A DNA stretch of 64,000 nt from Roseimaritima ulvae (GTDB lineage: Bacteria; Planctomycetota; Planctomycetia; Pirellulales; Pirellulaceae). A program made the translations under genes and the position numbers. The stretch lies in assembly GCF_008065135.1 (NCBI RefSeq), contig NZ_CP042914.1, positions 3,699,404-3,763,403 on the forward strand, given 5' to 3'. How positions within the stretch are numbered: the stretch's first letter is position 1; the number at the start of each line of letters is the position of its first letter. The notes under the pieces were generated by a model, which was not told the DNA's origin, searched no databases, and saw only the letters and a list, made by a program, of their open reading frames with translations. Positions 1 to 64,000 of this stretch are shown here, in pieces.

Positions 1-60
1 CTCTGGCGAGTTCGGCTACGACCCGTCCAAACTCTGGCGAGTTCGGCTACGGGTAGGCTA
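1..60. repeat. REP-like hairpin repeat, family B (GTAGCC-stem-CGCCAG-stem), two copies in reverse orientation; first copy truncated by the window edge
   Basis: The window begins ctctggcgagttcggctacg...ccaaactctggcgagttcggctacgg. This is the reverse complement of the gtagccgaactcgccagagtttgg unit seen about 12 more times in the window. Confidence 0.7.
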
Positions 61-1995
61 CGGGATTGCTCGCAGTTCGTCGGCGGTTAAGTATCCGTCT
101 TGGTCGACGTCCAGCTGGTTGAACTGGGTTCGGGTCCCGACGAATTCGTGCCAAGAAACTTCGGCGTCCGCATTGTGGTCCAATTGCGCCGCCCAACTGG
201 GCAGCGACGACGATGAGCTGCCGGCCGCTCGCGCCGGTGCGCCGGCGTCTTCCGGATCGCTGCGAACAATATCGACACGGTAAGCATCGGGGACGTCGTG
301 CCAATGGATCCGATCGTCGCCATCGCGATCGAGCAACGCCAAACGGTCCGCGGCCGATTCGATCTCTCGCGTCGAGAGGAACCGATCGCTATTGATATCC
401 AACCACACGAACCACGCGTCCCCGGCCTCGTTGGCTTCGATGCGAACCTGCGTCAGCCAGGGTGGCGATTCACCTCGCATCCCCGCATTGATCTCCGCCA
501 GTGACAGTCCGCCGTCCTCGTTCACGTCAAACTCCTCAAACCGAATCATGTCCTCCGCTTGAGGTGGGATTTCAGATTCCGACAGCAGCCCATCCTTGTC
601 CGCATCCAGGGAATCGAAAGCTTGCCGTGGGATCGCGTTGCGCTGGGACGCGACATCCAAAACACGAAAGGTCATATTCAGATCGATATCGCTAATCGCC
701 AGGCGTGACGGCGTCTCGTCAAACGTCGCTCGCAGCGAAGACGCTGTGGAGGCTCGCACGAGGCGAGCGGCTTGCGACTGGTCGCTCGACAGGTCGATTT
801 GAAGACGCAGGTCGGCCGGCCGATGTGGCAGCGTTTTGATCTCATCCCGCGATAATTGGCCGTCTTGATCGTTATCTAAATCATCCATCAAACTCGACAT
901 TGCAAAGGGTCGGTCGGCGAGCAAGCCGCCGATCCCATAAGCCAGTCGCTCCCAGTTCTGGAACTCTCGCAACAACTGGGCGGTGGTGCCCAACGATCCA
1001 GAAACGGATCGATTCATCGACGTTCCCGCCGGCTCATCCGCGGACTCGCCCTCGTCCAGTCGTTGATCATAATTGCGGTCCAATCGGAATAGTCGCTCAG
1101 CGGCTTGAGCCATTTCATCTGCATCGAGGTATTGATTGGCATCTGCATCCAATGCCGTGAAAATAGGCGATGCACGACGGTTGCGCTGACGATTGCGATC
1201 GTGGCTATTAACCTGCCAAGCTTCCGCGTTGCGTGTCTGGCTGAACAGAAATTTCCGCAGCTCGTCGCGTTCGACGATTTCGTTCTTGTTATCATCGAAT
1301 TGCTCTGCGGCGTCTGTCGGCGATTGCACTCTACGCCCAAAGCGTCCCGGGTTCTCCGATACATAGGTTTGTAAACTCGGCCAGCGCAGAACATCCGCAT
1401 TGCCGCGTGCCGCCGATTCGATGTCGGCAAGGTACTGTAGAAAAAATGTTTCGAGCGATTGGTCGCCAACGCGTACGTCCAAGTCGACCATGAGCACGCC
1501 GGCCGTGGTGGGCAGCAGCAGCCGCGAGGCGGTATCCGGGACAGTTGTGTCTGAAGCTACGTCTGCAGCGACGGCAAGGTTGTTTTCGTCGGATTGGTCG
1601 GATGGCTGCGGCTGGTCGGATGGCTGTGGCGCGTCGGCCACGGCCGGCACCTCGGACATGATCTCCGCGTCAGCCTCACTGTCTAACACCGGGACGTCGT
1701 CCGGTTCGGCAGGTCGGTCGGGACTAAATCGCGATGCCGCGTCGGTGATCACGACGATTTGGGGTTCCGGATCAGGCTGCGGCGGCGACTCGAGCGCCGG
1801 TTCTTCGTTTCCACACCCCAGTAAACCCAACGCCAAGAACAGCAACACCGCGATCGCGTAGCATGGGCCCCTGGCCCGTGTGGTTAATTCGTTGCTGTCG
1901 GGACACGGGCCAGGGGCCCATGCTACGGGTGGGGCGGTACACGGGCCGGGGGCCCATGCTACGGGTGGGGTGGGACACGGGTACTTGCCGTACAT
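58..1995 (-). CDS. Secreted or lipoprotein with repeated EF-hand/dockerin-like Ca-binding loops (DADKDGLLSESEI, DVNEDGGLSLAEI, DVDQDGYLTADEL, DNDQDGQLSRDEI) and an acidic low-complexity PQPSDQ region. The true start is probably an internal GTG near 1848, giving a MLLFLALGLLGC lipobox.
   Basis: There are about six DxDxDG-type loops spaced as in dockerin/EF-hand pairs. The first ~50 codons of the ORF read straight through the REP-A copies (VAWAPGPC is the translation of the repeat). The 5' extension is therefore probably not coding. Confidence 0.6.
   Translation of the reverse strand: MYGKYPCPTPPVAWAPGPCTAPPVAWAPGPCPDSNELTTRARGPCYAIAVLLFLALGLLGCGNEEPALESPPQPDPEPQIVVITDAASRFSPDRPAEPDDVPVLDSEADAEIMSEVPAVADAPQPSDQPQPSDQSDENNLAVAADVASDTTVPDTASRLLLPTTAGVLMVDLDVRVGDQSLETFFLQYLADIESAARGNADVLRWPSLQTYVSENPGRFGRRVQSPTDAAEQFDDNKNEIVERDELRKFLFSQTRNAEAWQVNSHDRNRQRNRRASPIFTALDADANQYLDADEMAQAAERLFRLDRNYDQRLDEGESADEPAGTSMNRSVSGSLGTTAQLLREFQNWERLAYGIGGLLADRPFAMSSLMDDLDNDQDGQLSRDEIKTLPHRPADLRLQIDLSSDQSQAARLVRASTASSLRATFDETPSRLAISDIDLNMTFRVLDVASQRNAIPRQAFDSLDADKDGLLSESEIPPQAEDMIRFEEFDVNEDGGLSLAEINAGMRGESPPWLTQVRIEANEAGDAWFVWLDINSDRFLSTREIESAADRLALLDRDGDDRIHWHDVPDAYRVDIVRSDPEDAGAPARAAGSSSSSLPSWAAQLDHNADAEVSWHEFVGTRTQFNQLDVDQDGYLTADELRAIP
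1858..1985. repeat. REP-like hairpin repeat cluster, family A (GTAGCATGGGCCCCTGGCCCGTG); one + copy, two - copies and a partial copy
   Basis: It contains gtagcatgggcccctggcccgtgtgg, then cacgggccaggggcccatgctacgg and cacgggccgggggcccatgctacgg. The same 24-mer recurs at ~14487, ~17203, ~23888 and 25438-25575. Confidence 0.75.
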
Positions 1996-3368
1996 TACGT
2001 TTTCCTGTCAGCGGAAAGCACTTCCTTGATCACGTTGCCTTCGGCGATGGCAATCGGACGTCCTTCCTCGGTAATGTTTTCGGTTGCCGGAGAGACACCG
2101 ATCGCCGTGCACAGGGTCGTCAGCAAGTCCTGAGCGTTGCTCTTGCCGTCGACAACTTCGCTACCATCGTCGCTGGTGGCTCCATAGACCTGTCCACCCG
2201 CCACGCCCCCACCGGCCAGGACACAGCTGAAGGCTTGCGGGTAGTGATCGCGTCCAGCGTTCCCGTTGATCACGGGCGTGCGTCCGAATTCGCCGGCCCA
2301 CAGAATTGTGGTTGACTCCAACAATCCCACTGCCTGCAATTGGTCCATCAGTGTGGCCCAACCTTGATCCAGTTCCCCGCACAGTCGTTCCACTTGATTG
2401 AAATTATCGGCGTGCGTGTCCCAGCCCAAACCGCTTCCCAGTGTGACTTCGACCAGCGGCACGCCGCGTTCGAGCAGGCGTCGCGCCAACAGACAGCCTT
2501 GCCCAAACACACCGCTACCAAATGCTTCTCGCGTCTGCTGGGATTCCTGCTCCAGATCAAAGGCATCGCGAGCCTTGCTGCCCGCCAAGTCGATGGCCGC
2601 CTGAAACACCGTGTTGTGGGCCACCGCATTGGGCACTCGGCGGGTGGCCAAAAAATCATCCTGCAGGGCGTTCCACATTTTCAACCGCGACTGTTGCCGA
2701 GGGGCACTGACCCCGGCGGCTTGTTGCAAGTAGTCGACGCGGAGACGAGCGAATGATTCGTCGGGCCCGTTGGGCATCGTTCCGCCGACCGACATCGGCG
2801 CGTATTTTGGCCCCAAGAAACCACTCCGAACGGCGCCTTGCGCGAAGGGACCCGGCGCCACGCTGACGAAGTGCGGCAAGCCCTCCAGTCGCGTGGGGCT
2901 GGGGTAGTCGTCGGCCAGAGCCCGCGAGATCGTGCAACCGGATGCCGGGTAGTTCACCGGACCACCGGGAATGTGACCGGTTTGCATCAACGTCGTTCCG
3001 CGGCCGTGATCGCCTTCTTTGGTGCTCATGCCGCGCAGGATTGCTAACCGCTCCGCCTGCTTGGCTAGCCGTGGCAGATGTTTGGCGAACCGCACGCCGG
3101 GCACGCTGGTGGCGGCTTCCTCCAAGCTGCCTCCGTTGACGTGCTTGGGTTTCATATCAAACGTATCGAGCTGACTGGGGCCGCCGGCCATCCACAACAG
3201 GATGCAATGTCGCCCCTGACTGGCTGCGGCCTGGGCAGCCCTGGCGATGGCCGGTGAGAGGCGACTGGAGGCCAACGAAGCGGACAACCCCAGCGTACCG
3301 CCGAGCCATTGCCGTCTGGAAAAAGCGAGTTGTCTTGCCATCACCATGGGTCTCCCAAACTCAGTCAC
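1995..3368 (-). CDS. DUF1501 family protein (sulfatase-like fold, Tat signal), the typical Planctomycete partner of the DUF1549/DUF1553 protein
   Basis: The N-terminus has a twin-arginine-like signal (RRQWLGGTLGLSASLA). The C-terminal half (GWDTHADNF, HYPQAF) matches my memory of DUF1501. It lies directly downstream of a DUF1553-type gene. Confidence 0.7.
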   Translation of the reverse strand: MTEFGRPMVMARQLAFSRRQWLGGTLGLSASLASSRLSPAIARAAQAAASQGRHCILLWMAGGPSQLDTFDMKPKHVNGGSLEEAATSVPGVRFAKHLPRLAKQAERLAILRGMSTKEGDHGRGTTLMQTGHIPGGPVNYPASGCTISRALADDYPSPTRLEGLPHFVSVAPGPFAQGAVRSGFLGPKYAPMSVGGTMPNGPDESFARLRVDYLQQAAGVSAPRQQSRLKMWNALQDDFLATRRVPNAVAHNTVFQAAIDLAGSKARDAFDLEQESQQTREAFGSGVFGQGCLLARRLLERGVPLVEVTLGSGLGWDTHADNFNQVERLCGELDQGWATLMDQLQAVGLLESTTILWAGEFGRTPVINGNAGRDHYPQAFSCVLAGGGVAGGQVYGATSDDGSEVVDGKSNAQDLLTTLCTAIGVSPATENITEEGRPIAIAEGNVIKEVLSADRKT

Positions 3369-3374
3369 ATGCCG

Positions 3375-4961
3375 TTACGGACACACCGCGCACTCGGTCG
3401 AACACAGCAGCGCCCACAACAGGTCGCCACGAACCGCCGCGGTTTCAGCCGGCGAATCGATGTCGGCTAAGAATTTTGAACAGCGTTGTTGTTCGGCTTT
3501 CGTCGGCAGTCGTGAAACGGTCGCTAAATACAGCGTTTCGATCCGGTCGACATCCGAATAGAAGGGAGCGTCCAGGACGGCCAATAGACCGTTTTGGGGC
3601 TGTAACGAGGCACGTTGCAATTCCGGACCGTTCATCGTGCCCAGGGCCTGCAGCACGCCATGCGGATAATCCACCGGTGCGGCGCCGCCGGAGCCCATGC
3701 GATTCAAAAACGCTTGCCGCATCGCCTGCTCCGGTGAGTTAGCGGAATTGGCGTCGTCCCAAGGCGGCGGAACCCGCAACACGTTTTGCATCAGACTGTC
3801 GTAGTACTGTTGTGGCGAAAGCGTTTTGACGTTCATTACGGCAAACGTGTCCATCGCCGGCCGTTCGCCCGCCGAATACGCACTGCTCATCCGATAGGCC
3901 TTGGTCGATGCCAAGGTTTGGTAAAGCTTTCTCAAGTCAAATCGTTGCTCGACAAAATAGTCGCTCAACTCCTGCAGCAGTTTCGGATGGCTGGCCGGAT
4001 TATCCGCATCCATCGCATCGACTGGATGAACCAAGCCACGACCAAACAAATGTTCCCAAACTCGGTTGACCGCCGCTCGCGCCAGATAGGGATTGTCGCG
4101 GGAGGCCAACCAAATGGTCAGCTGTCGGCGGCGATAATCCGCTACGTCGGGTTCCGGCGGCTCCGGCACACCGGGATACATGGGCACCGAAACCAATTGC
4201 GATTCCGGCAAGCGAACTTCACCGCCAGGCAAATCTTCGATCCACTGGCCCCTGCCCGCCTGCCGTTGTTTCAATTGGCTGAAAAACGCGGCGTAACTCC
4301 AAAAGTCGGTTTGTTTCCACCGATCAAACGGGTGGTCGTGGCATTCGGCACACTGCAACTGGATGCCTAAGAAGATTCGCGCCGTGGCGGCGGCCAGCTT
4401 CTTGGGTTCCAGATCGTGGGACGTGTAAAACACTGCCGGGCCGGAATCGGCGGGGCCGCCAGCAACCAAAAATTCGGCCACCAGATTGTCGTAGCTGAGA
4501 TTGCGTTGGAACTGTTTTCGCAACCAAGCTTTCAGCGACCGCGTGTCAACAGGCATGTCCGCTTGATCCGCAGGCACCAACACCCGATTCCAACGCTCGG
4601 CCATGTGGGCGGCGTACTGCGGCGAAGCCAACAGCGAGGCGATCAAACGATCGTGTTTGTCGGGCGCCGTATCGGACAAGAACGTTCGCAGGACCGAAAC
4701 CGGTGGGGCCACGCCGGCCAAGTCCAACCACACGCGTCGACAAAATTCCGCATCGCTGGCGGGCTCGGCGGGAACGACGCCATCTTGTTCCCATGTCCCC
4801 CGCAAATGCTCATCGATCCGCTCAGCCATCGCCAGCACAGACGCTTCTTGAGCCAACGCGGCCGGCATGCCTACCAAGCAGCACACGCCCACCAGGAACC
4901 ACGTGCACAGCAAGGTTCGAGCCCACAAGCTGGGTGACTGGGGGATGAGGGTGCTTGACAT
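3375..4961 (-). CDS. DUF1549/DUF1553 (PSD1/PSCyt-type) protein. The ORF track extends to 5327, but the start is probably Met-123 (MSSTLIPQSPSLWARTLLCTWFLVGVCCLVGMPAALAQEA signal peptide) at 4961.
   Basis: It has a CAECHDHPFDRW motif (the DUF1549 CxxCH-like motif) and a C-terminal DUF1553-like region. The longer ORF would overlap the convergent gene at 5018. The internal Met is followed by a clear signal peptide. Confidence 0.65.
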   Translation of the reverse strand: MSSTLIPQSPSLWARTLLCTWFLVGVCCLVGMPAALAQEASVLAMAERIDEHLRGTWEQDGVVPAEPASDAEFCRRVWLDLAGVAPPVSVLRTFLSDTAPDKHDRLIASLLASPQYAAHMAERWNRVLVPADQADMPVDTRSLKAWLRKQFQRNLSYDNLVAEFLVAGGPADSGPAVFYTSHDLEPKKLAAATARIFLGIQLQCAECHDHPFDRWKQTDFWSYAAFFSQLKQRQAGRGQWIEDLPGGEVRLPESQLVSVPMYPGVPEPPEPDVADYRRRQLTIWLASRDNPYLARAAVNRVWEHLFGRGLVHPVDAMDADNPASHPKLLQELSDYFVEQRFDLRKLYQTLASTKAYRMSSAYSAGERPAMDTFAVMNVKTLSPQQYYDSLMQNVLRVPPPWDDANSANSPEQAMRQAFLNRMGSGGAAPVDYPHGVLQALGTMNGPELQRASLQPQNGLLAVLDAPFYSDVDRIETLYLATVSRLPTKAEQQRCSKFLADIDSPAETAAVRGDLLWALLCSTECAVCP

Positions 4962-5017
4962 GCCATTGTTTATAACACAACGTTCTGCACAGCTCCAAGA
5001 TAAAAGGAATCGTTTCA

Positions 5018-6013
5018 GTGAATTCAACAGACAAGCCGTTTCGGGCCTATTTGGTCGACCAATCCAAGCAGGGTTCCTTGGTCGATCTGCATGTGGATGA
5101 TCTACCGGCCGGAGAGGTACTGATTCGTGCTTCGCATTCGTCTCTGAATTACAAAGATGCCCTCGCCGCGACCGGCCATCCCGGGGTCGCGCGAACGCTG
5201 CCGCACATTCCCGGCGTCGATGTGGCGGGCACCGTCGAGTCCAGCAGCGACGATCGGTTTCAGCCCGGCGATGCGGTGTTTGTAACCGGCTACGAATTGG
5301 GCGCACCGCGCTGGGGCGGCTGGTCACAGAAAGTTCGTGTTCCGGCCGATTGGGTGATTCCGATTCCGCGGCGAGTCACGCCGAGCGAAGTCATGGCGCT
5401 GGGCACGGCGGGCTTTACGGCCGCCCAGTGTGTGTCCGCAATTCAACTGCACGACATCGGACCCGACGATGGCGAAGTGCTTGTCACCGGCGCCAGCGGC
5501 GGCGTCGGTTCGACCGCCGTGGCCCTGCTGGCTAAACTGGGATATCAAGTCGCCGCGGTGACCGGAAAAGAAGATCACCACCAGCAGTTAAGGGACTGGG
5601 GAGCCAGCCGGGTGCTGCCCCGCGAAACCATCGACACCACCAGCGACAAACCGCTGCTCAAATCCCTCTGGGCCGCTGCGGTCGATACGGTCGGCGGCAA
5701 TGTGCTGGCCGGGGTAATCAAACAACTGAAGCAGCGCGGCTGCGTCGCGGCCTGCGGCAACGTTGCCGGAGTCGATTTGCCGTTGACCGTGTTTCCCTTC
5801 ATCTTGCGGGGCGTCAAATTGGACGGCATCGACTCGGCGCAATGTCCACGCAATGCGCGGATGATCATCTGGGAAAAGTTGTTCGGTTCCTGGAAGCTGG
5901 AAGGTATTGCTGACCACACGACCACGGTTCCGCTCACGGGCATCGACGAGTACGTGCAGAAGATTTTGAAGGGCCAAATCAGCGGGCGTGTCGTCGTTGA
6001 CCTGAATGCTTAG
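5018..6013 (+). CDS. YhdH/AcuI-type medium-chain dehydrogenase/reductase (putative quinone oxidoreductase / acrylyl-CoA reductase family)
   Basis: The N-terminus (FRAYLVDQSKQGSLVDLHVDDLPAGEVLIRASHSSLNYKDALAATG) and the GASGGVGSTAVALLAKLGYQVAAVTG Rossmann motif are typical of the YhdH subfamily. Confidence 0.75.
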   Translation: MNSTDKPFRAYLVDQSKQGSLVDLHVDDLPAGEVLIRASHSSLNYKDALAATGHPGVARTLPHIPGVDVAGTVESSSDDRFQPGDAVFVTGYELGAPRWGGWSQKVRVPADWVIPIPRRVTPSEVMALGTAGFTAAQCVSAIQLHDIGPDDGEVLVTGASGGVGSTAVALLAKLGYQVAAVTGKEDHHQQLRDWGASRVLPRETIDTTSDKPLLKSLWAAAVDTVGGNVLAGVIKQLKQRGCVAACGNVAGVDLPLTVFPFILRGVKLDGIDSAQCPRNARMIIWEKLFGSWKLEGIADHTTTVPLTGIDEYVQKILKGQISGRVVVDLNA

Positions 6014-6073
6014 ATCGTCACACTCCGTTTTCATCCCCGTGTTTCTCTCACCCTGCCCCTGAAAACCTTCGGC

Positions 6074-7249
6074 ATGACATCTATGTGTATCCATCACTGC
6101 ATTCGACTTACGTTGCTGTTTGCTTGCCTGGTTCCCACACTACTGCTCTCGGGTACCGTCCATGGCGAGGACGCTGCTACGCATACTGCCGGCGAAACGA
6201 CGCCCGACCCGACGGCGGCGCTGATCCAGGCCGCCATCGACGACGGCCAAATGGCCGGGGCAGTGGTGATGATGTCGCAACAAGGAAAGCTGGTGTATTC
6301 CACCGCCATCGGCGACGCTCAGGTTGAACCGCAGCGCCGCCCGATGCGACTCGATACCGTGTTTGATCTGGCTTCGCTGACCAAGCCGGTCGCCACGGCC
6401 ACCTCGATCATGAATTTGGTTGATCAGGACAAGCTGGAACTGGATACCAAGATCGCCTCGCTGTTCCCGGAATTCGGTGAGCACGGCAAGCAGGACATTA
6501 CGGTCGCGGATCTGCTGCTGCACCGCGGCGGATTGATCGCCGATAACGCGCTGCGAGACTACGGCAACGACCAGCAAAACAACTGGGCGAATATTTGCCG
6601 ACTAAAGCCGTTGGCCGAACCGGGCGAACGGTTCATCTATTCGGACGTGGGCTTCATCGTGCTGGGCAAGGTGGTCGAAAAGGTCAGCGGACAACCGCTC
6701 GATCAGTTCGTCCGGCAGAATCTTTACGCGCCGCTGCAAATGACCGAAACCATGTACACTCCCTCCGCGTCGCTGCGGGCACGCGCCGCGGCGACTGAGA
6801 AGCAAGGGGACCAATGGTTGGTCGGTCGGGTGCATGATCCGCGAGCGGCCCGGATGAACGGAGTCGCCGGCCATGCCGGATTGTTTTCTACCGCCGCCGA
6901 CCTGATCCGCTTTGGCGAAGCGTTTTGCAATGGCGGAGCGACCGACGACGCCCGTATTCTCGGCACAGAAACCGTGGCCATGATGACGCAACCACGCGAG
7001 GTCCCCGGCGGCCAGCGAGCTTTCGGCTGGGACGTGCGTTCGCGGTATTCGTCCAACCGGCCCGAAGGTTTTTCCGAGGCAGCCTTTGGCCACGGCGGAT
7101 TCACCGGCACCGTGTTGTGGATCGACCCTCAGCAAGAGGTCGTGTTTGTCTTCCTCAGCAACCGCCTGCATCCCGACGGCAAGGGCAGCGTCAATAAACT
7201 CGCCGCCCAAGTAGCCGATCAATTGCTGGAGCGGTTTGTGCAGCCGTAG
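6074..7249 (+). CDS. Serine hydrolase of the class C beta-lactamase / PBP family, secreted
   Basis: It has a signal peptide, an SLTKPV (SxxK) active-site motif and the beta-lactamase fold signature GHGGFTG. Confidence 0.75.
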   Translation: MTSMCIHHCIRLTLLFACLVPTLLLSGTVHGEDAATHTAGETTPDPTAALIQAAIDDGQMAGAVVMMSQQGKLVYSTAIGDAQVEPQRRPMRLDTVFDLASLTKPVATATSIMNLVDQDKLELDTKIASLFPEFGEHGKQDITVADLLLHRGGLIADNALRDYGNDQQNNWANICRLKPLAEPGERFIYSDVGFIVLGKVVEKVSGQPLDQFVRQNLYAPLQMTETMYTPSASLRARAAATEKQGDQWLVGRVHDPRAARMNGVAGHAGLFSTAADLIRFGEAFCNGGATDDARILGTETVAMMTQPREVPGGQRAFGWDVRSRYSSNRPEGFSEAAFGHGGFTGTVLWIDPQQEVVFVFLSNRLHPDGKGSVNKLAAQVADQLLERFVQP

Positions 7250-7295
7250 CAAACGCACCAGTGTTTGAGAGTGGTTTCGCTGCGGAGAACGTGCC

Positions 7296-7703
7296 ATGCG
7301 TCAATCGAAACTGGAGTTGGCGGTGTTGCCTGCGATTGCCGCGGTCTCCGACGGAACGGCGACCTTGGTGGGGCAACAGCCGGAGTATTTTGCCGGCCAG
7401 ACCGATCCCGAAGAACTTAACCCGATCGGCTTTTTTCTGTTGTCGATGTCGCCGCAGCTCTTTGGTTGGACGCTGGCGGCCTGGGTTGTAGTGCTGATTC
7501 TGTTCGTCCGGTTTGCCCCCTACCGGCTGGCTGCTTGGGGGTCGCTGGTCGTGACCGGACTGCATGTATTTGGTGTGGCCACGTGGTTGATTCGCGTGCC
7601 ATACGGATTGCTCTGGGTCGTCCTGCTCGGCTGCTTGTTTCGGTTTGTTGTCTATCCGCGGTACCAACCAAACTTTCGATTGGATCATGTAACTCGTAGC
7701 TGA
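7296..7703 (+). CDS. Hypothetical small membrane protein (3 predicted TM helices)
   Basis: An ORF with hydrophobic segments fills an otherwise empty gap. No family is recognised. Confidence 0.35.
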   Translation: MRQSKLELAVLPAIAAVSDGTATLVGQQPEYFAGQTDPEELNPIGFFLLSMSPQLFGWTLAAWVVVLILFVRFAPYRLAAWGSLVVTGLHVFGVATWLIRVPYGLLWVVLLGCLFRFVVYPRYQPNFRLDHVTRS

Positions 7704-7758
7704 AGGACTCCTGGAGCTCGCGTCCCAGGCTGTATGCTTCCGCCGTTACGCGACTGAG

Positions 7759-7812
7759 AAAAAAAAACGGTTCGCCAAGTTGAAACTTGGCGAACCGTCG
7801 TTTGCATTTTTT
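7759..7812. terminator. Bidirectional rho-independent terminator hairpin between convergent genes
   Basis: An A9 run is followed by acggttcgccaagtt-gaa-aacttggcgaaccgt (15-bp perfect stem) and then cgtttgcatttttt. Confidence 0.7.
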
Positions 7813-7825
7813 AATAAGCCTACAA

Positions 7826-9922
7826 CTACGAATTAATCGTTTCGCTGACGTAGACCCGCATCGAGTGATAAGGCATCTCGACGATCCGGGTGCTGGGCGG
7901 CATGGGGCCGTCCAGATCTTCAAACAGATCGTCCGGCGCGTGGGCGGCGGTGTCGAGGAACAGGTTCCAATTCATGCCGCGACCGACGTCGGGCAGCTGG
8001 AACTCCCGCGGTTGCCCGGTGGAATTGAACAGCATCAGCACGTCGCGTCCGACACATTCCGGATCCGCCGCTTTGGACGGTGCCGCCAGGTAGGCCACCA
8101 TCGCCAAATCGTGTTGCCCCCAGTCCAATGGCGAACCGTCGGGCGAGTACCAAGAGACGTCGGGGATCAGGCGTCCGGGCGAAGGCTGTCCGGTCAAGAA
8201 CGTGCGGCGGCGAACAGTGGGCTGAGCCAGACGGAACTTGATCAGGCCTTGCGTAAACCGCAGCATCTCGGCGTTCTTTTCCACCAACCGCCAGTCGAAC
8301 CAACTGATGTCGTTGTCTTGGCAGTAGGCGTTGTTATTGCCTTTTTGCGTTCGCCGCACCTCGTCACCGCTGACCAGCATCGGCGTGCCCTGGCTGAGCA
8401 CCAGCGTGGCCATCATGTTTTTGACTTGGCGATTGCGAACTTCGCGGATGCCTTTGCGACGCGTGGGGCCTTCGACACCGTAGTTGTCGCTGCAGTTATT
8501 ATTGTCCCCGTCGCGGCCTTCTTCGCCGTTGGCTAGGTTGTGCTTTTCCTTGTACATCACCAAGTCGTTCAGCGTGAAACCGTCGTGGCTGGTGACGAAG
8601 TTGATGCTGCTGGCCGGAGCCCGACCGCTGTGTTCGTACAAGTCGCTGCTGCCGGCCAAGCGTGTGGCCAGCGCGCCGAGCGTGCCGGAATCGCCGCGCC
8701 AGAAACGACGCACGTCATCGCGGTACCGTCCGTTCCATTCCGCCCAGCGGCTACCAGAGCCGAACGAACCGACCTGGTAAGCACCGGCCGCGTCCCAAGC
8801 TTCGGCGATGATCTTGGTGTCGGCCAACATCGGATCTTCAGCGATCAGTTCCACCATCGGCGGGTTGGGGACCAAATTGCCCGATTGATCACGGCTGAGG
8901 ATACTGGCCAAGTCGAAGCGGAAGCCGTCGATGTGGTAGTTGTGCACCCAGTGCCGCAAACAGTGGAAGATCATCTCGCGGACGACCGGATGATTACCGT
9001 TGACCGTGTTGCCACAACCGCTGTAGTTGGCGTAATGCCGACCACCGTCTTCGAGGATGTAGTAGATACTGTTTTCCAGCCCCTTGAAGGACAGCGTGGG
9101 GCCGCGGTCGTTGCCTTCACAGGTGTGGTTAAAGACCACGTCCAGGATGACTTCGATCCCGGCGGCGTGCAGTGCCTTGACCATCTCTTTGAACTCGCGG
9201 ACCTGCGCCCCAGGCGTGCTGTCGTGAGCGAACCCGCGGTGCGGCGAGAAGAAGGCCATCGAGTCGTAGCCCCAATAATTCGGTCGCGCCGGCTTGTGGC
9301 CCAGCGTGTCCATGATCGGGAACTCGTGAATCGGCATCAGTTCGACGGCCGTAATCCCCAGCGACTGCAGGTAGGGAATTTTTTCAATCACACCCAGGTA
9401 GCTGCCGCCGGCGTCCACTTTGGCCGTGCGGCTCTTGGTGAATCCGCGGACGTGCATCTCGTAGATCACCGACTCGTCGAGCGGTCGCCGCAGGTGGCGG
9501 TCACCTTCCCAGTCGAATTGGTCATCGACTACCACACAGCGCGGCGGACGAACAACGTTGTCGCTGCTCTTTTGAAACGTACCGGCCAGGGCTTGGGCGT
9601 AGGGGTCGATCAGCCGCGCCGAGGAGTCGAAGCGATGACCGTGGTCGGGGTCCCAAGGACCGCTGGCTTGGAAATGATACAATTGGCCCGGTCCGATTCC
9701 AGGCACGTGCATGCTCCACACATCGCCCCAACGATCGGTATCGCGATCGAATTCGATCACTTCGGCAGGTTCACGGTCGGTGACACGATTATAGAGCAGC
9801 AGCCGCATGGCCGTGGCGGAACGACTGAAGACGGAAAACTGTACACCGTTTTCCTGTACCGAAGGCCCAAAAGGGGCTTGGTATGCAAATTGAAGCTCGG
9901 GATGCGGATGTCGCATTAGCAT
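7826..9922 (-). CDS. glgX: Glycogen debranching enzyme GlgX (isoamylase, GH13)
   Basis: It has an N-terminal CBM48-like region and the GH13 conserved region II motif GFRFDLAS. The length (698 aa) is typical. Confidence 0.85.
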   Translation of the reverse strand: MLMRHPHPELQFAYQAPFGPSVQENGVQFSVFSRSATAMRLLLYNRVTDREPAEVIEFDRDTDRWGDVWSMHVPGIGPGQLYHFQASGPWDPDHGHRFDSSARLIDPYAQALAGTFQKSSDNVVRPPRCVVVDDQFDWEGDRHLRRPLDESVIYEMHVRGFTKSRTAKVDAGGSYLGVIEKIPYLQSLGITAVELMPIHEFPIMDTLGHKPARPNYWGYDSMAFFSPHRGFAHDSTPGAQVREFKEMVKALHAAGIEVILDVVFNHTCEGNDRGPTLSFKGLENSIYYILEDGGRHYANYSGCGNTVNGNHPVVREMIFHCLRHWVHNYHIDGFRFDLASILSRDQSGNLVPNPPMVELIAEDPMLADTKIIAEAWDAAGAYQVGSFGSGSRWAEWNGRYRDDVRRFWRGDSGTLGALATRLAGSSDLYEHSGRAPASSINFVTSHDGFTLNDLVMYKEKHNLANGEEGRDGDNNNCSDNYGVEGPTRRKGIREVRNRQVKNMMATLVLSQGTPMLVSGDEVRRTQKGNNNAYCQDNDISWFDWRLVEKNAEMLRFTQGLIKFRLAQPTVRRRTFLTGQPSPGRLIPDVSWYSPDGSPLDWGQHDLAMVAYLAAPSKAADPECVGRDVLMLFNSTGQPREFQLPDVGRGMNWNLFLDTAAHAPDDLFEDLDGPMPPSTRIVEMPYHSMRVYVSETINS

Positions 9923-10429
9923 GTAGGAAGGTCCTTCTTTCGCTGTTCACGTGAGCGTGATCGGTTGGCAGATAGCAAAACCTACCCGCGCCCTAACAAC
10001 TGTCGGCTCGCAGCGGCGTTTTGCTGCAAGAAACGTGACAGCGCCGTACGAGCGGTACCGGCTGGCTCAAGTTGGCGAAACAAGTCCTCCTTTTCGGTGA
10101 CCGAATGTGTGCTGGTTGAGGCCCCTATAACGCCGGAACATCCGGTAAAGGCCTCAGCAAATTGTGTGAAAGTCTAACTCTTATTTCATGCCATCTGCCA
10201 TTAAAACCAGCAAAATTGGGGTTTCGTTACCGCAGCGGCAAACACAAGCCCGCTAGTGCCGCCTTAAGGGGGAACGGCAGCGGGCCGGCGAGGCTGCGGC
10301 TCGGCGTCGGCGAAATTTCGCCCGTGGATGTGTTTTTTCGCCCCACATGCAAGCAATCCAATCCGCTGGCATAATGTTCCCTTCCCGTTCCCCTGCTTCG
10401 CCTCATCAAACCCCCATTCGCAGATTCCC

Positions 10430-11491
10430 ATGCCAGTCACGTACAAAGATGCCGGTGTCGATTTGGATGTGTACGCCCAATCGATGGGGCGACTGCCGGC
10501 TCTGATGCATCGTACCTTCAGCCCACGCGTACTGCAAAGCGATGGGGGGTTCGCGGGGCTCTTTCGGCTCGATTTCGAGGGCAAGCTGTTCTCGCGGAAC
10601 TATCGCCAACCGATCCTGGTCAGCGGAACCGACGGGGTGGGCACGAAACTGAAAATTGCACAGGAAACCAGCCGCCACGACACGGTGGGCATCGATTTGG
10701 TCGCGATGTGCGTCAACGATCTGTTGTGTACCGGCGCCGAACCGCTGTTCTTCTTAGATTACGTGGCGATGGGGCGGGACGACCCGGATCGGCTGGAAAA
10801 AATCGTTCAGGGAATCAGCGACGGCTGCCTGCAAGCCGATAGCGCGTTGCTGGGCGGTGAGACGGCGATCATGCCCGACATGTACGGCAATGACGACTAC
10901 GATCTGGCCGGGTTTTCCGTCGGCGTGGTCGAACAAAGCCGCTTGATCGACGGCCGCCAAATCGCCGCCGGGGATACGGTCTTGGGCATCGCCAGCAGCG
11001 GCCTGCATTCCAACGGTTTCAGCCTGGTCCGCAAAATCATCAAAGACGCCGGTCTGACCTGGGACGACCAACCCGAAGCTCTCGGCGGCGAATCGATTGC
11101 TGACGCCACGCTGCGGCCAACCCGGATTTACGTCTCCGCCCTACGCGCCGTTCAGAGCCACTACCGCGTCAAACAAGTCCTGCACGGAATCGCTCACATC
11201 ACCGGCGGCGGATTGGCCGAAAATCTCGGACGCGTCATGCCGACCAACGTGGACGCGGTGATCGACCCAGGCAGCTGGAAGCCGGCGCCGGTGTTCAGCT
11301 GGTTGCAGGAACTGGGCGGCGTGGCGGCCGAGGAGATGGAACGCGTGTTCAATATGGGCATCGGAATGGTCTTGGTGGTCAGCAACTATTACGCCGCCAG
11401 TGTCGCCGAACGCGTCGCCGCGGCCGGATACGAGTGCACTCCGATCGGCACCATCGTCGAGGGCAGCGGCACCGTCCGCTACGAGGAATAA
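10430..11491 (+). CDS. purM: Phosphoribosylformylglycinamidine cyclo-ligase (AIR synthetase) PurM. The ORF track starts at 10328, but the [11 protein letters not shown] start at 10430 matches the canonical N-terminus.
   Basis: The sequence [13 protein letters not shown]... GGFAGLF ... [11 protein letters not shown] ... is diagnostic of PurM. Confidence 0.9.
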
Positions 11492-11507
11492 AAAGCCATC
11501 CTCCACC

Positions 11508-11573
11508 CGTAGCCGAACTCGCCAGAGTTTGGACGTTTCCCGGAGCCCCCAAAGCCTGGCGACTTCGGCTACC
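11508..11573. repeat. REP-B pair (one + copy, one - copy) downstream of purM
   Basis: The sequence is cgtagccgaactcgccagagtttggacg ... cctggcgacttcggctacc. Confidence 0.7.
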
Positions 11574-11607
11574 AGCGTGCCAGACGGGGAAAAAACAAAC
11601 GCGGCGG

Positions 11608-12612
11608 CTAACTTACTGCGTGCGGCAGCGGTCGTCCGTTCAGGCCGGCGATGATGTTGTTGGCGGCGATCATCGCCATCTGCTCGCGGCTATCCCGGCT
11701 GGCGCTGCCGATATGCGGCGCGATCACACATTGGGGCAGGCCGACCAAGGGGTGTTCGGGCGGCAGGGGCTCGGGCGTGGTCACATCCAATCCAGCGGCA
11801 AAGATCTTTTTCTCCGTCAGCGCCTTGAGTAGTGCCGGCTGGTCGATGACTTCGCCGCGAGCGGTATTCACCAGCACAACGTGGGAACGCATTTGAGCAA
11901 ACTGCGGTGCATCGAGCATGCCCCGCGTTTCGTCACTCAGCGGACAGTGCACGGAGATGAAATCGCTGTTTGCCAGCAGAGTATCCAAATCGACGTGCCG
12001 GCCCCCCACCTGCTGGTTCGCCTCGGGCTTGGGCGAACGGGCGGTGTACAGGACGTCCATCGACCAGCCGGCGTGCATGCGGCAGGCGACGGCCAGCCCG
12101 ATCCGGCCCATACCGATGATCCCCAGTGTTTTGCCCGTCAGATCGACACCGATCAGCCCCAACGGCTCCCAGGTTTTCCAGTCTCCGTGACGGACCTGAT
12201 CAATCGCCTCGGGCAACCGGCGGGCGGCGGCAAGCAGCAACGTCACAGCCAAATCCGCCGTGGCGTCGGTCAGCACATCGGGCGTATTGCCCACCGCCAC
12301 GCCCCGCTGCTGGGCGGCCGCGACGTCGATATTGTTAAAACCGACTGCATAATTGCAGACCACACGCAGCTGCGGGCCCACCTGGTCAAGCAGTTCGCCG
12401 TCGACGCGGTCGCTAAGCAGCGTCAGCAAACCCTGGCAACCTTCGGCGTGTCGTAGCAATTCGTCGCGGTTGGGAGGCATATCGCCAGGCCACACCTCCA
12501 CCTTGGCAACTTGACGCAGGCATTCCAAACCTTTTTCGGGGATCTGGCGGGTGACAAACACCCGCGGGCGCGATTGGGGACTCATAGTTCTGGATCTCTG
12601 AGCGGAAAACAA
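11608..12612 (-). CDS. D-isomer-specific 2-hydroxyacid dehydrogenase (glyoxylate/hydroxypyruvate reductase-like). The start is possibly Met-10 (MSPQSRPRVFV).
   Basis: It has a GIIGMGRIGLAVA NAD-binding motif and the catalytic R/E/H region (HIGSAS). Confidence 0.8.
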   Translation of the reverse strand: MFSAQRSRTMSPQSRPRVFVTRQIPEKGLECLRQVAKVEVWPGDMPPNRDELLRHAEGCQGLLTLLSDRVDGELLDQVGPQLRVVCNYAVGFNNIDVAAAQQRGVAVGNTPDVLTDATADLAVTLLLAAARRLPEAIDQVRHGDWKTWEPLGLIGVDLTGKTLGIIGMGRIGLAVACRMHAGWSMDVLYTARSPKPEANQQVGGRHVDLDTLLANSDFISVHCPLSDETRGMLDAPQFAQMRSHVVLVNTARGEVIDQPALLKALTEKKIFAAGLDVTTPEPLPPEHPLVGLPQCVIAPHIGSASRDSREQMAMIAANNIIAGLNGRPLPHAVS

Positions 12613-12720
12613 ATCTCGGCGAGGAAACGAAAAACGACAAAAAAACTGGACGATCGCACACCTGCACTACGTTTGCGCGGAGCAACTCGCCATAATAGAC
12701 TGGAGATCTTAGGAACTTAC

Positions 12721-14451
12721 ATGCTCACGGAACCCACCACCATGACCGCTCTCGCTTACTGTCCACTTTCCTCGCCACGATCCCTTCGATCGACTGCTAG
12801 GTTCGTTTTGTTAGCAATCGCAGCGTCGGTAATGATTTCGCTACCCACCACGGTGTGGGCCGAGGGAGAAGGGCAGGCCGACCTGGACGAAGCGATGGTC
12901 AAGCGGATCGATGCCAAGTCGGCCAGCGATCTGCAGCAGGTCAGCACCTTGCTCGAGTCCGCGCTGGCCAAAGGCCTGGACGACGAAAATCAAGCCTTCG
13001 CCAAAAAGATGCTCGGAGCGGTCTCGCTGCAGAAAGGCCGCGCCTACGCGGAACAGATCAAACGCACCGGCGCTCGTGGCTTCCGCGAACTCCGCCGCGA
13101 AGCGATCGAAGCTCTGGAAACGGCGGTCAAGCACGACCCCACGTTGGCCGAAGCCCATCTGCTGATCGCACGGCTGAACGTGCTGCCCGGCGGCGACCAA
13201 GAACGCGCTCGTAAAGCCGCCACGGCGGCGATCCAACAATTGGGGGACGACGATCGCCAACGCAGCGAAGCCCTGGTGCTGCGAGCTTTGTTGCAAACCG
13301 ATAACGACGCCCGCATGGAAGATTTTGACCGGGCCATCAAAGCCGACCCCGAAAGTGTTCCGGCGCATCAAGGCCGCGCGATGCTGCGAATGCAGACCGG
13401 CGACACCGAAGCGGCCCTGGAAGACATGAAGAAGTTGATGGAGCTGACGCCGGAAAATTCCGCCGTGGTTGCCGAAGCCGTACGTGCGTTGTTGCGTCTG
13501 GAACGGACCGAAGACGCCGAAAAATTGCTCAGCGATGCCCTCTCCGATCAGCCTCGCGGCGAACTGTATCGGCTGCGAGCGGTGATCTACCAATCGCAAG
13601 AGAAAAATGACAATGCCTTGGACGATCTGGCCAAAGCCCTGACACTGGACGAACGTGACTTCGCCGCGTTGTTAATGCGAGCCGAGATTCTGCTCGGTCG
13701 AGATGATGTCAAAGGCGCCCGCCGCGATGTTAACAAAGCCATGCAAATCGAACCCAACAGCGTGCAAGGCATCTTGATGCGAAGCATGCTCGCGTACGAA
13801 GAAGGACGCATGGCCGACGCCATTAACGACATGCAGCTGCTGGTCAACTCGGTCCCGGACAACGAAGGCTTCGCCCTGCAGTTGGCCAATTTTTACCAGC
13901 TGGACAAACGGCCTCGTAAAGCCATCGCGGTGATCTCCAAACTGTTGGCTCGCGATGCCGAAAACTGGCGCGCCCTGCGGCTCCGCGGCGACGCTCAATT
14001 AAGCACGGTCGAACACGCCAAGGCCATCGCCGATTACGAATCCGCCCTGGAAATCATCAACAAAGAAGAGGACCAGTCGGATTTGGCGATCAGTAAGTCG
14101 GGCATCCTTAACAACCTCGCCTGGGTCCTGGCCACCTCCACCGATCCTGAGCTCCGCGATGGCGACCGGGCGCTAAAGTACGGCATGGAGGCTTCCGAGT
14201 TGACCGAGTTTAAGGAAGCCCACATCCTCAGCACGCTGGCGGCCGCTTACGCCGAAACCGGGGATTTTGAGAAAGCCATCGAGTGGTCGACCAAAGCCGT
14301 CGAACTGGGCGAGCAAGAACAGAACGAGCAACTCGACCAGCTGAAGAAGGAATTGGAAAACTACAAGCAGAACAAACCTTGGCGTGAGGAACAGGCCGTC
14401 GAGGAAAACACCGTGCCGATCCTTTCGCCCGAAGACATCATCGACACTTGA
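12721..14451 (+). CDS. Secreted TPR-repeat protein. The ORF track starts at 12511 and overlaps the upstream gene. The MLTEPTT start followed by a signal-like segment is more plausible.
   Basis: It has multiple TPR-like 34-residue repeats (AxxxYxxA / ALxLxP patterns). Confidence 0.65.
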   Translation: MLTEPTTMTALAYCPLSSPRSLRSTARFVLLAIAASVMISLPTTVWAEGEGQADLDEAMVKRIDAKSASDLQQVSTLLESALAKGLDDENQAFAKKMLGAVSLQKGRAYAEQIKRTGARGFRELRREAIEALETAVKHDPTLAEAHLLIARLNVLPGGDQERARKAATAAIQQLGDDDRQRSEALVLRALLQTDNDARMEDFDRAIKADPESVPAHQGRAMLRMQTGDTEAALEDMKKLMELTPENSAVVAEAVRALLRLERTEDAEKLLSDALSDQPRGELYRLRAVIYQSQEKNDNALDDLAKALTLDERDFAALLMRAEILLGRDDVKGARRDVNKAMQIEPNSVQGILMRSMLAYEEGRMADAINDMQLLVNSVPDNEGFALQLANFYQLDKRPRKAIAVISKLLARDAENWRALRLRGDAQLSTVEHAKAIADYESALEIINKEEDQSDLAISKSGILNNLAWVLATSTDPELRDGDRALKYGMEASELTEFKEAHILSTLAAAYAETGDFEKAIEWSTKAVELGEQEQNEQLDQLKKELENYKQNKPWREEQAVEENTVPILSPEDIIDT

Positions 14452-14452
14452 T

Positions 14453-14558
14453 CGTAGCCAAAGTCGCCAGACTTTGGACTCACACTCGTAGCATGGGCCC
14501 CTGGCCCGTGTGGCTAGTTGCCCCCGTTGTACTTCGGGCCGGGGCCCATGCTATAAGG
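14453..14558. repeat. Mixed REP cluster: one REP-B copy, then two REP-A copies (+ then -)
   Basis: The sequence is cgtagccaaagtcgccagactttggac, then cgtagcatgggcccctggcccgtgtgg, then cgggccggggcccatgctataagg. Confidence 0.7.
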
Positions 14559-14600
14559 GCGGAGTTCCGCCGCATACGTACGAAGAAATAGGATTTCCTT

Positions 14601-15533
14601 TTGCTCGCTAATCCCAACGCGTCCTGGCGCGACGAATATCGTTTCGCCTCACAGTGGATCGACCTCGATGGTCATCGCTACCACTACCTGGACGAAGGCG
14701 CGGGTCCGCAAACCGTGTTGGCCGTGCACGGCAACCCGACGTGGAGTTTCTATTACCGCGCATTGGCCGGCGAATTGCCCGTCGAGCAGAATGGGCGGGC
14801 CGGTTGCCGAGTCGTCGTGCCGGATCATATCGGATGCGGCTTGAGCGATAAGCCGCAGAACTACCGTTACACGCTGGCCCAGCATCGCGACAACTTGTTG
14901 CACCTGATCGACGAGCTCGACCTGCGGAACATCACGCTGGTCGTTCACGACTGGGGCGGAGCGATCGGTTTATCGGCGGCCATTGAACAACCACAGCGGT
15001 TTGCTTCGCTGGTGATCCTCAATACCGGAGCTTTTCCGCCGCCCTATATCCCACGCCGCATTTCTGCCTGTCGCATTCCGTTGGCGGGCACTTTGGCCGT
15101 TCGCGGCGGCAACGCGTTTTCCCGCGCTGCCATCACGATGGCCGTCGCCAAACAACCGCTGGCTCCCAAAGCCGCTGCGGGTTTGTTGGCGCCCTACGGC
15201 AATTGGCATGACCGCGTTGCCGTGAACGCATTTGTCAAAGACATTCCGATGCAGCCTTCGCACCCCACGTATGCCACGCTGCAATCGCTGGAGCAACGTT
15301 TGCCGACGCTTTCCCATCTGCCGACTCGTTTCGTGTGGGGCATGAAAGATTGGTGCTTCCGGCCCGAATGTTTGTACCGCTTGCAGAAAGTCTTTACCGA
15401 TCAACAGACTGTGGAACTTTCCGACGTCGGCCATTACGTGATGGAAGAAGCTCCGGGAGAAGTCATTCAAGCCGTACGGTCGGTGATGTCCGATGCGGAG
15501 TGTGCTGCGGTGGAGACTCGTAGCGGTGACTGA
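14601..15533 (+). CDS. Alpha/beta-hydrolase, haloalkane-dehalogenase-like subfamily
   Basis: It has HGNPTWSFYYR (the dehalogenase-type oxyanion region) and a DWGG nucleophile elbow. Confidence 0.7.
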   Translation: MLANPNASWRDEYRFASQWIDLDGHRYHYLDEGAGPQTVLAVHGNPTWSFYYRALAGELPVEQNGRAGCRVVVPDHIGCGLSDKPQNYRYTLAQHRDNLLHLIDELDLRNITLVVHDWGGAIGLSAAIEQPQRFASLVILNTGAFPPPYIPRRISACRIPLAGTLAVRGGNAFSRAAITMAVAKQPLAPKAAAGLLAPYGNWHDRVAVNAFVKDIPMQPSHPTYATLQSLEQRLPTLSHLPTRFVWGMKDWCFRPECLYRLQKVFTDQQTVELSDVGHYVMEEAPGEVIQAVRSVMSDAECAAVETRSGD

Positions 15534-16383
15534 TCCGCTGGAGCCGATCCGGCGGAGCATCGCTTCGCCAGCGGACCGAGTTCGCTGGGCCTGCTTGCTG
15601 GAAGCCACCGCGCCTAAAGCCGGCAATGTGTTCCCCGGCGTAGATTTCGAAGACCTTCGCTACACCGATTTTGTTGCCGCCGCCGATGCCGTGGCGCCGG
15701 TACTGACCTCGCCGTCGCCGGGCGTGTCCTGTGGTGAACGAATTTTGCAAGCCGTGACGGTCACACGCGATGTCTGCGGTTCCAACGTGAACCTAGGCAT
15801 GGTGTTGTTGTTGGCCCCCCTGGTGATCGCCGAATCCAATCGCCAGCGCCGAGGACGTTGCTTGTCGGAGGCCGTGGCTGAGGTGTTGAGTTCGCTAACA
15901 CCCAACGACTCGGCCGATGTCTACGCCGCGATCGCGTTGGCACAGCCCGGCGGATTGGGGGACAGCCAACAGATGGACGTTCGCGAGGCAGCTCCGCCGA
16001 ACCTGGTCGCGGCGATGCAGGTGGCCGCCGAGCGCGACCGCGTCGCCCTGCAGTACGCTTGCGGATTTTCGGATCTATTGGGCGAGCGAGTGCTGGGCAC
16101 ACTGAGCCGTTCGATCGCCACCTGCGGCGATGTGCTGGGCGGCATCCAGCGGGCTCAGATTGAAATCTTGGCGGATGCGTCTGATTCACTGATCGGGCGA
16201 AAAGCAGGGCCGAAAATGGCGGAAGAAGCGCAGCGGCGAGCGGCCGAGGTGTTGGTGGCCAAGGATTTCCATGCCGCCTGGCAGGACTTCGACCGCTGGT
16301 TACGCGCCGACGGGCACCGCCGCAATCCCGGCACCACAGCCGACCTGCTCGCCGCGGGACTATGGTGTCTGCTTAGCCCGTAG
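15493..16383 (+). CDS. CitG/MdcB-family protein (ATP:dephospho-CoA triphosphoribosyl transferase-like). It overlaps the upstream hydrolase gene by 41 nt.
   Basis: The CitG-like pattern is PKAGNV...DF. No citrate-lyase or malonate-decarboxylase genes lie nearby. Confidence 0.55.
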   Translation: MRSVLRWRLVAVTDPLEPIRRSIASPADRVRWACLLEATAPKAGNVFPGVDFEDLRYTDFVAAADAVAPVLTSPSPGVSCGERILQAVTVTRDVCGSNVNLGMVLLLAPLVIAESNRQRRGRCLSEAVAEVLSSLTPNDSADVYAAIALAQPGGLGDSQQMDVREAAPPNLVAAMQVAAERDRVALQYACGFSDLLGERVLGTLSRSIATCGDVLGGIQRAQIEILADASDSLIGRKAGPKMAEEAQRRAAEVLVAKDFHAAWQDFDRWLRADGHRRNPGTTADLLAAGLWCLLSP

Positions 16384-16406
16384 CCGAAGTCGTCAGACTT
16401 TGGACG
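16377..16406. repeat. Single REP-B copy; its GTAG supplies the TAG stop codon of the CitG-like gene
   Basis: The sequence is cccgtagccgaagtcgtcagactttggacg. Confidence 0.65.
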
Positions 16407-16407
16407 C

Positions 16408-16770
16408 TTAGCCTTCGAAGACCGCTTCTTTGATCGCCGCGACGATCGCCGCGGGGCGACTGGCAAATGCCGTGGCACGTTCGACATCGATGCCCAATTC
16501 AGCCCCCAGCTTCTTGGCCAAGAAGACATCGCGGATTCCGTAATACTGGTTTGTCACGCGATTGCGTTCGTAGATCGTGTCGGCGTCGCGATCGAAGCCC
16601 GATTCGTAGGCGTCCGAAAGTTCCTCGATCCAGTCGTCGGGAACCCTGCGCAGCCGACAATGCTCCGGCGACCAAATATCGTCCCCGGTGCATTCGCTGA
16701 GCAACGCCAAAGCTCGATCACGCCGCATCGTCAACCAACGCATCGATTTTGGCGGCCACAATAAAATCAT
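16408..16770 (-). CDS. Hypothetical protein. The start is probably an internal Met, giving an ~11-nt overlap with the PCD gene.
   Basis: It is an ORF with normal codon usage. No motif is recognised. Confidence 0.3.
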   Translation of the reverse strand: MILLWPPKSMRWLTMRRDRALALLSECTGDDIWSPEHCRLRRVPDDWIEELSDAYESGFDRDADTIYERNRVTNQYYGIRDVFLAKKLGAELGIDVERATAFASRPAAIVAAIKEAVFEG

Positions 16771-17116
16771 TTTCGCTCAAACCACCAATGGCGTGCGTGG
16801 TCAGCACGATGGCGACGTGGCGATACCCGGTCAAATGCAGATCCGGATGATGCTGCTCCGCTTCGGCCAGCTCTCCGACTCGCTGCAGCAGCCGCATCGC
16901 TTCGACAAAATTTTTCAGTTTCCAAGTGCGACGAATCGCAGATTGGTCATCGTCGACCTGCCAGTTGGGAACGGCTTGCAGATGACGGGCCACTTGGTCC
17001 TTTGTCATCGCCGGCACACCGCCCTCACAGGGGAGGCAGCGTTTGGCCGTAAGCTGAGCAGCGTCCATTGGGCACCTTGAGGTTGGGGGGAAGCAATCAG
17101 CGCTATTATACGGCAA
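16718..17116 (-). CDS. Pterin-4a-carbinolamine dehydratase (PCD/PhhB family)
   Basis: The sequence EAEQHHPDLHLTGYRHVAIVLTTH matches the PCD signature [E]-x-H-H-P-x(5,6)-[YW]-x(9)-H. Confidence 0.8.
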   Translation of the reverse strand: MPYNSADCFPPTSRCPMDAAQLTAKRCLPCEGGVPAMTKDQVARHLQAVPNWQVDDDQSAIRRTWKLKNFVEAMRLLQRVGELAEAEQHHPDLHLTGYRHVAIVLTTHAIGGLSENDFIVAAKIDALVDDAA

Positions 17117-17202
17117 TTCGGGATGCCGACAGCCAAGCAGCAGCGAGCGGAGATTGAAAAGCAGCGGTTGAGAAACCGTTGGGAGGTTACGGTTGGGGGT
17201 AC

Positions 17203-17258
17203 GCTGGCCGGGGGCCCATGCTACGGAGGCGCGGGCACGGGCCGGGGGCCCATGCTAC
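17203..17258. repeat. Two tandem REP-A copies (- orientation)
   Basis: The sequence is ggccgggggcccatgctacgg ... cacgggccgggggcccatgctac. Confidence 0.7.
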
Positions 17259-17269
17259 TTTTGTTGAGG

Positions 17270-18430
17270 CTATTCGCTGGCGGGTTGGGCGGCGGGATAG
17301 GAGCCCAGGATATCCAATCGCATCGCCTGCTTCTTCAACGAGTCGATGGCGGCGGCGACCGGCGGATCGCTGCGGTGGCCTTCGCATTCGATAAAGAAGA
17401 AATACTCGGCGTTTTCGCCGACGATCGGAAACGATTCGATCCAGGTCAGGTTCAATCGGTTGTTTTTGAAAATCGCCATCGCGTCGGCCAGCGCTCCGGG
17501 TTTGTGTGCGACCTGAAGCAACATGGTCGTTTTGTCGCGCCCCGTGGCGTCTATGGTCTCGTTGCCGAGAACGGCAAACCGGGTCACGTTGTAGGGGCTG
17601 TCTTCGATGTTGGCATCGACCACGTCCAACCCGTATTGGCGACCGGCTTCGCGTCCGGCCACAGCGGCCACGCCCGGTTGCTCACTGGCAATGCGTGCCG
17701 CTTCGGTTGTACTGGCGACTTCCACAATTTGTGCCGTGGGTAGATGCCGCGCCAGCCAATGCCGACACTGCGAGAGGGCTTGCGGTTTGCTGCACACCTG
17801 CTTGATCGCTTCCCGCGGCGAACGCGACAAGAGGTTGTGATGAATCGGTAGAAACACTTCCCCGCAAATATGCACGCGATGTACGACAAACATCCCCAGC
17901 GTGTCCACGATGCGGCCATCGGTACTGTTCTCAATCGGCACGACTCCGCTGCGGCAGTCGCCGGCGACCACGCTTTCAAACACGGCTTCGATCGATTGCA
18001 CCGGGGCCAGCGCGGCGGCCGCGCCAAAGAAGCGGGTCGTAGCCATGTAGCTGTAGCTGTACTTGGGTCCCAAGAAGGCGACCCGTTGGTTCTCGCCGCC
18101 GCGAAGGCAAAAACTGGCTGCGTGCCGCAGCCAATCGCGGACCCCGGCTCGATCCAACGCGTCGGCATCGGCTGAGTCCGTAGCGGGAAGCATCTCCGCG
18201 AGCACTTGGTCGATGGCTTCGTTGGCACGGCTCATGCGGCCGATCAGCTCCGCCGGTGATTTCTGTAGGTCCGCCTGCACCACGGTCCGCCGCTGCCGCA
18301 GCAATTCAATTAATTGCCGGTCCAAACTGGCTAATTTGTCCGGTTTTGCGGACCGGTCCGGTGAGGCGGATGGATTCGGCGGCGGTGCATCGGTCACGGC
18401 GGTGGGTCCCTTCCCCTGGAGTGCTGTCAT
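17270..18430 (-). CDS. pheA: Bifunctional chorismate mutase / prephenate dehydratase PheA (CM + PDT + ACT domains)
   Basis: It has an N-terminal CM-like helix (LDRQLIELLRQRRTVVQAD), a PDT domain (RVAFLGPKYSYSYMA) and a C-terminal ACT-like region. Confidence 0.8.
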   Translation of the reverse strand: MTALQGKGPTAVTDAPPPNPSASPDRSAKPDKLASLDRQLIELLRQRRTVVQADLQKSPAELIGRMSRANEAIDQVLAEMLPATDSADADALDRAGVRDWLRHAASFCLRGGENQRVAFLGPKYSYSYMATTRFFGAAAALAPVQSIEAVFESVVAGDCRSGVVPIENSTDGRIVDTLGMFVVHRVHICGEVFLPIHHNLLSRSPREAIKQVCSKPQALSQCRHWLARHLPTAQIVEVASTTEAARIASEQPGVAAVAGREAGRQYGLDVVDANIEDSPYNVTRFAVLGNETIDATGRDKTTMLLQVAHKPGALADAMAIFKNNRLNLTWIESFPIVGENAEYFFFIECEGHRSDPPVAAAIDSLKKQAMRLDILGSYPAAQPASE

Positions 18431-18591
18431 TATGGCAAGTCGCCTGAAAACCCGGCTCGGGTGGAAATCCCATTCTGGCAGACAATGCCCGCTAGATTCT
18501 TGCCGAAGTCATTATTTGCAGTTTTGGAATATGCACAAGCCCTTAATGCAAAACGACTTATGTAAAACGGCAGTGCCGCCGGCAGCTTAAA

Positions 18592-18606
18592 TGGCACAGT
18601 TGTTGC
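18592..18606 (+). promoter_or_regulatory. Candidate sigma-54 (-24/-12) promoter TGGCAC-N5-TTGC, 76 nt upstream of the dnaK ATG
   Basis: The sequence is aaaTGGCACagttgTTGCCata. GG and GC are spaced exactly 12 nt apart, as in the RpoN consensus. Confidence 0.5.
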
Positions 18607-18681
18607 CATAGAGTGACTTTCGAAGAAACCGTTACACCTAACCGTTGGGGGACCGCCCCACATTACGCAGGAGAATGGACC

Positions 18682-20631
18682 ATGGCACAAGGTGAAAAAA
18701 TCATCGGGATCGACTTGGGCACGACCAACAGCGTTGTCGCTGTGATGGAAGGCAGTGAGCCCAAGGTGATTCCGAACCCGGAAGGCAATCGGCTGACCCC
18801 TAGTGTGGTCGCCTTTACCGACAACGCCGACACGATTGTGGGCGAGCCGGCACGGCGTCAGGCCGTGACCAACCCCACACGTACCGTCTACAGCGTGAAA
18901 CGCTTCATCGGTCGTCGACATAACGAAGTCGAAGGCGAAGAGAAGATGGTGCCCTATGGCGTCACCGGTGCGGCCGGCGAATACGTCAAAATTAAAGTGG
19001 GTGACAAAGAACACACGCCGCAAGAAATCTCGGCCAAAGTGCTCCGAAAACTCAAGGAGTCCGCTGAGTCGTACTTGGGGCACAAAGTCAACAAAGCCGT
19101 GATCACCGTTCCGGCTTATTTTAACGACAGCCAGCGACAAGCCACCAAAGATGCCGGGCAGATCGCCGGATTGGAAGTCGCGCGAATCATCAACGAACCG
19201 ACCGCCGCCGCCTTGGCGTACGGTTTGGACAAGAAGAAAGACGAAAAGATTGTCGTCTTCGACCTCGGGGGCGGTACCTTCGACGTCTCGGTGCTGGAAG
19301 TTGCCGATAGCGGTGATGACGATTCCAGCAGCCGTGTGTTCCAGGTGGTCAGCACCTCGGGCGATACGCACCTCGGTGGTGACGACTTCGACGAAGCGTT
19401 GATTCACCATGTGGCCGACAAATTCAAAGCCGAAAGCGGCGTCGATTTGCGTAGCGACCCGATGGCTCTGCAGCGTTTGCAGGAAGCCTGCGAGAAAGCC
19501 AAGAAAGAACTCAGCACGCTGCCGCAAACCGACATCAACCTGCCCTTCATCACGATGGACTCGGCCGGTCAGCCTAAGCACCTGACGATGTCGATCTCCC
19601 GCTCGACCTTTGAAGAGCTGATCGATGATCTGGTGCAACGCTGCAAGAAGCCGCTGATGCAGGCCCTGCAGGACGCCGGCATGCAACCTTCCGACATCGA
19701 TGAAATCGTGTTGGTCGGTGGTAGCACGCGAGTTCCCAAGGTGCGCGCCGTGGTTAAAGAAGTCTTTGGCAAGGAACCGCACCAGGGCGTCAACCCAGAC
19801 GAAGTGGTGGCCGTGGGCGCCGCGATCCAAGGGGCCGTGTTGGCCGGCGATCGTACCGACGTGCTGCTGCTGGACGTGACGCCGTTGACCCTGGGTATCG
19901 AAACCGAAGGCGGCGTGCTGACGCCCCTGGTCGAACGCAACACCACGGTCCCGGTCGAGAAGAAGAACGTGTTTAGTACGGCGGCCGACGGACAATCCGC
20001 GGTTACCGTGCGCGTCTTCCAGGGCGAGCGGAAAATGGCCAACGCCAACCGCCTGCTGGGTGAATTTAACCTCGAAGGCATTCCGCCGGCACCGCGTGGA
20101 ACCCCGCAGATCGAAGTCAAATTCGACATCGACCAAAACGGCATCCTGAGCGTTTCCGCGAAGGAACTCGGTACCGGTAAAGAAGCCTCGGTGACGATCA
20201 ACGAAGCCGCCGGGTTGGACGAATCGGAAATCGAGCAGATGCGCAAAGACGCGGAAGCCAACGCCGATGAAGACCGCCGTCAGTTCGAGTTGGCCGAAGC
20301 TCGCAACAAGGCCAACAACATGACCTATCAGTTGGAAAAACTGATGAAGGACAATGACGAGAAGTTGACCGATGACGACAAGGCACCGCTGGAACAGGCG
20401 ATCGAAAAGGTGAAGAAAGCCGCTGAAGGCGACGACACCGCTGCGATCAAGCAAGCGACCGACGAACTCGAAGCCGCTTCGCAAGCCTTCACCAAGGTGC
20501 TGTACGAAAAAGGCGGCAGCGAAACCGCTGGTGCCGAGGGCGGAGCGGCCGCAGCCGGAAGTGCCGCGGCAGCCGACGCCGATGGCGCCGACGACGACGC
20601 CATCGACGCCGAGTTCGAAGTCAAAGACTAA
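18682..20631 (+). CDS. dnaK: Chaperone DnaK (Hsp70)
   Basis: It has [18 protein letters not shown] and the Hsp70 signature. An AGGAGAA Shine-Dalgarno sequence lies 8 nt upstream of the ATG. Confidence 0.95.
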
Positions 20632-20659
20632 TCGTCCGACCTCGAATGGATTCAGCCAA

Positions 20660-20693
20660 CGCAGCCGCTCGGATGAGCGGCTGCGTTTTTTTG
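20660..20693 (+). terminator. Rho-independent terminator of dnaK
   Basis: The sequence is cgcagccgctc-ggat-gagcggctgcg followed by TTTTTTT. Confidence 0.8.
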
Positions 20694-20823
20694 TTGGTTG
20701 TTGGTTGTTGGTTGGGAGTTCTCGTTTAACCCGTAGCCGCAGGCGCCGGCGCATACGTCAACGGCCGCCGCGGGCCGCTCTCCGAACCGTGGCATCGAAC
20801 GCGGCGGGAAAATCTGAAATCTG

Positions 20824-20864
20824 CTGACTCTACCGGACGCGTACAAAGATTCCGGTAGAGTCAG
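20824..20864. other. 14-bp perfect inverted repeat (ctgactctaccgga ... tccggtagagtcag) immediately upstream of the microsatellite
   Basis: Read directly from the sequence. No T-run follows, so it is not a classic terminator. Confidence 0.6.
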
Positions 20865-20865
20865 G

Positions 20866-21054
20866 AAATCTCAAATCTCAAATCTCAAATCTCAAATCTC
20901 AAATCTCAGATCTGAGATCTCAGATCTGAGATCTCAGATCTCAGATCTCAGATCTCAGATCTCAGATCTCAGATCTCAGATCTCAGATCTCAGATCTCAA
21001 ATCCCAAATCCCAAATCCCAAATCTCAAATCCCAAATCCCAAATCCCAAATCCC
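20866..21054. repeat. Heptanucleotide microsatellite, about 27 units: (AAATCTC)5, (AGATCTG/AGATCTC)~14, (AAATCCC/AAATCTC)~8
   Basis: It is a perfect 7-bp periodicity over 189 bp. The central block is a run of overlapping BglII-type palindromes (agatct). Confidence 0.9.
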
Positions 21055-21062
21055 TCCAACAA

Positions 21063-21107
21063 CCAAACTCTGGCGAGTTCGGCTACGCCTTACCATTCGG
21101 CTACGCC
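21063..21107. repeat. REP-B copy plus a partial copy (- orientation)
   Basis: The sequence is ccaaactctggcgagttcggctacg ... ccattcggctacgcc. Confidence 0.65.
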
Positions 21108-21122
21108 TTACCAACCACCAAC

Positions 21123-21138
21123 TGGCACGCCACTTGCA
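21123..21138 (+). promoter_or_regulatory. Candidate sigma-54 (-24/-12) promoter TGGCAC-N5-TTGCA, 67 nt upstream of the clpB ATG
   Basis: The sequence is cTGGCACgccacTTGCAt, a perfect match to the core RpoN consensus. Confidence 0.5.
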
Positions 21139-21204
21139 TCTTCTTCTGTTCGCTTCCAGCCCTGCCAATTTCGGTAACGGCTCCCTACGATGAGGAACGA
21201 CTCC

Positions 21205-23886
21205 ATGGCTTTTCAATTCGATAAATTGACCGTCAAAGCTCAGGAAGCTGTGGCGGCCGCCCAGTCCAAATCCAGCTCCGCCGGCAACCCGGAAATGGAC
21301 CCTTTGCACTTGCTGCTGGCGCTGTTGGAACAGAACGATGGGATTGCCGGACCGCTGCTCAGTCGCACCGGAGCCGACGTTGCTCAACTGACCAGTTTGG
21401 CAACCGCTGAAATCGACAAGCTGCCCAAGGTGACCGGAGGTCGGCAGCCGCAGGTCGGCCCGGCGCTGCACCGGGTGCTTGAAGCGGCCGCCGAAAAATC
21501 CAAACAGATGAAGGACGAATTTGTCAGTAGCGAACATCTGTTGCTGGCGATGGCGGAAACCGACAACAAAGCCAAGAACTTGCTGCAACTGGTCGGCGTC
21601 GACGGTAACGATCTGTTGACCGCATTGGCACAGGTTCGCGGTTCAGCGCGCGTTACGGATCAGAACGCCGAAGACACCTATCAAGCTTTGCAGAAATACG
21701 GCATCGATCTGGTCGACCTGGCTCAGCAGGGCAAGCTGGATCCGGTGATCGGCCGTGACGATGAAATCCGCCGCGTGATCCAAGTCCTCTCGCGACGCAC
21801 CAAAAACAATCCGGTCCTGATCGGCCAACCCGGCGTCGGTAAGACGGCCATCGCCGAAGGTCTGGCGTTGCGAATCGTTGAAGGCGATGTGCCCAACAGC
21901 TTGAAGAACAAAAAGGTCGTGGCCCTGGATATGGGGGCCTTGGTTGCCGGTGCTAAATTCCGCGGCGACTTTGAAGAACGACTGAAATCCGTGCTGCGGG
22001 AAGTCAAAGACGCCGACGGCCAGGTGATCCTGTTTATCGACGAATTGCATCTGGTCGTGGGTGCGGGCAAAGCCGAAGGATCCGCGGATGCAGCTAACCT
22101 GCTGAAACCCGAGCTGGCTCGCGGCGTGCTTCGCTGCATCGGTGCCACCACGATGGACGAATACCGTCAGCACATCGAGAAAGATGCCGCGCTGGCTCGC
22201 CGCTTTCAACCGGTATATGTCGGCGAACCCAACGTTGAGGACACCATCGCCATCCTTCGCGGACTCAAACCCCGCTACGAAGCTCACCACGGCGTCCGCA
22301 TCACCGACAGCGCCATCGTAGCGGCGGCCGGTTTGTCGAATCGTTACATCACTGATCGCTTCCTGCCGGACAAAGCCATCGATTTGGTCGACGAAGCGGC
22401 CAGCCGGTTGGCGATGGAAAAAGAGAGCGTTCCCGAACCCATCGATCAGGTGCAACGCCGGATCCAACAACTGGAACTGGCCGATCGCCAATTAGCCGAC
22501 GAAGCCGACGCTTCGGCCGTGGCTCGACGCGATGCGATCCGCGAAGAAATGGAGACGCTGCGATCCGAATTGGCCAGCTTGCGCGAACAGTGGGAAGCCG
22601 AAAAGATGGGCTTGGACGACGTCCAGTCGCTGCGCAAAGAGTTGGAGCAGTTGGATCATCAGTTCCGCACGGAAGAATCCGAGTTGAGAAACCGTCAAGC
22701 CAGCGGCCAACCGGTTGCGGAAACCGAATACCAACGCTTGTTCGAACTGGACCAACAGCGACGCCAGCTAAACGCTCGGCTGGAAACGCTGGAAGATCAG
22801 GTTAAAGAACAGGACGACGATGGCGGGGAAGATGAAACCTCGGCCACGCGGCGACTGCTTCGCAAAGAGGTTACCGACGAGGAAATTGCCGAAGTCGTCA
22901 GCGCATGGACCGGCGTTCCGGTGCACCGCATGATGGAAGCCGAACGGGCCAAATTGCTGGTCATGGAAGAACGCTTGCATCAACGCGTGGTCGGCCAAGA
23001 CGAAGCGGTCACGGCGATCTCCGATGCCGTGCGTCGCAGCCGCAGTGGACTGCAAGACCCCAATCGACCCATCGGCTCGTTCCTGTTCCTGGGCCCCACC
23101 GGCGTCGGCAAAACCGAAGTCTGCAAAGCCCTGGCGCAGATCATGTTCGACGACGAATCCGCCATGGTGCGGATCGACATGAGCGAATTCATGGAACGTC
23201 ACAGCGTGGCCCGACTGATCGGTGCCCCTCCCGGATACGTTGGGTACGAAGAGGGCGGCAAGCTGACCGAAACGGTCCGGCGACGCCCCTACTGCGTTAT
23301 CCTGCTGGACGAAATGGAAAAGGCGCACCCCGACGTGTTCAACGTCTTGTTGCAGGTCCTGGACGATGGTCGCCTGACCGATGGACAGGGCCGCACCGTC
23401 GATTTCACCAACACCGTGATCGTGATGACCAGCAACGTCGGCAGTCAGGTGATCCAAAAGATCGCCTCCGAAGGCGGTACGCAAGACGAACTGCGGGAAG
23501 CCATCGAGGAACCATTGCGTTCGCGTTTCCTACCGGAGTTCCTCAACCGGATCGACGAAACCGTGGTCTTCCAACCTTTGCATCGGGACCAGATCCGCGA
23601 CATCGTGCGAATCCAACTGCGGCACTTGACCGAACGTTTGGAAGAGGCCGGGTTGAAGCTGGAAGTCACCGAAGCGGCGGTCCAACAGATCGCCAACGAG
23701 GGCTACGAACCGGCTTATGGAGCGAGACCGTTGAAACGGGTGATCCAACGCGAAGTCCAAAACCCCTTGGCTACCGCGCTGCTGCGTGAGTCGTACAAGG
23801 AAGGCACCACGATCGTGGTCGACTACGCCGACGACGCCTTCACGTTCACGGCGCAAGAAGCCCCGGTCGAAGCGACGGCAAGCTAA
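21205..23886 (+). CDS. clpB: Chaperone ClpB (AAA+ disaggregase, two NBDs with coiled-coil middle domain). The start at MAFQFDKLT (21205) is preferred over the ORF-track 21190.
   Basis: It has both Walker A motifs ([16 protein letters not shown]), sensor and arginine-finger motifs, and an M-domain coiled coil. Confidence 0.95.
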
Positions 23887-23906
23887 AGTAGCATGGGCCC
23901 CTGGCC

Positions 23907-25437
23907 CTGCTGATTACCCAATTTTTAGTGAACGGATGATTTTGGAGGCCCGAAGGCTTGCCAGGCTAAGGCGAAGTCCATCATTCGGCGAGTTCCACGC
24001 CAGATCGTTTCCATTCCTGGTGGGCCGTCGTGTTTGCGTCCATTGTAGCCACCTAGCTGAGCAAGCACGGGGATGAATTGCGAGAGTTCGGGAGCTGATT
24101 TCGGCGGCTCCGATTCCTTAGCGACTTTCCAAACCGACTTCCATTCAGCGTCGCTGAATACAACATCGCATGGCAACTCAGGACACTCGCGTCCGAGGAA
24201 TGTGATAAACATGATCCGCCATGCAACAACTTTGTAAAACATCAACGCGCGAATCAGCCTGGCTTTGGTTTTCAGCTGGATGTCCTCAACGCGGCATCCC
24301 GATTTGAGTACTCGGAAGAACATTTCGACAGGCCACCGTGCGACGTAGTAGTCAACAATCCGCAATACATCTCGGTAATCGTCAATCGGAAGGGAGCTCA
24401 ATAGCAGCCAGTTCAGGTCGGTTCCATCCTGCGGCCCGTCGACCTCTTGAACGAGCACTACGCTGAGCGTCACTTCCGGAATAGCCGAGCGTCGTGCATG
24501 GGGCGGTTTTATCTTTGTGCGAATGGCACGGATTTCTAGAGTGGCCATTCGGGCGGCACGTTGGGCAGTGGCTGGCAACTCGACTTGCCGCGTTGTAACG
24601 AGATCTGTTTTTGCAACTTCGGATCGGATCTTCTTGTAGCTGTCGCCACCGGCTTCGTCGTCTTTTTCAGGCAAACACCGGACTTGCTTGCTGCGAATCA
24701 CGAAGTCGGCCGGATTATCGTGCTGTTCAGCTTCAACAAAGATGTCGTAGATGTCACCTTCGCGATCCGCTAAAGAAACAACTTGAGTCTCCGGGCACTG
24801 TGAGGCCAATTCACAGCATCGGCGATAGCCTTGAAGCCATCGAAAACTTTCCTTCTCTTCGATCGGATCACTCTTCCGTTGACTGCCCTTTCCTAGGCTG
24901 TCTTCACTACGATCAAAGAACTCCACATCCAGCACGCCCAGACAAAGCTTCTCGGGCGTAAAGGCTACAGAGCTATGGTCATACAATCCCCGTCGGTCTG
25001 CCATGTTTAGGCACTTCACATCGTCGGGGGCGTGACCGTTGAAGTCTAACTCCGTCGTGTCTTGGGCCACGCAAACCACCTTCTGGGACTTGATCCGCTT
25101 GATCGTCGCCCGACGGTGCGCAGCAAGAATTTCCTGGCTATCGGCCTTGGGGTTATCCAAGAACCGGTAAGCCCCTTTCGCAGCACACCATTTATCGCAA
25201 GCCGCATTAATGCTCGCTTGAGGATTGGCGAAGAGGGCCTGGAGAAGTTCTTTCGATCGATCGTTACGGCTTTTATGGCCGAAGTCGATGGTGTCAAATT
25301 CGTGCTCAATCGTGGCTGGTTCAATGGTCATCAATCGCGCTCCTATCGTGTAAAAATAGGTAACACGAGGCGCAAAAAGCGTGCCGAAATCGCGGTGTTT
25401 TTTTGCGATTTCAAAAAAAGAATTGGGTAATCAGCAG
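23907..25437 (-). mobile_element. Intact IS4-family insertion sequence (~1531 bp). It has 16-bp perfect terminal inverted repeats CTGCTGATTACCCAAT and is inserted into a REP-A copy with a ~10-bp target duplication (GCCCCTGGCC).
   Basis: IRL sits at 23907-23922 and IRR (reverse complement) at 25422-25437. The left flank is gtagcatgggcccctggcc and the right flank gcccctggcccgtgt, which together reconstruct one REP-A unit plus a duplicated segment. Confidence 0.8.
23925..25334 (-). CDS. IS4-family DDE transposase (469 aa, apparently intact)
   Basis: The C-terminal YYVARWPVEMFFRVLK gives the IS4-family Y-(2)-R-(3)-E-(6)-K signature. A DDE-type acidic residue context lies upstream. Confidence 0.8.
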   Translation of the reverse strand: MMTIEPATIEHEFDTIDFGHKSRNDRSKELLQALFANPQASINAACDKWCAAKGAYRFLDNPKADSQEILAAHRRATIKRIKSQKVVCVAQDTTELDFNGHAPDDVKCLNMADRRGLYDHSSVAFTPEKLCLGVLDVEFFDRSEDSLGKGSQRKSDPIEEKESFRWLQGYRRCCELASQCPETQVVSLADREGDIYDIFVEAEQHDNPADFVIRSKQVRCLPEKDDEAGGDSYKKIRSEVAKTDLVTTRQVELPATAQRAARMATLEIRAIRTKIKPPHARRSAIPEVTLSVVLVQEVDGPQDGTDLNWLLLSSLPIDDYRDVLRIVDYYVARWPVEMFFRVLKSGCRVEDIQLKTKARLIRALMFYKVVAWRIMFITFLGRECPELPCDVVFSDAEWKSVWKVAKESEPPKSAPELSQFIPVLAQLGGYNGRKHDGPPGMETIWRGTRRMMDFALAWQAFGPPKSSVH

Positions 25438-25575
25438 GCCCCTGGCCCGTGTAAAAAAGACGTCTCTCCTTCTCCAGAACACGGGCCGGGGACCCATGCT
25501 ACGGTTTCCAGAACACGGGCCGGGGACCCATGCTACGGCTTCCAGAACACGGGCCGGGGACCCATGCTACGGGGA
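25438..25575. repeat. REP-A remnant at the IS junction plus three tandem REP-A copies (ccagaacacgggccggggacccatgctacgg x3). The last GTAG supplies the TAG stop of the giant ATPase gene.
   Basis: Read directly. The spacers between copies (ttccagaa) are identical, so this is not a CRISPR array. Confidence 0.75.
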
Positions 25576-28500
25576 ATCGGAGGCGTCTTCTAGTTCATTG
25601 CGGATGCGATCGTAATCCGCCAGCGTGCTTTCAATCAGCTTTTTCAGGTCATCCAGCTGCCGGCCGTTTTCACCCGCTTCCAACATCAATGGCCGCATCC
25701 ATTCTTGCATCAGATGGAACTGGCCGCGGACCAAGTCCAGCATCACCCGCGGCACCTTGTGCTGTACGATCACATTCTGATCCGGTGGGTTGGATGCCTG
25801 GAATTCGCTGATCTGTTGCAGCTGCTTCGACGTTTTGTTGATGGCTTCGGTCAGTTGCTGTCCGGCGTTCGAAAAACTCTGCCGCAGGCCGTCGACGCGT
25901 TCATCCATTCGAACTTCGGCGGAATCGTCGTGCGCTGCCACCGCTCGCGCGATGACTTGTCGGATGGATTCCAGTCCGTCGCGCATCGAACCCAATTGAC
26001 GCATCAGCTGACCGGCCTGGTCGTCAGAATCCAGGCCCGCCATTTTGACACTTTCCACATAGGCGTACTTGATCGCTTCCCAACGCTCTTTCTCTTCCTT
26101 GGTCAGCAACCCATTCAGCTCTTTGAACTTCAGCACGTTGGATTCATTGTCGGTCGTCAACGTCTGAGCGTCTTGTTCGTAGTTGCCGATGATCAAAGCC
26201 TGCAATTCATCCTCGTTCATCACCGCCACCACGCGTTCTGCGATGCGATTCATATTGCGGTAGCTGCCCTGTAATTTAAATGGCGGTTCGGTGCGATAGG
26301 CATCGGCTTGGGCAGCGGAGCGAATGTATTGACGATTGACCTTCAACACACAATCGCGGACCTTCAACAGCTTCTTCAGAACTTCGAACATCTCCCGCAC
26401 TTGGTCGGCCGAGAAACTGCTTTCCATCTCCAGCCCGTCCAGCGAATTGCGTTCGGCGGCGTGAATCAGAGCACGGGCGTCGCTGGGCGAAGCGGAAGCC
26501 AAGGGAGCCAAGACGGTGTTGCTGGTCAGGCAGTTTTCCAAGTAGCTGATTTCGAAGGCGTCGCGTGATTCGCCAATGATCTCGCCCAAGTTGTACACGT
26601 CGGCACGGTTGGACAACATGTCGGGGATCTGGAACCGGGCGCCGCTTTCGGTATACGGATTACCGGCCATCACCACCGCGACACGACGGCCTCGCAGGTC
26701 AAACGTCCGTGTCCGTCCGTTACGAACACCTTCGATTTTCCGGGTCGCGTCGCACAGCGAAATAAACTTCTGCAGGAACTCGGGATGCGTGTGCTGGATG
26801 TCGTCCAAGTACAGCAACACGTTGTCGCCCATCTCCAACGCCAGATTTAATCGTTCGACTTCTTCTCGAGCCGCCGCGTTGGGAGCTTCGTCCGGATCGA
26901 GCGACGTGACGTTATGGCCGATCGCGGGACCGTTGATTTTCATGAATACCAATCCCAATCGATTGGCGATGTATTCCATCAACGTTGTTTTACCGTAACC
27001 GGGTGGACTGATCAGCAGCAACAAGCCCATGCGGTCGGTGCGTTTACCTTCGCCGGTAACGCCGATTTGTTTGGCGAGGTTATCGCCGATCAGCGGCAGG
27101 TAGACTTCATCCAATAGTTGATTGCGGACAAAGCTGGTCAACACCCGCGGGCGGAACTCTTCCAGCCGCATGTCGTCTCGAGCTTCGTCGACCAATCGCA
27201 GCTTGGTGGTTTGCAAACGCTCGTAGCGCGGCACTACTTCGCTGCGGTACCGTCCCACGCGTTCCAGCAGTTCGTGGTACTGGACCGTTAGTTGCCCTTT
27301 TTGAATCCGCGGGTGAGCTCCGGCCAGACCTTCAAGGCGAACGGCGATGTTGACGTCCTGAGCGACAAATTCCTGGTCATCCGCAAACGCGATCCGTATG
27401 GCCAATTCGTCGCGGTAGGCCTCCACCGGATCCAGCGCATCGGTCTGTGGATGAGCGGCCAAAAACGCGTCGGCCCAGTTGCGTCCCAACACAAACGCCT
27501 GCAGCGGATGATCCGCATTCGCTTCGATGGACTGTTCCAACAAGCGACGTCGATCGATGGCGGGCAAGCTGTCGTTGAAAGCGGTTAACAGGGCCGCGAC
27601 ACGCCCGCTGCAGGTAAGGTGATTGGCGGGATCGACCAATTGATCAAACAGGTACGCCGCAATTTCTTCGGCCCCGACTTGCGGGAACAGCTCGGTCCAA
27701 GACAGCGACGAGGCGTCCCGGGGCGTGTGTTCGGCGGTCGGATCGTTCAACAACCGCACCAATCGTTGACGGAATTCGCGAGCCGGTTGAGCGTTGGGAT
27801 AGGCGCGCGCCAGATTAGCGAAACCACCGATCCACTCGGTCAACTGCTCGCGGAGCTGCGGATCGAGCAACCGCAGCCACCACAGCCACGCGGCAGCGCG
27901 GACCGTGGGCCGATGACGCAGCAGGCCGATTTTGTTGTCGATATCAATCAGCGTTGTCAGGATCGCCAACGCGTCGTGATCATGAACGCCCTTGGCATAA
28001 CCTTCGGCAAAGCGCCCGCTGATTTGCTGCCGCAGCCAATTGTCATCCACGGCCGGACGAGCCTGTCGCTCAATCGCTCGCCACTGCTGAAACAAATCCA
28101 CGGCAAGGTATTCGGCTCGGTATAGTTCATTGTTTTCATTCGCCAAGTCCTGCGTCCACAAGTCCTCAGCGGCTTGCAAATCTTCATGCACCAGAGGTTC
28201 AAAAAACTGCGTGCCCGTCAGGTGCAAACAGATCTGTTGGTCGCGCAATACCGTGGTCAGATCCAGCTTTTGCGTGTTGACTGCAAACCGATGCCGCCCC
28301 AGCCGGATCGTATCGCCACCATCTTCGTACAGATCCTGGCGATCCTTCAACTGACGCAACGAATCTTCGCGGATCGTTTTCAGCCGGCTTTGGATATCTT
28401 CCACGCGGACGGCATCATCCAATTCCATCAGATTGGTGACGATGCCGCGGATCTTGTCGACCATCAAGTCGGCGGCGAAATAGGCCAAAATCTCATCCGC

Positions 28501-30840
28501 CGATTCCATGCTGCGGGCCCGTGATTCGATTCCCGTCAAGATGCGATCGGCCGCGTTGGCCAAGGATTCGGCGCGGCGATTCCGCTTTTCGACCAGCTGG
28601 ACTTTGCGGCTTTCAAAGGCGTTGTACAACTCTTCGCGGCGTTCGGTCAGTTGCTCGATGAACTCGTCAAATTCGGCGAACCGTCCTTCCAGTTCTTCCA
28701 GCTGGACCATTACTTTGGTCAGATACTGTTCACACTTTTCGGGCGTGTCACAGATATCCAAATAGCCAGCAACGGTTTGTTCCAGCAATTTCAGTTGCGA
28801 GGCGAATTCCGCTCGGCCTTCGCCGCTGGCCAATTCACTGGTGCGGGCTTTCAAACGGCTGCGGACGCGGTTCAGCGAGGCAAAAACGTCGCTGATCTGA
28901 TCGATGATCTGGGTGCGTTTGGTGGTGTCATCGATTTGCAGATTACTGACCGTTTCGGTCAACAGTTCCAATTGCCCCGAGGCTTCGTCGATATGTTCGT
29001 CCAGCTTTTTGGCATCCGCAACCGTAGCCACCGATTCGACCTGTTGCTCGGTATCGAGCACGCGTTGCCGGTAAGGTTGCAGGGCATCGTCTTGCAGTAG
29101 GAAATCCACGCAGCGACGGCTGACGCGTTCGCTGCGTTCGGCGATATCGGTCTCCAGTGCATCGATGCGTTCCCCATCGACGTACCGCAACTCCCGCAAA
29201 CCGATGGCGTGGCCGCGTTGGGTACGCAGCTGAGCCAGGGCATCGACAAAGGCGTCTATGTTGTCGAACCGCGAACGTTCGATCGACTTGATAAGCGTTT
29301 CCACGGCCTGTTCGACCGCGGATGTCTTTTCCTCGGTGTCACGGCGGACGCGGACCACACGTTCGAATTCTTCGATGGCTGCGTTTGCGGTATCACGGAT
29401 GGAACGCAGCGGTTCATCCAGACGCTGGGTTTCGGGTTTATCCAACCAGAAATAGCTGTCCAGGACATCGCCCGACTTCTTGGCCAAATCAACGTACAAG
29501 CCGTCGTAGCTGTCGTCCTTGTCGATCAACTGCATGATTTCGCTGCATTCGGCCATGCCGCGAACCAGTTCTTTGTTGCCGATTTTGAACAGCAGCGAGT
29601 CGGTGTTGCTGTGGGCCACGTAGTCGGGGCCGGTAAACGGCGTCTGCCATAATTGAATGGCGTGATGTTTCTGCGGCTGTTCCTGCGCCCGGAAGCAAAC
29701 CATCAGACCATCGTCGAAAAACGTCTGTCCGTTACAGATCAGCGGCGTATCGACCTCTTGGCGAATCAGGTTGTAACGCAGTTGGACGTAGGTGCCGTGG
29801 GCATGATTATAAAACAGGTACAGGAAGTCTTCGCCGTTGCTGGCCGCAATCGATCGCGCATAAACCATCTCCGACAGCCCATGGTCGAAGCGCTTAAAAT
29901 CCCCGGTTTGCAGATAGTAGCCGCCGGAAAAAATGATGCCGTGGTCATCGGGCAACAGGATGCAGGCGTGTTGGATATCATCCAGCCGCATCGCCTTTTG
30001 AATCTTGGCGTTAAACAGCAGGTAGCGAGCATCCCGTTCTTGATAGGGATGCATCTTCAGCAGGATCAGGTTTCCCAGTGTGGCCCAGTGGACTTCCGCG
30101 TCGTCCAGCGTCTGATCGGGGTTGTCGACCGGTTCGGCGTAGATGCCTTTCCCGGACGCCGTGTTATCCTCCACTTTGACCGTCAGGTCACCGCCCACCG
30201 TTTCCACGAACACGCGATCTTCAATGGAGATGTGCGGGTGTTCGCCATAGCGGTGTTGATCCCGCGTGGCTCGCTGCCACACGAATTCATGCTGCGAAGG
30301 GTAGACAACCTCGTGATCGCTGCGGTTGTCAATGTATTCAAAGCGGCTGCCCACACGCCGCCATTTAAAGGTCTTGATGTCCGACTCGGACTTGCCGACC
30401 TGGAACACCATATAGACAAACGGTCCGGCGGTGAAGAACTTTGCGAAAGTTGTGTTGCGATAGAATCGGTACAGTTCGTGAAAATCGCGTTCAAAGCGAT
30501 CGTCGTCGATCATCTCCTTCAGCGGGGCCGCGTGGAAGGTGCGATCTTTCAGGCAGTAAACGCCAAACACATCTTCCAGAGTGGTTTCGGTCTTCAAGCC
30601 GAACTGGACGTTGTAGCCGAACAGAAACTGGTTACCGATGGCGATCAAATCCCGCGGCACACAATTGTGCTCGGTCGTTATCCGCTCGGTGGCCAGCAGC
30701 TGTGTTTGGATATTGCCAAACGTCGCTGAGCGTTCCTCGTTGAGCGTTTCGATCCGGCTACGAAGCTTGCCCGCCGCATCACGCAAGCGGTTGCGAAGCA
30801 CCTCGTAGGTACCGGTTGTCATCGAAGTATCGGCAGTCAA
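25567..30840 (-). CDS. Giant (1757 aa) P-loop ATPase. The AAA+ core (Walker A LLLISPPGYGKTTLMEYIANRL, Walker B NVLLYLDDIQ) sits at ~residues 1115-1300. It is preceded by ~1100 aa including a long coiled-coil region and followed by ~450 aa of unknown function.
   Basis: Walker A and B motifs are read directly. The PPGxGKTT form resembles the RuvB/clamp-loader clade. No transmembrane segment is seen. It is the last gene of the YqiJ-like / flotillin operon. Confidence 0.7.
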   Translation of the reverse strand: MTADTSMTTGTYEVLRNRLRDAAGKLRSRIETLNEERSATFGNIQTQLLATERITTEHNCVPRDLIAIGNQFLFGYNVQFGLKTETTLEDVFGVYCLKDRTFHAAPLKEMIDDDRFERDFHELYRFYRNTTFAKFFTAGPFVYMVFQVGKSESDIKTFKWRRVGSRFEYIDNRSDHEVVYPSQHEFVWQRATRDQHRYGEHPHISIEDRVFVETVGGDLTVKVEDNTASGKGIYAEPVDNPDQTLDDAEVHWATLGNLILLKMHPYQERDARYLLFNAKIQKAMRLDDIQHACILLPDDHGIIFSGGYYLQTGDFKRFDHGLSEMVYARSIAASNGEDFLYLFYNHAHGTYVQLRYNLIRQEVDTPLICNGQTFFDDGLMVCFRAQEQPQKHHAIQLWQTPFTGPDYVAHSNTDSLLFKIGNKELVRGMAECSEIMQLIDKDDSYDGLYVDLAKKSGDVLDSYFWLDKPETQRLDEPLRSIRDTANAAIEEFERVVRVRRDTEEKTSAVEQAVETLIKSIERSRFDNIDAFVDALAQLRTQRGHAIGLRELRYVDGERIDALETDIAERSERVSRRCVDFLLQDDALQPYRQRVLDTEQQVESVATVADAKKLDEHIDEASGQLELLTETVSNLQIDDTTKRTQIIDQISDVFASLNRVRSRLKARTSELASGEGRAEFASQLKLLEQTVAGYLDICDTPEKCEQYLTKVMVQLEELEGRFAEFDEFIEQLTERREELYNAFESRKVQLVEKRNRRAESLANAADRILTGIESRARSMESADEILAYFAADLMVDKIRGIVTNLMELDDAVRVEDIQSRLKTIREDSLRQLKDRQDLYEDGGDTIRLGRHRFAVNTQKLDLTTVLRDQQICLHLTGTQFFEPLVHEDLQAAEDLWTQDLANENNELYRAEYLAVDLFQQWRAIERQARPAVDDNWLRQQISGRFAEGYAKGVHDHDALAILTTLIDIDNKIGLLRHRPTVRAAAWLWWLRLLDPQLREQLTEWIGGFANLARAYPNAQPAREFRQRLVRLLNDPTAEHTPRDASSLSWTELFPQVGAEEIAAYLFDQLVDPANHLTCSGRVAALLTAFNDSLPAIDRRRLLEQSIEANADHPLQAFVLGRNWADAFLAAHPQTDALDPVEAYRDELAIRIAFADDQEFVAQDVNIAVRLEGLAGAHPRIQKGQLTVQYHELLERVGRYRSEVVPRYERLQTTKLRLVDEARDDMRLEEFRPRVLTSFVRNQLLDEVYLPLIGDNLAKQIGVTGEGKRTDRMGLLLLISPPGYGKTTLMEYIANRLGLVFMKINGPAIGHNVTSLDPDEAPNAAAREEVERLNLALEMGDNVLLYLDDIQHTHPEFLQKFISLCDATRKIEGVRNGRTRTFDLRGRRVAVVMAGNPYTESGARFQIPDMLSNRADVYNLGEIIGESRDAFEISYLENCLTSNTVLAPLASASPSDARALIHAAERNSLDGLEMESSFSADQVREMFEVLKKLLKVRDCVLKVNRQYIRSAAQADAYRTEPPFKLQGSYRNMNRIAERVVAVMNEDELQALIIGNYEQDAQTLTTDNESNVLKFKELNGLLTKEEKERWEAIKYAYVESVKMAGLDSDDQAGQLMRQLGSMRDGLESIRQVIARAVAAHDDSAEVRMDERVDGLRQSFSNAGQQLTEAINKTSKQLQQISEFQASNPPDQNVIVQHKVPRVMLDLVRGQFHLMQEWMRPLMLEAGENGRQLDDLKKLIESTLADYDRIRNELEDASDSP

Positions 30841-30934
30841 CTTTATGCCTCACACTTGCACTCGGTGGCGACGCTCGCCGGAGCGTGGAAAACCCACCTT
30901 CTGGCGAAGGTAGCTACGGAAGGTATCAGGAGCG

Positions 30935-33067
30935 TTACGAAACCGTTCCGTTGGACTTGTCCGCCGAATTCTGCACCGTCAACCGACGCACCGGCTGATC
31001 GGCTACGCCGGCGGTCCCGGCCATGCCCAGCAAGGACGTCAGCTGTTGGCGAACGTCATCGGTTTCGGCCAGCCCCATCAGTTTGGCGATCAAGGCCGCG
31101 ATCGAGAGGTCTTTGACGTCGCCGGTATCCAGATTGAACTGCTGGGTCAGCGTCATCAGCTTGTCGCGGAAGTACTCCGGATTGCCGCTGAAGAACGTGT
31201 CTTTAACGTCGGTCGCGACGCGGCTGTTGTAGACAAAGCGATCGATCGCCTTGCCGCCCTTGACGGCCGAGGTGATCTGGTCGAAGAATTCGCCATCGCC
31301 GCCGACGATGTCGATACGGGCGGCACGCAGGGCATCGCCCACGACACCGGCCTGACTTTCGGCGATGCCACGCTGGGCATTGATGGCTGCGATTTCGACG
31401 TCCTTCTCTTTCTCGATCTTGATCTTGAACTCTTCGTGTTCTTTGCCCACGCCGTCCAGCTTCTTCATGGCGTCGGCCTTTTCGGTGATGCCCGTCGCTT
31501 CGCTGTGGTATTTCTCCAGCGAGACCTTGGCTTCGGCCAGTCCCTGTTTCTCCATCGCTTCGGCTTTGGCTTCGATGCCCTTGGCTTCGGCAACGGCTTT
31601 CTTCTCCAGTACGGCGGCTTCGGCCAAGCCTTCTTTCTGCAGCGCGTCCGCTTTGGCTTCCTGAACCTGAGCGTCGGCCAAGCCCGGGGCGGCAGTGGTC
31701 GCGGCGGAACCCTCGGCGATCATCTTTGCCGCAGCGGCGTCCTTTTCGGCGGCGTCGCGTTTGGCTTCGGCTTCCACGCGGATCTTTTCGGCGAACAGGT
31801 CGGCGGCTTCGCGTTCGGCTTGAGCGGCTTTGACCTGTTTGATCAGGTTTTCTTCGGCACTCATTTCGGCAGCGGTGACCTGGACTTTTTTCAGTCGTTC
31901 GGCCATGGCGATCTCTTCGGTGTCCTTGATCCGTTCCTGCTCTTCCACAACGGCTCGTTCGACGGCAACCCGTTCGCGAATGACTTCCTGGATATTACGT
32001 TTTTCGACTTCGATGGCCTTTTCTTTTTCGATGTCCGCAACGCCGACCAACCGCATGCGTTCGGTCATTTCCAGGTCACGGTCGCGGGTGACACGCTCCT
32101 GTTCGACGGCGTCGGTGCGTTCCTTGTTGCGTTGGGCCACAAGGATCTGACGCAATTTGTTTTCTTCGGCGATTCCCAATTCTTCTTCGGTGCGAATCCG
32201 GGCGCGAACCGACTCGAGTCGTTGTTCTTCTTCGACTTTGGCGGCCGAGGCGTGTTCGCGAGCTTTGATTTCGGCGATTTCGCGAGTCTGTTTTTCGACC
32301 GCTTCGACGCGCTGCCGTTCCAGTTCCAGAATCGTTTCTTCCGCTTCCACGTCCTGTTTCTTCAGTGTCTTTTCTTTGTCACGAGTGAACTGGTTTTCTT
32401 TGACCTTCTCGCTGGCCGTCAGTTCCGTGATCTTCTTGATGCCTTCGGCGTCCAAAATATTGTGAGGATTCAGCAGATCCAGCGACGTCTGTTCCAGGAA
32501 GTCGATGGCGGCGTCATCCAGTCGGTAACCGTTCAAGTCGGTACCGATAACTTTCAGAATTTCGCCTTTGAATTCTTCTCGTTGTTCGTACAGGTCGACG
32601 AAGTCGAATTGCTTGCCAACGGTTTTTAACGCTTCACTGAATTTGGCATCAAAGAGTTCACGCAGCGTTTCTAGTTGGCTGCAGCGTTTGGCGCCGATCG
32701 ATTGCGCGACTTCCTTAATCTCTTCAGGGGACTTATCGACGCGAATAAAAAAGGCCACGCGGATGTCGGCGCGGATGTTGTCGCGGCAGATCAGGCCTTC
32801 GGACCCCGTTCTCGCGATTTCAAAACTTTTCAACGTCAGGTCCATGTGTTCCTTGCGTTGCAGCAGAGGGATCACAAAGATGCCGCCCGCCGTGCAGGTT
32901 CTCAGCCCGCCGGCACCACTTCGCACGACCGCTTCATCGGGACCGACTTTGACGTAGTACTTGCTGGCGACAATCACCAACAGGAGCAACATCATCATGG
33001 CGATGCCAATCACGACTAGCCCCGTCTGGGTTAGCTCGGATAAACCAAACAATATGGGAAGCATCAT
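30935..33067 (-). CDS. Flotillin-like SPFH/band-7 protein (YqiK/FloT-like), with an N-terminal TM helix, SPFH core and ~400 aa of E/K/A-rich coiled coil
   Basis: The N-terminal hydrophobic helix is followed by the SPFH-like region (VVRSGAGG...IFVIPLLQR...DNIRADIRVAFFIRV). The long EA-rich heptad segments are typical of flotillins. Confidence 0.8.
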   Translation of the reverse strand: MMLPILFGLSELTQTGLVVIGIAMMMLLLLVIVASKYYVKVGPDEAVVRSGAGGLRTCTAGGIFVIPLLQRKEHMDLTLKSFEIARTGSEGLICRDNIRADIRVAFFIRVDKSPEEIKEVAQSIGAKRCSQLETLRELFDAKFSEALKTVGKQFDFVDLYEQREEFKGEILKVIGTDLNGYRLDDAAIDFLEQTSLDLLNPHNILDAEGIKKITELTASEKVKENQFTRDKEKTLKKQDVEAEETILELERQRVEAVEKQTREIAEIKAREHASAAKVEEEQRLESVRARIRTEEELGIAEENKLRQILVAQRNKERTDAVEQERVTRDRDLEMTERMRLVGVADIEKEKAIEVEKRNIQEVIRERVAVERAVVEEQERIKDTEEIAMAERLKKVQVTAAEMSAEENLIKQVKAAQAEREAADLFAEKIRVEAEAKRDAAEKDAAAAKMIAEGSAATTAAPGLADAQVQEAKADALQKEGLAEAAVLEKKAVAEAKGIEAKAEAMEKQGLAEAKVSLEKYHSEATGITEKADAMKKLDGVGKEHEEFKIKIEKEKDVEIAAINAQRGIAESQAGVVGDALRAARIDIVGGDGEFFDQITSAVKGGKAIDRFVYNSRVATDVKDTFFSGNPEYFRDKLMTLTQQFNLDTGDVKDLSIAALIAKLMGLAETDDVRQQLTSLLGMAGTAGVADQPVRRLTVQNSADKSNGTVS

Positions 33068-33876
33068 GAGGGCACCTCGGAGTCCGCTTGGGAGACGATG
33101 TAGATTCGAGTGTGAGGATCAAACCCAACGATTCGGGCTCGGTCGCCTTTCTTCATCAGGCATCCGTCCGTACGGATGTTCAACAGTAGGGGAGCCGCGT
33201 CGGTCTTAAAGCGTGCTTGACCGAATTTTTCGGTAGCCTGAGCCGTCCAGACGACACATTCTTGTCCCATTAGGTTGGCCGCGTTGTACTGAAGTTCGGG
33301 CGCGAAAATTTTGGTCATCGGTCCGGTTGCCAATTTGGTCAATCCGACGGCGACCACGAAGTTTCTGGCCGAGAGCCCAATACTAGTTAGAAGCGTAGGT
33401 TGGTATCGGGAAAAGTCAAAATGGTTCCAGAACAGCCACGACACGCACCAAAACAGCAGAGTAAACGTGCCCGCCCAGATGATGATGGGGATCTTGCCCA
33501 GGTTCAGCCAGCGGAGCGTCATCATTCCCGCGCCGCCCATTAGATCCGAGGCGTCGTGGCCCACGTCGACGTCCGCCGCCGTCTCGACATCGACGTCAAA
33601 ATCGGCATCCGCCGCGTCCGGCAATCCCGCGGCCACTTCGGGGGCATCCAGATCGGCGCCCAAGTCCCCGACGAGATCTCCGCCCAGATCGGCGTCGGGG
33701 CCGTCCAGATCCATGTCCACGGCACCGACCAGCGACAGCAGCAGATAAGCGATCAACAGCCCCATCAGAACCGACGCCGGCCACATGGGTCCAATGAATA
33801 CGGAATCTAGAAACGTTTCAACAGCGTTCCACACGGGTACGGCGACCTTGCAAACGAGGACTTGGAGAGTTGCCAA
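33064..33876 (-). CDS. YqiJ/NfeD-like membrane protein (DUF1449-like: TM helices, acidic linker, C-terminal OB-fold-like beta domain). It has a 4-nt ATGA overlap with the flotillin gene.
   Basis: The gene order and overlap copy E. coli yqiJ-yqiK. It has 3-4 TM segments and a C-terminal region (VVWTAQATEKFGQARFKTD...RARIVGFDPHTRIYIV) consistent with an NfeD-type OB fold. Confidence 0.6.
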   Translation of the reverse strand: MATLQVLVCKVAVPVWNAVETFLDSVFIGPMWPASVLMGLLIAYLLLSLVGAVDMDLDGPDADLGGDLVGDLGADLDAPEVAAGLPDAADADFDVDVETAADVDVGHDASDLMGGAGMMTLRWLNLGKIPIIIWAGTFTLLFWCVSWLFWNHFDFSRYQPTLLTSIGLSARNFVVAVGLTKLATGPMTKIFAPELQYNAANLMGQECVVWTAQATEKFGQARFKTDAAPLLLNIRTDGCLMKKGDRARIVGFDPHTRIYIVSQADSEVPS

Positions 33877-33968
33877 TAGTTTACCGCCCCAGACGGCTAC
33901 CTGCCCCCTGCCCGCACGGTCTTCCTGGCGACTCCCCTAGCTAGGCTCGACCGGCAGCTGATCGGGGC

Positions 33969-34006
33969 GCGTTTTTTGCTTTTTTCGCCGCCGACGCAAA
34001 AAACGC
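33969..34006. promoter_or_regulatory. 11-bp perfect inverted repeat (gcgttttttgc-N16-gcaaaaaacgc) in the divergent promoter region between the flotillin operon and the DUF1851-like gene
   Basis: Read directly. Its position between divergent starts suggests an operator rather than a terminator. Confidence 0.4.
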
Positions 34007-34096
34007 CTGCACTATCGGTCTGCCGGGTGTGTGATATTCTGCATCCTCGTTTTATCCGTTTTTAGCGCTCCGACGAGCGAAGCTGCGAGAACCGCC

Positions 34097-34591
34097 ATGA
34101 AAATCACCTGGAAAGAACTGACGTTAAATCCCGACGACATGGATTTTGACGAACTGCTGAGCGATTGGCGGTGGTTGGTGCCCGAGTCGATGGTGCCGAT
34201 CGTGGTCACCGCCCTGGGCGACCTGTTCCTCCAGGACGACGACAACCGCGTGCATTGGTTGGACACTGGAGCGGGAACGCTGGAGCAGGTGGCGTCCAGT
34301 TTGCCGGAATTCGAACAGAAGATCGTCCAGCCCGAAAATGCGGATCGCTGGTTCCTGCCCCAGCTGATCGGCGACCTGATCGACGATGAAAAACGCTTGG
34401 GACCCGGACAATGCTACAGCTGGGACGTGCCCCCGGGACTGAGCGGTGAAGTCTGCGTCGACAACGTCGAACCCAAAGACATCCGCGTGCATTTCTCGCT
34501 GTTCGGTCAGATTTTTCAGCAAACCAAAGATCTGCCCGAAGGCACGCCGATCACCGAGATCGTGATCGAAGACGACGAGCCCTCAGAGTAG
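34097..34591 (+). CDS. DUF1851 / Tdi1-like (SMI1-KNR4-related) immunity-type protein. The ORF track starts at 34031, but the MKITWKEL start is preferred.
   Basis: The pattern ...VVTALGDLFLQDDDNRVHWLDTGAGTLEQVASSLPEFEQ... matches the GDlfl..dG.v.flD...G.le.ia.sfeeF core I associate with DUF1851 (C-terminal domain of T6SS immunity Tdi1). Confidence 0.5.
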   Translation: MKITWKELTLNPDDMDFDELLSDWRWLVPESMVPIVVTALGDLFLQDDDNRVHWLDTGAGTLEQVASSLPEFEQKIVQPENADRWFLPQLIGDLIDDEKRLGPGQCYSWDVPPGLSGEVCVDNVEPKDIRVHFSLFGQIFQQTKDLPEGTPITEIVIEDDEPSE

Positions 34592-34959
34592 TTTGGTAGC
34601 CGTACCTTGCCTCGGGTTCAATCCTCTGTCCCCCATTTCTCTGTCGACGCCGGTTGTGAGGGCTGTCGACTGACAAAGGAATGCAGGAAAGAGGAATGTA
34701 GCAGGTTGTCGTGATTCCGTAGTCGTTGCTCGCTCCGGAGACGCGGCGTCGTGCCGAATTTTCAGCTGGGCGTCCCGCTCTGGGCATCTTCCTGTCACCG
34801 ATCTTCCTGTCACTCACCCGAGCGCCGAAAGAAGTTAACCACAGATAAACGCCGATAAACACAGATCGCTCGGTTAGAACAAGAAGCCGCCACGTGAAAC
34901 ATGCAGGCTCCCCATTTTCCTACCCCTAATTTTCCTACTTTCACACCTAGCGCCAGTCG

Positions 34960-35131
34960 TTGCCACGGATTCAATCTTCTGTCCTCCATCCCTCTGTCGA
35001 ATCCCGTCCTCCTGGTTTTTGACCTTCTGCTGGGCGATTGGCGGTTGGTCATACCGAAAAATTGCCCGAGGGTACGCCCAATACCGGTGTCGTGATTGAA
35101 CACAGCGAGCGCTCGGAGTAGGTTGTCCCCG
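34960..35131 (+). pseudogene. Decayed duplicate of the 3' end of the DUF1851-like gene, plus a repeated upstream block
   Basis: 35040-35131 (ggtcataccgaaaaattgcccgagggtacgcccaataccggtgtcgtgattgaacacagcgagcgctcggagtag) aligns with 34517-34591 (gatttttcagcaaaccaaagatctgcccgaaggcacgccgatcaccgagatcgtgatcgaagacgacgagccctcagagtag). 34962-35001 repeats 34613-34652. Confidence 0.55.
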
Positions 35132-35135
35132 GTAC

Positions 35136-36587
35136 TTGGTCTCGCCCGAGATCGAATCAGAATTTCAACTTAGCCGTCCAGCGACTTCGGCTATGGCTGT
35201 ACTGGGAATAGAATCCATGCGTGCGTGTGTAAGTCTGGTGATCGTCGTTTGCTCCGCTGTAACAGCCTGTGCTCAGCAACCCGCGGCGGATTCCGCTGCG
35301 CGGATTGGTACCGGTGACGGCGTCGCCGACGATACGGCGGCCATCCAGGCGGCCGTCGATCGCTCTACCGGTAACATTCAACTAGGCAAAGGGACCTACC
35401 GAATCACCAAGCCGATTGTGATCGACCTGGACAAAGTCACTACGACGGCGATCCATGGCAACGGCGTGGCAAGGATCGTGATGGAAGGCGCCGGGCCCGC
35501 GTTTCGGTTCAAAGGAACGCATCAAGGAACCGCCGCGCCGCGGACCTTCAAGGTTCGTACCTGGGACCGGGAAAGTTCACCAATGGTCGACGGCCTGGAG
35601 ATCGTCGGCAAGCACGCCGAGGCTTGCGGCATCGAAGCCGATGGCACGATGCAATTGACGGTCACACGGGTTGTCGTTCGCGAAGCCTTGCACGGGATCC
35701 ACCTGATCGGCCGTAACCGCAATGTCACGCTGTCCGAATGCCACGTCTTTAATGGAACCGGCGTGGGAGTGTTTTTGGATCATTTGAACCTGCACCAGAT
35801 CAATATCGTGGGTTGTCATATCAGTTACAACGATCGCGGTGGGATCGTGCTGAAAGACAGCGAGGTCCGCAATCTACAGATCGGCAGCTGTGACATCGAA
35901 GGCAACATGGGCGGCGCAGACAGCGAACCGGCGGCCAACATCTTACTCGATGCCAGCGGCACCTCGATCGGCGAAGTCGCCATCACCGGCTGCACCATTC
36001 AACATTCCCACGACGCTCCCAAATCCGCCAATATCCGCATCCTGGGGCGTTCCAAAGCGGTGCCGTTTACTAGCGAACAGCGGCATGGCAACTTTACCAT
36101 CGCCAACAACATCCTCTCCGACGTCCAGGTCAACATCGACATCAAAGACGCTCGCGGCGTGGCCATCACCGGCAACACGATCTGGAAAGGTTTTAGCAGC
36201 AACCTGGTTGTGGAAAACTGCCAAAGCGTGGTGATGAGCGGCAATGTATTCGATCGCAATCCACGTTACGGCTATGGCGACGGTAAAGACGCCAAAGGCG
36301 GGGCCAAGTTCACCGGCTGCAGCGACTGCACGATCAGCGGCAACCACTTTTACGGCAAAGTCGCCGCTGAGGCCGCTTTGGTGCTGCGTCGCTGTCAACG
36401 ACTTAACGTCACCGGCTGTTCCATCTTAGACTATGGCAACTGCGGCCTGCTGCTCGATCAGGTAACCCGCAGCCGAGTGTCGGACTGTCTGATCCGCGAC
36501 GACCGGCCGCAAGCCGAAGGCGTTTCGATCGCGCAATCAGGCGACAACCAAGTTCAGATCAGCGATTGTCAGCTGAGTCACCCGTAG
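35136..36587 (+). CDS. Secreted right-handed parallel beta-helix (pectate-lyase superfamily) protein. The start is probably MAVLGIESM at ~35196, with a signal peptide.
   Basis: It has repeated beta-helix rung motifs (NxxIxxN / GxxxxGC, ITGCTI, ITGNTI, ISGNHF, VTGCSI). Its TAG stop is supplied by the following REP. Confidence 0.65.
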   Translation: MVSPEIESEFQLSRPATSAMAVLGIESMRACVSLVIVVCSAVTACAQQPAADSAARIGTGDGVADDTAAIQAAVDRSTGNIQLGKGTYRITKPIVIDLDKVTTTAIHGNGVARIVMEGAGPAFRFKGTHQGTAAPRTFKVRTWDRESSPMVDGLEIVGKHAEACGIEADGTMQLTVTRVVVREALHGIHLIGRNRNVTLSECHVFNGTGVGVFLDHLNLHQINIVGCHISYNDRGGIVLKDSEVRNLQIGSCDIEGNMGGADSEPAANILLDASGTSIGEVAITGCTIQHSHDAPKSANIRILGRSKAVPFTSEQRHGNFTIANNILSDVQVNIDIKDARGVAITGNTIWKGFSSNLVVENCQSVVMSGNVFDRNPRYGYGDGKDAKGGAKFTGCSDCTISGNHFYGKVAAEAALVLRRCQRLNVTGCSILDYGNCGLLLDQVTRSRVSDCLIRDDRPQAEGVSIAQSGDNQVQISDCQLSHP

Positions 36588-36738
36588 CCGAAGTCGTTCG
36601 ACGGTGGAGGCAGGCCGTTCCCGTCCAATCTCTGGCGCGATCGGCTACGGTGCGCTGCGACCACGCTCTGGTGAGCGTAGCTACGGGGACGCGGTAGTTA
36701 GGATGCGCGGTCCCACGCTCTGGCGAGCGTAGCTACGG
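36584..36738. repeat. REP-B cluster of 4 copies (one degenerate + copy and three - copies)
   Basis: The sequence is gtagccgaagtcgttcgacggtgg ... ctctggcgcgatcggctacgg ... cacgctctggtgagcgtagctacgg ... cacgctctggcgagcgtagctacgg. Confidence 0.7.
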
Positions 36739-36740
36739 TG

Positions 36741-37445
36741 TTAGGCGGCTTGTTCTAGGCGGGTGGCGTGCAGGATCGTGAACAGCGAAAACGGGGACGA
36801 CTTGGGCTGGACCTTGACTTCCAGCGGCAGTTCGCCCACCACGTCGCCGTAGCTGACATTGGTCCGCCAGCCCAAGTGCCGCGTGAAGGGGTCGGCGCGA
36901 TCGATGACTTTGGCCACCCAGGGATTTTCACTGCGGAAGTGATTAATGATCAATACGCTGCCACCGGGTTTCACCACCCGCGCGATTTCGGACATCATTT
37001 CCTGTGGGTCCGAGACGACGCTGACCACGTGGAAGGTGGTGACAAAGTCGAACGACTGATCGGGAAACTCCAGTTTCTGAGCGTTCATGGGTTGGACATT
37101 GATATGGTCCCAGCCTTCGCGTTCGATTTTCACGCGAGCTTGTGCCAACATGTCGTCCGACAGATCGATGCCGGTGACTTCCGCGTGTTTGGGATAAGCC
37201 GGCATCGACATGCCCGTGCCGATGCCTACTTCCAGCACCTTCGCGTTGGGAGTGATATTCAGCGCTTCGATGCTGCGCAGCACCCGGCGGCGGACGATCA
37301 GCGGCCACAGGGCTTCATAGGCGGGGATAAATTTGCTGTATAAGCGGCTGTGTTCGGGATTGGCCTGTTTGGCGGTTGGTTTGCCGGCCGGTTTAGCGGG
37401 TTTTACAGGTTTGGCGGGAGGAGAGTCTTTAAGTGTTGTGTTCAT
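36741..37445 (-). CDS. Class I SAM-dependent methyltransferase (Methyltransf_11/UbiE-like)
   Basis: It has VLEVGIGTGMS (motif I) and a downstream acidic motif II. Confidence 0.75.
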   Translation of the reverse strand: MNTTLKDSPPAKPVKPAKPAGKPTAKQANPEHSRLYSKFIPAYEALWPLIVRRRVLRSIEALNITPNAKVLEVGIGTGMSMPAYPKHAEVTGIDLSDDMLAQARVKIEREGWDHINVQPMNAQKLEFPDQSFDFVTTFHVVSVVSDPQEMMSEIARVVKPGGSVLIINHFRSENPWVAKVIDRADPFTRHLGWRTNVSYGDVVGELPLEVKVQPKSSPFSLFTILHATRLEQAA

Positions 37446-37654
37446 GCCTTAGTTCCGTCTGACGCTGTCGACTACGAGCCACTTCTATTTTCCCCTAAGG
37501 GTCGCGATTTTTTATCTTCGCGTCAACTCGGCTGCAACCCGGCGGAATTGCGTTAAGTCCTTGCCCTGTCGAGCTTTAGTGAATTAGTGAAGGCGATCCG
37601 GCGATCCTTTTTTTGCCAACTATTGCGCAGCGTTGACATTCGGATTACGGATCA

Positions 37655-38557
37655 TCAGCCGTCACTAGGGCTGGATTCGGTTTCGCCGCCCACGACTGGC
37701 TTGGGGGCGGCGGGTCGCATCAAGCCGATCCGCTCGGCCAAGTACCGTAGGGGTACGCTAAAGGCGTAGAAACACAGGGCCAACGGCAGCGCCAGCTCGT
37801 TAAACAGGAACACCCCGCCAATCGCAAACAAAGCCTGTCCGATCTGATGCGGCGCTTTGCGGCCGCGGAGCCATTGTTGGACCACGTGCGGATAGCGGAA
37901 TCGAGACACCATCAAGTACGCTAGGGCCAGGGCGGTCAGGGGCACGACGTATTGAAAGGCGACCAAACCATTGAGGGCCAGCGACTGAATGCGGTCGCCG
38001 TAGTCCGGGGTGGCTAGCGAGTGCAGGTGGGGGATGGAAATCACAAACGCGGCGATCGTGCCTGCGGCCGCCGGACTGGGGAGGCCCTCAAAACCATCGT
38101 GGGGATCGTCTTCTTCGGTTTCGACGTTAAATCGCGCTAACCGCATCAACACGCACAACGTGAACACGACGCCGATTGCCCAGGACAAGCGGTGTGGAAA
38201 GACATCGCTGTACCGCCACAGGATCACGGCCGGGGCGGCGCCGAAGGTGATCGCATCGCACAGGCTGTCCAGCTCTGCACCAAACTGGCTGGACTGATTG
38301 GTCATCCGCGCGGCCGAACCATCGAGGGCGTCAAACACCATGCCGATAAAGATCAGCACACCGGCGATAAACAGCTTTTGATCGTTTTCCCAAGGCAAAT
38401 TGACGCTCACGGCCACCGCAATGGAGGCCATTCCGCAGACGCCGTTGCCGAGGGTCAACATCGTCGGCAGGACGGCCAAGGTCAAACGACGCTTGCCGGC
38501 CCGTCGCTTTCTATCACCGGTTCGCCGAGGCCAAATGCGGCGTCTGAGTTCGCTCAC
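37655..38557 (-). CDS. pssA: CDP-alcohol phosphatidyltransferase (phosphatidylserine synthase-like)
   Basis: It has the D-G-x2-A-R...G-x3-D-x3-D motif (DALDGSAARMTNQSSQFGAELDSLCD) and multiple TM helices. Confidence 0.65.
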   Translation of the reverse strand: MSELRRRIWPRRTGDRKRRAGKRRLTLAVLPTMLTLGNGVCGMASIAVAVSVNLPWENDQKLFIAGVLIFIGMVFDALDGSAARMTNQSSQFGAELDSLCDAITFGAAPAVILWRYSDVFPHRLSWAIGVVFTLCVLMRLARFNVETEEDDPHDGFEGLPSPAAAGTIAAFVISIPHLHSLATPDYGDRIQSLALNGLVAFQYVVPLTALALAYLMVSRFRYPHVVQQWLRGRKAPHQIGQALFAIGGVFLFNELALPLALCFYAFSVPLRYLAERIGLMRPAAPKPVVGGETESSPSDG

Positions 38558-38659
38558 GAGGGATCTTTCGATTCAAAAAAAGAGGGAGGTCTATAACAAT
38601 CTACCAGCATCGCGTCTTCGGGTCGCCCGCTATACTCACCATTCTCGATTCCCCAACCC

Positions 38660-40291
38660 TTGCAACCAGAGCCCATGACGCCCCGCTACCTTGTGCCGTT
38701 TCATCCCAAGCAGGTTCCGCACCATTTTGTGGATCTTTTGATTATTGGCAGTGGTTTGGCCGGTCTGCGCGCCGCGCACGCTGCTCATCCGCACCAAACC
38801 GTGCTGCTGGTCACCAAGGATCAGCTGCGCGAATCCAACAGCAACTACGCTCAGGGCGGGATCGCCGGCGTCCTGGGGCCGGGGGACGATTTTGAGAGTC
38901 ACGTCTCCGATACCTTAATCGCTGGCGGAAATTTATGCGATTCCGAAGTCGTGGAGATGGTGATTCGCGAAGGGCCCCGGCGGATCGAAGAACTGATCGA
39001 ATGGGGGACAAAGTTCGACCAAACCAAGGGGCGGCTGGCGCTGGGGCGTGAAGGCGGCCACAGCCACCAGCGAATCGTGCACGCCCACGGCGACGCGACG
39101 GGCCGCGAGGTGATGCGGGCCATGATCGCCCATACCCGCCAGCGGCCCAACAATCTGATTTGGGAGCAGGCCTTCACGCTGGACCTGCTGACCCACGATG
39201 GTCGCTGTCGCGGTGCCCTGATTTCCCGCGACGGTGGACCTCCCACCCTGGTCTGGGCCAAGCAGACGATCCTCTGCACCGGCGGCGCCGGCCAAGTGTT
39301 TCGCGAATCCACCAATCCGCTCGTGGCCACCGGCGACGGATTTGGCTTGGCCTATCGAGCCGGCGTGGAACTTCGCGACATGGAATTTATCCAGTTCCAC
39401 CCCACCGTGCTGTACATCGCCGGCTCATCGCGTTCGCTGATCACCGAAGCGATCCGCGGGGAAGGGGCACATCTGATCGACGTCAACGGGCATCGGTTCA
39501 TGCCGGCGTATGACCAGCGCGCGGAACTTGCGCCCCGCGATGTGGTCAGCCAATCGATCATCCAGCACATGGCCGAGACGACTCACAACTGCGTCTATTT
39601 GGACCTGTCGCATCTGGACCGCGGTGAAGTCCTGAATCGCTTTCCGGGCATCGCCGCCACCTGTGCCAAATTCGGCTTGGACATCGCCCAAGATCGCATC
39701 CCGGTTCGTCCCGGAGCTCACTACATGGTCGGCGGCGTGACCGTGGACCGTGCGGGACGAACCAGTTTACCGGGCTTGTGGGCGGCCGGCGAAGTCACCA
39801 GCAGCGGCTTGCACGGCGCCAATCGGTTGGCCAGCAACAGTTTGTTGGAAGGTTTGGTGTACGGGGCCTTCGCCGGCCAGGGAGCGGCGCGTGAAGCGGC
39901 GGAGATGCCGGACACGATGACGGCGCTGCCCATCGAGTGCTCGCCGATCAAACACAAGTCGCAGTCCTTGGACTTCGCCGATATTCGGGCTTCACTGAAA
40001 AGCGTGATGGGCCGGCTGGTGGGCGTGCAGCGAAACGCCGCGGGATTGCGAGAAGCGATCACCACCATCGATTCGTTCTTCGCCTACGTGATGCCGCAGC
40101 AGTTTCAAGACGAAACCGGCTGGGAGACGCAGAATATGCTGCTGACCTCGCGGATGATGGCCACTGCTGCCCTGGCTCGCGAAGAATCACGCGGCGTTCA
40201 CTTCCGCACCGATTTCCCCAGCAGCAACGACGAAACGTGGCGCCGTCACCTGGCCATCCAAATCGACAAGTGCGGCGGCCATCCGCAGTAG
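38660..40291 (+). CDS. nadB: L-aspartate oxidase NadB
   Basis: It has an FAD-binding N-terminus (DLLIIGSGLAGLRAA), fumarate-reductase/succinate-dehydrogenase flavoprotein motifs (HYMVGGV, NRLASNSLLEG) and a C-terminal capping domain. Confidence 0.85.
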   Translation: MQPEPMTPRYLVPFHPKQVPHHFVDLLIIGSGLAGLRAAHAAHPHQTVLLVTKDQLRESNSNYAQGGIAGVLGPGDDFESHVSDTLIAGGNLCDSEVVEMVIREGPRRIEELIEWGTKFDQTKGRLALGREGGHSHQRIVHAHGDATGREVMRAMIAHTRQRPNNLIWEQAFTLDLLTHDGRCRGALISRDGGPPTLVWAKQTILCTGGAGQVFRESTNPLVATGDGFGLAYRAGVELRDMEFIQFHPTVLYIAGSSRSLITEAIRGEGAHLIDVNGHRFMPAYDQRAELAPRDVVSQSIIQHMAETTHNCVYLDLSHLDRGEVLNRFPGIAATCAKFGLDIAQDRIPVRPGAHYMVGGVTVDRAGRTSLPGLWAAGEVTSSGLHGANRLASNSLLEGLVYGAFAGQGAAREAAEMPDTMTALPIECSPIKHKSQSLDFADIRASLKSVMGRLVGVQRNAAGLREAITTIDSFFAYVMPQQFQDETGWETQNMLLTSRMMATAALAREESRGVHFRTDFPSSNDETWRRHLAIQIDKCGGHPQ

Positions 40292-40301
40292 CGGACCGGC
40301 G

Positions 40302-40416
40302 CATCGTAGCTACGCTCGCCAGAGCGTGGGACCACGCGCCGTCCCCCACCGTCTGGCGACGGTAGCTACGACCCACCGTCTGGCGACGGTAGCTACGAGA
40401 GGGTGGTCGCTACGGC
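40302..40416. repeat. REP-B cluster (one + copy, two - copies and a partial copy). The partial copy supplies the stop codon of the downstream convergent gene.
   Basis: The sequence is gtagctacgctcgccagagcgtggga ... cgtctggcgacggtagctacga (x2) ... cgctacgg. Confidence 0.7.
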
Positions 40417-41987
40417 AGATAGTTCAGCGTGTAGTACGCCGCGTCGTGCAACAGCGGTTGGCCTTCTTGGTTGCGAACGCCCGCCGCGTGCAGCTCGTGC
40501 ACGTGGCCGACTTGCAGGCCATCGACCATCAACGTCACGCTCAAGCCGTCTTCGCTGACGGCGGCCTTCGTGATCGTGGGCGTGGTCTGGTCGACCGGTG
40601 GGCTGCCGTACTGCTCGCGATAGATGTAGGTGTACGTCGACATCTTATAACTATCGATCTGGCTGGCCGACTGGCGATCCACCGCCTTGGTAAAGGTCAA
40701 CTGAAAGCCACCGTCGATGGCACGCATCTGGTGGATTTCAAAGGGCAGCTTGCCCGTCCAATCCAAGCGTTCAACGGCAAAGGGTTTGGGGCCACGAGCC
40801 CCCCAGCCACGGTTCGTGCCGCCCACAAACATCGCTCCACTGGCCGTCAACTCGACGCCCACATTTCCCGAACCAAAGCCGGACCGGAACGGAAAACACG
40901 CGCCTTGGTAGTGGCCCTGCACTTTCTCCAAATACACCCGCATGATTGTGCTGTGCGATTGATCGGCGACGAACAACTGATTCTCGAAGGGACCGAACTT
41001 GCCTCCGGTCGTATCACAGGCGATGCCCGAGGAGGACTGTCCCATTTGCGGATAAGGGAACAGCACCGCGGGCGGTTCCAGCTGCTCAATCTTGGCGGCT
41101 TCGACCATCATGCGGCTATCGGACTTGGGCTTCCGCGGCTGGGGACCGATGGTCGCTTCCGCCAACTCATACCACTTAAACCCGCCGGGATGGCCGACAA
41201 ATTTTCCGGGGATCAAATGCTTCAACGCGCACGCCCCGTTCCACGGTCCTTGGTTATCGGTATAGAAGATGTCTCCGGCGGCGTTGCTGGCGATACCACC
41301 GGGCGAGCGAACGCCACTGGTCGTGGGAATCATTTCTCCATCTTTGGTGATCCGCACACACCAACCGCGATACGGAACCACGCTGCTGAATGATCCGGTC
41401 AAACACAGCACCACCCAGCGGTTGCCTTCGCGATCGGCCTTCGATCCGAAAGCGTATTCGTGGTAGTCGCCGCTGATTCCCCAGGCATCGCTGACGGTTT
41501 CAAACAGATCCGCTTCGCCATCGCCGTCGGTATCTTTCAACCGACTCAGTTCCGGCCGCTGGGTGACGTACAACCAACCGTCGGAATAGTCCAGGCTGAG
41601 CGGTTCATGCAAGCCGTGGGCAAAGCGTTTGAATGATGATGCGGGCACGACCTTGGCCAGCGGATTGTCGATCATCCAGATTTCGCCACGACGCGAAGAG
41701 ACGGCCAGCCGACCATCGGGCATCAATTGGAACCCGCCTACCTCCAACACGACGTCTTGAGGAATTTCAAAAGGCGTAATCTGGTAGTAGTCTTGTTCTT
41801 TGGGTTTTGCGTCTTGACCGATCGCACGGCCCGGCAGGCCCATGACCAGCGACGCCAGAGTCAAGGCGACACACAGCAGGCGGCGTGGCTTCGATAGCCG
41901 TTTTGTTGTTCGAACCATATCCATGGCAATCACATCCGAGAAAAAACGTATTGGGCGGTTGGGTAATGAATGAAACAAATAAAACAT
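40410..41987 (-). CDS. Secreted beta-propeller protein of the Planctomycete/Verrucomicrobia membrane-bound-dehydrogenase-domain type (PQQ/GSDH-like)
   Basis: It has a signal peptide and repeated propeller-blade features. It lies immediately downstream of a multi-haem CxxCH protein, as is usual for this pair. Confidence 0.5.
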
Positions 41988-41993
41988 GTCCCG

Positions 41994-44900
41994 CTACCAG
42001 TGGATGGTTTCGGTGATTTCGACGACCTGCTCGGCAGGCAGTTGGAATCGCAACTCAGTCTTGCCATCGATGGTAACCCATTGTGGCTCGCCGGCCCCTT
42101 TGATCGACAGCACCCCGCCGGTCGACAACCGAAACCGCCCGTCGGGCAAGGTTTCGACATCGCCCACCGCCGCCCGGAAGAAGCGTTTGCCTTGCGGCGA
42201 CGGATTTTCGATTTTAATGCTGCGTTCAAACCCGCGTTGATCGGCCGAACCGCCCAGCGGTCGACAGAAATCTTCGACCGTGTTGCCGTTGAAACGGTAT
42301 CGAAACACCGGTTGCTTGTCGGCGTTCAAGCGATAACCCAGGAACTGATACCCCCGCTCCCGCGCGGACAGCTTGGGCCACGGCGCGTCCACCGAATCGA
42401 CGATCGCTAACGGACCATCCGGATCGATGCGGATCACCGCGTCGCCCAGCGGTGCCTGCTGGCCGGGACCTCGTCCCACCCAGTGCTTGCGAGCGTCGAT
42501 AAATTCGTTCTGCCAAATTTTGACCAACCCCATGGCCTGAGCATCCCACGCCAAGTTGACGCTTTCGGGATAGCCCACGGCGATGCCGCGAGGGCTGAGG
42601 TCGGTGATGAAGTTACGATACAGGATCGGTTCGTCGACCGGCGTCAACACGATCGCGCCCTGCACCAGACCGCTGGGCGGTTTCGGATCGTCCGACGACA
42701 GGTATTTCCAGATCGCATTGATCTGCAACGCCGGGTCACCATCGTAGATCGTTTTGAGCGCAGACTGGCCGTCGACAAAGCTGGCCGGCATGCGGGTTCC
42801 GGGACGATATTTTTGCGGGTCCATCAGGTAGCGATGGAACCAGTCTTCACGCAATCGCACGGGCCATCGCAACGCGTCGAGGGCACGAATTCCTTCCACG
42901 CCAACGTTGTCGTAGGTGTGGCATTTGATACAGGCCAGACCTTTGTCGCCCACCAATGCGCGACCGTTGGAAACGACCAATTCGTGGGACTGATTCGTCG
43001 CCACCGGATCGGCTGCGGTTTTGCGATCCAGCGAATTAATATCGGCGTGCAACGTTTTTAATGGTTGGTAACGGAACGCCGGCATGCGCGTCTTCATATA
43101 GGGCCGTTCATTGGCACCCTGTTCCAGAATGGTCGCCACATAGGCATCGTTCAGCTTGTCGCCGACACCAGTCAAGCTGGGAGGCAAGCGACCTTCGTTG
43201 CCCATTTCTTGGGTAGTGGTTTGGAAGTTGGCTTCACGCGCCGTTTCCGGACCGCCGATGCCATTGCGGTCGTGGCAGGCGTAACAGTTCATGGCCGCCA
43301 TGGTCAGGTGCGTTCGCTGCTGCGGCGTGGCGGGCCGATCGAGGGTTGCCAAAGCCGCGACAATCGCCTCGCGTTGGCTGGGCGACAGCGAGAAGTCGGG
43401 AACGCCGGCCGGCGGGTTGTCCGCTAGACAGCCCTGATCCAAATGGCTGGCCACGTGTTCCAAGCTGGGTGCGGTAAGCGACGCAGCGACGGCCTTGCCG
43501 CCGGGATCTTTGAATTCGTGGCAACTGGCGCAGCGTTGTTGTTGAAAGGCCGCGGCGCCCGCTTCGACCAAACTTGGATCGGGGCGGAATGTCGACTCCA
43601 CCAATTCTTGCAGCGTTTCACCACTGGGGTCGCCGTTCATCAGCGCGCCCGCGTCGGCGGCTTTGAAATCCGGCCCATCGATTTTTAATCGCAGTTCTTC
43701 CTGCCCGGCCTTTTCGAAGTACTCGATCTTTACAGGGTGCACTCCTACGGGCAATTTAATCTTGCCGGATTTCTCGGTGGCCGGATGAATCCCGTCATGG
43801 ACCACGACGACTTTGTCGCCGATGGTTACCCGGCCGCCGTCGTCGCAGGCGATGTAGAAGGTGTATTCGCCGGCGGTGGTGACCGGGAAATAGGTTTCGA
43901 ACACCATCCCAAAGTTGCTCTTGGGTTTCACCGCGGTGATGTCCAAATCTTGCATCACGCCCGTATCAACCGGTTCCAGCGAGTCGAAGTCGGGCAGTTT
44001 GTCCCACGATCCCTCATACAAGCGGTACTTGAAGCGTTCGCCGCCAGGGACCAGCACCACATCACGCAGCAGGTAACAGGCCAAGTCCCGAGCTTCGACG
44101 CGATCGTTCGCTAATTGAGGCATCCGCATGCCGGGCCGCACGGCGTGTGGATCGAGCAGGAATTCGGTCAGCGAATCCAATGTGTATTTCTGGCCCAAGT
44201 CGCCCAGGGGAACCGAGGTGGCCAGGCTGCGGGCGTTGTCGGATTGCCCGTTATGGCAGGCGCGGCAGCCGATCGAATCGTACAACTGCTCTCCCCGTTG
44301 AGCCGCTTTCGAATCGCCCGGCCGATCGGTGATTTTCAACTCGCCCGACAAGTAGCTGGCGATGGCTTTGGCCAGCCGCTGTTTTTCGGCTTCGTCCACG
44401 CCGTTCCAGGGATCCGGCATGGCGGTTCCTGGTTTGGTACCGTGAGGATCGGCGATCATCGCAACCAAGTGGTCCGGCCGCACGCGGGCGGCGACCTGGG
44501 TCAGATTGGGGCCGCGTTTATCGGGGATCGTGGACTCGCCCTGGTGGCAGGCCGTACAAGCCAAACCGGCCATCAACAGCTGGCCGCCTTCAACAGCGTC
44601 ACCGATACCGGAAGCATAAAAGCGTTCGAACGCGGGCACTCGCGGCCGTCCGGCTTCGCGTTGGGCATCGCGGGGCAACAACCAAATGTTGCGGAAGCGA
44701 ACCGGATTGCCATGGTTCTGCAAAAAGATCGGTCCCGGTGCTGCGTTCTCCGCCAGCGGAGCGGCCCGCGTGGTGCCGGGTACCGCCACATCCGGCTGGA
44801 CGACGACGCCGTTGAGCCGCACCGTCAGACGAGCATCGCTGATTTTTTTGCCGGCCGCATCGAACCGCGGCGCGGTGAAATTCACGTCATAGGTTTGCCA

Positions 44901-45623
44901 CTGCAGAGGCGGGAAACACATGTTCAAATCCGGATCGCGGTGTTCGTAGATTCCGCCCGCTTCGTTGTCGGCTCCTTCTAGACCAAACGAATCCAAGACT
45001 TGCGTTTCGTAGCGTCCCTGGTGATAGACCCCGCTGTTGCCGCGTCCCTGTCCGCTGGCGGCCGGCATAAAGGGCGTGCGAAACTCCAGATGCAACGTAT
45101 AGTCACCAAAGGTTTCCCGGCTGGTGGCGCCTTCTTGCAACAGCCCGTCTTCGCTGCGGCGAGCTCCGGGTTTCCAGTTTTTTTCCAAGCTCTGCTGACT
45201 GCCGTCGAACAGCACGATCGCGCCCTTTGGCGGCGGTGCGTCCAGTGTGGGACTGCTGCGTTCGACCCGTTGCAGCTCCAGCGATTCAACCAGATCAGCG
45301 ACCACATCGGCGTCTCCGTCGACGCGGCGGGGCGCTACGCGATTCCAGCCCGCCCCGGGCAAACCGCCTTCGTAAATCACGATTTCGAACTCGCCCTCAC
45401 CGCGGGCGATGACCTGCATCCCACGTTGGTTTCCGAGGTATTCACCCTGCACGGCAAAATCGGGATCCTGCGCCGCCGCTTCGGGCGTCGCGTAGGTTTG
45501 GGCCGCCAACGGCAAGGCCGACAGGTTCCACGCGAAAGACAGGGCCAGGATGATGGGCAAGCCCCATGCCACCGGAATTCCAACCGCCTGTGGAGGCTGG
45601 AAAGCAGAACAATAACGTGACAT
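41994..45623 (-). CDS. Large secreted multi-domain protein with a DUF1080 (3-keto-disaccharide hydrolase / LamG-like) domain, five CxxCH c-type haem sites (CTACH, CRACH, CASCH, CYACH, CIKCH) and a PA14-like region. The start is placed at Met-22 (45623).
   Basis: The haem-binding motifs were counted directly. The DUF1080-like block is GAIVLFDG...LHLEFRTPF...GNSGVYHQGRYETQVLDS. Confidence 0.65.
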   Translation of the reverse strand: MSRYCSAFQPPQAVGIPVAWGLPIILALSFAWNLSALPLAAQTYATPEAAAQDPDFAVQGEYLGNQRGMQVIARGEGEFEIVIYEGGLPGAGWNRVAPRRVDGDADVVADLVESLELQRVERSSPTLDAPPPKGAIVLFDGSQQSLEKNWKPGARRSEDGLLQEGATSRETFGDYTLHLEFRTPFMPAASGQGRGNSGVYHQGRYETQVLDSFGLEGADNEAGGIYEHRDPDLNMCFPPLQWQTYDVNFTAPRFDAAGKKISDARLTVRLNGVVVQPDVAVPGTTRAAPLAENAAPGPIFLQNHGNPVRFRNIWLLPRDAQREAGRPRVPAFERFYASGIGDAVEGGQLLMAGLACTACHQGESTIPDKRGPNLTQVAARVRPDHLVAMIADPHGTKPGTAMPDPWNGVDEAEKQRLAKAIASYLSGELKITDRPGDSKAAQRGEQLYDSIGCRACHNGQSDNARSLATSVPLGDLGQKYTLDSLTEFLLDPHAVRPGMRMPQLANDRVEARDLACYLLRDVVLVPGGERFKYRLYEGSWDKLPDFDSLEPVDTGVMQDLDITAVKPKSNFGMVFETYFPVTTAGEYTFYIACDDGGRVTIGDKVVVVHDGIHPATEKSGKIKLPVGVHPVKIEYFEKAGQEELRLKIDGPDFKAADAGALMNGDPSGETLQELVESTFRPDPSLVEAGAAAFQQQRCASCHEFKDPGGKAVAASLTAPSLEHVASHLDQGCLADNPPAGVPDFSLSPSQREAIVAALATLDRPATPQQRTHLTMAAMNCYACHDRNGIGGPETAREANFQTTTQEMGNEGRLPPSLTGVGDKLNDAYVATILEQGANERPYMKTRMPAFRYQPLKTLHADINSLDRKTAADPVATNQSHELVVSNGRALVGDKGLACIKCHTYDNVGVEGIRALDALRWPVRLREDWFHRYLMDPQKYRPGTRMPASFVDGQSALKTIYDGDPALQINAIWKYLSSDDPKPPSGLVQGAIVLTPVDEPILYRNFITDLSPRGIAVGYPESVNLAWDAQAMGLVKIWQNEFIDARKHWVGRGPGQQAPLGDAVIRIDPDGPLAIVDSVDAPWPKLSARERGYQFLGYRLNADKQPVFRYRFNGNTVEDFCRPLGGSADQRGFERSIKIENPSPQGKRFFRAAVGDVETLPDGRFRLSTGGVLSIKGAGEPQWVTIDGKTELRFQLPAEQVVEITETIHW

Positions 45624-45803
45624 TCGAATCCTTTTCGATAATGGTGCGGGGATCACGGAGGCGGGGAATGCCGGGATTATAGGCATGTTTTCCGTATTCG
45701 TGGGAGAACCCGATCGTAGCGGGGGTACTCGGTGGCTTGTCGCGGGCGTTGCCAGCCCCGATAATCGGAGTCGACAAATTCTCTCGAACAGCGCATTGGG
45801 TTC

Positions 45804-46754
45804 ATGGCAGAAGCGGCACCTCTAGACACGACCATCCAAGTGGTGACGCCCGAGAACATCGCCTTTGAATATCAGTTGGCCGGTCCTTTTCGCCGCATTC
45901 CTGCCTACGTCTTGGATGTGCTGCTGTACACGATGGTGCTGGCGTTTCTGGTGATCATCGGGCTGTACATCGGATTCTATTCAATGTCTATGTTGGCGAT
46001 GTCGGTGTATGCCTTCATCGGCTTGGTCTTGTGGTTCGTATTGGGCTGGTTCTACGGAGCCCTTTGCGAGACATATTTCAACGGCCGCACGGTGGGCAAA
46101 TGGGCTTGCGGTTTGCGTGTGATCAGCGTCGATGGCCGTCCGCTCTCGGGCATGCAAGCGACGATTCGCAACTTGCTGCGGGTGGCTGATTTGGCGCCCC
46201 CGGCGGCGCTCGGTCAGTTTGATAGTGACGTCGCCCCGGCGTTGGCTTTCCCCACCGCCCTGATTGGATTGATGTCGGTGGTCATGACACAGCGGATGCA
46301 GCGGCTGGGCGACTTGGCTGCCGGGACGATGGTGGTAGTGGACGAGAAAAGCTGGCGGCTGCCGGTTGCTAAAGTCGACGACCCCCGGGTAGCGGCCTTG
46401 GCGTCGTACGTACCCGGCGACTATCGGATCAGCCCCACCATGGCTCGCACCTTGGCCGCGTATGCCGAACGGCGAGCTTACCTCACACCGGCTCGGCGCC
46501 GTGAAGTCGCCCGGCACCTGACCGACCCGCTGGTGGACCGTTTTGAATTCCGTCCGGACATCGATCCGGATCTACTAATGTACGCGTTGTATTACCAAAC
46601 CTTTTTGGCGGGCGACAGCAACACCCCGCCGGAACTGGGCGCCTTGGCCGGGTTCAGCCCGTTGCGGAAAGACATTGGTCGCGAGTTAGCGCCAACTCCG
46701 CCGCCGCCACCACCACCGCTGGCGCATAGCACGGAACAGGGAGTGAATGGGTGA
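45804..46754 (+). CDS. RDD-family membrane protein with a Pro-rich C-terminus
   Basis: It has TM helices and an RxxDxxxG-type RDD region (RLGDLAAGTMVV). Confidence 0.6.
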   Translation: MAEAAPLDTTIQVVTPENIAFEYQLAGPFRRIPAYVLDVLLYTMVLAFLVIIGLYIGFYSMSMLAMSVYAFIGLVLWFVLGWFYGALCETYFNGRTVGKWACGLRVISVDGRPLSGMQATIRNLLRVADLAPPAALGQFDSDVAPALAFPTALIGLMSVVMTQRMQRLGDLAAGTMVVVDEKSWRLPVAKVDDPRVAALASYVPGDYRISPTMARTLAAYAERRAYLTPARRREVARHLTDPLVDRFEFRPDIDPDLLMYALYYQTFLAGDSNTPPELGALAGFSPLRKDIGRELAPTPPPPPPPLAHSTEQGVNG

Positions 46755-47704
46755 ACGTAGCCACGCTGGTTGAAAAACGCCGCGCTCAATGGGCCGAATT
46801 GGAAACATTGTGCGGAGGCGTGGTGTCGCCCGAAAACGCGGCCCGGTTTGCGGCGCTGTACCGAGCCGCCTGCGCGGATTTGGCGTTGGCCAGTGCCTAC
46901 CAACTGCCTCCCGGTACGGTCACCTACCTGCATCGTCTGGTAGGCCGCGCCCACAGTCGCTTGTACCGGAGCAAACGCTTCGATCCGATGACTTGGTTCG
47001 ACACGATCTTTGTCGATGCCCCACGCCAGATTTTTTCGGATCCCTGCGTGCGGATCGCGGCGATTTTGTTTTTTGGTTTGTTCTCGCTGTCGGCGTACCT
47101 GGCCTACAACGAAGAAGCCTTTCCGACCTACGCGGAAGATATCGTTGGCGTCGCCACGCTGGAACAGATGGAGGACAGCTTCGAGCCCGGCTTGGACGGC
47201 AACTTCGGCCATTATATCTCCATGGCCGGGTTCTACATCAAACACAACACGGGTATCGGACTGCAGTGTTTTGCTTACGGGATATTGCTGATTCCGTGTG
47301 TCTTTATTCTCTGTTACAACGCCGTCGCATTGGGCGCCAGTTTCGGCTATATGGCTCGCGAAGGGGTGCCCGGCGGCGACACGTTTTGCGAGTTTGTGAC
47401 CGCGCACGGTCCCTTTGAATTGACGGCCATCGCGTTGTCGGCCGGGGCCGGATTGCGGTTGGGAATGGGCTTGTTCCGTACCGAAGGTCGAACCCGCGTC
47501 GCCTCCTTGAAAGCCAACGCACTGCAAGCGGTGCCGATCATGGTGGCCGCCGCGATCATGTTTTTCCTGGCCGCGTTTACCGAAGGCTTTATTTCGCCCA
47601 GCCCGCTGTACTATCCGCTCAAAGCCGCCTGGGCGATCATGTCTTCGGGCGTGTTGATGTTCTATTTTGTTGTGCTGGGCTTCCCCCGCGGGGGGCTGCG
47701 TTAA
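46751..47704 (+). CDS. Stage II sporulation protein M-like (SpoIIM/DUF95) membrane protein. It has a 4-nt overlap with the RDD gene.
   Basis: It has the pattern of 5-6 TM segments and its position in the conserved RDD-SpoIIM-DUF4129-DUF4350-MoxR arrangement. Confidence 0.5.
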   Translation: MNVATLVEKRRAQWAELETLCGGVVSPENAARFAALYRAACADLALASAYQLPPGTVTYLHRLVGRAHSRLYRSKRFDPMTWFDTIFVDAPRQIFSDPCVRIAAILFFGLFSLSAYLAYNEEAFPTYAEDIVGVATLEQMEDSFEPGLDGNFGHYISMAGFYIKHNTGIGLQCFAYGILLIPCVFILCYNAVALGASFGYMAREGVPGGDTFCEFVTAHGPFELTAIALSAGAGLRLGMGLFRTEGRTRVASLKANALQAVPIMVAAAIMFFLAAFTEGFISPSPLYYPLKAAWAIMSSGVLMFYFVVLGFPRGGLR

Positions 47705-47705
47705 G

Positions 47706-48683
47706 ATGCAATTGGACCGCACTCATGTGAGCGTTCGCGCTCGTAGTCTGGCCGAGATTGGCGACCTGTCGCTGCTGTTAGTACGTCGATATTCCGGCGC
47801 TTTGGTGGTGGGGTTTACGCTGGGCCTATTGCCTTGGGCGATCTTGAATTTTCTGTTGCTCGGCTACATCCCCATCAACGAAGCACGCGACGGGATCATC
47901 GACGAACAAACGTATTACGAACGGGCGCGATACGTGTGGCTGATGTGCGCGTTGGTGTTTTTACAAACGCCCATCGCCGGAATATTTACCACCTACTACA
48001 TCGGTCAAGCGGTGTTTGAGGAACGTCCGCCCTGGGCGACGGTGGTCAAAGCCTGTCGACAATCTCTGCTGCCGGTGTTATGGGTGCTGGGTACGCTTCG
48101 TGGCCCGCTGGTCGCGATGGCTTTGTTGGCTACCAACTGGGGCGGTGAATTCGCACCGGGACGGGAATTGTTTTGGGTGTTGGTGATCGTGTTGTGGGCG
48201 GCATTGATTCGCAGCATCCGCCCATTCATGCCGGAAATTCTGTTGCTGGAACGATGCCCGTTGCGAGCGGCCCGTGGACAGGAAACGACCATCACCGCCT
48301 CCCGTCGCAGCGGCTTGCTGCACTCGCCACTGAGCGGGGACCTGATCGGACGTTATTTGATGACGGCCATCATCGTGGCAGCCTTAGCACTCGGCGTGTT
48401 TTACGGAATCATGGCCGTTCGTGGTTTCCTCAGCACCGAATGGAACTGGACGTTGCATCTGGGCTCATTGCCGATCTCGGACGTGCAGCTGCTGTGGCTG
48501 CCGTTGGCGCTGTGGATCGTGGCGGGGCTGAGTATTTTCATGCGGTTCCTCGGTTACCTGGACGCCCGCATTCGACTGGAAGGCTGGGAAGTCGAGTTGG
48601 CCGTTCGCGCCGAAGCGCTGCGGCAGTTTGGCACCGAATCGTCCCCCGTGTTGTCGACGCCTCAAGCGGAGAACGTCGCATGA
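47706..48683 (+). CDS. Hypothetical polytopic membrane protein
   Basis: It has 7 or more hydrophobic segments. No family is recognised. Confidence 0.4.
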   Translation: MQLDRTHVSVRARSLAEIGDLSLLLVRRYSGALVVGFTLGLLPWAILNFLLLGYIPINEARDGIIDEQTYYERARYVWLMCALVFLQTPIAGIFTTYYIGQAVFEERPPWATVVKACRQSLLPVLWVLGTLRGPLVAMALLATNWGGEFAPGRELFWVLVIVLWAALIRSIRPFMPEILLLERCPLRAARGQETTITASRRSGLLHSPLSGDLIGRYLMTAIIVAALALGVFYGIMAVRGFLSTEWNWTLHLGSLPISDVQLLWLPLALWIVAGLSIFMRFLGYLDARIRLEGWEVELAVRAEALRQFGTESSPVLSTPQAENVA

Positions 48684-49555
48684 TCTGTTTCGTCACGCAC
48701 TTCGTCGCTACGCTCGCCAGAGCGTGGGGACGGACAAGTTCGCCGCGGTCAGCTGCCAGCCTACTGATCTTGCTTGCCACCGCCTTGTCGGCCGCCAGCC
48801 AGGAAACGTCCGTTCCTACCGCCGCCGAAGTCGAATCCAATATCGCGGAATCGGTTGGCGACACCGCTTGGTACGACAGCGAAACCCAGCAATTGCGTCC
48901 GGTCACCGTCCGCGAACGCATCGACGATGCCAGTAATCGCAACAGCCGCTGGCTGCCCAAACCTGAGCGAGTTAGCAGAGCGAACCCTGCCGCCGGTGGT
49001 GGCGGAGGCGGCGCGACGGGCGTGGGCACCAGCAGCGCGAGCAATATCATTGGCTGGGTTCTGATGACCTTTCTGGCGGTCCTGATGATCGGTGTGTTGG
49101 TGTACTTCTTCAGCAAGGGCGAAATGGAAGTCGACATCGGAGCGGGCAAACGCCGTAAGACGCGGCACGATCCCTTTGATCAAGACCTGACCGAACGAAT
49201 GGAACAACTGCCCGTCGAAGTTCGCCAACAGGGCAGCGACATGCGTGGCGAAGCCGAACGACGGATGCGGGCCGGTGACTTTGATACCGCCATCATCTAT
49301 TTGTTCGGGCATCAATTGCTGCAACTCGACCGCTACCAAATGTTGCGTCTCTCGCGTGGCAAAACCAATCGGCAGTACGTCCGCGAAGCCAACGCCAGCG
49401 GCGAATCCGGCCGCATCCTGCAACAAACCGTCGACAGCTTCGAAGCTTCCTACTTTGGTCGCCACGCGGTCACCGCCTCCCGTTTCGAATTTCTCTGGAA
49501 GGAAAACGAGCGACTGGAACAGCTCCTGCGTCAACATCGTGAGGCCGCCGCATGA
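48680..49555 (+). CDS. DUF4129-like protein with an N-terminal signal/TM segment. The true start is probably downstream of the REP, near 48730, and may be non-ATG.
   Basis: The C-terminal conserved region (ASYFGRHAVTASRFEFLWKE) resembles DUF4129. The first ~15 codons are REP-derived (VATLARAWG). Confidence 0.5.
   Translation: MICFVTHFVATLARAWGRTSSPRSAASLLILLATALSAASQETSVPTAAEVESNIAESVGDTAWYDSETQQLRPVTVRERIDDASNRNSRWLPKPERVSRANPAAGGGGGGATGVGTSSASNIIGWVLMTFLAVLMIGVLVYFFSKGEMEVDIGAGKRRKTRHDPFDQDLTERMEQLPVEVRQQGSDMRGEAERRMRAGDFDTAIIYLFGHQLLQLDRYQMLRLSRGKTNRQYVREANASGESGRILQQTVDSFEASYFGRHAVTASRFEFLWKENERLEQLLRQHREAAA
48703..48729. repeat. REP-B copy with a GTCGC head variant. It lies inside the 5' end of the ORF called at 48680.
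   Basis: tcgctacgctcgccagagcgtggg is identical to the 40308 copy apart from the head. Confidence 0.55.
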
Positions 49556-51015
49556 GCTCTTCGAAACACTGGACCTGGGCCGCCATGTTGGTCGGGACGC
49601 TGCTGCTGGGATGTTCACGCAGCGGTTCCCTGGATACCAGTTTTGGCGTTTCCCACGGACGCTCCGGACACAACAGCATCAACGGTTTTGGCAGCCTCCG
49701 CGAAGGCTATCACGCGGCGGGATGGGAATCACGAACCATCGGGCGGCTGGGCGACCGCATGCTGCGTCTGGACGCCATGGTCTGGACGCCCACCGAACCG
49801 GTCCGAATCTATAGCCAGGAAACCGAGTGGTTCGAGGACTGGCTCAGCGGCGGTGGCAAGACGTTGATCTATGTGCTGAACGACAGTGGCAGCGAAGCCG
49901 ACTACTGGCGCAACGCCGCTCGACTGGCCCCACCGGCACAGCGGATGGAATATCGACGGCGAGCGGCGCGAGCGGATTTTCGACGTTCCGAATTTCTGCG
50001 AACAAAATCGATCAGCCCCGGCAATGGCTGGTTTCAAATCGAGCCTCTGGACTACCCGCAACCGCTGGGAATCCCGCAAGGTCGTTGGGCGCCACGGGCT
50101 TCACAGGCACGCTCCGCCGACACCCCGCCGCCCCCGATCGAAGGATTACCGTACGGGGACCTGCAGGTGCTGTATCAGATTCAAGAGTTTGATTCCGATA
50201 AAGCTCCGGCGCCGGCCGCCCAGCCCACGGTGTTTGGGCCCGGCGTATCGGTCCAGTTGAATGACGATGAAGCAGCCTATTCGGAGACGCCCGTCCGCTT
50301 GCAAAATATGCTGTCCAGTGAGCAAAGCCTCCCCGTGGTGACTCGCATCACATCGTCGTCCTGGAAAAAGTCCCAGATCATCGTCGTCGCCGGCGGTAGT
50401 TTGCTGAGCAATTACGGGATGACCACGGAACCCGGACGGCATCTGGGCGCAAACCTGATCGCCGCCACCGGACCGGCCGGCGAAATCGGCTTTCTGATTT
50501 CCGACTCTGCGGGGGTCCGGATCTCCAACGCATTCACAGAAGAGAATCGGGCCACGGGGATGGAATTGTTGACGGTCTGGCCATTAAGCCTGGTGACGAT
50601 TCACCTGGCGCTGGTCGGCTTGGTGGTGTGTTTAATTCTGGCCCCCATCTTTGGTCGCCCACGCAACGAACAACAACCCAGCCAAAGCGACTTTGCCGAC
50701 CACATCGATGCCATCGCCACGTTGATGAAACGCATGGATAGCGACGACTATGCGCGACACCGCATCAGTGAATACATGCGGCGGGTACGCGGCGAGACCA
50801 CGGGACCGTGGGTCTTGGAGGGAGCGGTTAACGCGCCTTCGCAACAGCGTCCCGCGGCGGTTGTTCCGACGGCCGCCCTGCCGCCCTCGACCGGCCTGCC
50901 GCCGACCGAACCGCCACCACTGGCGACGGAACCACCGCCAACTCCGCCTTCGCAAACTGCTCAGGCCCCTCCGCAAACTCCACCAGACACCGCCCCCCGC
51001 TCAAACATCGAGTGA
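49552..51015 (+). CDS. DUF4350-like secreted/lipoprotein (LLLGCS lipobox) with a Pro-rich C-terminus. It has a 4-nt overlap with the upstream gene.
   Basis: The assignment rests mainly on position and size in the conserved cluster. Confidence 0.4.
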   Translation: MSSSKHWTWAAMLVGTLLLGCSRSGSLDTSFGVSHGRSGHNSINGFGSLREGYHAAGWESRTIGRLGDRMLRLDAMVWTPTEPVRIYSQETEWFEDWLSGGGKTLIYVLNDSGSEADYWRNAARLAPPAQRMEYRRRAARADFRRSEFLRTKSISPGNGWFQIEPLDYPQPLGIPQGRWAPRASQARSADTPPPPIEGLPYGDLQVLYQIQEFDSDKAPAPAAQPTVFGPGVSVQLNDDEAAYSETPVRLQNMLSSEQSLPVVTRITSSSWKKSQIIVVAGGSLLSNYGMTTEPGRHLGANLIAATGPAGEIGFLISDSAGVRISNAFTEENRATGMELLTVWPLSLVTIHLALVGLVVCLILAPIFGRPRNEQQPSQSDFADHIDAIATLMKRMDSDDYARHRISEYMRRVRGETTGPWVLEGAVNAPSQQRPAAVVPTAALPPSTGLPPTEPPPLATEPPPTPPSQTAQAPPQTPPDTAPRSNIE

Positions 51016-51030
51016 CACGAGGAGAACATC

Positions 51031-52029
51031 TTGACTCACGAATTGTATCGCCAGGCCGCTCCGCAAAGCGAAGCGTTCAGCAATCTCCGCGATCTGTACA
51101 ATGCGATTACCACCGAAGTCCGCAAGCTGTATGTCGGACAAGACGAATTGTTGCTGGGCACGTTGACCGCCTTGTTCAGCGGCGGACACGTGCTGATCGA
51201 AAGTGTGCCGGGGCTCGGCAAGACGTTGTTCGTCCGCACCTTGGGCCAGATTCTGGGTTGCCAGTTCGGGCGGGTGCAGTTCACGGCCGACTTGATGCCA
51301 TCGGACATCACTGGGGCTCCGGTGTATGACATGAAGGAATCCGAATTCCGCTTCCGTCCCGGCCCGATTTTCACGCAGTTGCTGCTGGCTGACGAAATCA
51401 ACCGTTCGCCGGCCAAAACCCACGCGGCACTGTTGGAAGTGATGCAGGAATATCGCGTCACGGTCGACGGTACCAGTCATCAAGTCCCTCGCCCCTTTCT
51501 GGTGCTGGCAACGCAAAACCCGTTGGAGAGCGAAGGCACGTACAACCTGCCGGAAGCCCAACTGGACCGGTTTATGTTCAAACTGCACGTCGACTATCCG
51601 ACGGCTGAAGAGGAAATGGATGTGCTGCGAATGCACTCCCAGCAACTGGATCTGAACGAACGGTTGCGGGAAGAAGTGCAAACGGTCACCAATCCGGAAA
51701 CGCTGGTCGCGGCGATTGGTCAGTGTGGTGGCGTGCGGATCGAAGACGGCCTGACGGACTACATCAACAAGATCGTTCGCATGACTCGGCAATGGACCGC
51801 CTTCCACATCGGCGCCTCGCCGCGAGCCGGGATCGCGCTGATGCAAGCCGCACGGACCTTGGCCGCGTTCAGCGGTCGCGACTTCGCCACCCCCGACGAC
51901 GTGGTCGAGATCGCTCTACCCGCCCTGCGGCATCGCGTGCAACTGACCGCCGAAGCGGAAGTCGAAGGCCGCGACGTGGACGAAGAATTACGGATGTTGA
52001 TCCGAGGCATCGAAGTCCCCCGCGATTGA
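51031..52029 (+). CDS. MoxR-family AAA+ ATPase
   Basis: It has GHVLIESVPGLGKT (Walker A), LLADEINRSPAKT (Walker B) and a typical ~330-aa length. Confidence 0.85.
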   Translation: MTHELYRQAAPQSEAFSNLRDLYNAITTEVRKLYVGQDELLLGTLTALFSGGHVLIESVPGLGKTLFVRTLGQILGCQFGRVQFTADLMPSDITGAPVYDMKESEFRFRPGPIFTQLLLADEINRSPAKTHAALLEVMQEYRVTVDGTSHQVPRPFLVLATQNPLESEGTYNLPEAQLDRFMFKLHVDYPTAEEEMDVLRMHSQQLDLNERLREEVQTVTNPETLVAAIGQCGGVRIEDGLTDYINKIVRMTRQWTAFHIGASPRAGIALMQAARTLAAFSGRDFATPDDVVEIALPALRHRVQLTAEAEVEGRDVDEELRMLIRGIEVPRD

Positions 52030-52145
52030 TCTGCAGTACCAGGATTTGTGAGAACGTTTCGAGTCTCCTGCGGAGACGTCTGACTTAGCAGCAATTCACC
52101 CTCCCAGAGGACGTGAAATGTTTGGACCTTCGGGCCGCTTCCTTC

Positions 52146-52896
52146 ACCCTCCTTTTTAAGGGGCGCATCCTACGAGCCGCGGCGTGAACCGCGGCGTTTA
52201 GACGAAGTACGCCGAAGGCGTTATAGCCAATAGCCGGCGGTCGAGCGCAGCGACCACCGCCGAAACAGACGCGACGAAAATCTGGCTCCCCTCTCCCCCA
52301 AGCAAGCTTGGGGTGGTGCAGTGGATATCGGATAGCCAGTTAGCTCTCCCCATCTCTTCGCGTTGGTTTCCGGAGCTTGCTTGGGGGAGAGGGGCTGGGG
52401 GTGGCCTGGTAAAAATGATTGCGTGGTGGTTGTCTAGGCGGTTTAGAAACGTCTGGGCGACACGTGTCCCCCCTCCCCCAAATATTTCGCGTCATGAATC
52501 TGGGTTGATAGAGGACTTAGTGCGCGAAATATTTGGGGGAGGGGGGACCGGAATTCGCTCGCGTACCCACGATAAAGCCAGATTGGTTCGGGGCGACCAC
52601 GACAAAGGGTTACGGATTTTTACCAGGCCACCCCCAGCCCCTCTCCCCCAAAACAAGCCTTTGCAGCGGTGTCGTTTGACCTAAAAAACGAGCGGTAGCG
52701 TTGGAATCAAACCTGTTGTTAGCAGGCTTGTTTTGGGGGAGAGGGGGGCCCGATTTTGCCCGTTTCTTTCCGGTGGTGGCGCTGCGCTGACCACCGGCTA
52801 TTGGCTGAAATTCCCTTCGGGAATAGGGCGGGAATCGTTACCGCGTCACTGTCGACTGACGCGGCTCGCAGGATGCGCCCCTTTTTAAGGAGGGTC
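52146..52896. repeat. Giant nested imperfect palindrome (~750 bp, symmetry centre ~52520). At least four pairs of long inverted repeats share the same centre and carry CCCCTCTCCCCCA/TGGGGGAGAGGGG motifs.
   Basis: The pairs are 52146-52181 with 52860-52896 (accctcctttttaaggggcgcatcctacgagccgcg), 52222-52262 with 52770-52811 (tatagccaatagccggcggtcgagcgcagcgaccacc), 52288-52310 with 52724-52752, and 52377-52416 with 52624-52660 (gcttgcttgggggagaggggctgggggtggcctggtaaaaat). A 26-bp perfect inverted repeat sits at 52466-52491 / 52521-52546. Confidence 0.8.
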
Positions 52897-52899
52897 GAG

Positions 52900-52977
52900 C
52901 CTTAGTTCCAGTTTTGCATTAAGAAAAATGCACTTCGCGAATCCTGCTCTAACAAAAAGTGCAAAACTGGAACTTAG
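52900..52977. repeat. AT-rich 18-bp perfect inverted repeat (cttagttccagttttgca ... tgcaaaactggaacttag) adjoining the giant palindrome
   Basis: Read directly. The local GC content is far below the window average. Confidence 0.7.
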
Positions 52978-53125
52978 CGAGGGGAGGTTTTTATAGTTTT
53001 TGCCGCGGCGCGGTCGCCCTCTCCTCGCTGACGCTCGACTCTCCCAGAGGGAGAGTGAAGTGAATCCGGCATTAATACACTTCACGTTCCGAAGGAGGGT
53101 AAAGAATGATGCCACAAACGCCGCC

Positions 53126-54550
53126 CTACTGCAGCTTTTCCAGATCCGCGCGGCTGTTGGCGTAGTTCTCGTTGAACGCCAAAGCTCGTGGATCAGGGGT
53201 CTGCTTCCAGCGCCGGCAGGCTTCCGCATACAGCTCCGGCCACCAGTTACGGTGTTCGGTTAAGCCTTGGTCGAGGTACTGCTGCCAGTGGCTGAGCACC
53301 TTGGACCAGCATGCATCGCCGTACCGCAGCGCTTCGTTCAGTGACTCATAGCGGGGAACGTACCACCGTCGGCCGATTTGAGCATGCAGCACTTCATCTG
53401 CCCAATCGAAGTCTTGGAACAACGCTGCCAGTGGATCTCCGCTTTCGTGCGCAATTTCGAATTCGTAACGTTTGCCAGTACGCGGCATCAACCCCTGCTC
53501 GATAAAGAACAGCACGCCGTGGCGTTCACGGGCATCCAGCTGGAGGTTCAGGTTGCGTGACCAAGTAAAGTTGATGGGGATCTTCTGCCAGTCTAGCCCC
53601 TGCGAAACGAATCCCACTTCTCCCATCATGGCATGCCGAGCTTCGTCCCACAGCTGGCGTGACATCTCCATATGAAAGGGCCAGGGCTCTTCATCTTTCA
53701 GGTCCACCAAAATGCTGGCCATCATTTCCGGAACGTCGACTTCGCGAATCCGCTTGTAGTACATCATCAACGTTTTGTCGCGAGCCGTATACGACTCGTC
53801 ATACAGAAACGCTTCCGGGTTGACGCCCGCGTTATAGGGATCGCTAAAGCGTTCGTCGCGTTGCGGTTCCGCCTGGTACTGATAGGGCGGATGGTTTTGC
53901 CAGGGATCGGGAATCTCCCCCAGCTCATCCTGCGTGCCATCCAACTGCCCAGCAGCCGCTAGATAGCGATCCAAGTGCTCGAGCCACGGCTGCAAGGAAG
54001 GTTCCTCGTCTTGGTCTACCAGACAAGCCACCGCTTGGTCCCCATAGTCGGCAACCTCTTGAAGCTCAAAAACCATCCATTTGGCAACTCGCACGGTAGG
54101 AGCATCGGCCAAGGGATGTGCGTCACGCTGCAATCGTTGACAAGCTTCCAACACCGCGCGGACCGCATGTTGATAGACCGCGACCAATAGAGCGGGTGTG
54201 GTGGGCGCTGCGATGATTTCGTCCAACCAAGCTTCCAGGGCGGGATGAGGCACTTTGTCTAAACCCAGCGGAGGCTCACGCATCTCGCCGACGCGTTGAC
54301 GAATGAGCGATACGTGTTCGGCAAACAGATAAGCGTGATGCGCAAACGCCGTCTTGAGTTCATAGATCGGTTCGGCGGTCAGTCGGGCGGTCAACGTCTC
54401 GTGCAGACGCTTGAGCACATAGTGCAGCCGTTTCAGCCGCGAGACACTTTCATCCAGCGACCAATTGCTTTCAACGGCTCGCTGCATCGAACAAAGTCCG
54501 GCCAAGGCAGGCAAGCCGCGATAGGTTTGATAGTTTTCCGGAGAAGTCAT
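53126..54550 (-). CDS. Hypothetical ferritin-like (diiron-carboxylate type) protein, 474 aa
   Basis: Two E-x-x-H motifs (WDEARHAMMGE, ADEVLHAQIG) are spaced as in diiron four-helix-bundle proteins. There is no closer family call. Confidence 0.35.
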   Translation of the reverse strand: MTSPENYQTYRGLPALAGLCSMQRAVESNWSLDESVSRLKRLHYVLKRLHETLTARLTAEPIYELKTAFAHHAYLFAEHVSLIRQRVGEMREPPLGLDKVPHPALEAWLDEIIAAPTTPALLVAVYQHAVRAVLEACQRLQRDAHPLADAPTVRVAKWMVFELQEVADYGDQAVACLVDQDEEPSLQPWLEHLDRYLAAAGQLDGTQDELGEIPDPWQNHPPYQYQAEPQRDERFSDPYNAGVNPEAFLYDESYTARDKTLMMYYKRIREVDVPEMMASILVDLKDEEPWPFHMEMSRQLWDEARHAMMGEVGFVSQGLDWQKIPINFTWSRNLNLQLDARERHGVLFFIEQGLMPRTGKRYEFEIAHESGDPLAALFQDFDWADEVLHAQIGRRWYVPRYESLNEALRYGDACWSKVLSHWQQYLDQGLTEHRNWWPELYAEACRRWKQTPDPRALAFNENYANSRADLEKLQ

Positions 54551-54627
54551 CGCCGATACGCTTTTAGAGAGGGACGAATGGATTCTGTCAGCTTAGCGAA
54601 ACGCGGGCCACCGCGGGGGGCAGCGCA

Positions 54628-54724
54628 CGTAGCTACCGTCGCCAGACGGTGGTTTCGCTGTAGCTACCGTCGCCAGACGGTGGTTCCGCTGTAGTCCCCC
54701 CACGCTCTGGCGAGCGTAGCTACG
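54628..54724. repeat. REP-B cluster (two + copies, one - copy)
   Basis: The sequence is cgtagctaccgtcgccagacggtgg x2 ... ccacgctctggcgagcgtagctacg. Confidence 0.7.
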
Positions 54725-54734
54725 CAGAATGTGC

Positions 54735-56109
54735 TCAGCGCGACGCCGCTTTCGCGATACTTTCATAATGTTTTTGCTGCAGCGCTTGCAACGTTTGAAC
54801 AATCTCTGGATGGTCGGCGGCGAGGTTCTTGGTTTCGCCGATATCCTGCTTCAAATTTGCCAGAAACAATTTGTCGACGTTCACGCGGCGTTGGCGATCG
54901 GTCGTGTCTCGAGCATTCCCGAGCAGCTTCCAGTCGCCTTGGCGAACCGCCCACTGCGCATTTTTCCCGCCGCCCAGTTGCCAATAGAAATGATCGTGAG
55001 GACTCTCCGCGTCTTGGTTCTTTAACACCGCCGCCAAACTTTTGCCGTCCAGGTGATGCTCGGGAAGTTCGATGCCGCAGAGCTCGGCGATTGTTGGGAA
55101 CCAGTCGCAGCCGGTCGCCAGCTGATCACGGGTTTCGTTTTGGGGGATCGTGCCGGGCATCGAAACCACCGAGGGAACCCGCAGGCCGCCCTCGAACAGA
55201 CTGGCCTTGGCACCTCGGTACGGTCCCGCGTTGCCGCCACCCCAAAACGCTCTTTCCTCGGTTGAATGTCCGTGGTCGGATTGCACCACGATCAGCGTGT
55301 TCTCCCGCAAGCCCAACTGATCCAGCGTGCCGATCAAATCACCGATCTTTTCGTCTACGGTCGAAACAAATTCGGCATACTGACGGCGGGGAGAAGGCAA
55401 GTCCTTGTAGTGTTCACGCCACTTGCTGGTGCCTTGCATCGGGTAGTGCGGCGCGTTGATTGCCCAGTACATGAAAAACGGACCATCGCGATTCGCTTTG
55501 ATAAACTGCTGACCTTCCTCCACCATCAGGTCTAAGAAAAACTGCCCATCGCGAAAGATCTCCTTGCCGTCCCGCCAAAGATCATGACGGTTGGGGCCGT
55601 TCCAGTAGAAGAAGTGGGAATAGTTGTCGATGCAACCACCCATGTGCCCGAAGGAGGAATCGAATCCCTGTCCGTTTGGCATCGTCTCCGGTGTATACCC
55701 TAGATGCCACTTGCCAACGTGCCCGGTGGCGTATCCGGCCGACTTCATCAGCTCGGCGATCGTCATTTCCGAGCTCGGCATGCCGGGATGCCCCTTGCCC
55801 GACGAAACGTTGCTGGGGACTCCGGCGCGTGCCGGGAAACGACCGGTCATCAAACCGGCTCGCGATGACGAACAAATCGCCGAGGGGGAGTACATCTGTG
55901 TAAACCGCACGCCTTGGCTGGCCAATTCATCCAGCTGCGGGGTGTGCAGGTCCCGGGAACCGTAGCAGTTCAAGTCGAGACTTCCCTGATCATCGGTGTA
56001 GATAATGATCACATTCGGTCTTGCGTCCGCAGCACCCACGCGCGGTAGCCGCGACACGGCATGCACCAGAACAACGAAAGACAGTAAACACAGCAGGTTT
56101 CGGATCACG
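54735..56109 (-). CDS. Secreted sulfatase (arylsulfatase / GALNS-like). The ORF track extends to 56414 through a REP palindrome. The start is probably a GTG near 56108 (VIRNLLCLLSFVVLV signal).
   Basis: It has sulfatase signature II (GYATGHVGKWHLG) and signature I with an unusual Ser at the Pro position (AICSSSRAGLMTG). Confidence 0.75.
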
Positions 56110-56174
56110 AAGTTTGACTCCAAAGGGGTAGCAGCAAGCGGATGTCCACGCCCAACAAAACGCAGTGGCCGCTG

Positions 56175-56241
56175 CCGTAGCCGAACTCGCCAGAGTTTGG
56201 ACGTTGGGTTGACCGTCCAAACTCTGGCGAGTTCGGCTACG
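56175..56241. repeat. REP-B inverted pair forming a perfect 28-bp-armed palindrome (REPIN-like doublet)
   Basis: The sequence is ccgtagccgaactcgccagagtttggacg-ttgggttgac-cgtccaaactctggcgagttcggctacg. Confidence 0.8.
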
Positions 56242-56438
56242 TGTGCGCGGTCGTCACGTGTTGTTGGGCGACGGGGTGCACATTGTAACATCGACAGATT
56301 CGTTCCGACCGGGGCAGATGATTTTAGTCTTCTAAACAGCGCCGTTTCGTTAACGCTCAGGGTTTGCCGCCCGCACCGCCGAAACCTACCGATGAACAGT
56401 CTGTTTGCGATCATTGGTTATTTTTGGAGCTGCGTTGG

Positions 56439-57848
56439 ATGACGGTCATCGCCCCGGTTTATTGGCACGAGGGAATGTTTCTCCGCCCCCAGCACTTTCA
56501 GGTCGCCGAACGCAACTTAGAAAGCCAGATCCGCGACAACGTGCAGTGGAATCAGCACTACAGTTGGGGGCTGCGGCGGTTTCAATTGGACGCCGACGCA
56601 CTGGCCAACCATCGCGTGGTGATCTCGGACTTAGCCCTACGCATGCGCGACGGCACGATCGTGTCTTGTCCCGAGATGTGTCAGCTGCCGGAATTGGATC
56701 TGCGTCAAAGCCTTAGCGGGACCCGAGCGTTGACGGTGTTTGCCGCCGTCCCCAAACCCTCGGTGACTCAAAATGCAGACGAAGATCGGGACAGGTATCG
56801 TATCGAAACGCTCGACCTGCAGGACCAAAATACCGGCCAGAACGCTCGTCCGATTCAAGTCCGGCGGCTGAACCTGCGGCTGCTGACCGACGCCGACGAC
56901 CACGCTGGCTTTGCCACTATGCCGCTGATGCGAGTTCGCGGCGCCGATCGCGCAGGCGGAGCGCCGGAACTGGACCGCACCTATATCCCGCCCTTATTGG
57001 CGGTCGACGCTTGGAAGACGCTGGAACAAGAGATCGTGCGGCCCGTGTTCGACCGGATCGGCAAGAAGCTGGAATTGGTTTCCAATCAGGTGATCTCACG
57101 AGGCATCACGTTCGATTCCAGTTCCCAAGGCGACCGTGTCATCTTGGAACAGATGCGGGTTATGAACGAGACGTACGCGGAATTGAGCGTACGAGCGCTG
57201 ATGCCGGGAATGCATCCGATCGACGTGTTCCGCCATCTGTTGAACTTCGTTGGACGGATGGCCGTGTTCACGCCGGCCCGACGCGTCCCGGAGCTGCCCA
57301 AGTACGATCATGACGATCTGGGGCAATGTTTTTGGGCCGCGCGGCGACTGGTCGACGGCGTGCTGGACGCGGTTACCGAACCGGAGTTCTGTGAGCGAGC
57401 TTTTGTTGGCGCAGGGCAGAGGGTGCAGGTAGCGTTGGAGCCGGCGTGGTTGGAACCCGGTCAGCGAATGTTTGTCGCCGTCACATCCAACTTGCCCACC
57501 GAACAAACACGTCAGCTGGTAGAGCGGCGTTTGGACATGAAAATCGGTGCCGGCAGCACGGTCGACGAATTGTATCGGTTGGGACGCGCAGGGTTGCAGT
57601 TCGACCACCAAGACCACCCGCCACGCTGCCTACCGCTGCGACCAGGCCGCGTGTTCTTTGGGATCGATAACTCGCACAGCGAAGACCAATGGGAATCGGT
57701 GCAACGAGAGTTGGCCTTGGCGGTGCGATTTAACGAAAATCTGATCGCCGGCGACGTCCAGGGACAACACGCCATCGGAATCACGGTTGATGGCCATGGG
57801 GCGACGTTGGAGTTTGTGTTGTACGTCGTCCCCCCCTCGGCGATCTAG
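56439..57848 (+). CDS. tssK: Type VI secretion baseplate subunit TssK-like protein (DUF876/VasE family). No other tss genes are present in the window.
   Basis: The N-terminus (VYWHEGMFLRPQHFQ) matches the near-invariant TssK start (W-x-EGMFL-x-PQHFQQ). The internal RLNLRLL...MPLMRV block matches the conserved TssK shoulder motif. The length (~469 aa) is typical. Confidence 0.6.
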   Translation: MTVIAPVYWHEGMFLRPQHFQVAERNLESQIRDNVQWNQHYSWGLRRFQLDADALANHRVVISDLALRMRDGTIVSCPEMCQLPELDLRQSLSGTRALTVFAAVPKPSVTQNADEDRDRYRIETLDLQDQNTGQNARPIQVRRLNLRLLTDADDHAGFATMPLMRVRGADRAGGAPELDRTYIPPLLAVDAWKTLEQEIVRPVFDRIGKKLELVSNQVISRGITFDSSSQGDRVILEQMRVMNETYAELSVRALMPGMHPIDVFRHLLNFVGRMAVFTPARRVPELPKYDHDDLGQCFWAARRLVDGVLDAVTEPEFCERAFVGAGQRVQVALEPAWLEPGQRMFVAVTSNLPTEQTRQLVERRLDMKIGAGSTVDELYRLGRAGLQFDHQDHPPRCLPLRPGRVFFGIDNSHSEDQWESVQRELALAVRFNENLIAGDVQGQHAIGITVDGHGATLEFVLYVVPPSAI

Positions 57849-57896
57849 CGTGCGGGGCACGACTTGTCGTCTGGCGTTTGGTCGGTAGTGGGATCC

Positions 57897-57952
57897 AAAC
57901 GGGAATCCAAACTCTGGCGAGTTCGGCTACGGGGGCGAGTTCGGCTACGGGG
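57897..57952. repeat. REP-B copy plus a partial copy (- orientation)
   Basis: The sequence is ccaaactctggcgagttcggctacgggggcgagttcggctacgggg. Confidence 0.65.
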
Positions 57953-60815
57953 ACGCTTGGACCGTGTAGTTCAGTACGCGGCGGCCATCTTGTTCGGCCG
58001 CTCGCAGCAACAGGGTCTGGCCCAACAGGGAACGACCGTTGGGCAGTGAGAATTCGCGTCGCACCCGCTGGCCAGCGTTCACGCTAACGGTTTGCCGTTG
58101 ATACTGGCGACCGGGCGGAAACAAGCGGCAATCGTAACTCTGACGCTGCTCGGATGAGTTTTCCATTTCCAGTCGCACGACCAAGTTGTCTTGTTCGTCC
58201 AGCCGCGTGGTGATCTGCACCTCCAAACCTTCCGGGCCGACACGCAGTTGCCGATAGACGAGAAACGGATGCGGTCCGGCTTGGGAGAGTCGAAACTGCA
58301 GGGCGATGGTTTCGACGCCCGTTTTAGCGTTGGAGCGGAGCGTGATGGGCACCGGTTGATCCAGAGTTCCCGAGCCGCGGATCTGCCAGGGCACGGGGTA
58401 ACGCGGCAATTCCCAAGCGTCGCCGGCGGACATCAGCATATCGCCTTCGAGCGCATTGGATTGGGGGTTCTTCATCTTCACGGCGACAAACTGCGCACGC
58501 CCCAACAGACTGTCGATGGACGCCCGGTCGAGTTCCACTTCCATCCGGAACTGCGTCATCAGCGGATGCAAGCCGAGGATGAATTTTGGGACCGGACCGG
58601 CTTCGAGCACCTGTCGCGTGACGCCCTGACGATCGACCTTGGCCGCGGCGGTTCGGACGCCCCACACCGATAGTTCTTCGATGTTTTCGCCCAAATAGAT
58701 TTCTTCTTCAGTCGGCTGCGAATTCCACAATACCATCACGCTGCGGTGACCATCGGAGAGCACGATATTGGAACTGCCGTTGGGCAACCGCAGGCTGCCG
58801 ATGCGTTGCAACGTGCCCAACGTGGCGGCGGTGGTTCGCCAGGGCAACAGCATAATGTCGGGCAGGCCATCGGGCTGCAGCAGGCCGGTTTCGGGATTCG
58901 TGGGATCGGACACAAAGGCGGCTTCGACGGCGTGGCCGCGGACGGTGGCCATTCGCAAGACCAGGTCACGGATACGGGTATCGGTGTCGTAGCTAGACTT
59001 GGGCAGCGGATCCAGCAGTAACCAAGTGCGAGTGCTGCCGCTGGACTTTTGCGGGTCCAATTCGATTTCTAGGTAAGCGTCTAGCTCGTCGGCCGTAAAT
59101 GTCTCCGCCTCACTCCGCGTCACGGCTTTCCAAACCCGTTCGCTGCCGGCCGGTTGAGGTTCCAGCCAGGGCCAGGAGAGGACCATATTCAGCGGTTGCC
59201 CGTATCCCTGCAGGCCTCGCTGGATGCTTTCGATGGTTTCTCGCAGTCGAGCCCGGTCGAGGAAGCTGAAGTCGCGTTCGTTGCCCAGTTGCCACCATTG
59301 GACCTTCATCGTCAGACGGCTCATCAGGGTTTCGAGCAGCGGTTGCCAGACGTCTTGATCGCGGAACACATTAACGGCTTGAACTGGTCGTCGAGCGTCG
59401 ATTTCCGGCGCCGTGCCGCTGGGCGGTTGGTTCAGCAAACCCACGACCTGAATGCCGCTTTCCATCAGCCGATTGACCATCCAGGAAAGTTGATCGCCGG
59501 CTTCCAAATCGGCAGCATCGATCCAACAAGGATATTTCAGCCAACCGACGTGGCAGTTGCGGAGCCACTCCGGCAACGCTCGCAAGTCGCCGCGGGGCGC
59601 TCCTTCGGGTAGGGTCCAACCAAACGGTCCGGCTTGGCCCGGCAAGGGTTCGATAACCACAAACGTGGTTTCGGTTTGCAACGCGCTGCGGTCGGCGGCG
59701 ATCAGTTCCGCTGTCATGCGGTAGAACCCTGGCGGCAGGTCCGCCAGTTTCCAATTCGCCAAACCACCGTAGGCCAACAATTGGGAATCATCTTGGTGGG
59801 TGTCGACCGGCGAGATAAAGTCCTCGATCGGCTGCTGGTGGGCATCGAACAGCGTAAAGTGGATGGAGGCGGTTTTGAAACGCAGCCCCATCGCTTCGGC
59901 CGAGATCTCGACCGTATCGCCGCGTGCATAGATTCCCGTAGCCGAGGCACCGCGAACGTGCAGTTGGGGAAATTGATTCAGTTGCAGTTGGTCGAATTGG
60001 ACTTCGCCGCGAATGTCGGCGCCCGGACCGGTCGGCTCCACCCGCACTCGCAAGACCGCTTCGGTACAGCCGGGCGGCGGCGCGATAGCGGGCGTATGCA
60101 CGAGGCTCCAAGACGTTGTACCACCGAGTTTTTCGGTGGCTGTGGTTTTGAGCGGCTGGCCCTGGGCATCGAGGAACACGATTTCGGCCCAACCGCTGTC
60201 GTGTTCCAAACCGTGCGTTTGGATGCGGCTGCTGAGCACATAGCTGTACATCGCACTGACGGGAAATTTGGGACTCTGCAGCAGCGCCCCGCCGCCGTCC
60301 AGCCGCACGCTGAGGTATTGGCTGGAAACCAGGTCGCCCATTGCCGGGGGCAGCCCGGGCATCGCCCCGGCGGTGGCTTGAACAAGACGTGTCCACCGTG
60401 TGGGCAGGCCCGGCAGCCAATTGGGGGTGGCAGCCAGTTTCAGCCGCGTCTGGACCCACCACGGCAGCAGTTTGGCGTCGGCCGCTTTAGCGAACGTTTC
60501 CAACGCGGTTTCGGCGGATTGAATATCAATGGCAACGTATTCGGGATAATTGCGTCCGCTGCGCCGCTGCCAGCCGTCCGGCCAAGTGTCGAAATCGCGG
60601 TCGTCGTGGCGATCGAAGTCCCAACGCTGAACGACCTGTCCGTGCGAGACGCGGGGGGACTGCGCAGGCCGACCGAGCGACGGGGCCGCGGGCGCGGCGG
60701 CATGGGCCCGTGTCAGGCAGCACGCCCAGACCAGCTGGACGGCCAGCAGGATGCCTGCCATAGCCACCACAGGGCAAGTCTTTAGAATAGCGGCGTTCGC
60801 TCGCGTCGGATGCAC
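57945..60815 (-). CDS. Large secreted protein (956 aa) of unknown function, possibly with a glycoside-hydrolase-like TIM-barrel central region
   Basis: It has a signal peptide (AMAGILLAVQLVWACCLTRAHAAAP) and Trp-rich segments. No confident family is recognised. Confidence 0.4.
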   Translation of the reverse strand: MHPTRANAAILKTCPVVAMAGILLAVQLVWACCLTRAHAAAPAAPSLGRPAQSPRVSHGQVVQRWDFDRHDDRDFDTWPDGWQRRSGRNYPEYVAIDIQSAETALETFAKAADAKLLPWWVQTRLKLAATPNWLPGLPTRWTRLVQATAGAMPGLPPAMGDLVSSQYLSVRLDGGGALLQSPKFPVSAMYSYVLSSRIQTHGLEHDSGWAEIVFLDAQGQPLKTTATEKLGGTTSWSLVHTPAIAPPPGCTEAVLRVRVEPTGPGADIRGEVQFDQLQLNQFPQLHVRGASATGIYARGDTVEISAEAMGLRFKTASIHFTLFDAHQQPIEDFISPVDTHQDDSQLLAYGGLANWKLADLPPGFYRMTAELIAADRSALQTETTFVVIEPLPGQAGPFGWTLPEGAPRGDLRALPEWLRNCHVGWLKYPCWIDAADLEAGDQLSWMVNRLMESGIQVVGLLNQPPSGTAPEIDARRPVQAVNVFRDQDVWQPLLETLMSRLTMKVQWWQLGNERDFSFLDRARLRETIESIQRGLQGYGQPLNMVLSWPWLEPQPAGSERVWKAVTRSEAETFTADELDAYLEIELDPQKSSGSTRTWLLLDPLPKSSYDTDTRIRDLVLRMATVRGHAVEAAFVSDPTNPETGLLQPDGLPDIMLLPWRTTAATLGTLQRIGSLRLPNGSSNIVLSDGHRSVMVLWNSQPTEEEIYLGENIEELSVWGVRTAAAKVDRQGVTRQVLEAGPVPKFILGLHPLMTQFRMEVELDRASIDSLLGRAQFVAVKMKNPQSNALEGDMLMSAGDAWELPRYPVPWQIRGSGTLDQPVPITLRSNAKTGVETIALQFRLSQAGPHPFLVYRQLRVGPEGLEVQITTRLDEQDNLVVRLEMENSSEQRQSYDCRLFPPGRQYQRQTVSVNAGQRVRREFSLPNGRSLLGQTLLLRAAEQDGRRVLNYTVQASP

Positions 60816-60890
60816 TTTAGTTCGCTAGGGGGTTACAGATCGTGTCGAACGGGTCTCGTTTAGTTTCGTCCTGCCACAGCGTTTGCCACC

Positions 60891-61667
60891 GTGCCTCAAC
60901 TGAATATTTCTGCTCGATTGTCAGCGTATGGACTACCACTGAAGAAAGCATTGCATGCCGCGGCGCGCAGTGGGGCGTCTGCGGTAGAGATCGACGCCCG
61001 AAACGTCATCCGTCCATCCGAATTAACCGATACGGCTTATCGGCAGCTGCGGAAAATGCTGGATGATCTGAATTTGCGGGTTAGTTCGGTTCGTTTTCAG
61101 ACCCGCCACGGTTACGATTACGTGCCGCGTCTGAATGAACGCGTGGATGCCACCAAGGCCGCCATGCGGATGGCGTACCGGCTGGGCTGCAATGTGGTGG
61201 TCAATCAGATCGGCCGCGTCAGCGACAACGCCGAATCGGCAGGCTACCAGCAGATGGCCGCGGTGATCAATGATCTGGGACGCTTTGGCACCCATGTGGG
61301 GGCTTTTCTGGCCGCCGAAACCGGCTCGGAACCGGGCGAACGGTTGGCGGAACTTCTCTCTGCCGACGACAACGTATTCACCGGTGTGGCTTTCAATCCT
61401 GGCAATCTGATCGTCAACGGGTTCTCGGTCGAAGATTCGCTACGGGCGCTATCGCATCACGTCCAGTTGGTGGTCGCCCGCGATGGCGTGCAGGACTTGG
61501 CCAAAGGACGCGGTATCGAAGTCCCCTTGGGCGAAGGCACGGCGGACTTCCCGCAGATCCTGGGCACGCTGGAAGACCGCCAGTATCGCGGCTGGTTTGT
61601 CGTCGGCGAGCAGGGCGATGGCGAAGCCGAAGTGGCTCGCAATGTTCAATATCTCTCCAACCTGTAG
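60891..61667 (+). CDS. Sugar phosphate isomerase/epimerase (xylose-isomerase-like TIM barrel)
   Basis: The AP-endonuclease-2 / XylA-like TIM pattern is consistent (..VEIDARN.., ..GCNVVVNQIG.., ..GEQGDGE..). Confidence 0.6.
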   Translation: MPQLNISARLSAYGLPLKKALHAAARSGASAVEIDARNVIRPSELTDTAYRQLRKMLDDLNLRVSSVRFQTRHGYDYVPRLNERVDATKAAMRMAYRLGCNVVVNQIGRVSDNAESAGYQQMAAVINDLGRFGTHVGAFLAAETGSEPGERLAELLSADDNVFTGVAFNPGNLIVNGFSVEDSLRALSHHVQLVVARDGVQDLAKGRGIEVPLGEGTADFPQILGTLEDRQYRGWFVVGEQGDGEAEVARNVQYLSNL

Positions 61668-61674
61668 TGACGCT

Positions 61675-62580
61675 GTGTTGTATTTGCTTCCCGATCTGAC
61701 CGTTCTGGACATCATCGGTGCCGACGCCGTGCAGATTCTTAATAACCTCTGCACGGCCGACCTGAAACTTTTGCCCTCAGGCGGCGGGGTGGAGACTTTT
61801 GTAACCGAAGTTCGCGGCCGAACGCTCGGTCACGGCTGCCTGTACTCGGCGCCCGACCGACTGCGGATCATCGGTGCCGGCGATCAAGCCGAAACGCTGA
61901 GCGCGCACATCGATCGCTACACGATTCGCGAAGACGCCCAGCCCGAGGACGTCAGCGAGGCGTTCTGCAAAATCTTGATCAGCGGCAAGGACGCGGACCG
62001 GTTGGCACAGCGATGGGGACTGTCCCCGGGCTCTCCGCCGCATTTATCTGTAACCGCAGGTCCGCAAAGCGTTGCCGACCTGATGGTCTACCAGGTTCCC
62101 TGGACCGGGCCGGCGGATTGGTTGTGCTTGGCGCCGGCCGCGGTCCGCGAAGCGTTGCTGGCTGAACTGGCCGAGCTGGAAATGGGCGAGGCCGATGCGC
62201 TCGACTTTCACGCCCACCGCATCGCCGCCGGTTTTCCCTGGTATGGAGTCGACTTGGACCACACCAATCTGCCTCAGGAAGCCGATCGCAATGACGCGGC
62301 GATCTCCTTCACCAAGGGCTGTTACCTGGGACAGGAAACGGTGGCTCGACTGGACGCGCTCGGACAGGTGCAAAAGAAACTGGTGCGTTGGCAGGTGCAA
62401 ACCACCGCTCCGATTGCGGCCGGTACGGCTTTGACTCAGGACGGCAAGAACGTCGGCAAAATCACCTCCACGGTAACGCTCGACGACCACACACTCGCGC
62501 TGGGGTACGCTCGCCGCAGCCACTTCGATGCGGGCAGCCACGCCGAATGCGACGGAGCGGCCGCTATCGTGTTGCCATGA
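61675..62580 (+). CDS. YgfZ/GcvT-like folate-binding protein (aminomethyltransferase fold). The start is probably a GTG/TTG just after the upstream stop; the ORF-track 5' extension overlaps the previous gene.
   Basis: It has the GcvT-like N-terminus (LPDLTVLDIIGADAVQILNNLCTADL) and a C-terminal barrel region. Confidence 0.55.
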   Translation: MLYLLPDLTVLDIIGADAVQILNNLCTADLKLLPSGGGVETFVTEVRGRTLGHGCLYSAPDRLRIIGAGDQAETLSAHIDRYTIREDAQPEDVSEAFCKILISGKDADRLAQRWGLSPGSPPHLSVTAGPQSVADLMVYQVPWTGPADWLCLAPAAVREALLAELAELEMGEADALDFHAHRIAAGFPWYGVDLDHTNLPQEADRNDAAISFTKGCYLGQETVARLDALGQVQKKLVRWQVQTTAPIAAGTALTQDGKNVGKITSTVTLDDHTLALGYARRSHFDAGSHAECDGAAAIVLP

Positions 62581-62593
62581 GAGCTGTGTTGCG

Positions 62594-63022
62594 ATGAACG
62601 CCGAATGGTTTTTTGTGTATGGAACGCTGAAATGCGGACAGTGCCGAGAAATGTGTTGGCCGGCGACTCCGCTGCAAGTGCAAACCGGATTCGTTCGCGG
62701 CAGCTTGATCGATCTGGTCGACTATCCGGGGTTATTGCCGGGCGAGGACTGGGTGCGCGGCGAAATCTGGCAGATCGCCGCTCCGCAGGTGACCGAAACG
62801 CTTCGCGTGTTGGATGCCATCGAAGGCTATCAAGTCGCTGGCGGCAGCGATAATTTGTACGATCGCCGCCGAGTGGAGGTGTATCGGGCGATGGAGGATC
62901 GACAACCGACGGTCACCGCGTATACCTACTGGTACGTCGCCCCGCATCCGCACAGTGCCACGTTGGTACCGCGTTCCCCGCAGCGGGATTATTTGGAATG
63001 GCCCACCGGCGAAACGTCGTAG
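62594..63022 (+). CDS. Gamma-glutamylcyclotransferase-like (AIG2/GGCT family) protein
   Basis: It has the WFFVYGTLKCGQ motif (the YGTL motif of the GGCT fold) and an E catalytic region (IEGY). Confidence 0.7.
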   Translation: MNAEWFFVYGTLKCGQCREMCWPATPLQVQTGFVRGSLIDLVDYPGLLPGEDWVRGEIWQIAAPQVTETLRVLDAIEGYQVAGGSDNLYDRRRVEVYRAMEDRQPTVTAYTYWYVAPHPHSATLVPRSPQRDYLEWPTGETS

Positions 63023-63984
63023 GCGCTCGCTAATTGGGCGATCACTTCGGCCACGGCCGAGCGTACTTCCGGCGGATCGATCACCTCCGCATCGGCTCCC
63101 AAGGCCAACACCTTGGGCAACACTTCGCGGGGATGGGCCGTGGGCACGGACAACAAAAACGTGCCGCCGGGTTCTTCGGTCAACTGTTGTTCGGGGTGCC
63201 AGGGATCCTCGCGGACCCAAGCCGCAGCTCGGGTTCCCAAGCGAATTCGAACCTGGGTTGGGGAGTCGCCGGAAAAGATGCCGATGCTGTTTTTGAGGTG
63301 TTTCGATACGTCGACATCGGGGTCCGGTTTAAACCACTCGTCCAATGCCGTCGCTTTGCGAAAGCGATCGAGTTTCCAGTGGCGCATGCGTTGATCGGGA
63401 TCGGTCACTTCGGCGGCGGCGGCCACCACATAGAGGCTGGACTGATAGACGGCCAGCCCATAGGGTTCGATGCGCCGCGTGGTGACTTCGCGCCCCACCG
63501 GTTCGTAGTCGATTTCCACCACGCGATGTTCGGCCACGGCGCGGTTGAGTGTTCGCAGAATGCCTTCTTGCTTTTGATAACTCTTGGTGGGGCCCCCCAT
63601 CACGTGCACGCTCTTGCGAAAACGCTCGTAATGTTCCCACACCCCCTCGGGCATTTCTTCCTGGATCTTGTTCCAAAACGATTCGATGCCCTGCCAATAT
63701 TGGGTGCCGGCCAGCGGGTACAGCAGATCGCGGCCGATCGACAACGCGATCAATTCGGTTGCTGTGGCGGTGATTTTATGGATCCCGCGTTCGGTTCGCC
63801 CCAATTTGTAGACTTTGCCGCGTTGCAGCTGTTCGTCCTGGATATCGAACCCGGCCGCCATCAGCGCTTCGAGGTCTCGCCGTACGGTCCGCTCGTGCAG
63901 CGAAGTCAGCCCCAGGTCGGCGATCAGATCCTCGCGGACTTCATCCAGCGTGCGGCCGAAGCGAGCCATCTCCAGCAATTGCAA
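62989..63984 (-). CDS. HTH-WYL-WCX type transcriptional regulator. Its N-terminus lies very near the window edge.
   Basis: It has an N-terminal wHTH (RTVRRDLEALMAAGF), a central WYL-like beta domain (VVEIDYEP...RRIEPYGLAVYQSSLYVVAAA) and a C-terminal extension. Confidence 0.65.
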   Translation of the reverse strand: MQLLEMARFGRTLDEVREDLIADLGLTSLHERTVRRDLEALMAAGFDIQDEQLQRGKVYKLGRTERGIHKITATATELIALSIGRDLLYPLAGTQYWQGIESFWNKIQEEMPEGVWEHYERFRKSVHVMGGPTKSYQKQEGILRTLNRAVAEHRVVEIDYEPVGREVTTRRIEPYGLAVYQSSLYVVAAAAEVTDPDQRMRHWKLDRFRKATALDEWFKPDPDVDVSKHLKNSIGIFSGDSPTQVRIRLGTRAAAWVREDPWHPEQQLTEEPGGTFLLSVPTAHPREVLPKVLALGADAEVIDPPEVRSAVAEVIAQLASAYDVSPVGHSK

Positions 63985-64000
63985 GATTTTATGTTGCCGA

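Follow-up and report, generated by a model that had tools for sequence, protein, structure and literature searches.

The window analysed here is a 64-kb stretch of the Roseimaritima ulvae UC8 genome (59% G+C), in which two families of short GTAG-headed hairpin repeats recur between genes. The focal site, at 56176-56241, lies in a divergent gap between the start of a sulfatase gene (about 56105) and that of tssK (56439), and consists of two units with their GTAG heads facing outward. Units of family A follow the pattern GTAGCATGGGCCCCTGGCCCGTG and those of family B the pattern GTAGC-N6-CGCCAG-N6-G, the latter with stem types designated B1 to B4. The units and clusters were placed against a heuristic map of 42 gene calls, which was checked against the called genes at 30-52 kb and against Pfam, and are as follows.

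27-50, minus strand: B1 unit, 8 nt past the stop of an EF-hand gene; a head-only motif, CCGTAGCC, at 58-63 gives the stop codon.
1858-1880 (plus), 1904-1926 (minus) and 1940-1962 (minus): family A cluster bordered by the true start of the EF-hand gene on one side and the stop of gene 1995-3368 on the other.
7246-7268, plus strand: divergent B-like unit, GTAGCAAACGCACCAGTGTTTGA, whose TAG terminates the beta-lactamase-like gene 6074-7249.
11509-11532 (plus) and 11549-11572 (minus): B1 head-outward doublet with a 16-nt spacer, 18 nt past the stop of gene 10328-11491.
14454-14477, plus strand: B1 variant without wobble, 3 nt past the stop of a TPR gene, opening a mixed B/A cluster.
14488-14510 (plus) and 14529-14553 (minus): family A unit and degenerate A unit forming a head-outward pair, in the gap shared with the B unit at 14454.
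16380-16403, plus strand: B1 variant with loop CGTCAG, whose GTAG gives the TAG stop of the CitG-like gene 15493-16383.
17202-17224 (decayed tail) and 17236-17258, minus strand: two tandem family A units, 12 nt past the stop of gene 17270-18430.
21063-21086, minus strand: B1 unit beside a 7-nt tandem array, with no gene 3' end adjacent.
23888-23910, plus strand (decayed tail): family A unit, 2 nt past the TAA stop of the ClpB-sized gene 21190-23886 (putative clpB).
25480-25570, minus strand: three identical family A units at 25480, 25514 and 25548 in a 34-nt tandem, the last GTAG of which ends the gene of a 1757-aa DUF3686/AAA ATPase.
30894-30917, minus strand: B4 unit (stem ACCTT/AAGGT), 18 nt past the stop of gene 30935-33067.
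36584-36607 (plus, degenerate), 36625-36648 (minus), 36661-36684 (minus, loop CACCAG) and 36713-36736 (minus, B2): four clustered B units, with convergent genes on either side.
40306-40329 (plus, B2), 40346-40369 (minus, B3) and 40373-40396 (minus, B3): cluster of three B units between convergent genes.
48704-48727, plus strand: B2 unit with the mutated head GTCGC, 21 nt past the stop of gene 47667-48683 and inside the start of a called DUF4129 gene.
54629-54652 (plus, B3), 54660-54683 (plus, B3) and 54700-54723 (minus, B2): three B units past the stop of a sulfatase gene.
56177-56200, plus strand: B1 unit found by pattern match, left arm of the focal doublet, GTAGCCGAACTCGCCAGAGTTTGG, with an 8-bp stem, loop GCCA and G:T at stem position 3.
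56217-56240, minus strand: B1 unit, right arm of the focal doublet; heads outward, 16-nt unit-to-unit spacer.
57907-57951, minus strand: B1 unit (57907-57930) whose head half is duplicated in tandem over 18 nt; the duplicate's TAG (57945-57947) ends the 956-aa gene 57945-60815.

Pattern searches of the 64-kb window returned 10 family A units, where 0.00 were expected by chance (up to three mismatches allowed), and 21 family B matches, where 0.40 were expected (up to one mismatch), so that chance was rejected as the origin of the repeats. Twenty of the B matches are real units, the match at 44031 being a chance hit that was not counted. Taken together, and with the degenerate units (7246, 14529 and 36584) and partial heads (58-63 and 57934-57951) included, the two families occupy 17 intergenic sites with 31 clear units. 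The first-pass annotation had counted about 16 such sites with single, tandem and inverted units; its layouts are borne out, since singles, head-to-tail tandems and head-outward doublets all occur, and only the count shifts. Identical copies are dispersed through the window (six of B1, four of B3 and three of B2), and no Rfam family matched anywhere in it at gathering thresholds. That two families of GTAG-headed hairpin repeats exist in this DNA is confirmed.

In both families the unit measures 23-24 nt and comprises a single-stranded (C)CGTAG head, an 8-bp stem, starting from the C after GTAG, and a loop of 3-4 nt that reads CCY in family A units and GCCA in those of family B. The units are short imperfect palindromes that form stem-loops, the folds of the GTAG strand having z-scores of -2.6 to -3.0. 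The GTAG head is intact in 30 of the 31 clear units and reads GTCG in the remaining one; minimum-energy folding leaves GTA and G unpaired. Folding as DNA favoured the GTAG strand over its complement in both B1 (-6.5 against -4.2 kcal/mol) and family A (-7.2 against -5.2 kcal/mol), and folding as RNA, a check proposed in the first-pass annotation, gave the same ordering for families A and B. The better fold of the GTAG strand is due to a wobble pair near the stem base.

This wobble had been described as a G:T mismatch always in the same place. It is indeed common, being almost universal as T:G in family A, but within family B it takes two adjacent positions (stem position 3, as G:T, in B1 units; stem position 2, as T:G, in B2, B3 and B4 units), and it is missing from the unit at 14454, which has A:T at stem position 3, as well as from many copies elsewhere: among 163 metagenomic B copies outside the window, the wobble was present in only 34% and 27% at the two positions. 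Nor are the CGCCAG loop and the GTAGC head of family B strictly constant, as had been stated, given the loops CGTCAG at 16380 and CACCAG at 36661 and the head GTCGC at 48704. Compensatory variation of the family B stems, on the other hand, is fully supported. Four stem types occur in the window (AACT/AGTT, ACGCT/AGCGT, ACCGT/ACGGT and ACCTT/AAGGT), and covariation could be read from the metagenomic copies at four stem positions that the family B scan pattern had left free. Pair 9-20 is Watson-Crick in 156 of the 163 copies and pair 10-19 in 154, compared with 56 and 46 when partners were shuffled; the unconstrained positions are thus 94-96% Watson-Crick against 29-35% after shuffling, with all four pair types in use. 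In family A, a G-C pair is swapped for C-G in 26 copies.

The focal site had been read as a perfect palindrome of two B copies. Its two units are identical B1 copies, and its arms (56176-56203 and 56214-56241, 28 nt each) are perfectly complementary; the 10-nt centre between them, however, is not palindromic. As DNA, the doublet folds into a 28-bp hairpin of -38 kcal/mol (z = -11.6). Four head-outward B doublets were found by pattern in the window, all with a 16-nt spacer and a head-to-head length of 64 nt, and two of them are B2/B3 heterodoublets. One belongs to the cluster at 40306-40396, which combines a B2/B3 head-outward doublet (16-nt spacer) with a 27-nt tandem copy, and another is the B3/B2 pair 54660/54700, also with a 16-nt spacer, which follows the 31-nt B3 tandem 54629/54660. 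Loci outside the window show the same preference, the doublet orientations being HH in 78, TT in 5 and HT in 13 cases for family A, and HH in 42, TT in 1 and HT in 8 for family B. Inverted pairs that fold into one long hairpin are what characterises REPINs, and the head-outward dominance is as expected for them. The first-pass annotation, which had proposed examining orientation bias and doublet spacing, had staked its identification of the units as REPs on the existence of a RAYT or of doublet structure among the copies; as the doublets are clear, the identification holds on this point.

Tandem arrays with periods of 34 nt (25480/25514/25548), 31 nt (54629/54660), 27 nt (40346/40373) and 18 nt (the head-half duplicate at 57907) indicate local slippage. 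Two REP sites were compared between R. ulvae and Roseimaritima sp. EA21-05, a MAG that is the nearest relative retrieved and shares synteny with the window, at a nucleotide identity of about 80%. Both sites are occupied in both genomes, with three units against two and four against two, and no clean REP insertion or excision was seen at either. A 3.7-kb inversion bounded by REP doublets was also observed, its ends coinciding with the clusters 36584-36736 and 40306-40396.

The placement of the units relative to genes is highly regular. A REP lies within 120 nt of nineteen gene 3' ends. In 17 of these the nearest unit is co-oriented with the gene, its head towards the stop codon at a distance of -3 to 33 nt; in the other two, the gene is the far partner of a convergent pair that shares a single unit. 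Because the rule holds on both strands, it tracks the direction of transcription and not that of replication. The focal doublet is the one site that breaks this 3'-end placement.

TAG is the commonest stop among the 42 heuristic gene calls (TAG 16, TGA 14, TAA 12), and for 8 of the 16 TAG stops the context is CGTAGC. Four genes take their stop from a full or degenerate REP head, namely the CitG-like gene (16381-16383), a beta-helix gene (36585-36587), the 1757-aa ATPase gene (25567-25569) and the beta-lactamase-like gene (7247-7249). In three others, ending at 58, 40410 and 57945, the stop comes from a CCGTAGC head-only motif or a half-unit beside a REP, and the gene 11881-12456 has a CGTAGC-context TAG with neither hairpin nor neighbouring unit, which may be a chance or relic match. 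At least five genes had been listed as ending on the GTAG of a REP: the CitG-like, beta-helix and ATPase genes do so, the gene at 40410 uses only a motif beside a REP, and the ClpB-sized ORF 21190-23886 is a near miss (TAA-A-GTAG), while the beta-lactamase-like gene 6074-7249 is an additional case absent from that list. The suggestion that some 5' ORF extensions are translated REPs proved right for the ORFs 58-1995 and 54735-56414, both over-extended 5' through REPs.

The assignment of the units to REPs mobilised by RAYTs, proposed on first reading, was substantiated in relatives for both families: family A units flank a 224-aa Y1 (HUH/Tyr) transposase, and P0158, a RAYT, is flanked by exact copies of the B1 24-mer seen in the focal doublet. 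An exact scan of species-representative genomes for family A returned at least 120 tiles of 8 kb, all from Planctomycetota and mostly from Pirellulales, including about 30 MAGs, Rubripirellula obstinata and Roseimaritima sediminicola; in one MAG, a dozen or more tiles lie along a 4.3-Mb contig. The 224-aa transposase is flanked by family A units in 8 of the 120 A-bearing tiles listed. The clade it represents (clade A) is 65-75% identical among genomes, and its family A-flanked loci comprise L009, L030, L047, L081, L112, L115, L118, L121 and L128, the last with the canonical layout of REP+ REP- / RAYT / REP+ REP-, family A doublets standing on both sides. At a further locus (L126), a RAYT 61% identical to clade A carries a correspondingly diverged REP, GTAGCTTGGGACCATTGTCCCGAG. 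Many clade A proteins bear the JGI label 'REP element-mobilizing transposase RayT', and they match Pfam PF01797 Y1_Tnp with 24-27.5 bits, above the cut-off of 23.

For family B, which was found in at least 120 metagenome stretches, the most direct evidence comes from Roseimaritima sp. EA21-05 (L259), where P0158, a RAYT of the RB11751 clade encoded between an SNF2-family helicase gene and serS, is flanked by the exact 24-mer GTAGCCGAACTCGCCAGAGTTTGG and has as its own stop the TAG of a GTAG head. Family B also flanks the RAYTs at L251 and L258. The RB11751 orthologue of Rhodopirellula sp. P2 has two doublets of the B-type GTAGCCGGATTCGCCAGAATTCGG upstream and four downstream. A third REP family, GTAGTGGAnnTTGTTAAAnnTCC, which has compensatory variants of its own, flanks a sister subclade of P0158-type RAYTs from R. 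multifibrata and others. One RAYT clade is at least 90% identical across different genera, as expected of a long-lived system that is vertically kept or domesticated.

When both clades were aligned with E. coli RayT, residues H59, H61, Y115, I116, N119 and P120 (E. coli numbering) were invariant, so that the HUH histidines and the Y-I-x-x-N-P tyrosine motif are common to all three. The best NCBIfam match of both clades is NF047646 REP_Tyr_transpos (E-values of 1e-17 to 3e-08), at scores below its cut-off of 80 bits (64 bits for clade A and 34-42 bits for clade B), and clade B reaches 14-18 bits with PF01797, below the cut-off of 23. By these sequence matches, the proteins are divergent relatives of the enterobacterial enzyme and not its equivalogs.

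A RAYT flanked by REPs of its own family, the arrangement of a REPtron, was found for both families in relatives only. Searches of the 64-kb window by tblastn with E. coli RayT, a clade A RAYT and RB11751 found no RAYT, and no R. ulvae RAYT appeared among the best 120 cluster representatives of each protein search or in the 20 clusters inspected. Four candidates (P0073, P0042, P0346 and P0187) proved to come from other organisms. Since P0158 itself stands near the bottom of one of the best-120 lists, an R. ulvae orthologue could fall just below that list; alternatively, one or both RAYTs may have been lost from R. ulvae. The 590 kb of B-bearing metagenome contigs (120 stretches) gave no RAYT either by tblastn with the three queries or by all-against-all clustering of ORFs, a weak tblastn match at L160 being discarded as it sits inside an unrelated 957-aa ORF. 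The A-bearing loci (800 kb) contain 239 A units, no strict-B match and a few B-like hairpins with other loops, and the B-bearing loci (590 kb) contain no A unit. That the families do not travel together fits separate RAYTs; a single RAYT serving both is unlikely, as A and B loci are separate and each family has its own flanked RAYT clade.

We conclude that the units are very probably REPs of the GTAG-tagged superfamily, many of them arranged as REPINs, with each family cognate to its own RAYT clade. The sequence families, hairpin structure, covariation, doublet geometry, orientation rule and RAYT flanking in relatives all enter into this conclusion. On this account, a RAYT would recognise the GTAG head and hairpin on the GTAG-carrying strand of single-stranded DNA, and would cleave and rejoin at the hairpin, through which units or doublets could spread to new intergenic sites. 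Stems would drift through G:T intermediates to new complementary pairs, RAYT and REP co-diverging, and local slippage would afterwards generate the tandem arrays. The units survive almost solely a short way past stop codons, their heads turned to the gene; there they would probably be transcribed as 3'-end hairpins, and the TAG of the head is sometimes adopted as the stop. Dispersed identical copies may also serve as recombination substrates, as in the 3.7-kb inversion.

A different emphasis would make the R. ulvae units chiefly host elements today, that is, 3'-end hairpins acting on mRNA stability or ends or on translation termination, kept by selection and orphaned by loss of the RAYT. The strict head-to-stop orientation and short distance to stops on both strands, a wobble tolerated on the sense strand only, the supply of several stop codons by the head and the positional conservation of REP sites between R. 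ulvae and Roseimaritima sp. EA21-05 are all in keeping with it, as is the lack of an R. ulvae RAYT among protein matches in which many other Pirellulaceae isolates are named. That lack is nevertheless weak evidence when it concerns the best 120 cluster representatives, and in the closest relative the identical B1 unit flanks a RAYT. The many identical dispersed copies in the window (six B1, four B3, three B2) fit recent copying, and the focal doublet occupies a divergent promoter gap and not a 3' end. Such host use is compatible with a RAYT origin and not opposed to it; as the chief present role of the units, we consider it unlikely. Its more specific form, in which R. ulvae keeps two large homogeneous REPIN populations that persist by host use without an intact cognate RAYT of either clade, appears decidedly doubtful. 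If it were true, selection on translation termination or on the 3' ends of mRNAs, and not the transposase, would account for the near-obligatory placement within 33 nt of stop codons, head towards the gene, and for the repeated donation of TAG.

Two further explanations dispense with RAYTs altogether. GC-rich hairpins directly past stop codons could be intrinsic transcription terminators that arose independently and convergently at each gene end; yet identical 23-24-mers, unpaired GTAGC head and loop included, occur at many loci and across genera, no T run follows the stems (the flanks read ACG.., GGG.., TGG..), a terminator scan of 55900-58100 gave no site at a REP, and the units flank RAYT genes and commonly form doublets and tandems, all of which makes this origin highly improbable. 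The clear local tandem copies, with periods of 34, 27, 31 and 18 nt, would suit a duplication family confined to one region of the chromosome. That possibility is rejected, as next to incredible, because the 17 sites lie dispersed among unrelated genes through all 64 kb, and because many contigs of about 30 other genomes, and at least 120 metagenome stretches, carry these units as well.

Understood as GTAG-tagged REPs and REPINs, the repeats are mainly of practical value for annotation: they explain spurious 5' ORF extensions such as those yielding VAWAPGPC-type peptides, along with several stop codons, fragmented short-read assemblies and at least one rearrangement. They also bear on REPIN-RAYT systems beyond the Proteobacteria, with two REP families and their co-diverging RAYT clades common to many Pirellulales genera. 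The current understanding of REPs is unchanged by these results.

The closest known system is that of Rhodopirellula baltica, in which three GTAG families (GTAG-20, -21 and -22) and the RAYT RB11751 have been described (Di Nocera, De Gregorio and Rocco, 2013, PMC3733652). The supposition that such elements were uncatalogued in this lineage is therefore mistaken, R. baltica belonging to the same family, Pirellulaceae, and having both GTAG REPs and RAYTs in that work. All the features flagged on first reading are described there for GTAG REPs: GT pairs are frequent, subfamilies are compensatory, units form HH dimers and clusters, and TAG stops are donated; a genome can contain several families, every one of them having a REPtron of its own, and they are located after coding regions (PMC3733652). 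GTAG-21 of R. baltica SH1 matches family B in its GTAGC head, 8-bp stem and central TCGCCAGA. The GTAG-21 peptides VTGFARIR, SRIRQN.. and ..RILANPA (PMC3733652) would back-translate to GTA(A/G)CCGGATTCGCCAGAATCCGG, from which we infer a GTAG-21 REP of the form GTAGCCGGATTCGCCAGAATCCGG, with the architecture of family B. The R. ulvae stems (CGAACT/AGTTTG, TACGCT/AGCGTG and TACCGT/ACGGTG) are subfamilies other than GTAG-21, and the doublet spacer is 16 nt in R. ulvae compared with about 21-24 nt in Rhodopirellula. Judged by encoded peptides, family A falls outside GTAG-20, -21 and -22.

A second parallel is offered by Pseudomonas fluorescens, whose REPIN-RAYT systems persist vertically over long periods (Bertels and Rainey, 2011, PMC3116915; Bertels et al., 2017, PMC5581495). 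There too, inverted doublets give long hairpins, each family has its own flanked RAYT, several families share a genome and the association is long-lasting; here, the same families recur across Pirellulales genera. Phylum, REP sequences and RAYT clades differ between the two. The REP/BIME elements of E. coli share the 5' GTAG beside an imperfect hairpin and the extragenic location mostly past gene 3' ends, and the HUH and catalytic Tyr motifs of its RayT (YafM, b0228) are conserved in the alignment, the clade A and B proteins being about 22-24% identical to it. In E. coli the REP stems are longer and bulged, and the elements join with other motifs to make up BIMEs, whereas the planctomycete units are shorter and simpler, with an 8-bp stem and a loop of 3-4 nt. 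The mechanistic model for RAYTs, HUH/Y1 enzymes related to IS200/IS605 TnpA, is the single-strand transposition of the IS200/IS605 family (IS608 TnpA), whose Y1 HUH enzyme recognises imperfect hairpins on one DNA strand; unlike these insertion sequences, REPs carry no transposase, the RAYT gene sitting between REPs. The repeats of R. ulvae are ordinary REP/REPIN elements of a kind known in Pirellulaceae, and what is new is the host species.

A 3.7-kb segment of the window (36661-40370), carrying genes for a UbiE-like methyltransferase, a CDP-alcohol phosphatidyltransferase and a NadB-like protein, lies in the opposite orientation to its counterpart in L252, the syntenic locus of Roseimaritima sp. 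MAG EA21-05 (~80% nucleotide identity). Both breakpoints fall within doublets of B2 and B3, two stem variants of the family B REP, and in the window as well as in EA21-05 these doublets bound the segment on either side as inverted repeats. The inversion looks like the product of recombination between one REP doublet and the other.

The alignment with EA21-05 also breaks at a B2 unit at 48704-48727, whose head is mutated to GTCGC and which lies within the called N-terminal coding region of a DUF4129 gene; this unit may be an intragenic REP, or the gene start may have been miscalled.

Repeats of other kinds were observed in the window, some of them associated with the B1 stem variant:

20866-21052, 26.7 tandem copies of the 7-nt unit AAATCTC
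57916-57952, 21078-21113 and 5-59, head-half B1 tandem duplications, 18-nt period, 100% identical
52381-52416 and 52616-52651, arms of a perfect 36-nt inverted repeat
52146-52181 and 52860-52895, arms of an outer inverted repeat

The 7-nt array, whose units drift to ATCTCAG and ATCCCAA, occupies the gap upstream of a ClpB-sized gene and is immediately adjoined by a B1 REP. In the 18-nt-period duplications, the head half of B1 alone was copied, and one duplicated half-unit supplies the stop codon of a 956-aa gene (57945-60815) that has no Pfam match. Both inverted repeats lie in a stretch of ~1.1 kb without genes, around 52146-52895, which also holds three inverted arm pairs, each with TTGGGGGAGRGGGG. 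This motif is absent from the rest of the window and has just two occurrences across 1.39 Mb of other loci, and the stretch has no match in Rfam.

A third GTAG REP family, GTAGTGGAnnTTGTTAAAnnTCC, with compensatory stem variants of its own, was seen in four loci from relatives (L250, L253, L255 and L257) and has no copy in the window. In Roseimaritima multifibrata and several MAGs, its REPs flank a subclade, typified by protein P0222, of REP-associated tyrosine transposases (RAYTs) resembling RB11751 of Rhodopirellula baltica, other members of whose clade are flanked by family B units. Within this clade, the protein clusters of P0222 and P0265 span genera at an identity of at least 90%: Roseimaritima multifibrata is grouped with Rubripirellula obstinata, and Rubripirellula amarantea with species of Novipirellula. 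Such conservation is unusual for a transposase-like gene.

Follow-up and report, generated by a model that had tools for sequence, protein, structure and literature searches.

We conclude that the tssK gene of Roseimaritima ulvae is very probably a functional part of a type VI secretion system (T6SS) encoded at several loci of the genome, and that it stands alone through a local rearrangement. The gene was analysed within a 64,000-nucleotide stretch of the chromosome, referred to here as the window. An initial annotation had described it as an orphan TssK-like baseplate gene, for which there were three possible scenarios: a dispersed T6SS, which was considered atypical; a degenerate relic; or co-option of the TssK fold by another complex. 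A dispersed T6SS is supported by the presence of VgrG, PAAR, DUF6931 and two giant proteins at a second R. ulvae locus and by split layouts in relatives, whereas the other two options fare poorly.

The open reading frame encodes a genuine, intact, full-length TssK. Its 469-aa product is 100% identical to QEG40696.1 / WP_148080292.1, listed in RefSeq as "TssK [Roseimaritima ulvae]". It starts with MTVIAPVYWHEGMFLRPQHFQ and contains the internal block RRLNLRLLTDADDHAGFATMPLMRV, the two features that, with a size fitting TssK, had led to the TssK call in the initial annotation. The Pfam profile PF05936 matches residues 19-434 (profile positions 1-418 of 429, E 1.3e-76, 258.6 bits against a cut-off of 23.4 bits), a whole-protein match that is not confined to the N-terminal motif. 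The NCBIfam equivalog model for TssK, TIGR03353, likewise gives a full-length family match (290.4 bits, profile 1-418 of 429, cut-off 100 bits), and residues 7-431 can be aligned with TssK chains of solved structure (5y0e, 2.4e-27; 5m30, 2.3e-21). Residues 9-21, WHEGMFLRPQHFQ, match the motif W-x-E-G-M-F-L-x-P-Q-H-F-Q and align with residues 9-21 of 5y0e. In an alignment of 47 planctomycete orthologs (46-78% identical, about 470 aa), this motif is invariant or nearly so, and residues M13, F14, P17, H19, Q21, W43, G44 and R46 are invariant.

The predicted structure agrees with the family assignment. An AlphaFold (AF2) model of the protein (pLDDT 82.9) has the three-domain TssK fold of shoulder, neck and head, and a Foldseek search against the PDB gave 18 significant matches, namely 17 TssK chains and Francisella IglD. 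They include 5y0e (E 1e-33), and chains comprising shoulder and neck gave TM scores of 0.74-0.79 (about 0.78 for 5mwn and 6n38). No PDB protein other than TssK or IglD matched the model below E 1e-3, and there were no phage proteins among the significant fold matches. The modelled neck aligns with 5y0e/5m30, while the modelled head matches the isolated C-terminal domain (E 1.7e-6, TM 0.74-0.75), with pLDDT values mostly of 81-90. In solved baseplates (6n38/6giy) the shoulder binds the TssF2-TssG wedge; the neck of solved TssK proteins is the trimer stalk; and the head of E. coli TssK touches the membrane-complex proteins TssL/TssM. The R. ulvae protein shares its equivalog family, length class, three domains and N-terminal motif with canonical T6SS-i TssK (EAEC Sci-1; 5m30/5mwn/5m2y/6giy/6n38; TssK 5y0e), although it is only 18-23% identical in sequence to the solved proteins and, unlike the canonical genes, is encoded outside any tss cluster. 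IglD, the T6SS-ii TssK homolog of the Francisella pathogenicity island (8dql), is a distant structural relative (fold search E 8e-9). It is a far weaker match than T6SS-i TssK, with which the planctomycete protein clearly groups.

Features of the tssK locus (positions in the window; domain limits are approximate and taken from the structure model)
Feature	Position	Strand	Description
Sulfatase, divergent	54735..56414	-	76% aa identity to same-genus counterpart; travels with tssK, outside T6SS
REP-like inverted doublet	56176..56241	.	Two perfect 28-nt arms, 10-nt spacer; in sulfatase-tssK spacer
tssK leader/promoter region	56242..56438	+	Between REP doublet and ATG
tssK CDS	56439..57848	+	469 aa plus stop, ATG at 56439; T6SS baseplate subunit TssK
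Predicted shoulder, N-terminal beta-sandwich	56439..57008	+	~aa 1-190; holds WHEGMFLRPQHFQ motif; model strands E44-E167
Predicted neck, helical	57009..57374	+	~aa 191-312; four long model helices H193-221, H233-252, H260-275, H294-311
Predicted head, C-terminal	57375..57845	+	~aa 313-469; Foldseek match to isolated TssK C-terminal domain 5m2y
Spacer 3′ of tssK with synteny breakpoint	57849..57956	.	Colinearity stops at 57847; REP copies 57906-57956
956-aa protein	57945-60815	-	Signal peptide; no family match
Xylose-isomerase-like TIM barrel	60891-61667	+	Pfam/NCBIfam
YgfZ/GCV_T-like gene	61483-62580	+	Pfam/NCBIfam

The absence of other T6SS genes nearby, as initially noted, holds for the full 64 kb, and T6SS-linked genes begin about 4 kb past the left edge of the window. 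No T6SS core gene besides tssK was found in the window when 38 ORFs, selected among those at least about 120 aa long, were compared with Pfam and NCBIfam. A tblastn search through all six frames of the complete window, with planctomycete T6SS proteins as probes, gave no match to TssA/B/C/E/F/G/L/M, Hcp, ClpV, VgrG, PAAR or the giant proteins. A Clp ATPase at 21190-23886 was considered as a candidate ClpV and rejected; it is the housekeeping ClpB (TIGR03346 1286 bits, cut-off 1232; ClpV1 834 bits, below the cut-off of 885). Within the window tssK is therefore not linked to any other tss gene; such linkage is found at the orthologous loci of relatives.

Family scans bear out the initial description of the neighbours as a sulfatase, a large secreted protein, an isomerase-like gene and a YgfZ-like gene. 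Preceded by the divergent sulfatase, followed by a convergent gene and equipped with an upstream region of its own of ~200-300 bp, R. ulvae tssK is monocistronic. The REP doublets that had been pointed out are also real: the 21-mer GCCGAACTCGCCAGAGTTTGG occurs in 10 copies in the window against 0 expected, and the family is dispersed throughout the window rather than specific to tssK, with further copies in the spacer 3′ of the gene. The doublet upstream of tssK is found at the equivalent position in a same-genus metagenome-assembled genome (MAG), and its location implies that the true start of the sulfatase gene lies downstream of 56414, where the longest ORF begins. The tssK leader is 79% identical to that of the same-genus MAG and about 50% identical elsewhere; as a shared regulatory element it was rejected, there being no family-wide conserved cis element upstream. 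Scans around tssK for a sigma-70 consensus and for an intrinsic terminator gave nothing above chance, and a PADLOC scan of the neighbours lacking a known family and of a DUF3686 island gave a WYL-regulator match only.

The spike components VgrG (TssI) and PAAR are encoded in the same genome as tssK. The R. ulvae VgrG (P0243; QEG40655.1, "T6SS Vgr family protein [Roseimaritima ulvae]") is an 858-aa protein with Phage_GPD and Phage_base_V domains, encoded on the 8,212,515-bp chromosome. Its accession and that of TssK (QEG40655 versus QEG40696) differ by 41, and the gene lies 41 protein-coding genes and about 70 kb from tssK. The neighbours of VgrG, all present in R. ulvae, are giants A and B, p192, PAAR, DUF6931 and a C39-like gene. 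PAAR is an intact 99-aa ORF (positions 13294-13593 of the R. ulvae spike locus, L017) that is 76% identical to an Aureliella PAAR protein, and the two giant genes are also intact (1645 and 1418 aa). A draft contig, LWSJ01000007.1, bridges the left part of the window and the spike locus, placing VgrG at -13.7 to -16.3 kb relative to the window. The whole module lies 4-20 kb past the left edge, with giants B and A at 4-13 kb and VgrG and PAAR at 14-17 kb.

Comparison with a same-genus genome, in which TssK is 93% identical, accounts for the separation. There, p267, p383, C39, p147, DUF6931, PAAR, p192, VgrG and a pair of giant membrane proteins come directly after tssK. Positions 8392-11409 of this same-genus locus (L009) are colinear with 54794-57847 of the window, and positions 11506-21407 are colinear with 17805-7892 of L017, the module being kept intact. 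Synteny is thus broken in the 97 bp after the tssK stop codon, a spacer with REP copies inside, and a Logan contig from run ERR3330933 likewise begins in this 3′ spacer, at about 57909. It follows that tssK has been locally displaced by rearrangement from its usual partners, and it appears to be an orphan because the rearrangement put ~70 kb between them. In the sequence of events that we favour, the ancestral Pirellulaceae layout, which the same-genus genome retains, had p267, p383, C39-like, p147, DUF6931, PAAR, p192, VgrG and giants A and B directly after tssK; a break in the ~100-bp REP-bearing spacer then shifted the sulfatase and tssK together across to the other end of the module. REP-mediated recombination at the break is suggestive only, because there is no REP copy at the spike-locus breakpoint (L017 about 17805-17842) and REP occurs only at the tssK side. 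The initial annotation had named simple displacement from a complete cluster elsewhere as the case against an orphan; displacement is essentially what the data show, but in the relatives the genes form several modules and not a single complete cluster.

A multi-locus layout is in fact the usual condition in this lineage, contrary to the initial view of dispersal as atypical. A scan of a genome collection with TssK returned eight close relatives, R. ulvae itself not among them. The order tssK-p267-...-VgrG-giant also occurs at three other loci (L007, L012, L013), and the tssK-p267 pair at two (L015, L016). In deeper planctomycetes the order tssK-tssL-tssM(N)-giants is found (L008), and in the unclassified planctomycete Pan216, tssK lies within a TssA/B/C/TagJ/Hcp...TssL/M cluster. 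The main cluster of a Pirellulales MAG consists of TssA-B-C-C2-TagJ-E-F-G-ClpV-Hcp-Fha and lacks tssK/L/M/vgrG. Among relatives, tssK is found at every stage between inclusion in a full cluster and complete isolation.

The genes of orphan vgrG/hcp/PAAR "auxiliary" islands in Proteobacteria, likewise T6SS structural genes away from the main cluster, still serve the same T6SS machine. As a rule such satellites comprise spike, tube or effector modules, and baseplate genes such as tssK are almost always in the main cluster, whereas in R. ulvae tssK itself is the satellite. Planctomycete T6SS genes at more than one genomic location have been reported before: Blastopirellula marina DSM 3645 has 12 T6SS genes at two locations and lacks a recognisable IcmF (Persson et al. 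2009, PMC2702493), and T6SS genes are abundant in Rhodopirellula baltica (PMC5394234, PMC2660368). These reports give gene counts only; the singleton tssK, the tssK-p267...VgrG-giant module and the rearrangement are absent from them. The distribution of T6SS-positive species is concentrated in certain clades, Planctomycetota among them. Searching the literature for Roseimaritima together with type VI secretion found no publication, and neither Roseimaritima nor Rhodopirellula gave a match in the supplement of one T6SS survey preprint.

An alternative scenario is that the system has been lost, the sheath, tube and wedge genes being gone and tssK, vgrG and PAAR intact yet functionless and decaying. 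The severance of tssK from its ancestral neighbours would fit such a scenario, as would the fact that the searches made yielded no sheath, tube or wedge gene of R. ulvae. In a search with the Pan216 TssC as probe, none of the best 120 matches (all 73-80% identical, about 75%, proteobacterial ones included) came from R. ulvae, a list too crowded to be informative. Selection on tssK argues against it. The gene is under purifying selection, with a dN/dS of 0.034 against the same-genus MAG, which at a dS of about 1.4 leaves scant room for relaxed selection, and of 0.087-0.115 against family members; reading frames are intact in all tssK orthologs compared. In addition, the three TssK domains are confidently predicted, VgrG, PAAR, DUF6931 and both giants are intact in R. 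ulvae, and related Pirellulales have complete main clusters. We therefore reject the earlier idea of a degenerate relic and consider loss of the system to be improbable.

A second alternative is that the TssK fold now serves as an adaptor of a non-T6SS complex, in which the sulfatase or the secreted protein of 956 aa might be its partner. The isolation of tssK among unrelated genes invites this idea, and TssK shoulders are structurally related to the shoulders of phage receptor-binding proteins. A search for partners recurring beside tssK, of the kind that the initial annotation had proposed, found conserved T6SS neighbours in relatives but no conserved partner among the window genes. All other tssK loci lack the 956-aa gene and the rest of the downstream genes, and the sulfatase, a generic paralog, is the sole window gene syntenic with tssK in the same-genus genome and is shared with no further locus. 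The neighbours of tssK are entirely different in Rosistilla, Lignipirellula and three MAGs, and those that are conserved, wherever present, are T6SS genes. The protein also passes the equivalog-level TssK model and retains the invariant TssK-specific motif, and co-option is accordingly very unlikely. Less likely still is horizontal acquisition of a stand-alone tssK unrelated to the host's secretion genes, for which REP elements on the tssK flanks and a Tn5-type transposase 31 kb away might be cited, but which is opposed by a TssK identity that drops as the relatives become more remote (93% in the genus, 70-78% in the family, about 50% to Pirellulales/Gemmataceae and Pan216), by a tssK GC3 of 0.71 inside the window range of 0.55-0.78, and by the sulfatase-tssK pair and REP doublet being common to the congener, with the REP family window-wide.

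Returning to tssK as a working part of a dispersed T6SS, its role would follow from what is known of the family: the N-terminal shoulder of the TssK trimer would hold the TssE-TssF2-TssG wedge, and docking of the C-terminal head onto the inner-membrane complex would allow the sheath and tube to polymerise. Such a reading implies that R. ulvae should also have a sheath/tube/wedge cluster, and that the tssK, spike and sheath loci are presumably co-expressed.

The membrane partner of TssK in planctomycete relatives differs from that of canonical T6SS-i, consisting of a TssM of ~530 aa and two giant bitopic proteins. In every planctomycete T6SS locus examined that has tssL/tssM or vgrG, TssM is about 530 aa long and ends at the third TM helix, and hence has no periplasmic domain. 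The two giant proteins (1,400-1,770 aa), each with a single N-terminal anchor, adjoin tssM or vgrG in planctomycete loci. We tentatively raise the possibility, which we hold to be rather doubtful at present, that TssK docks the baseplate on a non-canonical, planctomycete-specific membrane complex encoded with the rest of the system at three or more unlinked loci, with the giants replacing the TssM periplasmic arm and TssJ, and with the products of p267 and p383, conserved genes of unknown function immediately next to tssK in Pirellulaceae, as lineage-specific parts.

Finally, tssK itself is a housekeeping component of a known machine and its annotation is correct; a single rearrangement accounts for its isolation. 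In these genomes of 7-10 Mb with little operon structure, a 64-kb window does not reach far enough for "orphan" calls on secretion genes. MacSyFinder models allow "loner" components (PMC4793230). Because Pirellulaceae routinely encode the sheath/wedge cluster, the spike module and tssK at unlinked sites, we suggest that cluster-based T6SS detectors of the single-locus MacSyFinder type may under-call or mis-score the T6SS of this family. The short TssM and the conserved giants could merit a dedicated study of the way in which contractile injection systems are attached to the planctomycete envelope; if the non-canonical membrane complex exists, the giants could span this unusual envelope.

The gene under study, tssK, is by every testable criterion a member of the TssK family. 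It is an intact ORF, and its product has both features for which the initial annotation had singled it out, the N-terminal TssK motif (MTVIAPVYWHEGMFLRPQHFQ) and the shoulder block (RRLNLRLL...MPLMRV). Both family profiles match: Pfam PF05936 over residues 19-434 (profile positions 1-418 of 429, E 1.3e-76), and TIGR03353, the NCBIfam equivalog for 'baseplate subunit TssK', at 290 bits (curated cut-off 100). Solved TssK chains can be aligned over residues 7-431 (5y0e) and 6-412 (5m30), and because the match spans the whole protein, a similarity confined to the N-terminal motif is ruled out. An AlphaFold2 model based on 47 orthologs (mean pLDDT 82.9) recovers the TssK fold. In Foldseek searches of the model against the PDB (E < 1e-3), every match was either a TssK chain or IglD, the Francisella homolog; the matches include TssK within baseplate complexes 6giy and 6n38 as well as the C-terminal head on its own (5m2y, TM about 0.75). 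The name is already in public annotation: a 100% identical protein of the 8,212,515-bp R. ulvae chromosome (QEG40696.1 / WP_148080292.1) is called 'type VI secretion system baseplate subunit TssK'.

Pfam and NCBIfam scans agree with the neighbours first named. Besides those in the table, the surroundings include a TIM barrel of xylose-isomerase type, a gene resembling YgfZ/GCV_T and a WYL regulator. The scans also bear out, across all 64 kb, that no other T6SS gene is nearby: none besides tssK was found in 38 selected ORFs of at least about 120 aa. Six-frame tblastn of the whole window with planctomycete probes (TssA, B, C, C2, TagJ, E, F, G, ClpV, Hcp, TssL, short TssM, VgrG, PAAR, DUF6931 and giant proteins) matched only a Clp ATPase, which was rejected as ClpV (ClpV1 834 bits, below the cut-off of 885) and is ClpB (TIGR03346 1286 bits, cut-off 1232) adjoining dnaK. 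Elsewhere in the window, a T6SS_Tdi1_C immunity-protein domain (PF08906, E 9.8e-10, exceeding the gathering score) occurs in an ORF that has no recognisable effector gene beside it; this ORF could confer orphan immunity to T6SS DNase effectors. Draft contig LWSJ01000007.1 terminates within a Tn5-type transposase gene of low GC3 (0.58), consistent with a multi-copy IS. The adjoining three-gene block gave no PADLOC match; a membrane-associated or defence-type system that is as yet uncharacterised could be encoded there. A gene-poor region is dense in nested perfect inverted repeats around the motif CCCCTCTCCCCCAA.

A lone tssK had been read as part of a dispersed T6SS, as a degenerate relic or as a co-opted fold; the observation stands, and only the first reading survives. 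The layout had been called atypical, and tssK contexts in a dozen other planctomycete genomes show otherwise. In strain Pan216 the gene lies inside a cluster (TssA, TssB, TssC, TssC2, TagJ, Hcp, a sheath-like fusion, TssK, TssL, short TssM, two giant genes), and in a metagenomic relative the order is tssK-tssL-short tssM-giants. Aureliella, a same-genus MAG (L009) and the MAGs L012 and L013 share the order tssK, p267 (convergent), p383, C39-like, p147, DUF6931, PAAR, p192, VgrG, giant A, of which at least tssK-p267 is retained on two short contigs (L015, L016). In Rosistilla, Lignipirellula and three MAGs tssK stands alone, and its neighbours differ from genome to genome. From the main sheath/wedge cluster of a Pirellulales MAG (TssA-B-C-C2-TagJ-E-F-G-ClpV-Hcp-Fha), tssK, tssL, tssM and vgrG are all missing. 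This range of layouts indicates that a modular, multi-locus T6SS is normal in the lineage, and that tssK has split off several times. The main clusters also carry a second TssC-like gene, and Pan216 an apparent sheath fusion.

R. ulvae itself has a second T6SS locus. With VgrG of the same-genus MAG as probe, the third-best match (79% identity; P0243, QEG40655.1, 'type VI secretion system Vgr family protein [Roseimaritima ulvae]') lies on the same chromosome as TssK, 41 protein accessions ahead. In this locus (L017, on LWSJ01000007.1) PhoD is followed by giant B (1418 aa, with CarboxypepD_reg at the C-terminus), giant A (1645 aa), VgrG (858 aa), p192, a PAAR ORF that is intact at 99 aa, DUF6931, p147, C39-like, p383 and p267, and these by unrelated genes. 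Look-up of the window's beta-lactamase gene led to the same contig, overlapping L017 within PhoD, and by this mapping (window position = 24033 minus contig coordinate) VgrG and tssK are about 70 kb apart. Window and MAG are colinear in DNA only over the sulfatase and tssK; from about 100 bp past the tssK stop the MAG is colinear with the spike locus. A single junction, within a short spacer 3' of tssK, therefore parts two blocks that lie side by side in the congener. On its window side there are REP copies, but the corresponding end of the spike locus has none, so that a REP-mediated rearrangement is plausible, although unproven.

The REP doublets noted initially are real: the family (core GCCGAACTCGCCAGAGTTTGG), often arranged as inverted doublets, has 10 copies in the window against 0 expected, and also occurs at the spike locus and in the same-genus MAG; one Logan contig begins at a copy. 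The doublet before tssK falls within the longest sulfatase ORF and recurs in the same position in L009, so the sulfatase start is probably further in and the true spacer about 200-300 bp. Over about 180 nt ahead of tssK, R. ulvae and the MAG share 79% identity, whereas 63% of tssK synonymous sites differ, which suggests, from sequence comparison, a constrained genus-level leader or promoter; identity to the other relatives compared is 48-57%, and the region is not conserved there.

Features in the window and at loci read outside it (L-numbers)
Feature	Position	Strand	Remarks
tssK	56439-57848	+	469 codons
TssK shoulder (model)	about aa 1-190		beta-sandwich
TssK neck (model)	aa 193-311		four long helices
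TssK head (model)	aa 313-469		mixed alpha/beta
Sulfatase	54735-56414	-	divergent from tssK
956-aa protein	57945-60815	-	convergent with tssK; signal-peptide-like N-terminus; no family match
Clp ATPase	21190-23886		
Tn5-type transposase	23925-25334	-	Tnp_DNA_bind, DDE_Tnp_1, Dimer_Tnp_Tn5
Three-gene block	25567-33876	-	1757-aa DUF3686/DUF7902 AAA ATPase; 710 aa, weak flotillin-like match; 270-aa unknown
T6SS_Tdi1_C ORF	34031-34591	+	186 aa
Inverted-repeat region	52146-52977		e.g. 36-nt arms 52381-52416 / 52616-52651; 26-nt arms 52466-52491 / 52523-52548
REP-like copies	27-47, 11512-11569, 14457-14477, 16383-16403, 21063-21083, 36625-36645, 56180-56237, 57907-57927		
REP doublet, sulfatase-tssK spacer	56176-56241		perfect, inverted, 28 nt
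REP copies directly after tssK	57906-57956		at junction
REP-like copies, spike locus	L017 16747-16805		
tssK upstream region	56242-56438		L009 about 9810-10000
Colinear block, sulfatase-tssK	54794-57847		L009 8392-11409
Colinear block, spike locus	L017 17805-7892		L009 11506-21407
p267	L017 17004-17807		also L007, L009, L012, L013, L015, L016
p383	L017 15287-16438		signal-peptide-like N-terminus; also L007, L009, L012, L013
p147	L017 14115-14558		also L007, L009, L012, L013
p192	L017 12639-13217		also L007, L009, L012, L013
VgrG, R. ulvae			13.7-16.3 kb past window's left edge
Giants, R. ulvae	L017:467-9657		4-13 kb left of window (B 4.2-8.5 kb, A 8.5-13.4 kb)
Short TssM and/or giants, other loci	L005:12213-19130 and onward; L008:12296-21425; L007:21111+; L009:19642+; L012:11058+; L013:19776+		
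Second TssC-like gene	L005:4438-6009; L019:11561-13147		523-528 aa
Sheath fusion, Pan216	L005:7946-9373		475 aa; VipA and VipB domains

Decay of tssK into a relic is contradicted by its sequence: all three domains are present, frames are intact in all sequences compared, and dN/dS (Nei-Gojobori) comes to 0.034 in the comparison with the same-genus MAG (dS 1.38) and to 0.087-0.115 in those with five other relatives, dS being saturated in one. Co-option into another complex would predict a new partner, and the sulfatase alone of the window genes recurs beside tssK, within the genus only, which removes the basis for that reading. Nor is the gene an import, since its GC3 (0.71) is typical of the window and identity falls with taxonomic distance, from 93% in the Roseimaritima MAG through 70-78% for relatives at family level to about 50% in more distant ones; the about-470-aa orthologs in the 47-sequence alignment (named hits in Pirellulaceae, Gemmataceae and Pan216) are 46-78% identical to R. 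ulvae TssK. In Pirellulaceae the genes conserved between tssK and VgrG include p267, p383, p147 and p192, which have no above-threshold family match and are candidates for accessory T6SS components specific to the lineage; in six genomes p267 lies directly beside tssK and converges on it.

Planctomycete T6SS genes have been reported since 2009, R. baltica being one of only two non-proteobacterial carriers listed (PMC2660368), and a recent survey places Planctomycetota among the clades where T6SS-positive species concentrate. Compared with T6SS in general, R. ulvae tssK breaks one 'rule', linkage to other tss genes, and its lineage does so routinely; the lone gene is therefore known in kind and ordinary in substance.

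The R. ulvae genome keeps a three-domain TssK under strong constraint, an intact VgrG-PAAR spike module and the T6SS-linked giants of the lineage. In T6SS-i (structures 5m30, 6giy, 6n38), the shoulder of the TssK trimer binds the TssF2-TssG wedge and the head binds the membrane complex. By analogy, R. ulvae TssK trimers would set the shoulder onto the wedge and the head onto the membrane complex, and thereby recruit the baseplate for tube and sheath assembly. A sheath/tube/wedge cluster would lie elsewhere in the genome, and the unlinked loci would be expressed together. We consider it very likely that the gene is the functional TssK of such a multi-locus system, the cluster and co-expression included.

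Finally, we note that planctomycete TssM is short (527-534 aa, Pfam IcmF-related_N only), and ends in the third of its predicted TM helices, hence without a periplasmic domain. The giants (A 1645-1760 aa, weak VWA match; B 1418-1771 aa, CarboxypepD_reg) accompany tssM or vgrG in all seven such loci readable, and in R. ulvae each has one predicted N-terminal membrane anchor followed by > 1,300 residues. No description of short TssM with giant partners was found in the searchable literature. The giants may stand in for TssJ and for the periplasmic arm of TssM. These features point to a possible lineage-specific membrane complex, at which R. ulvae TssK might dock.
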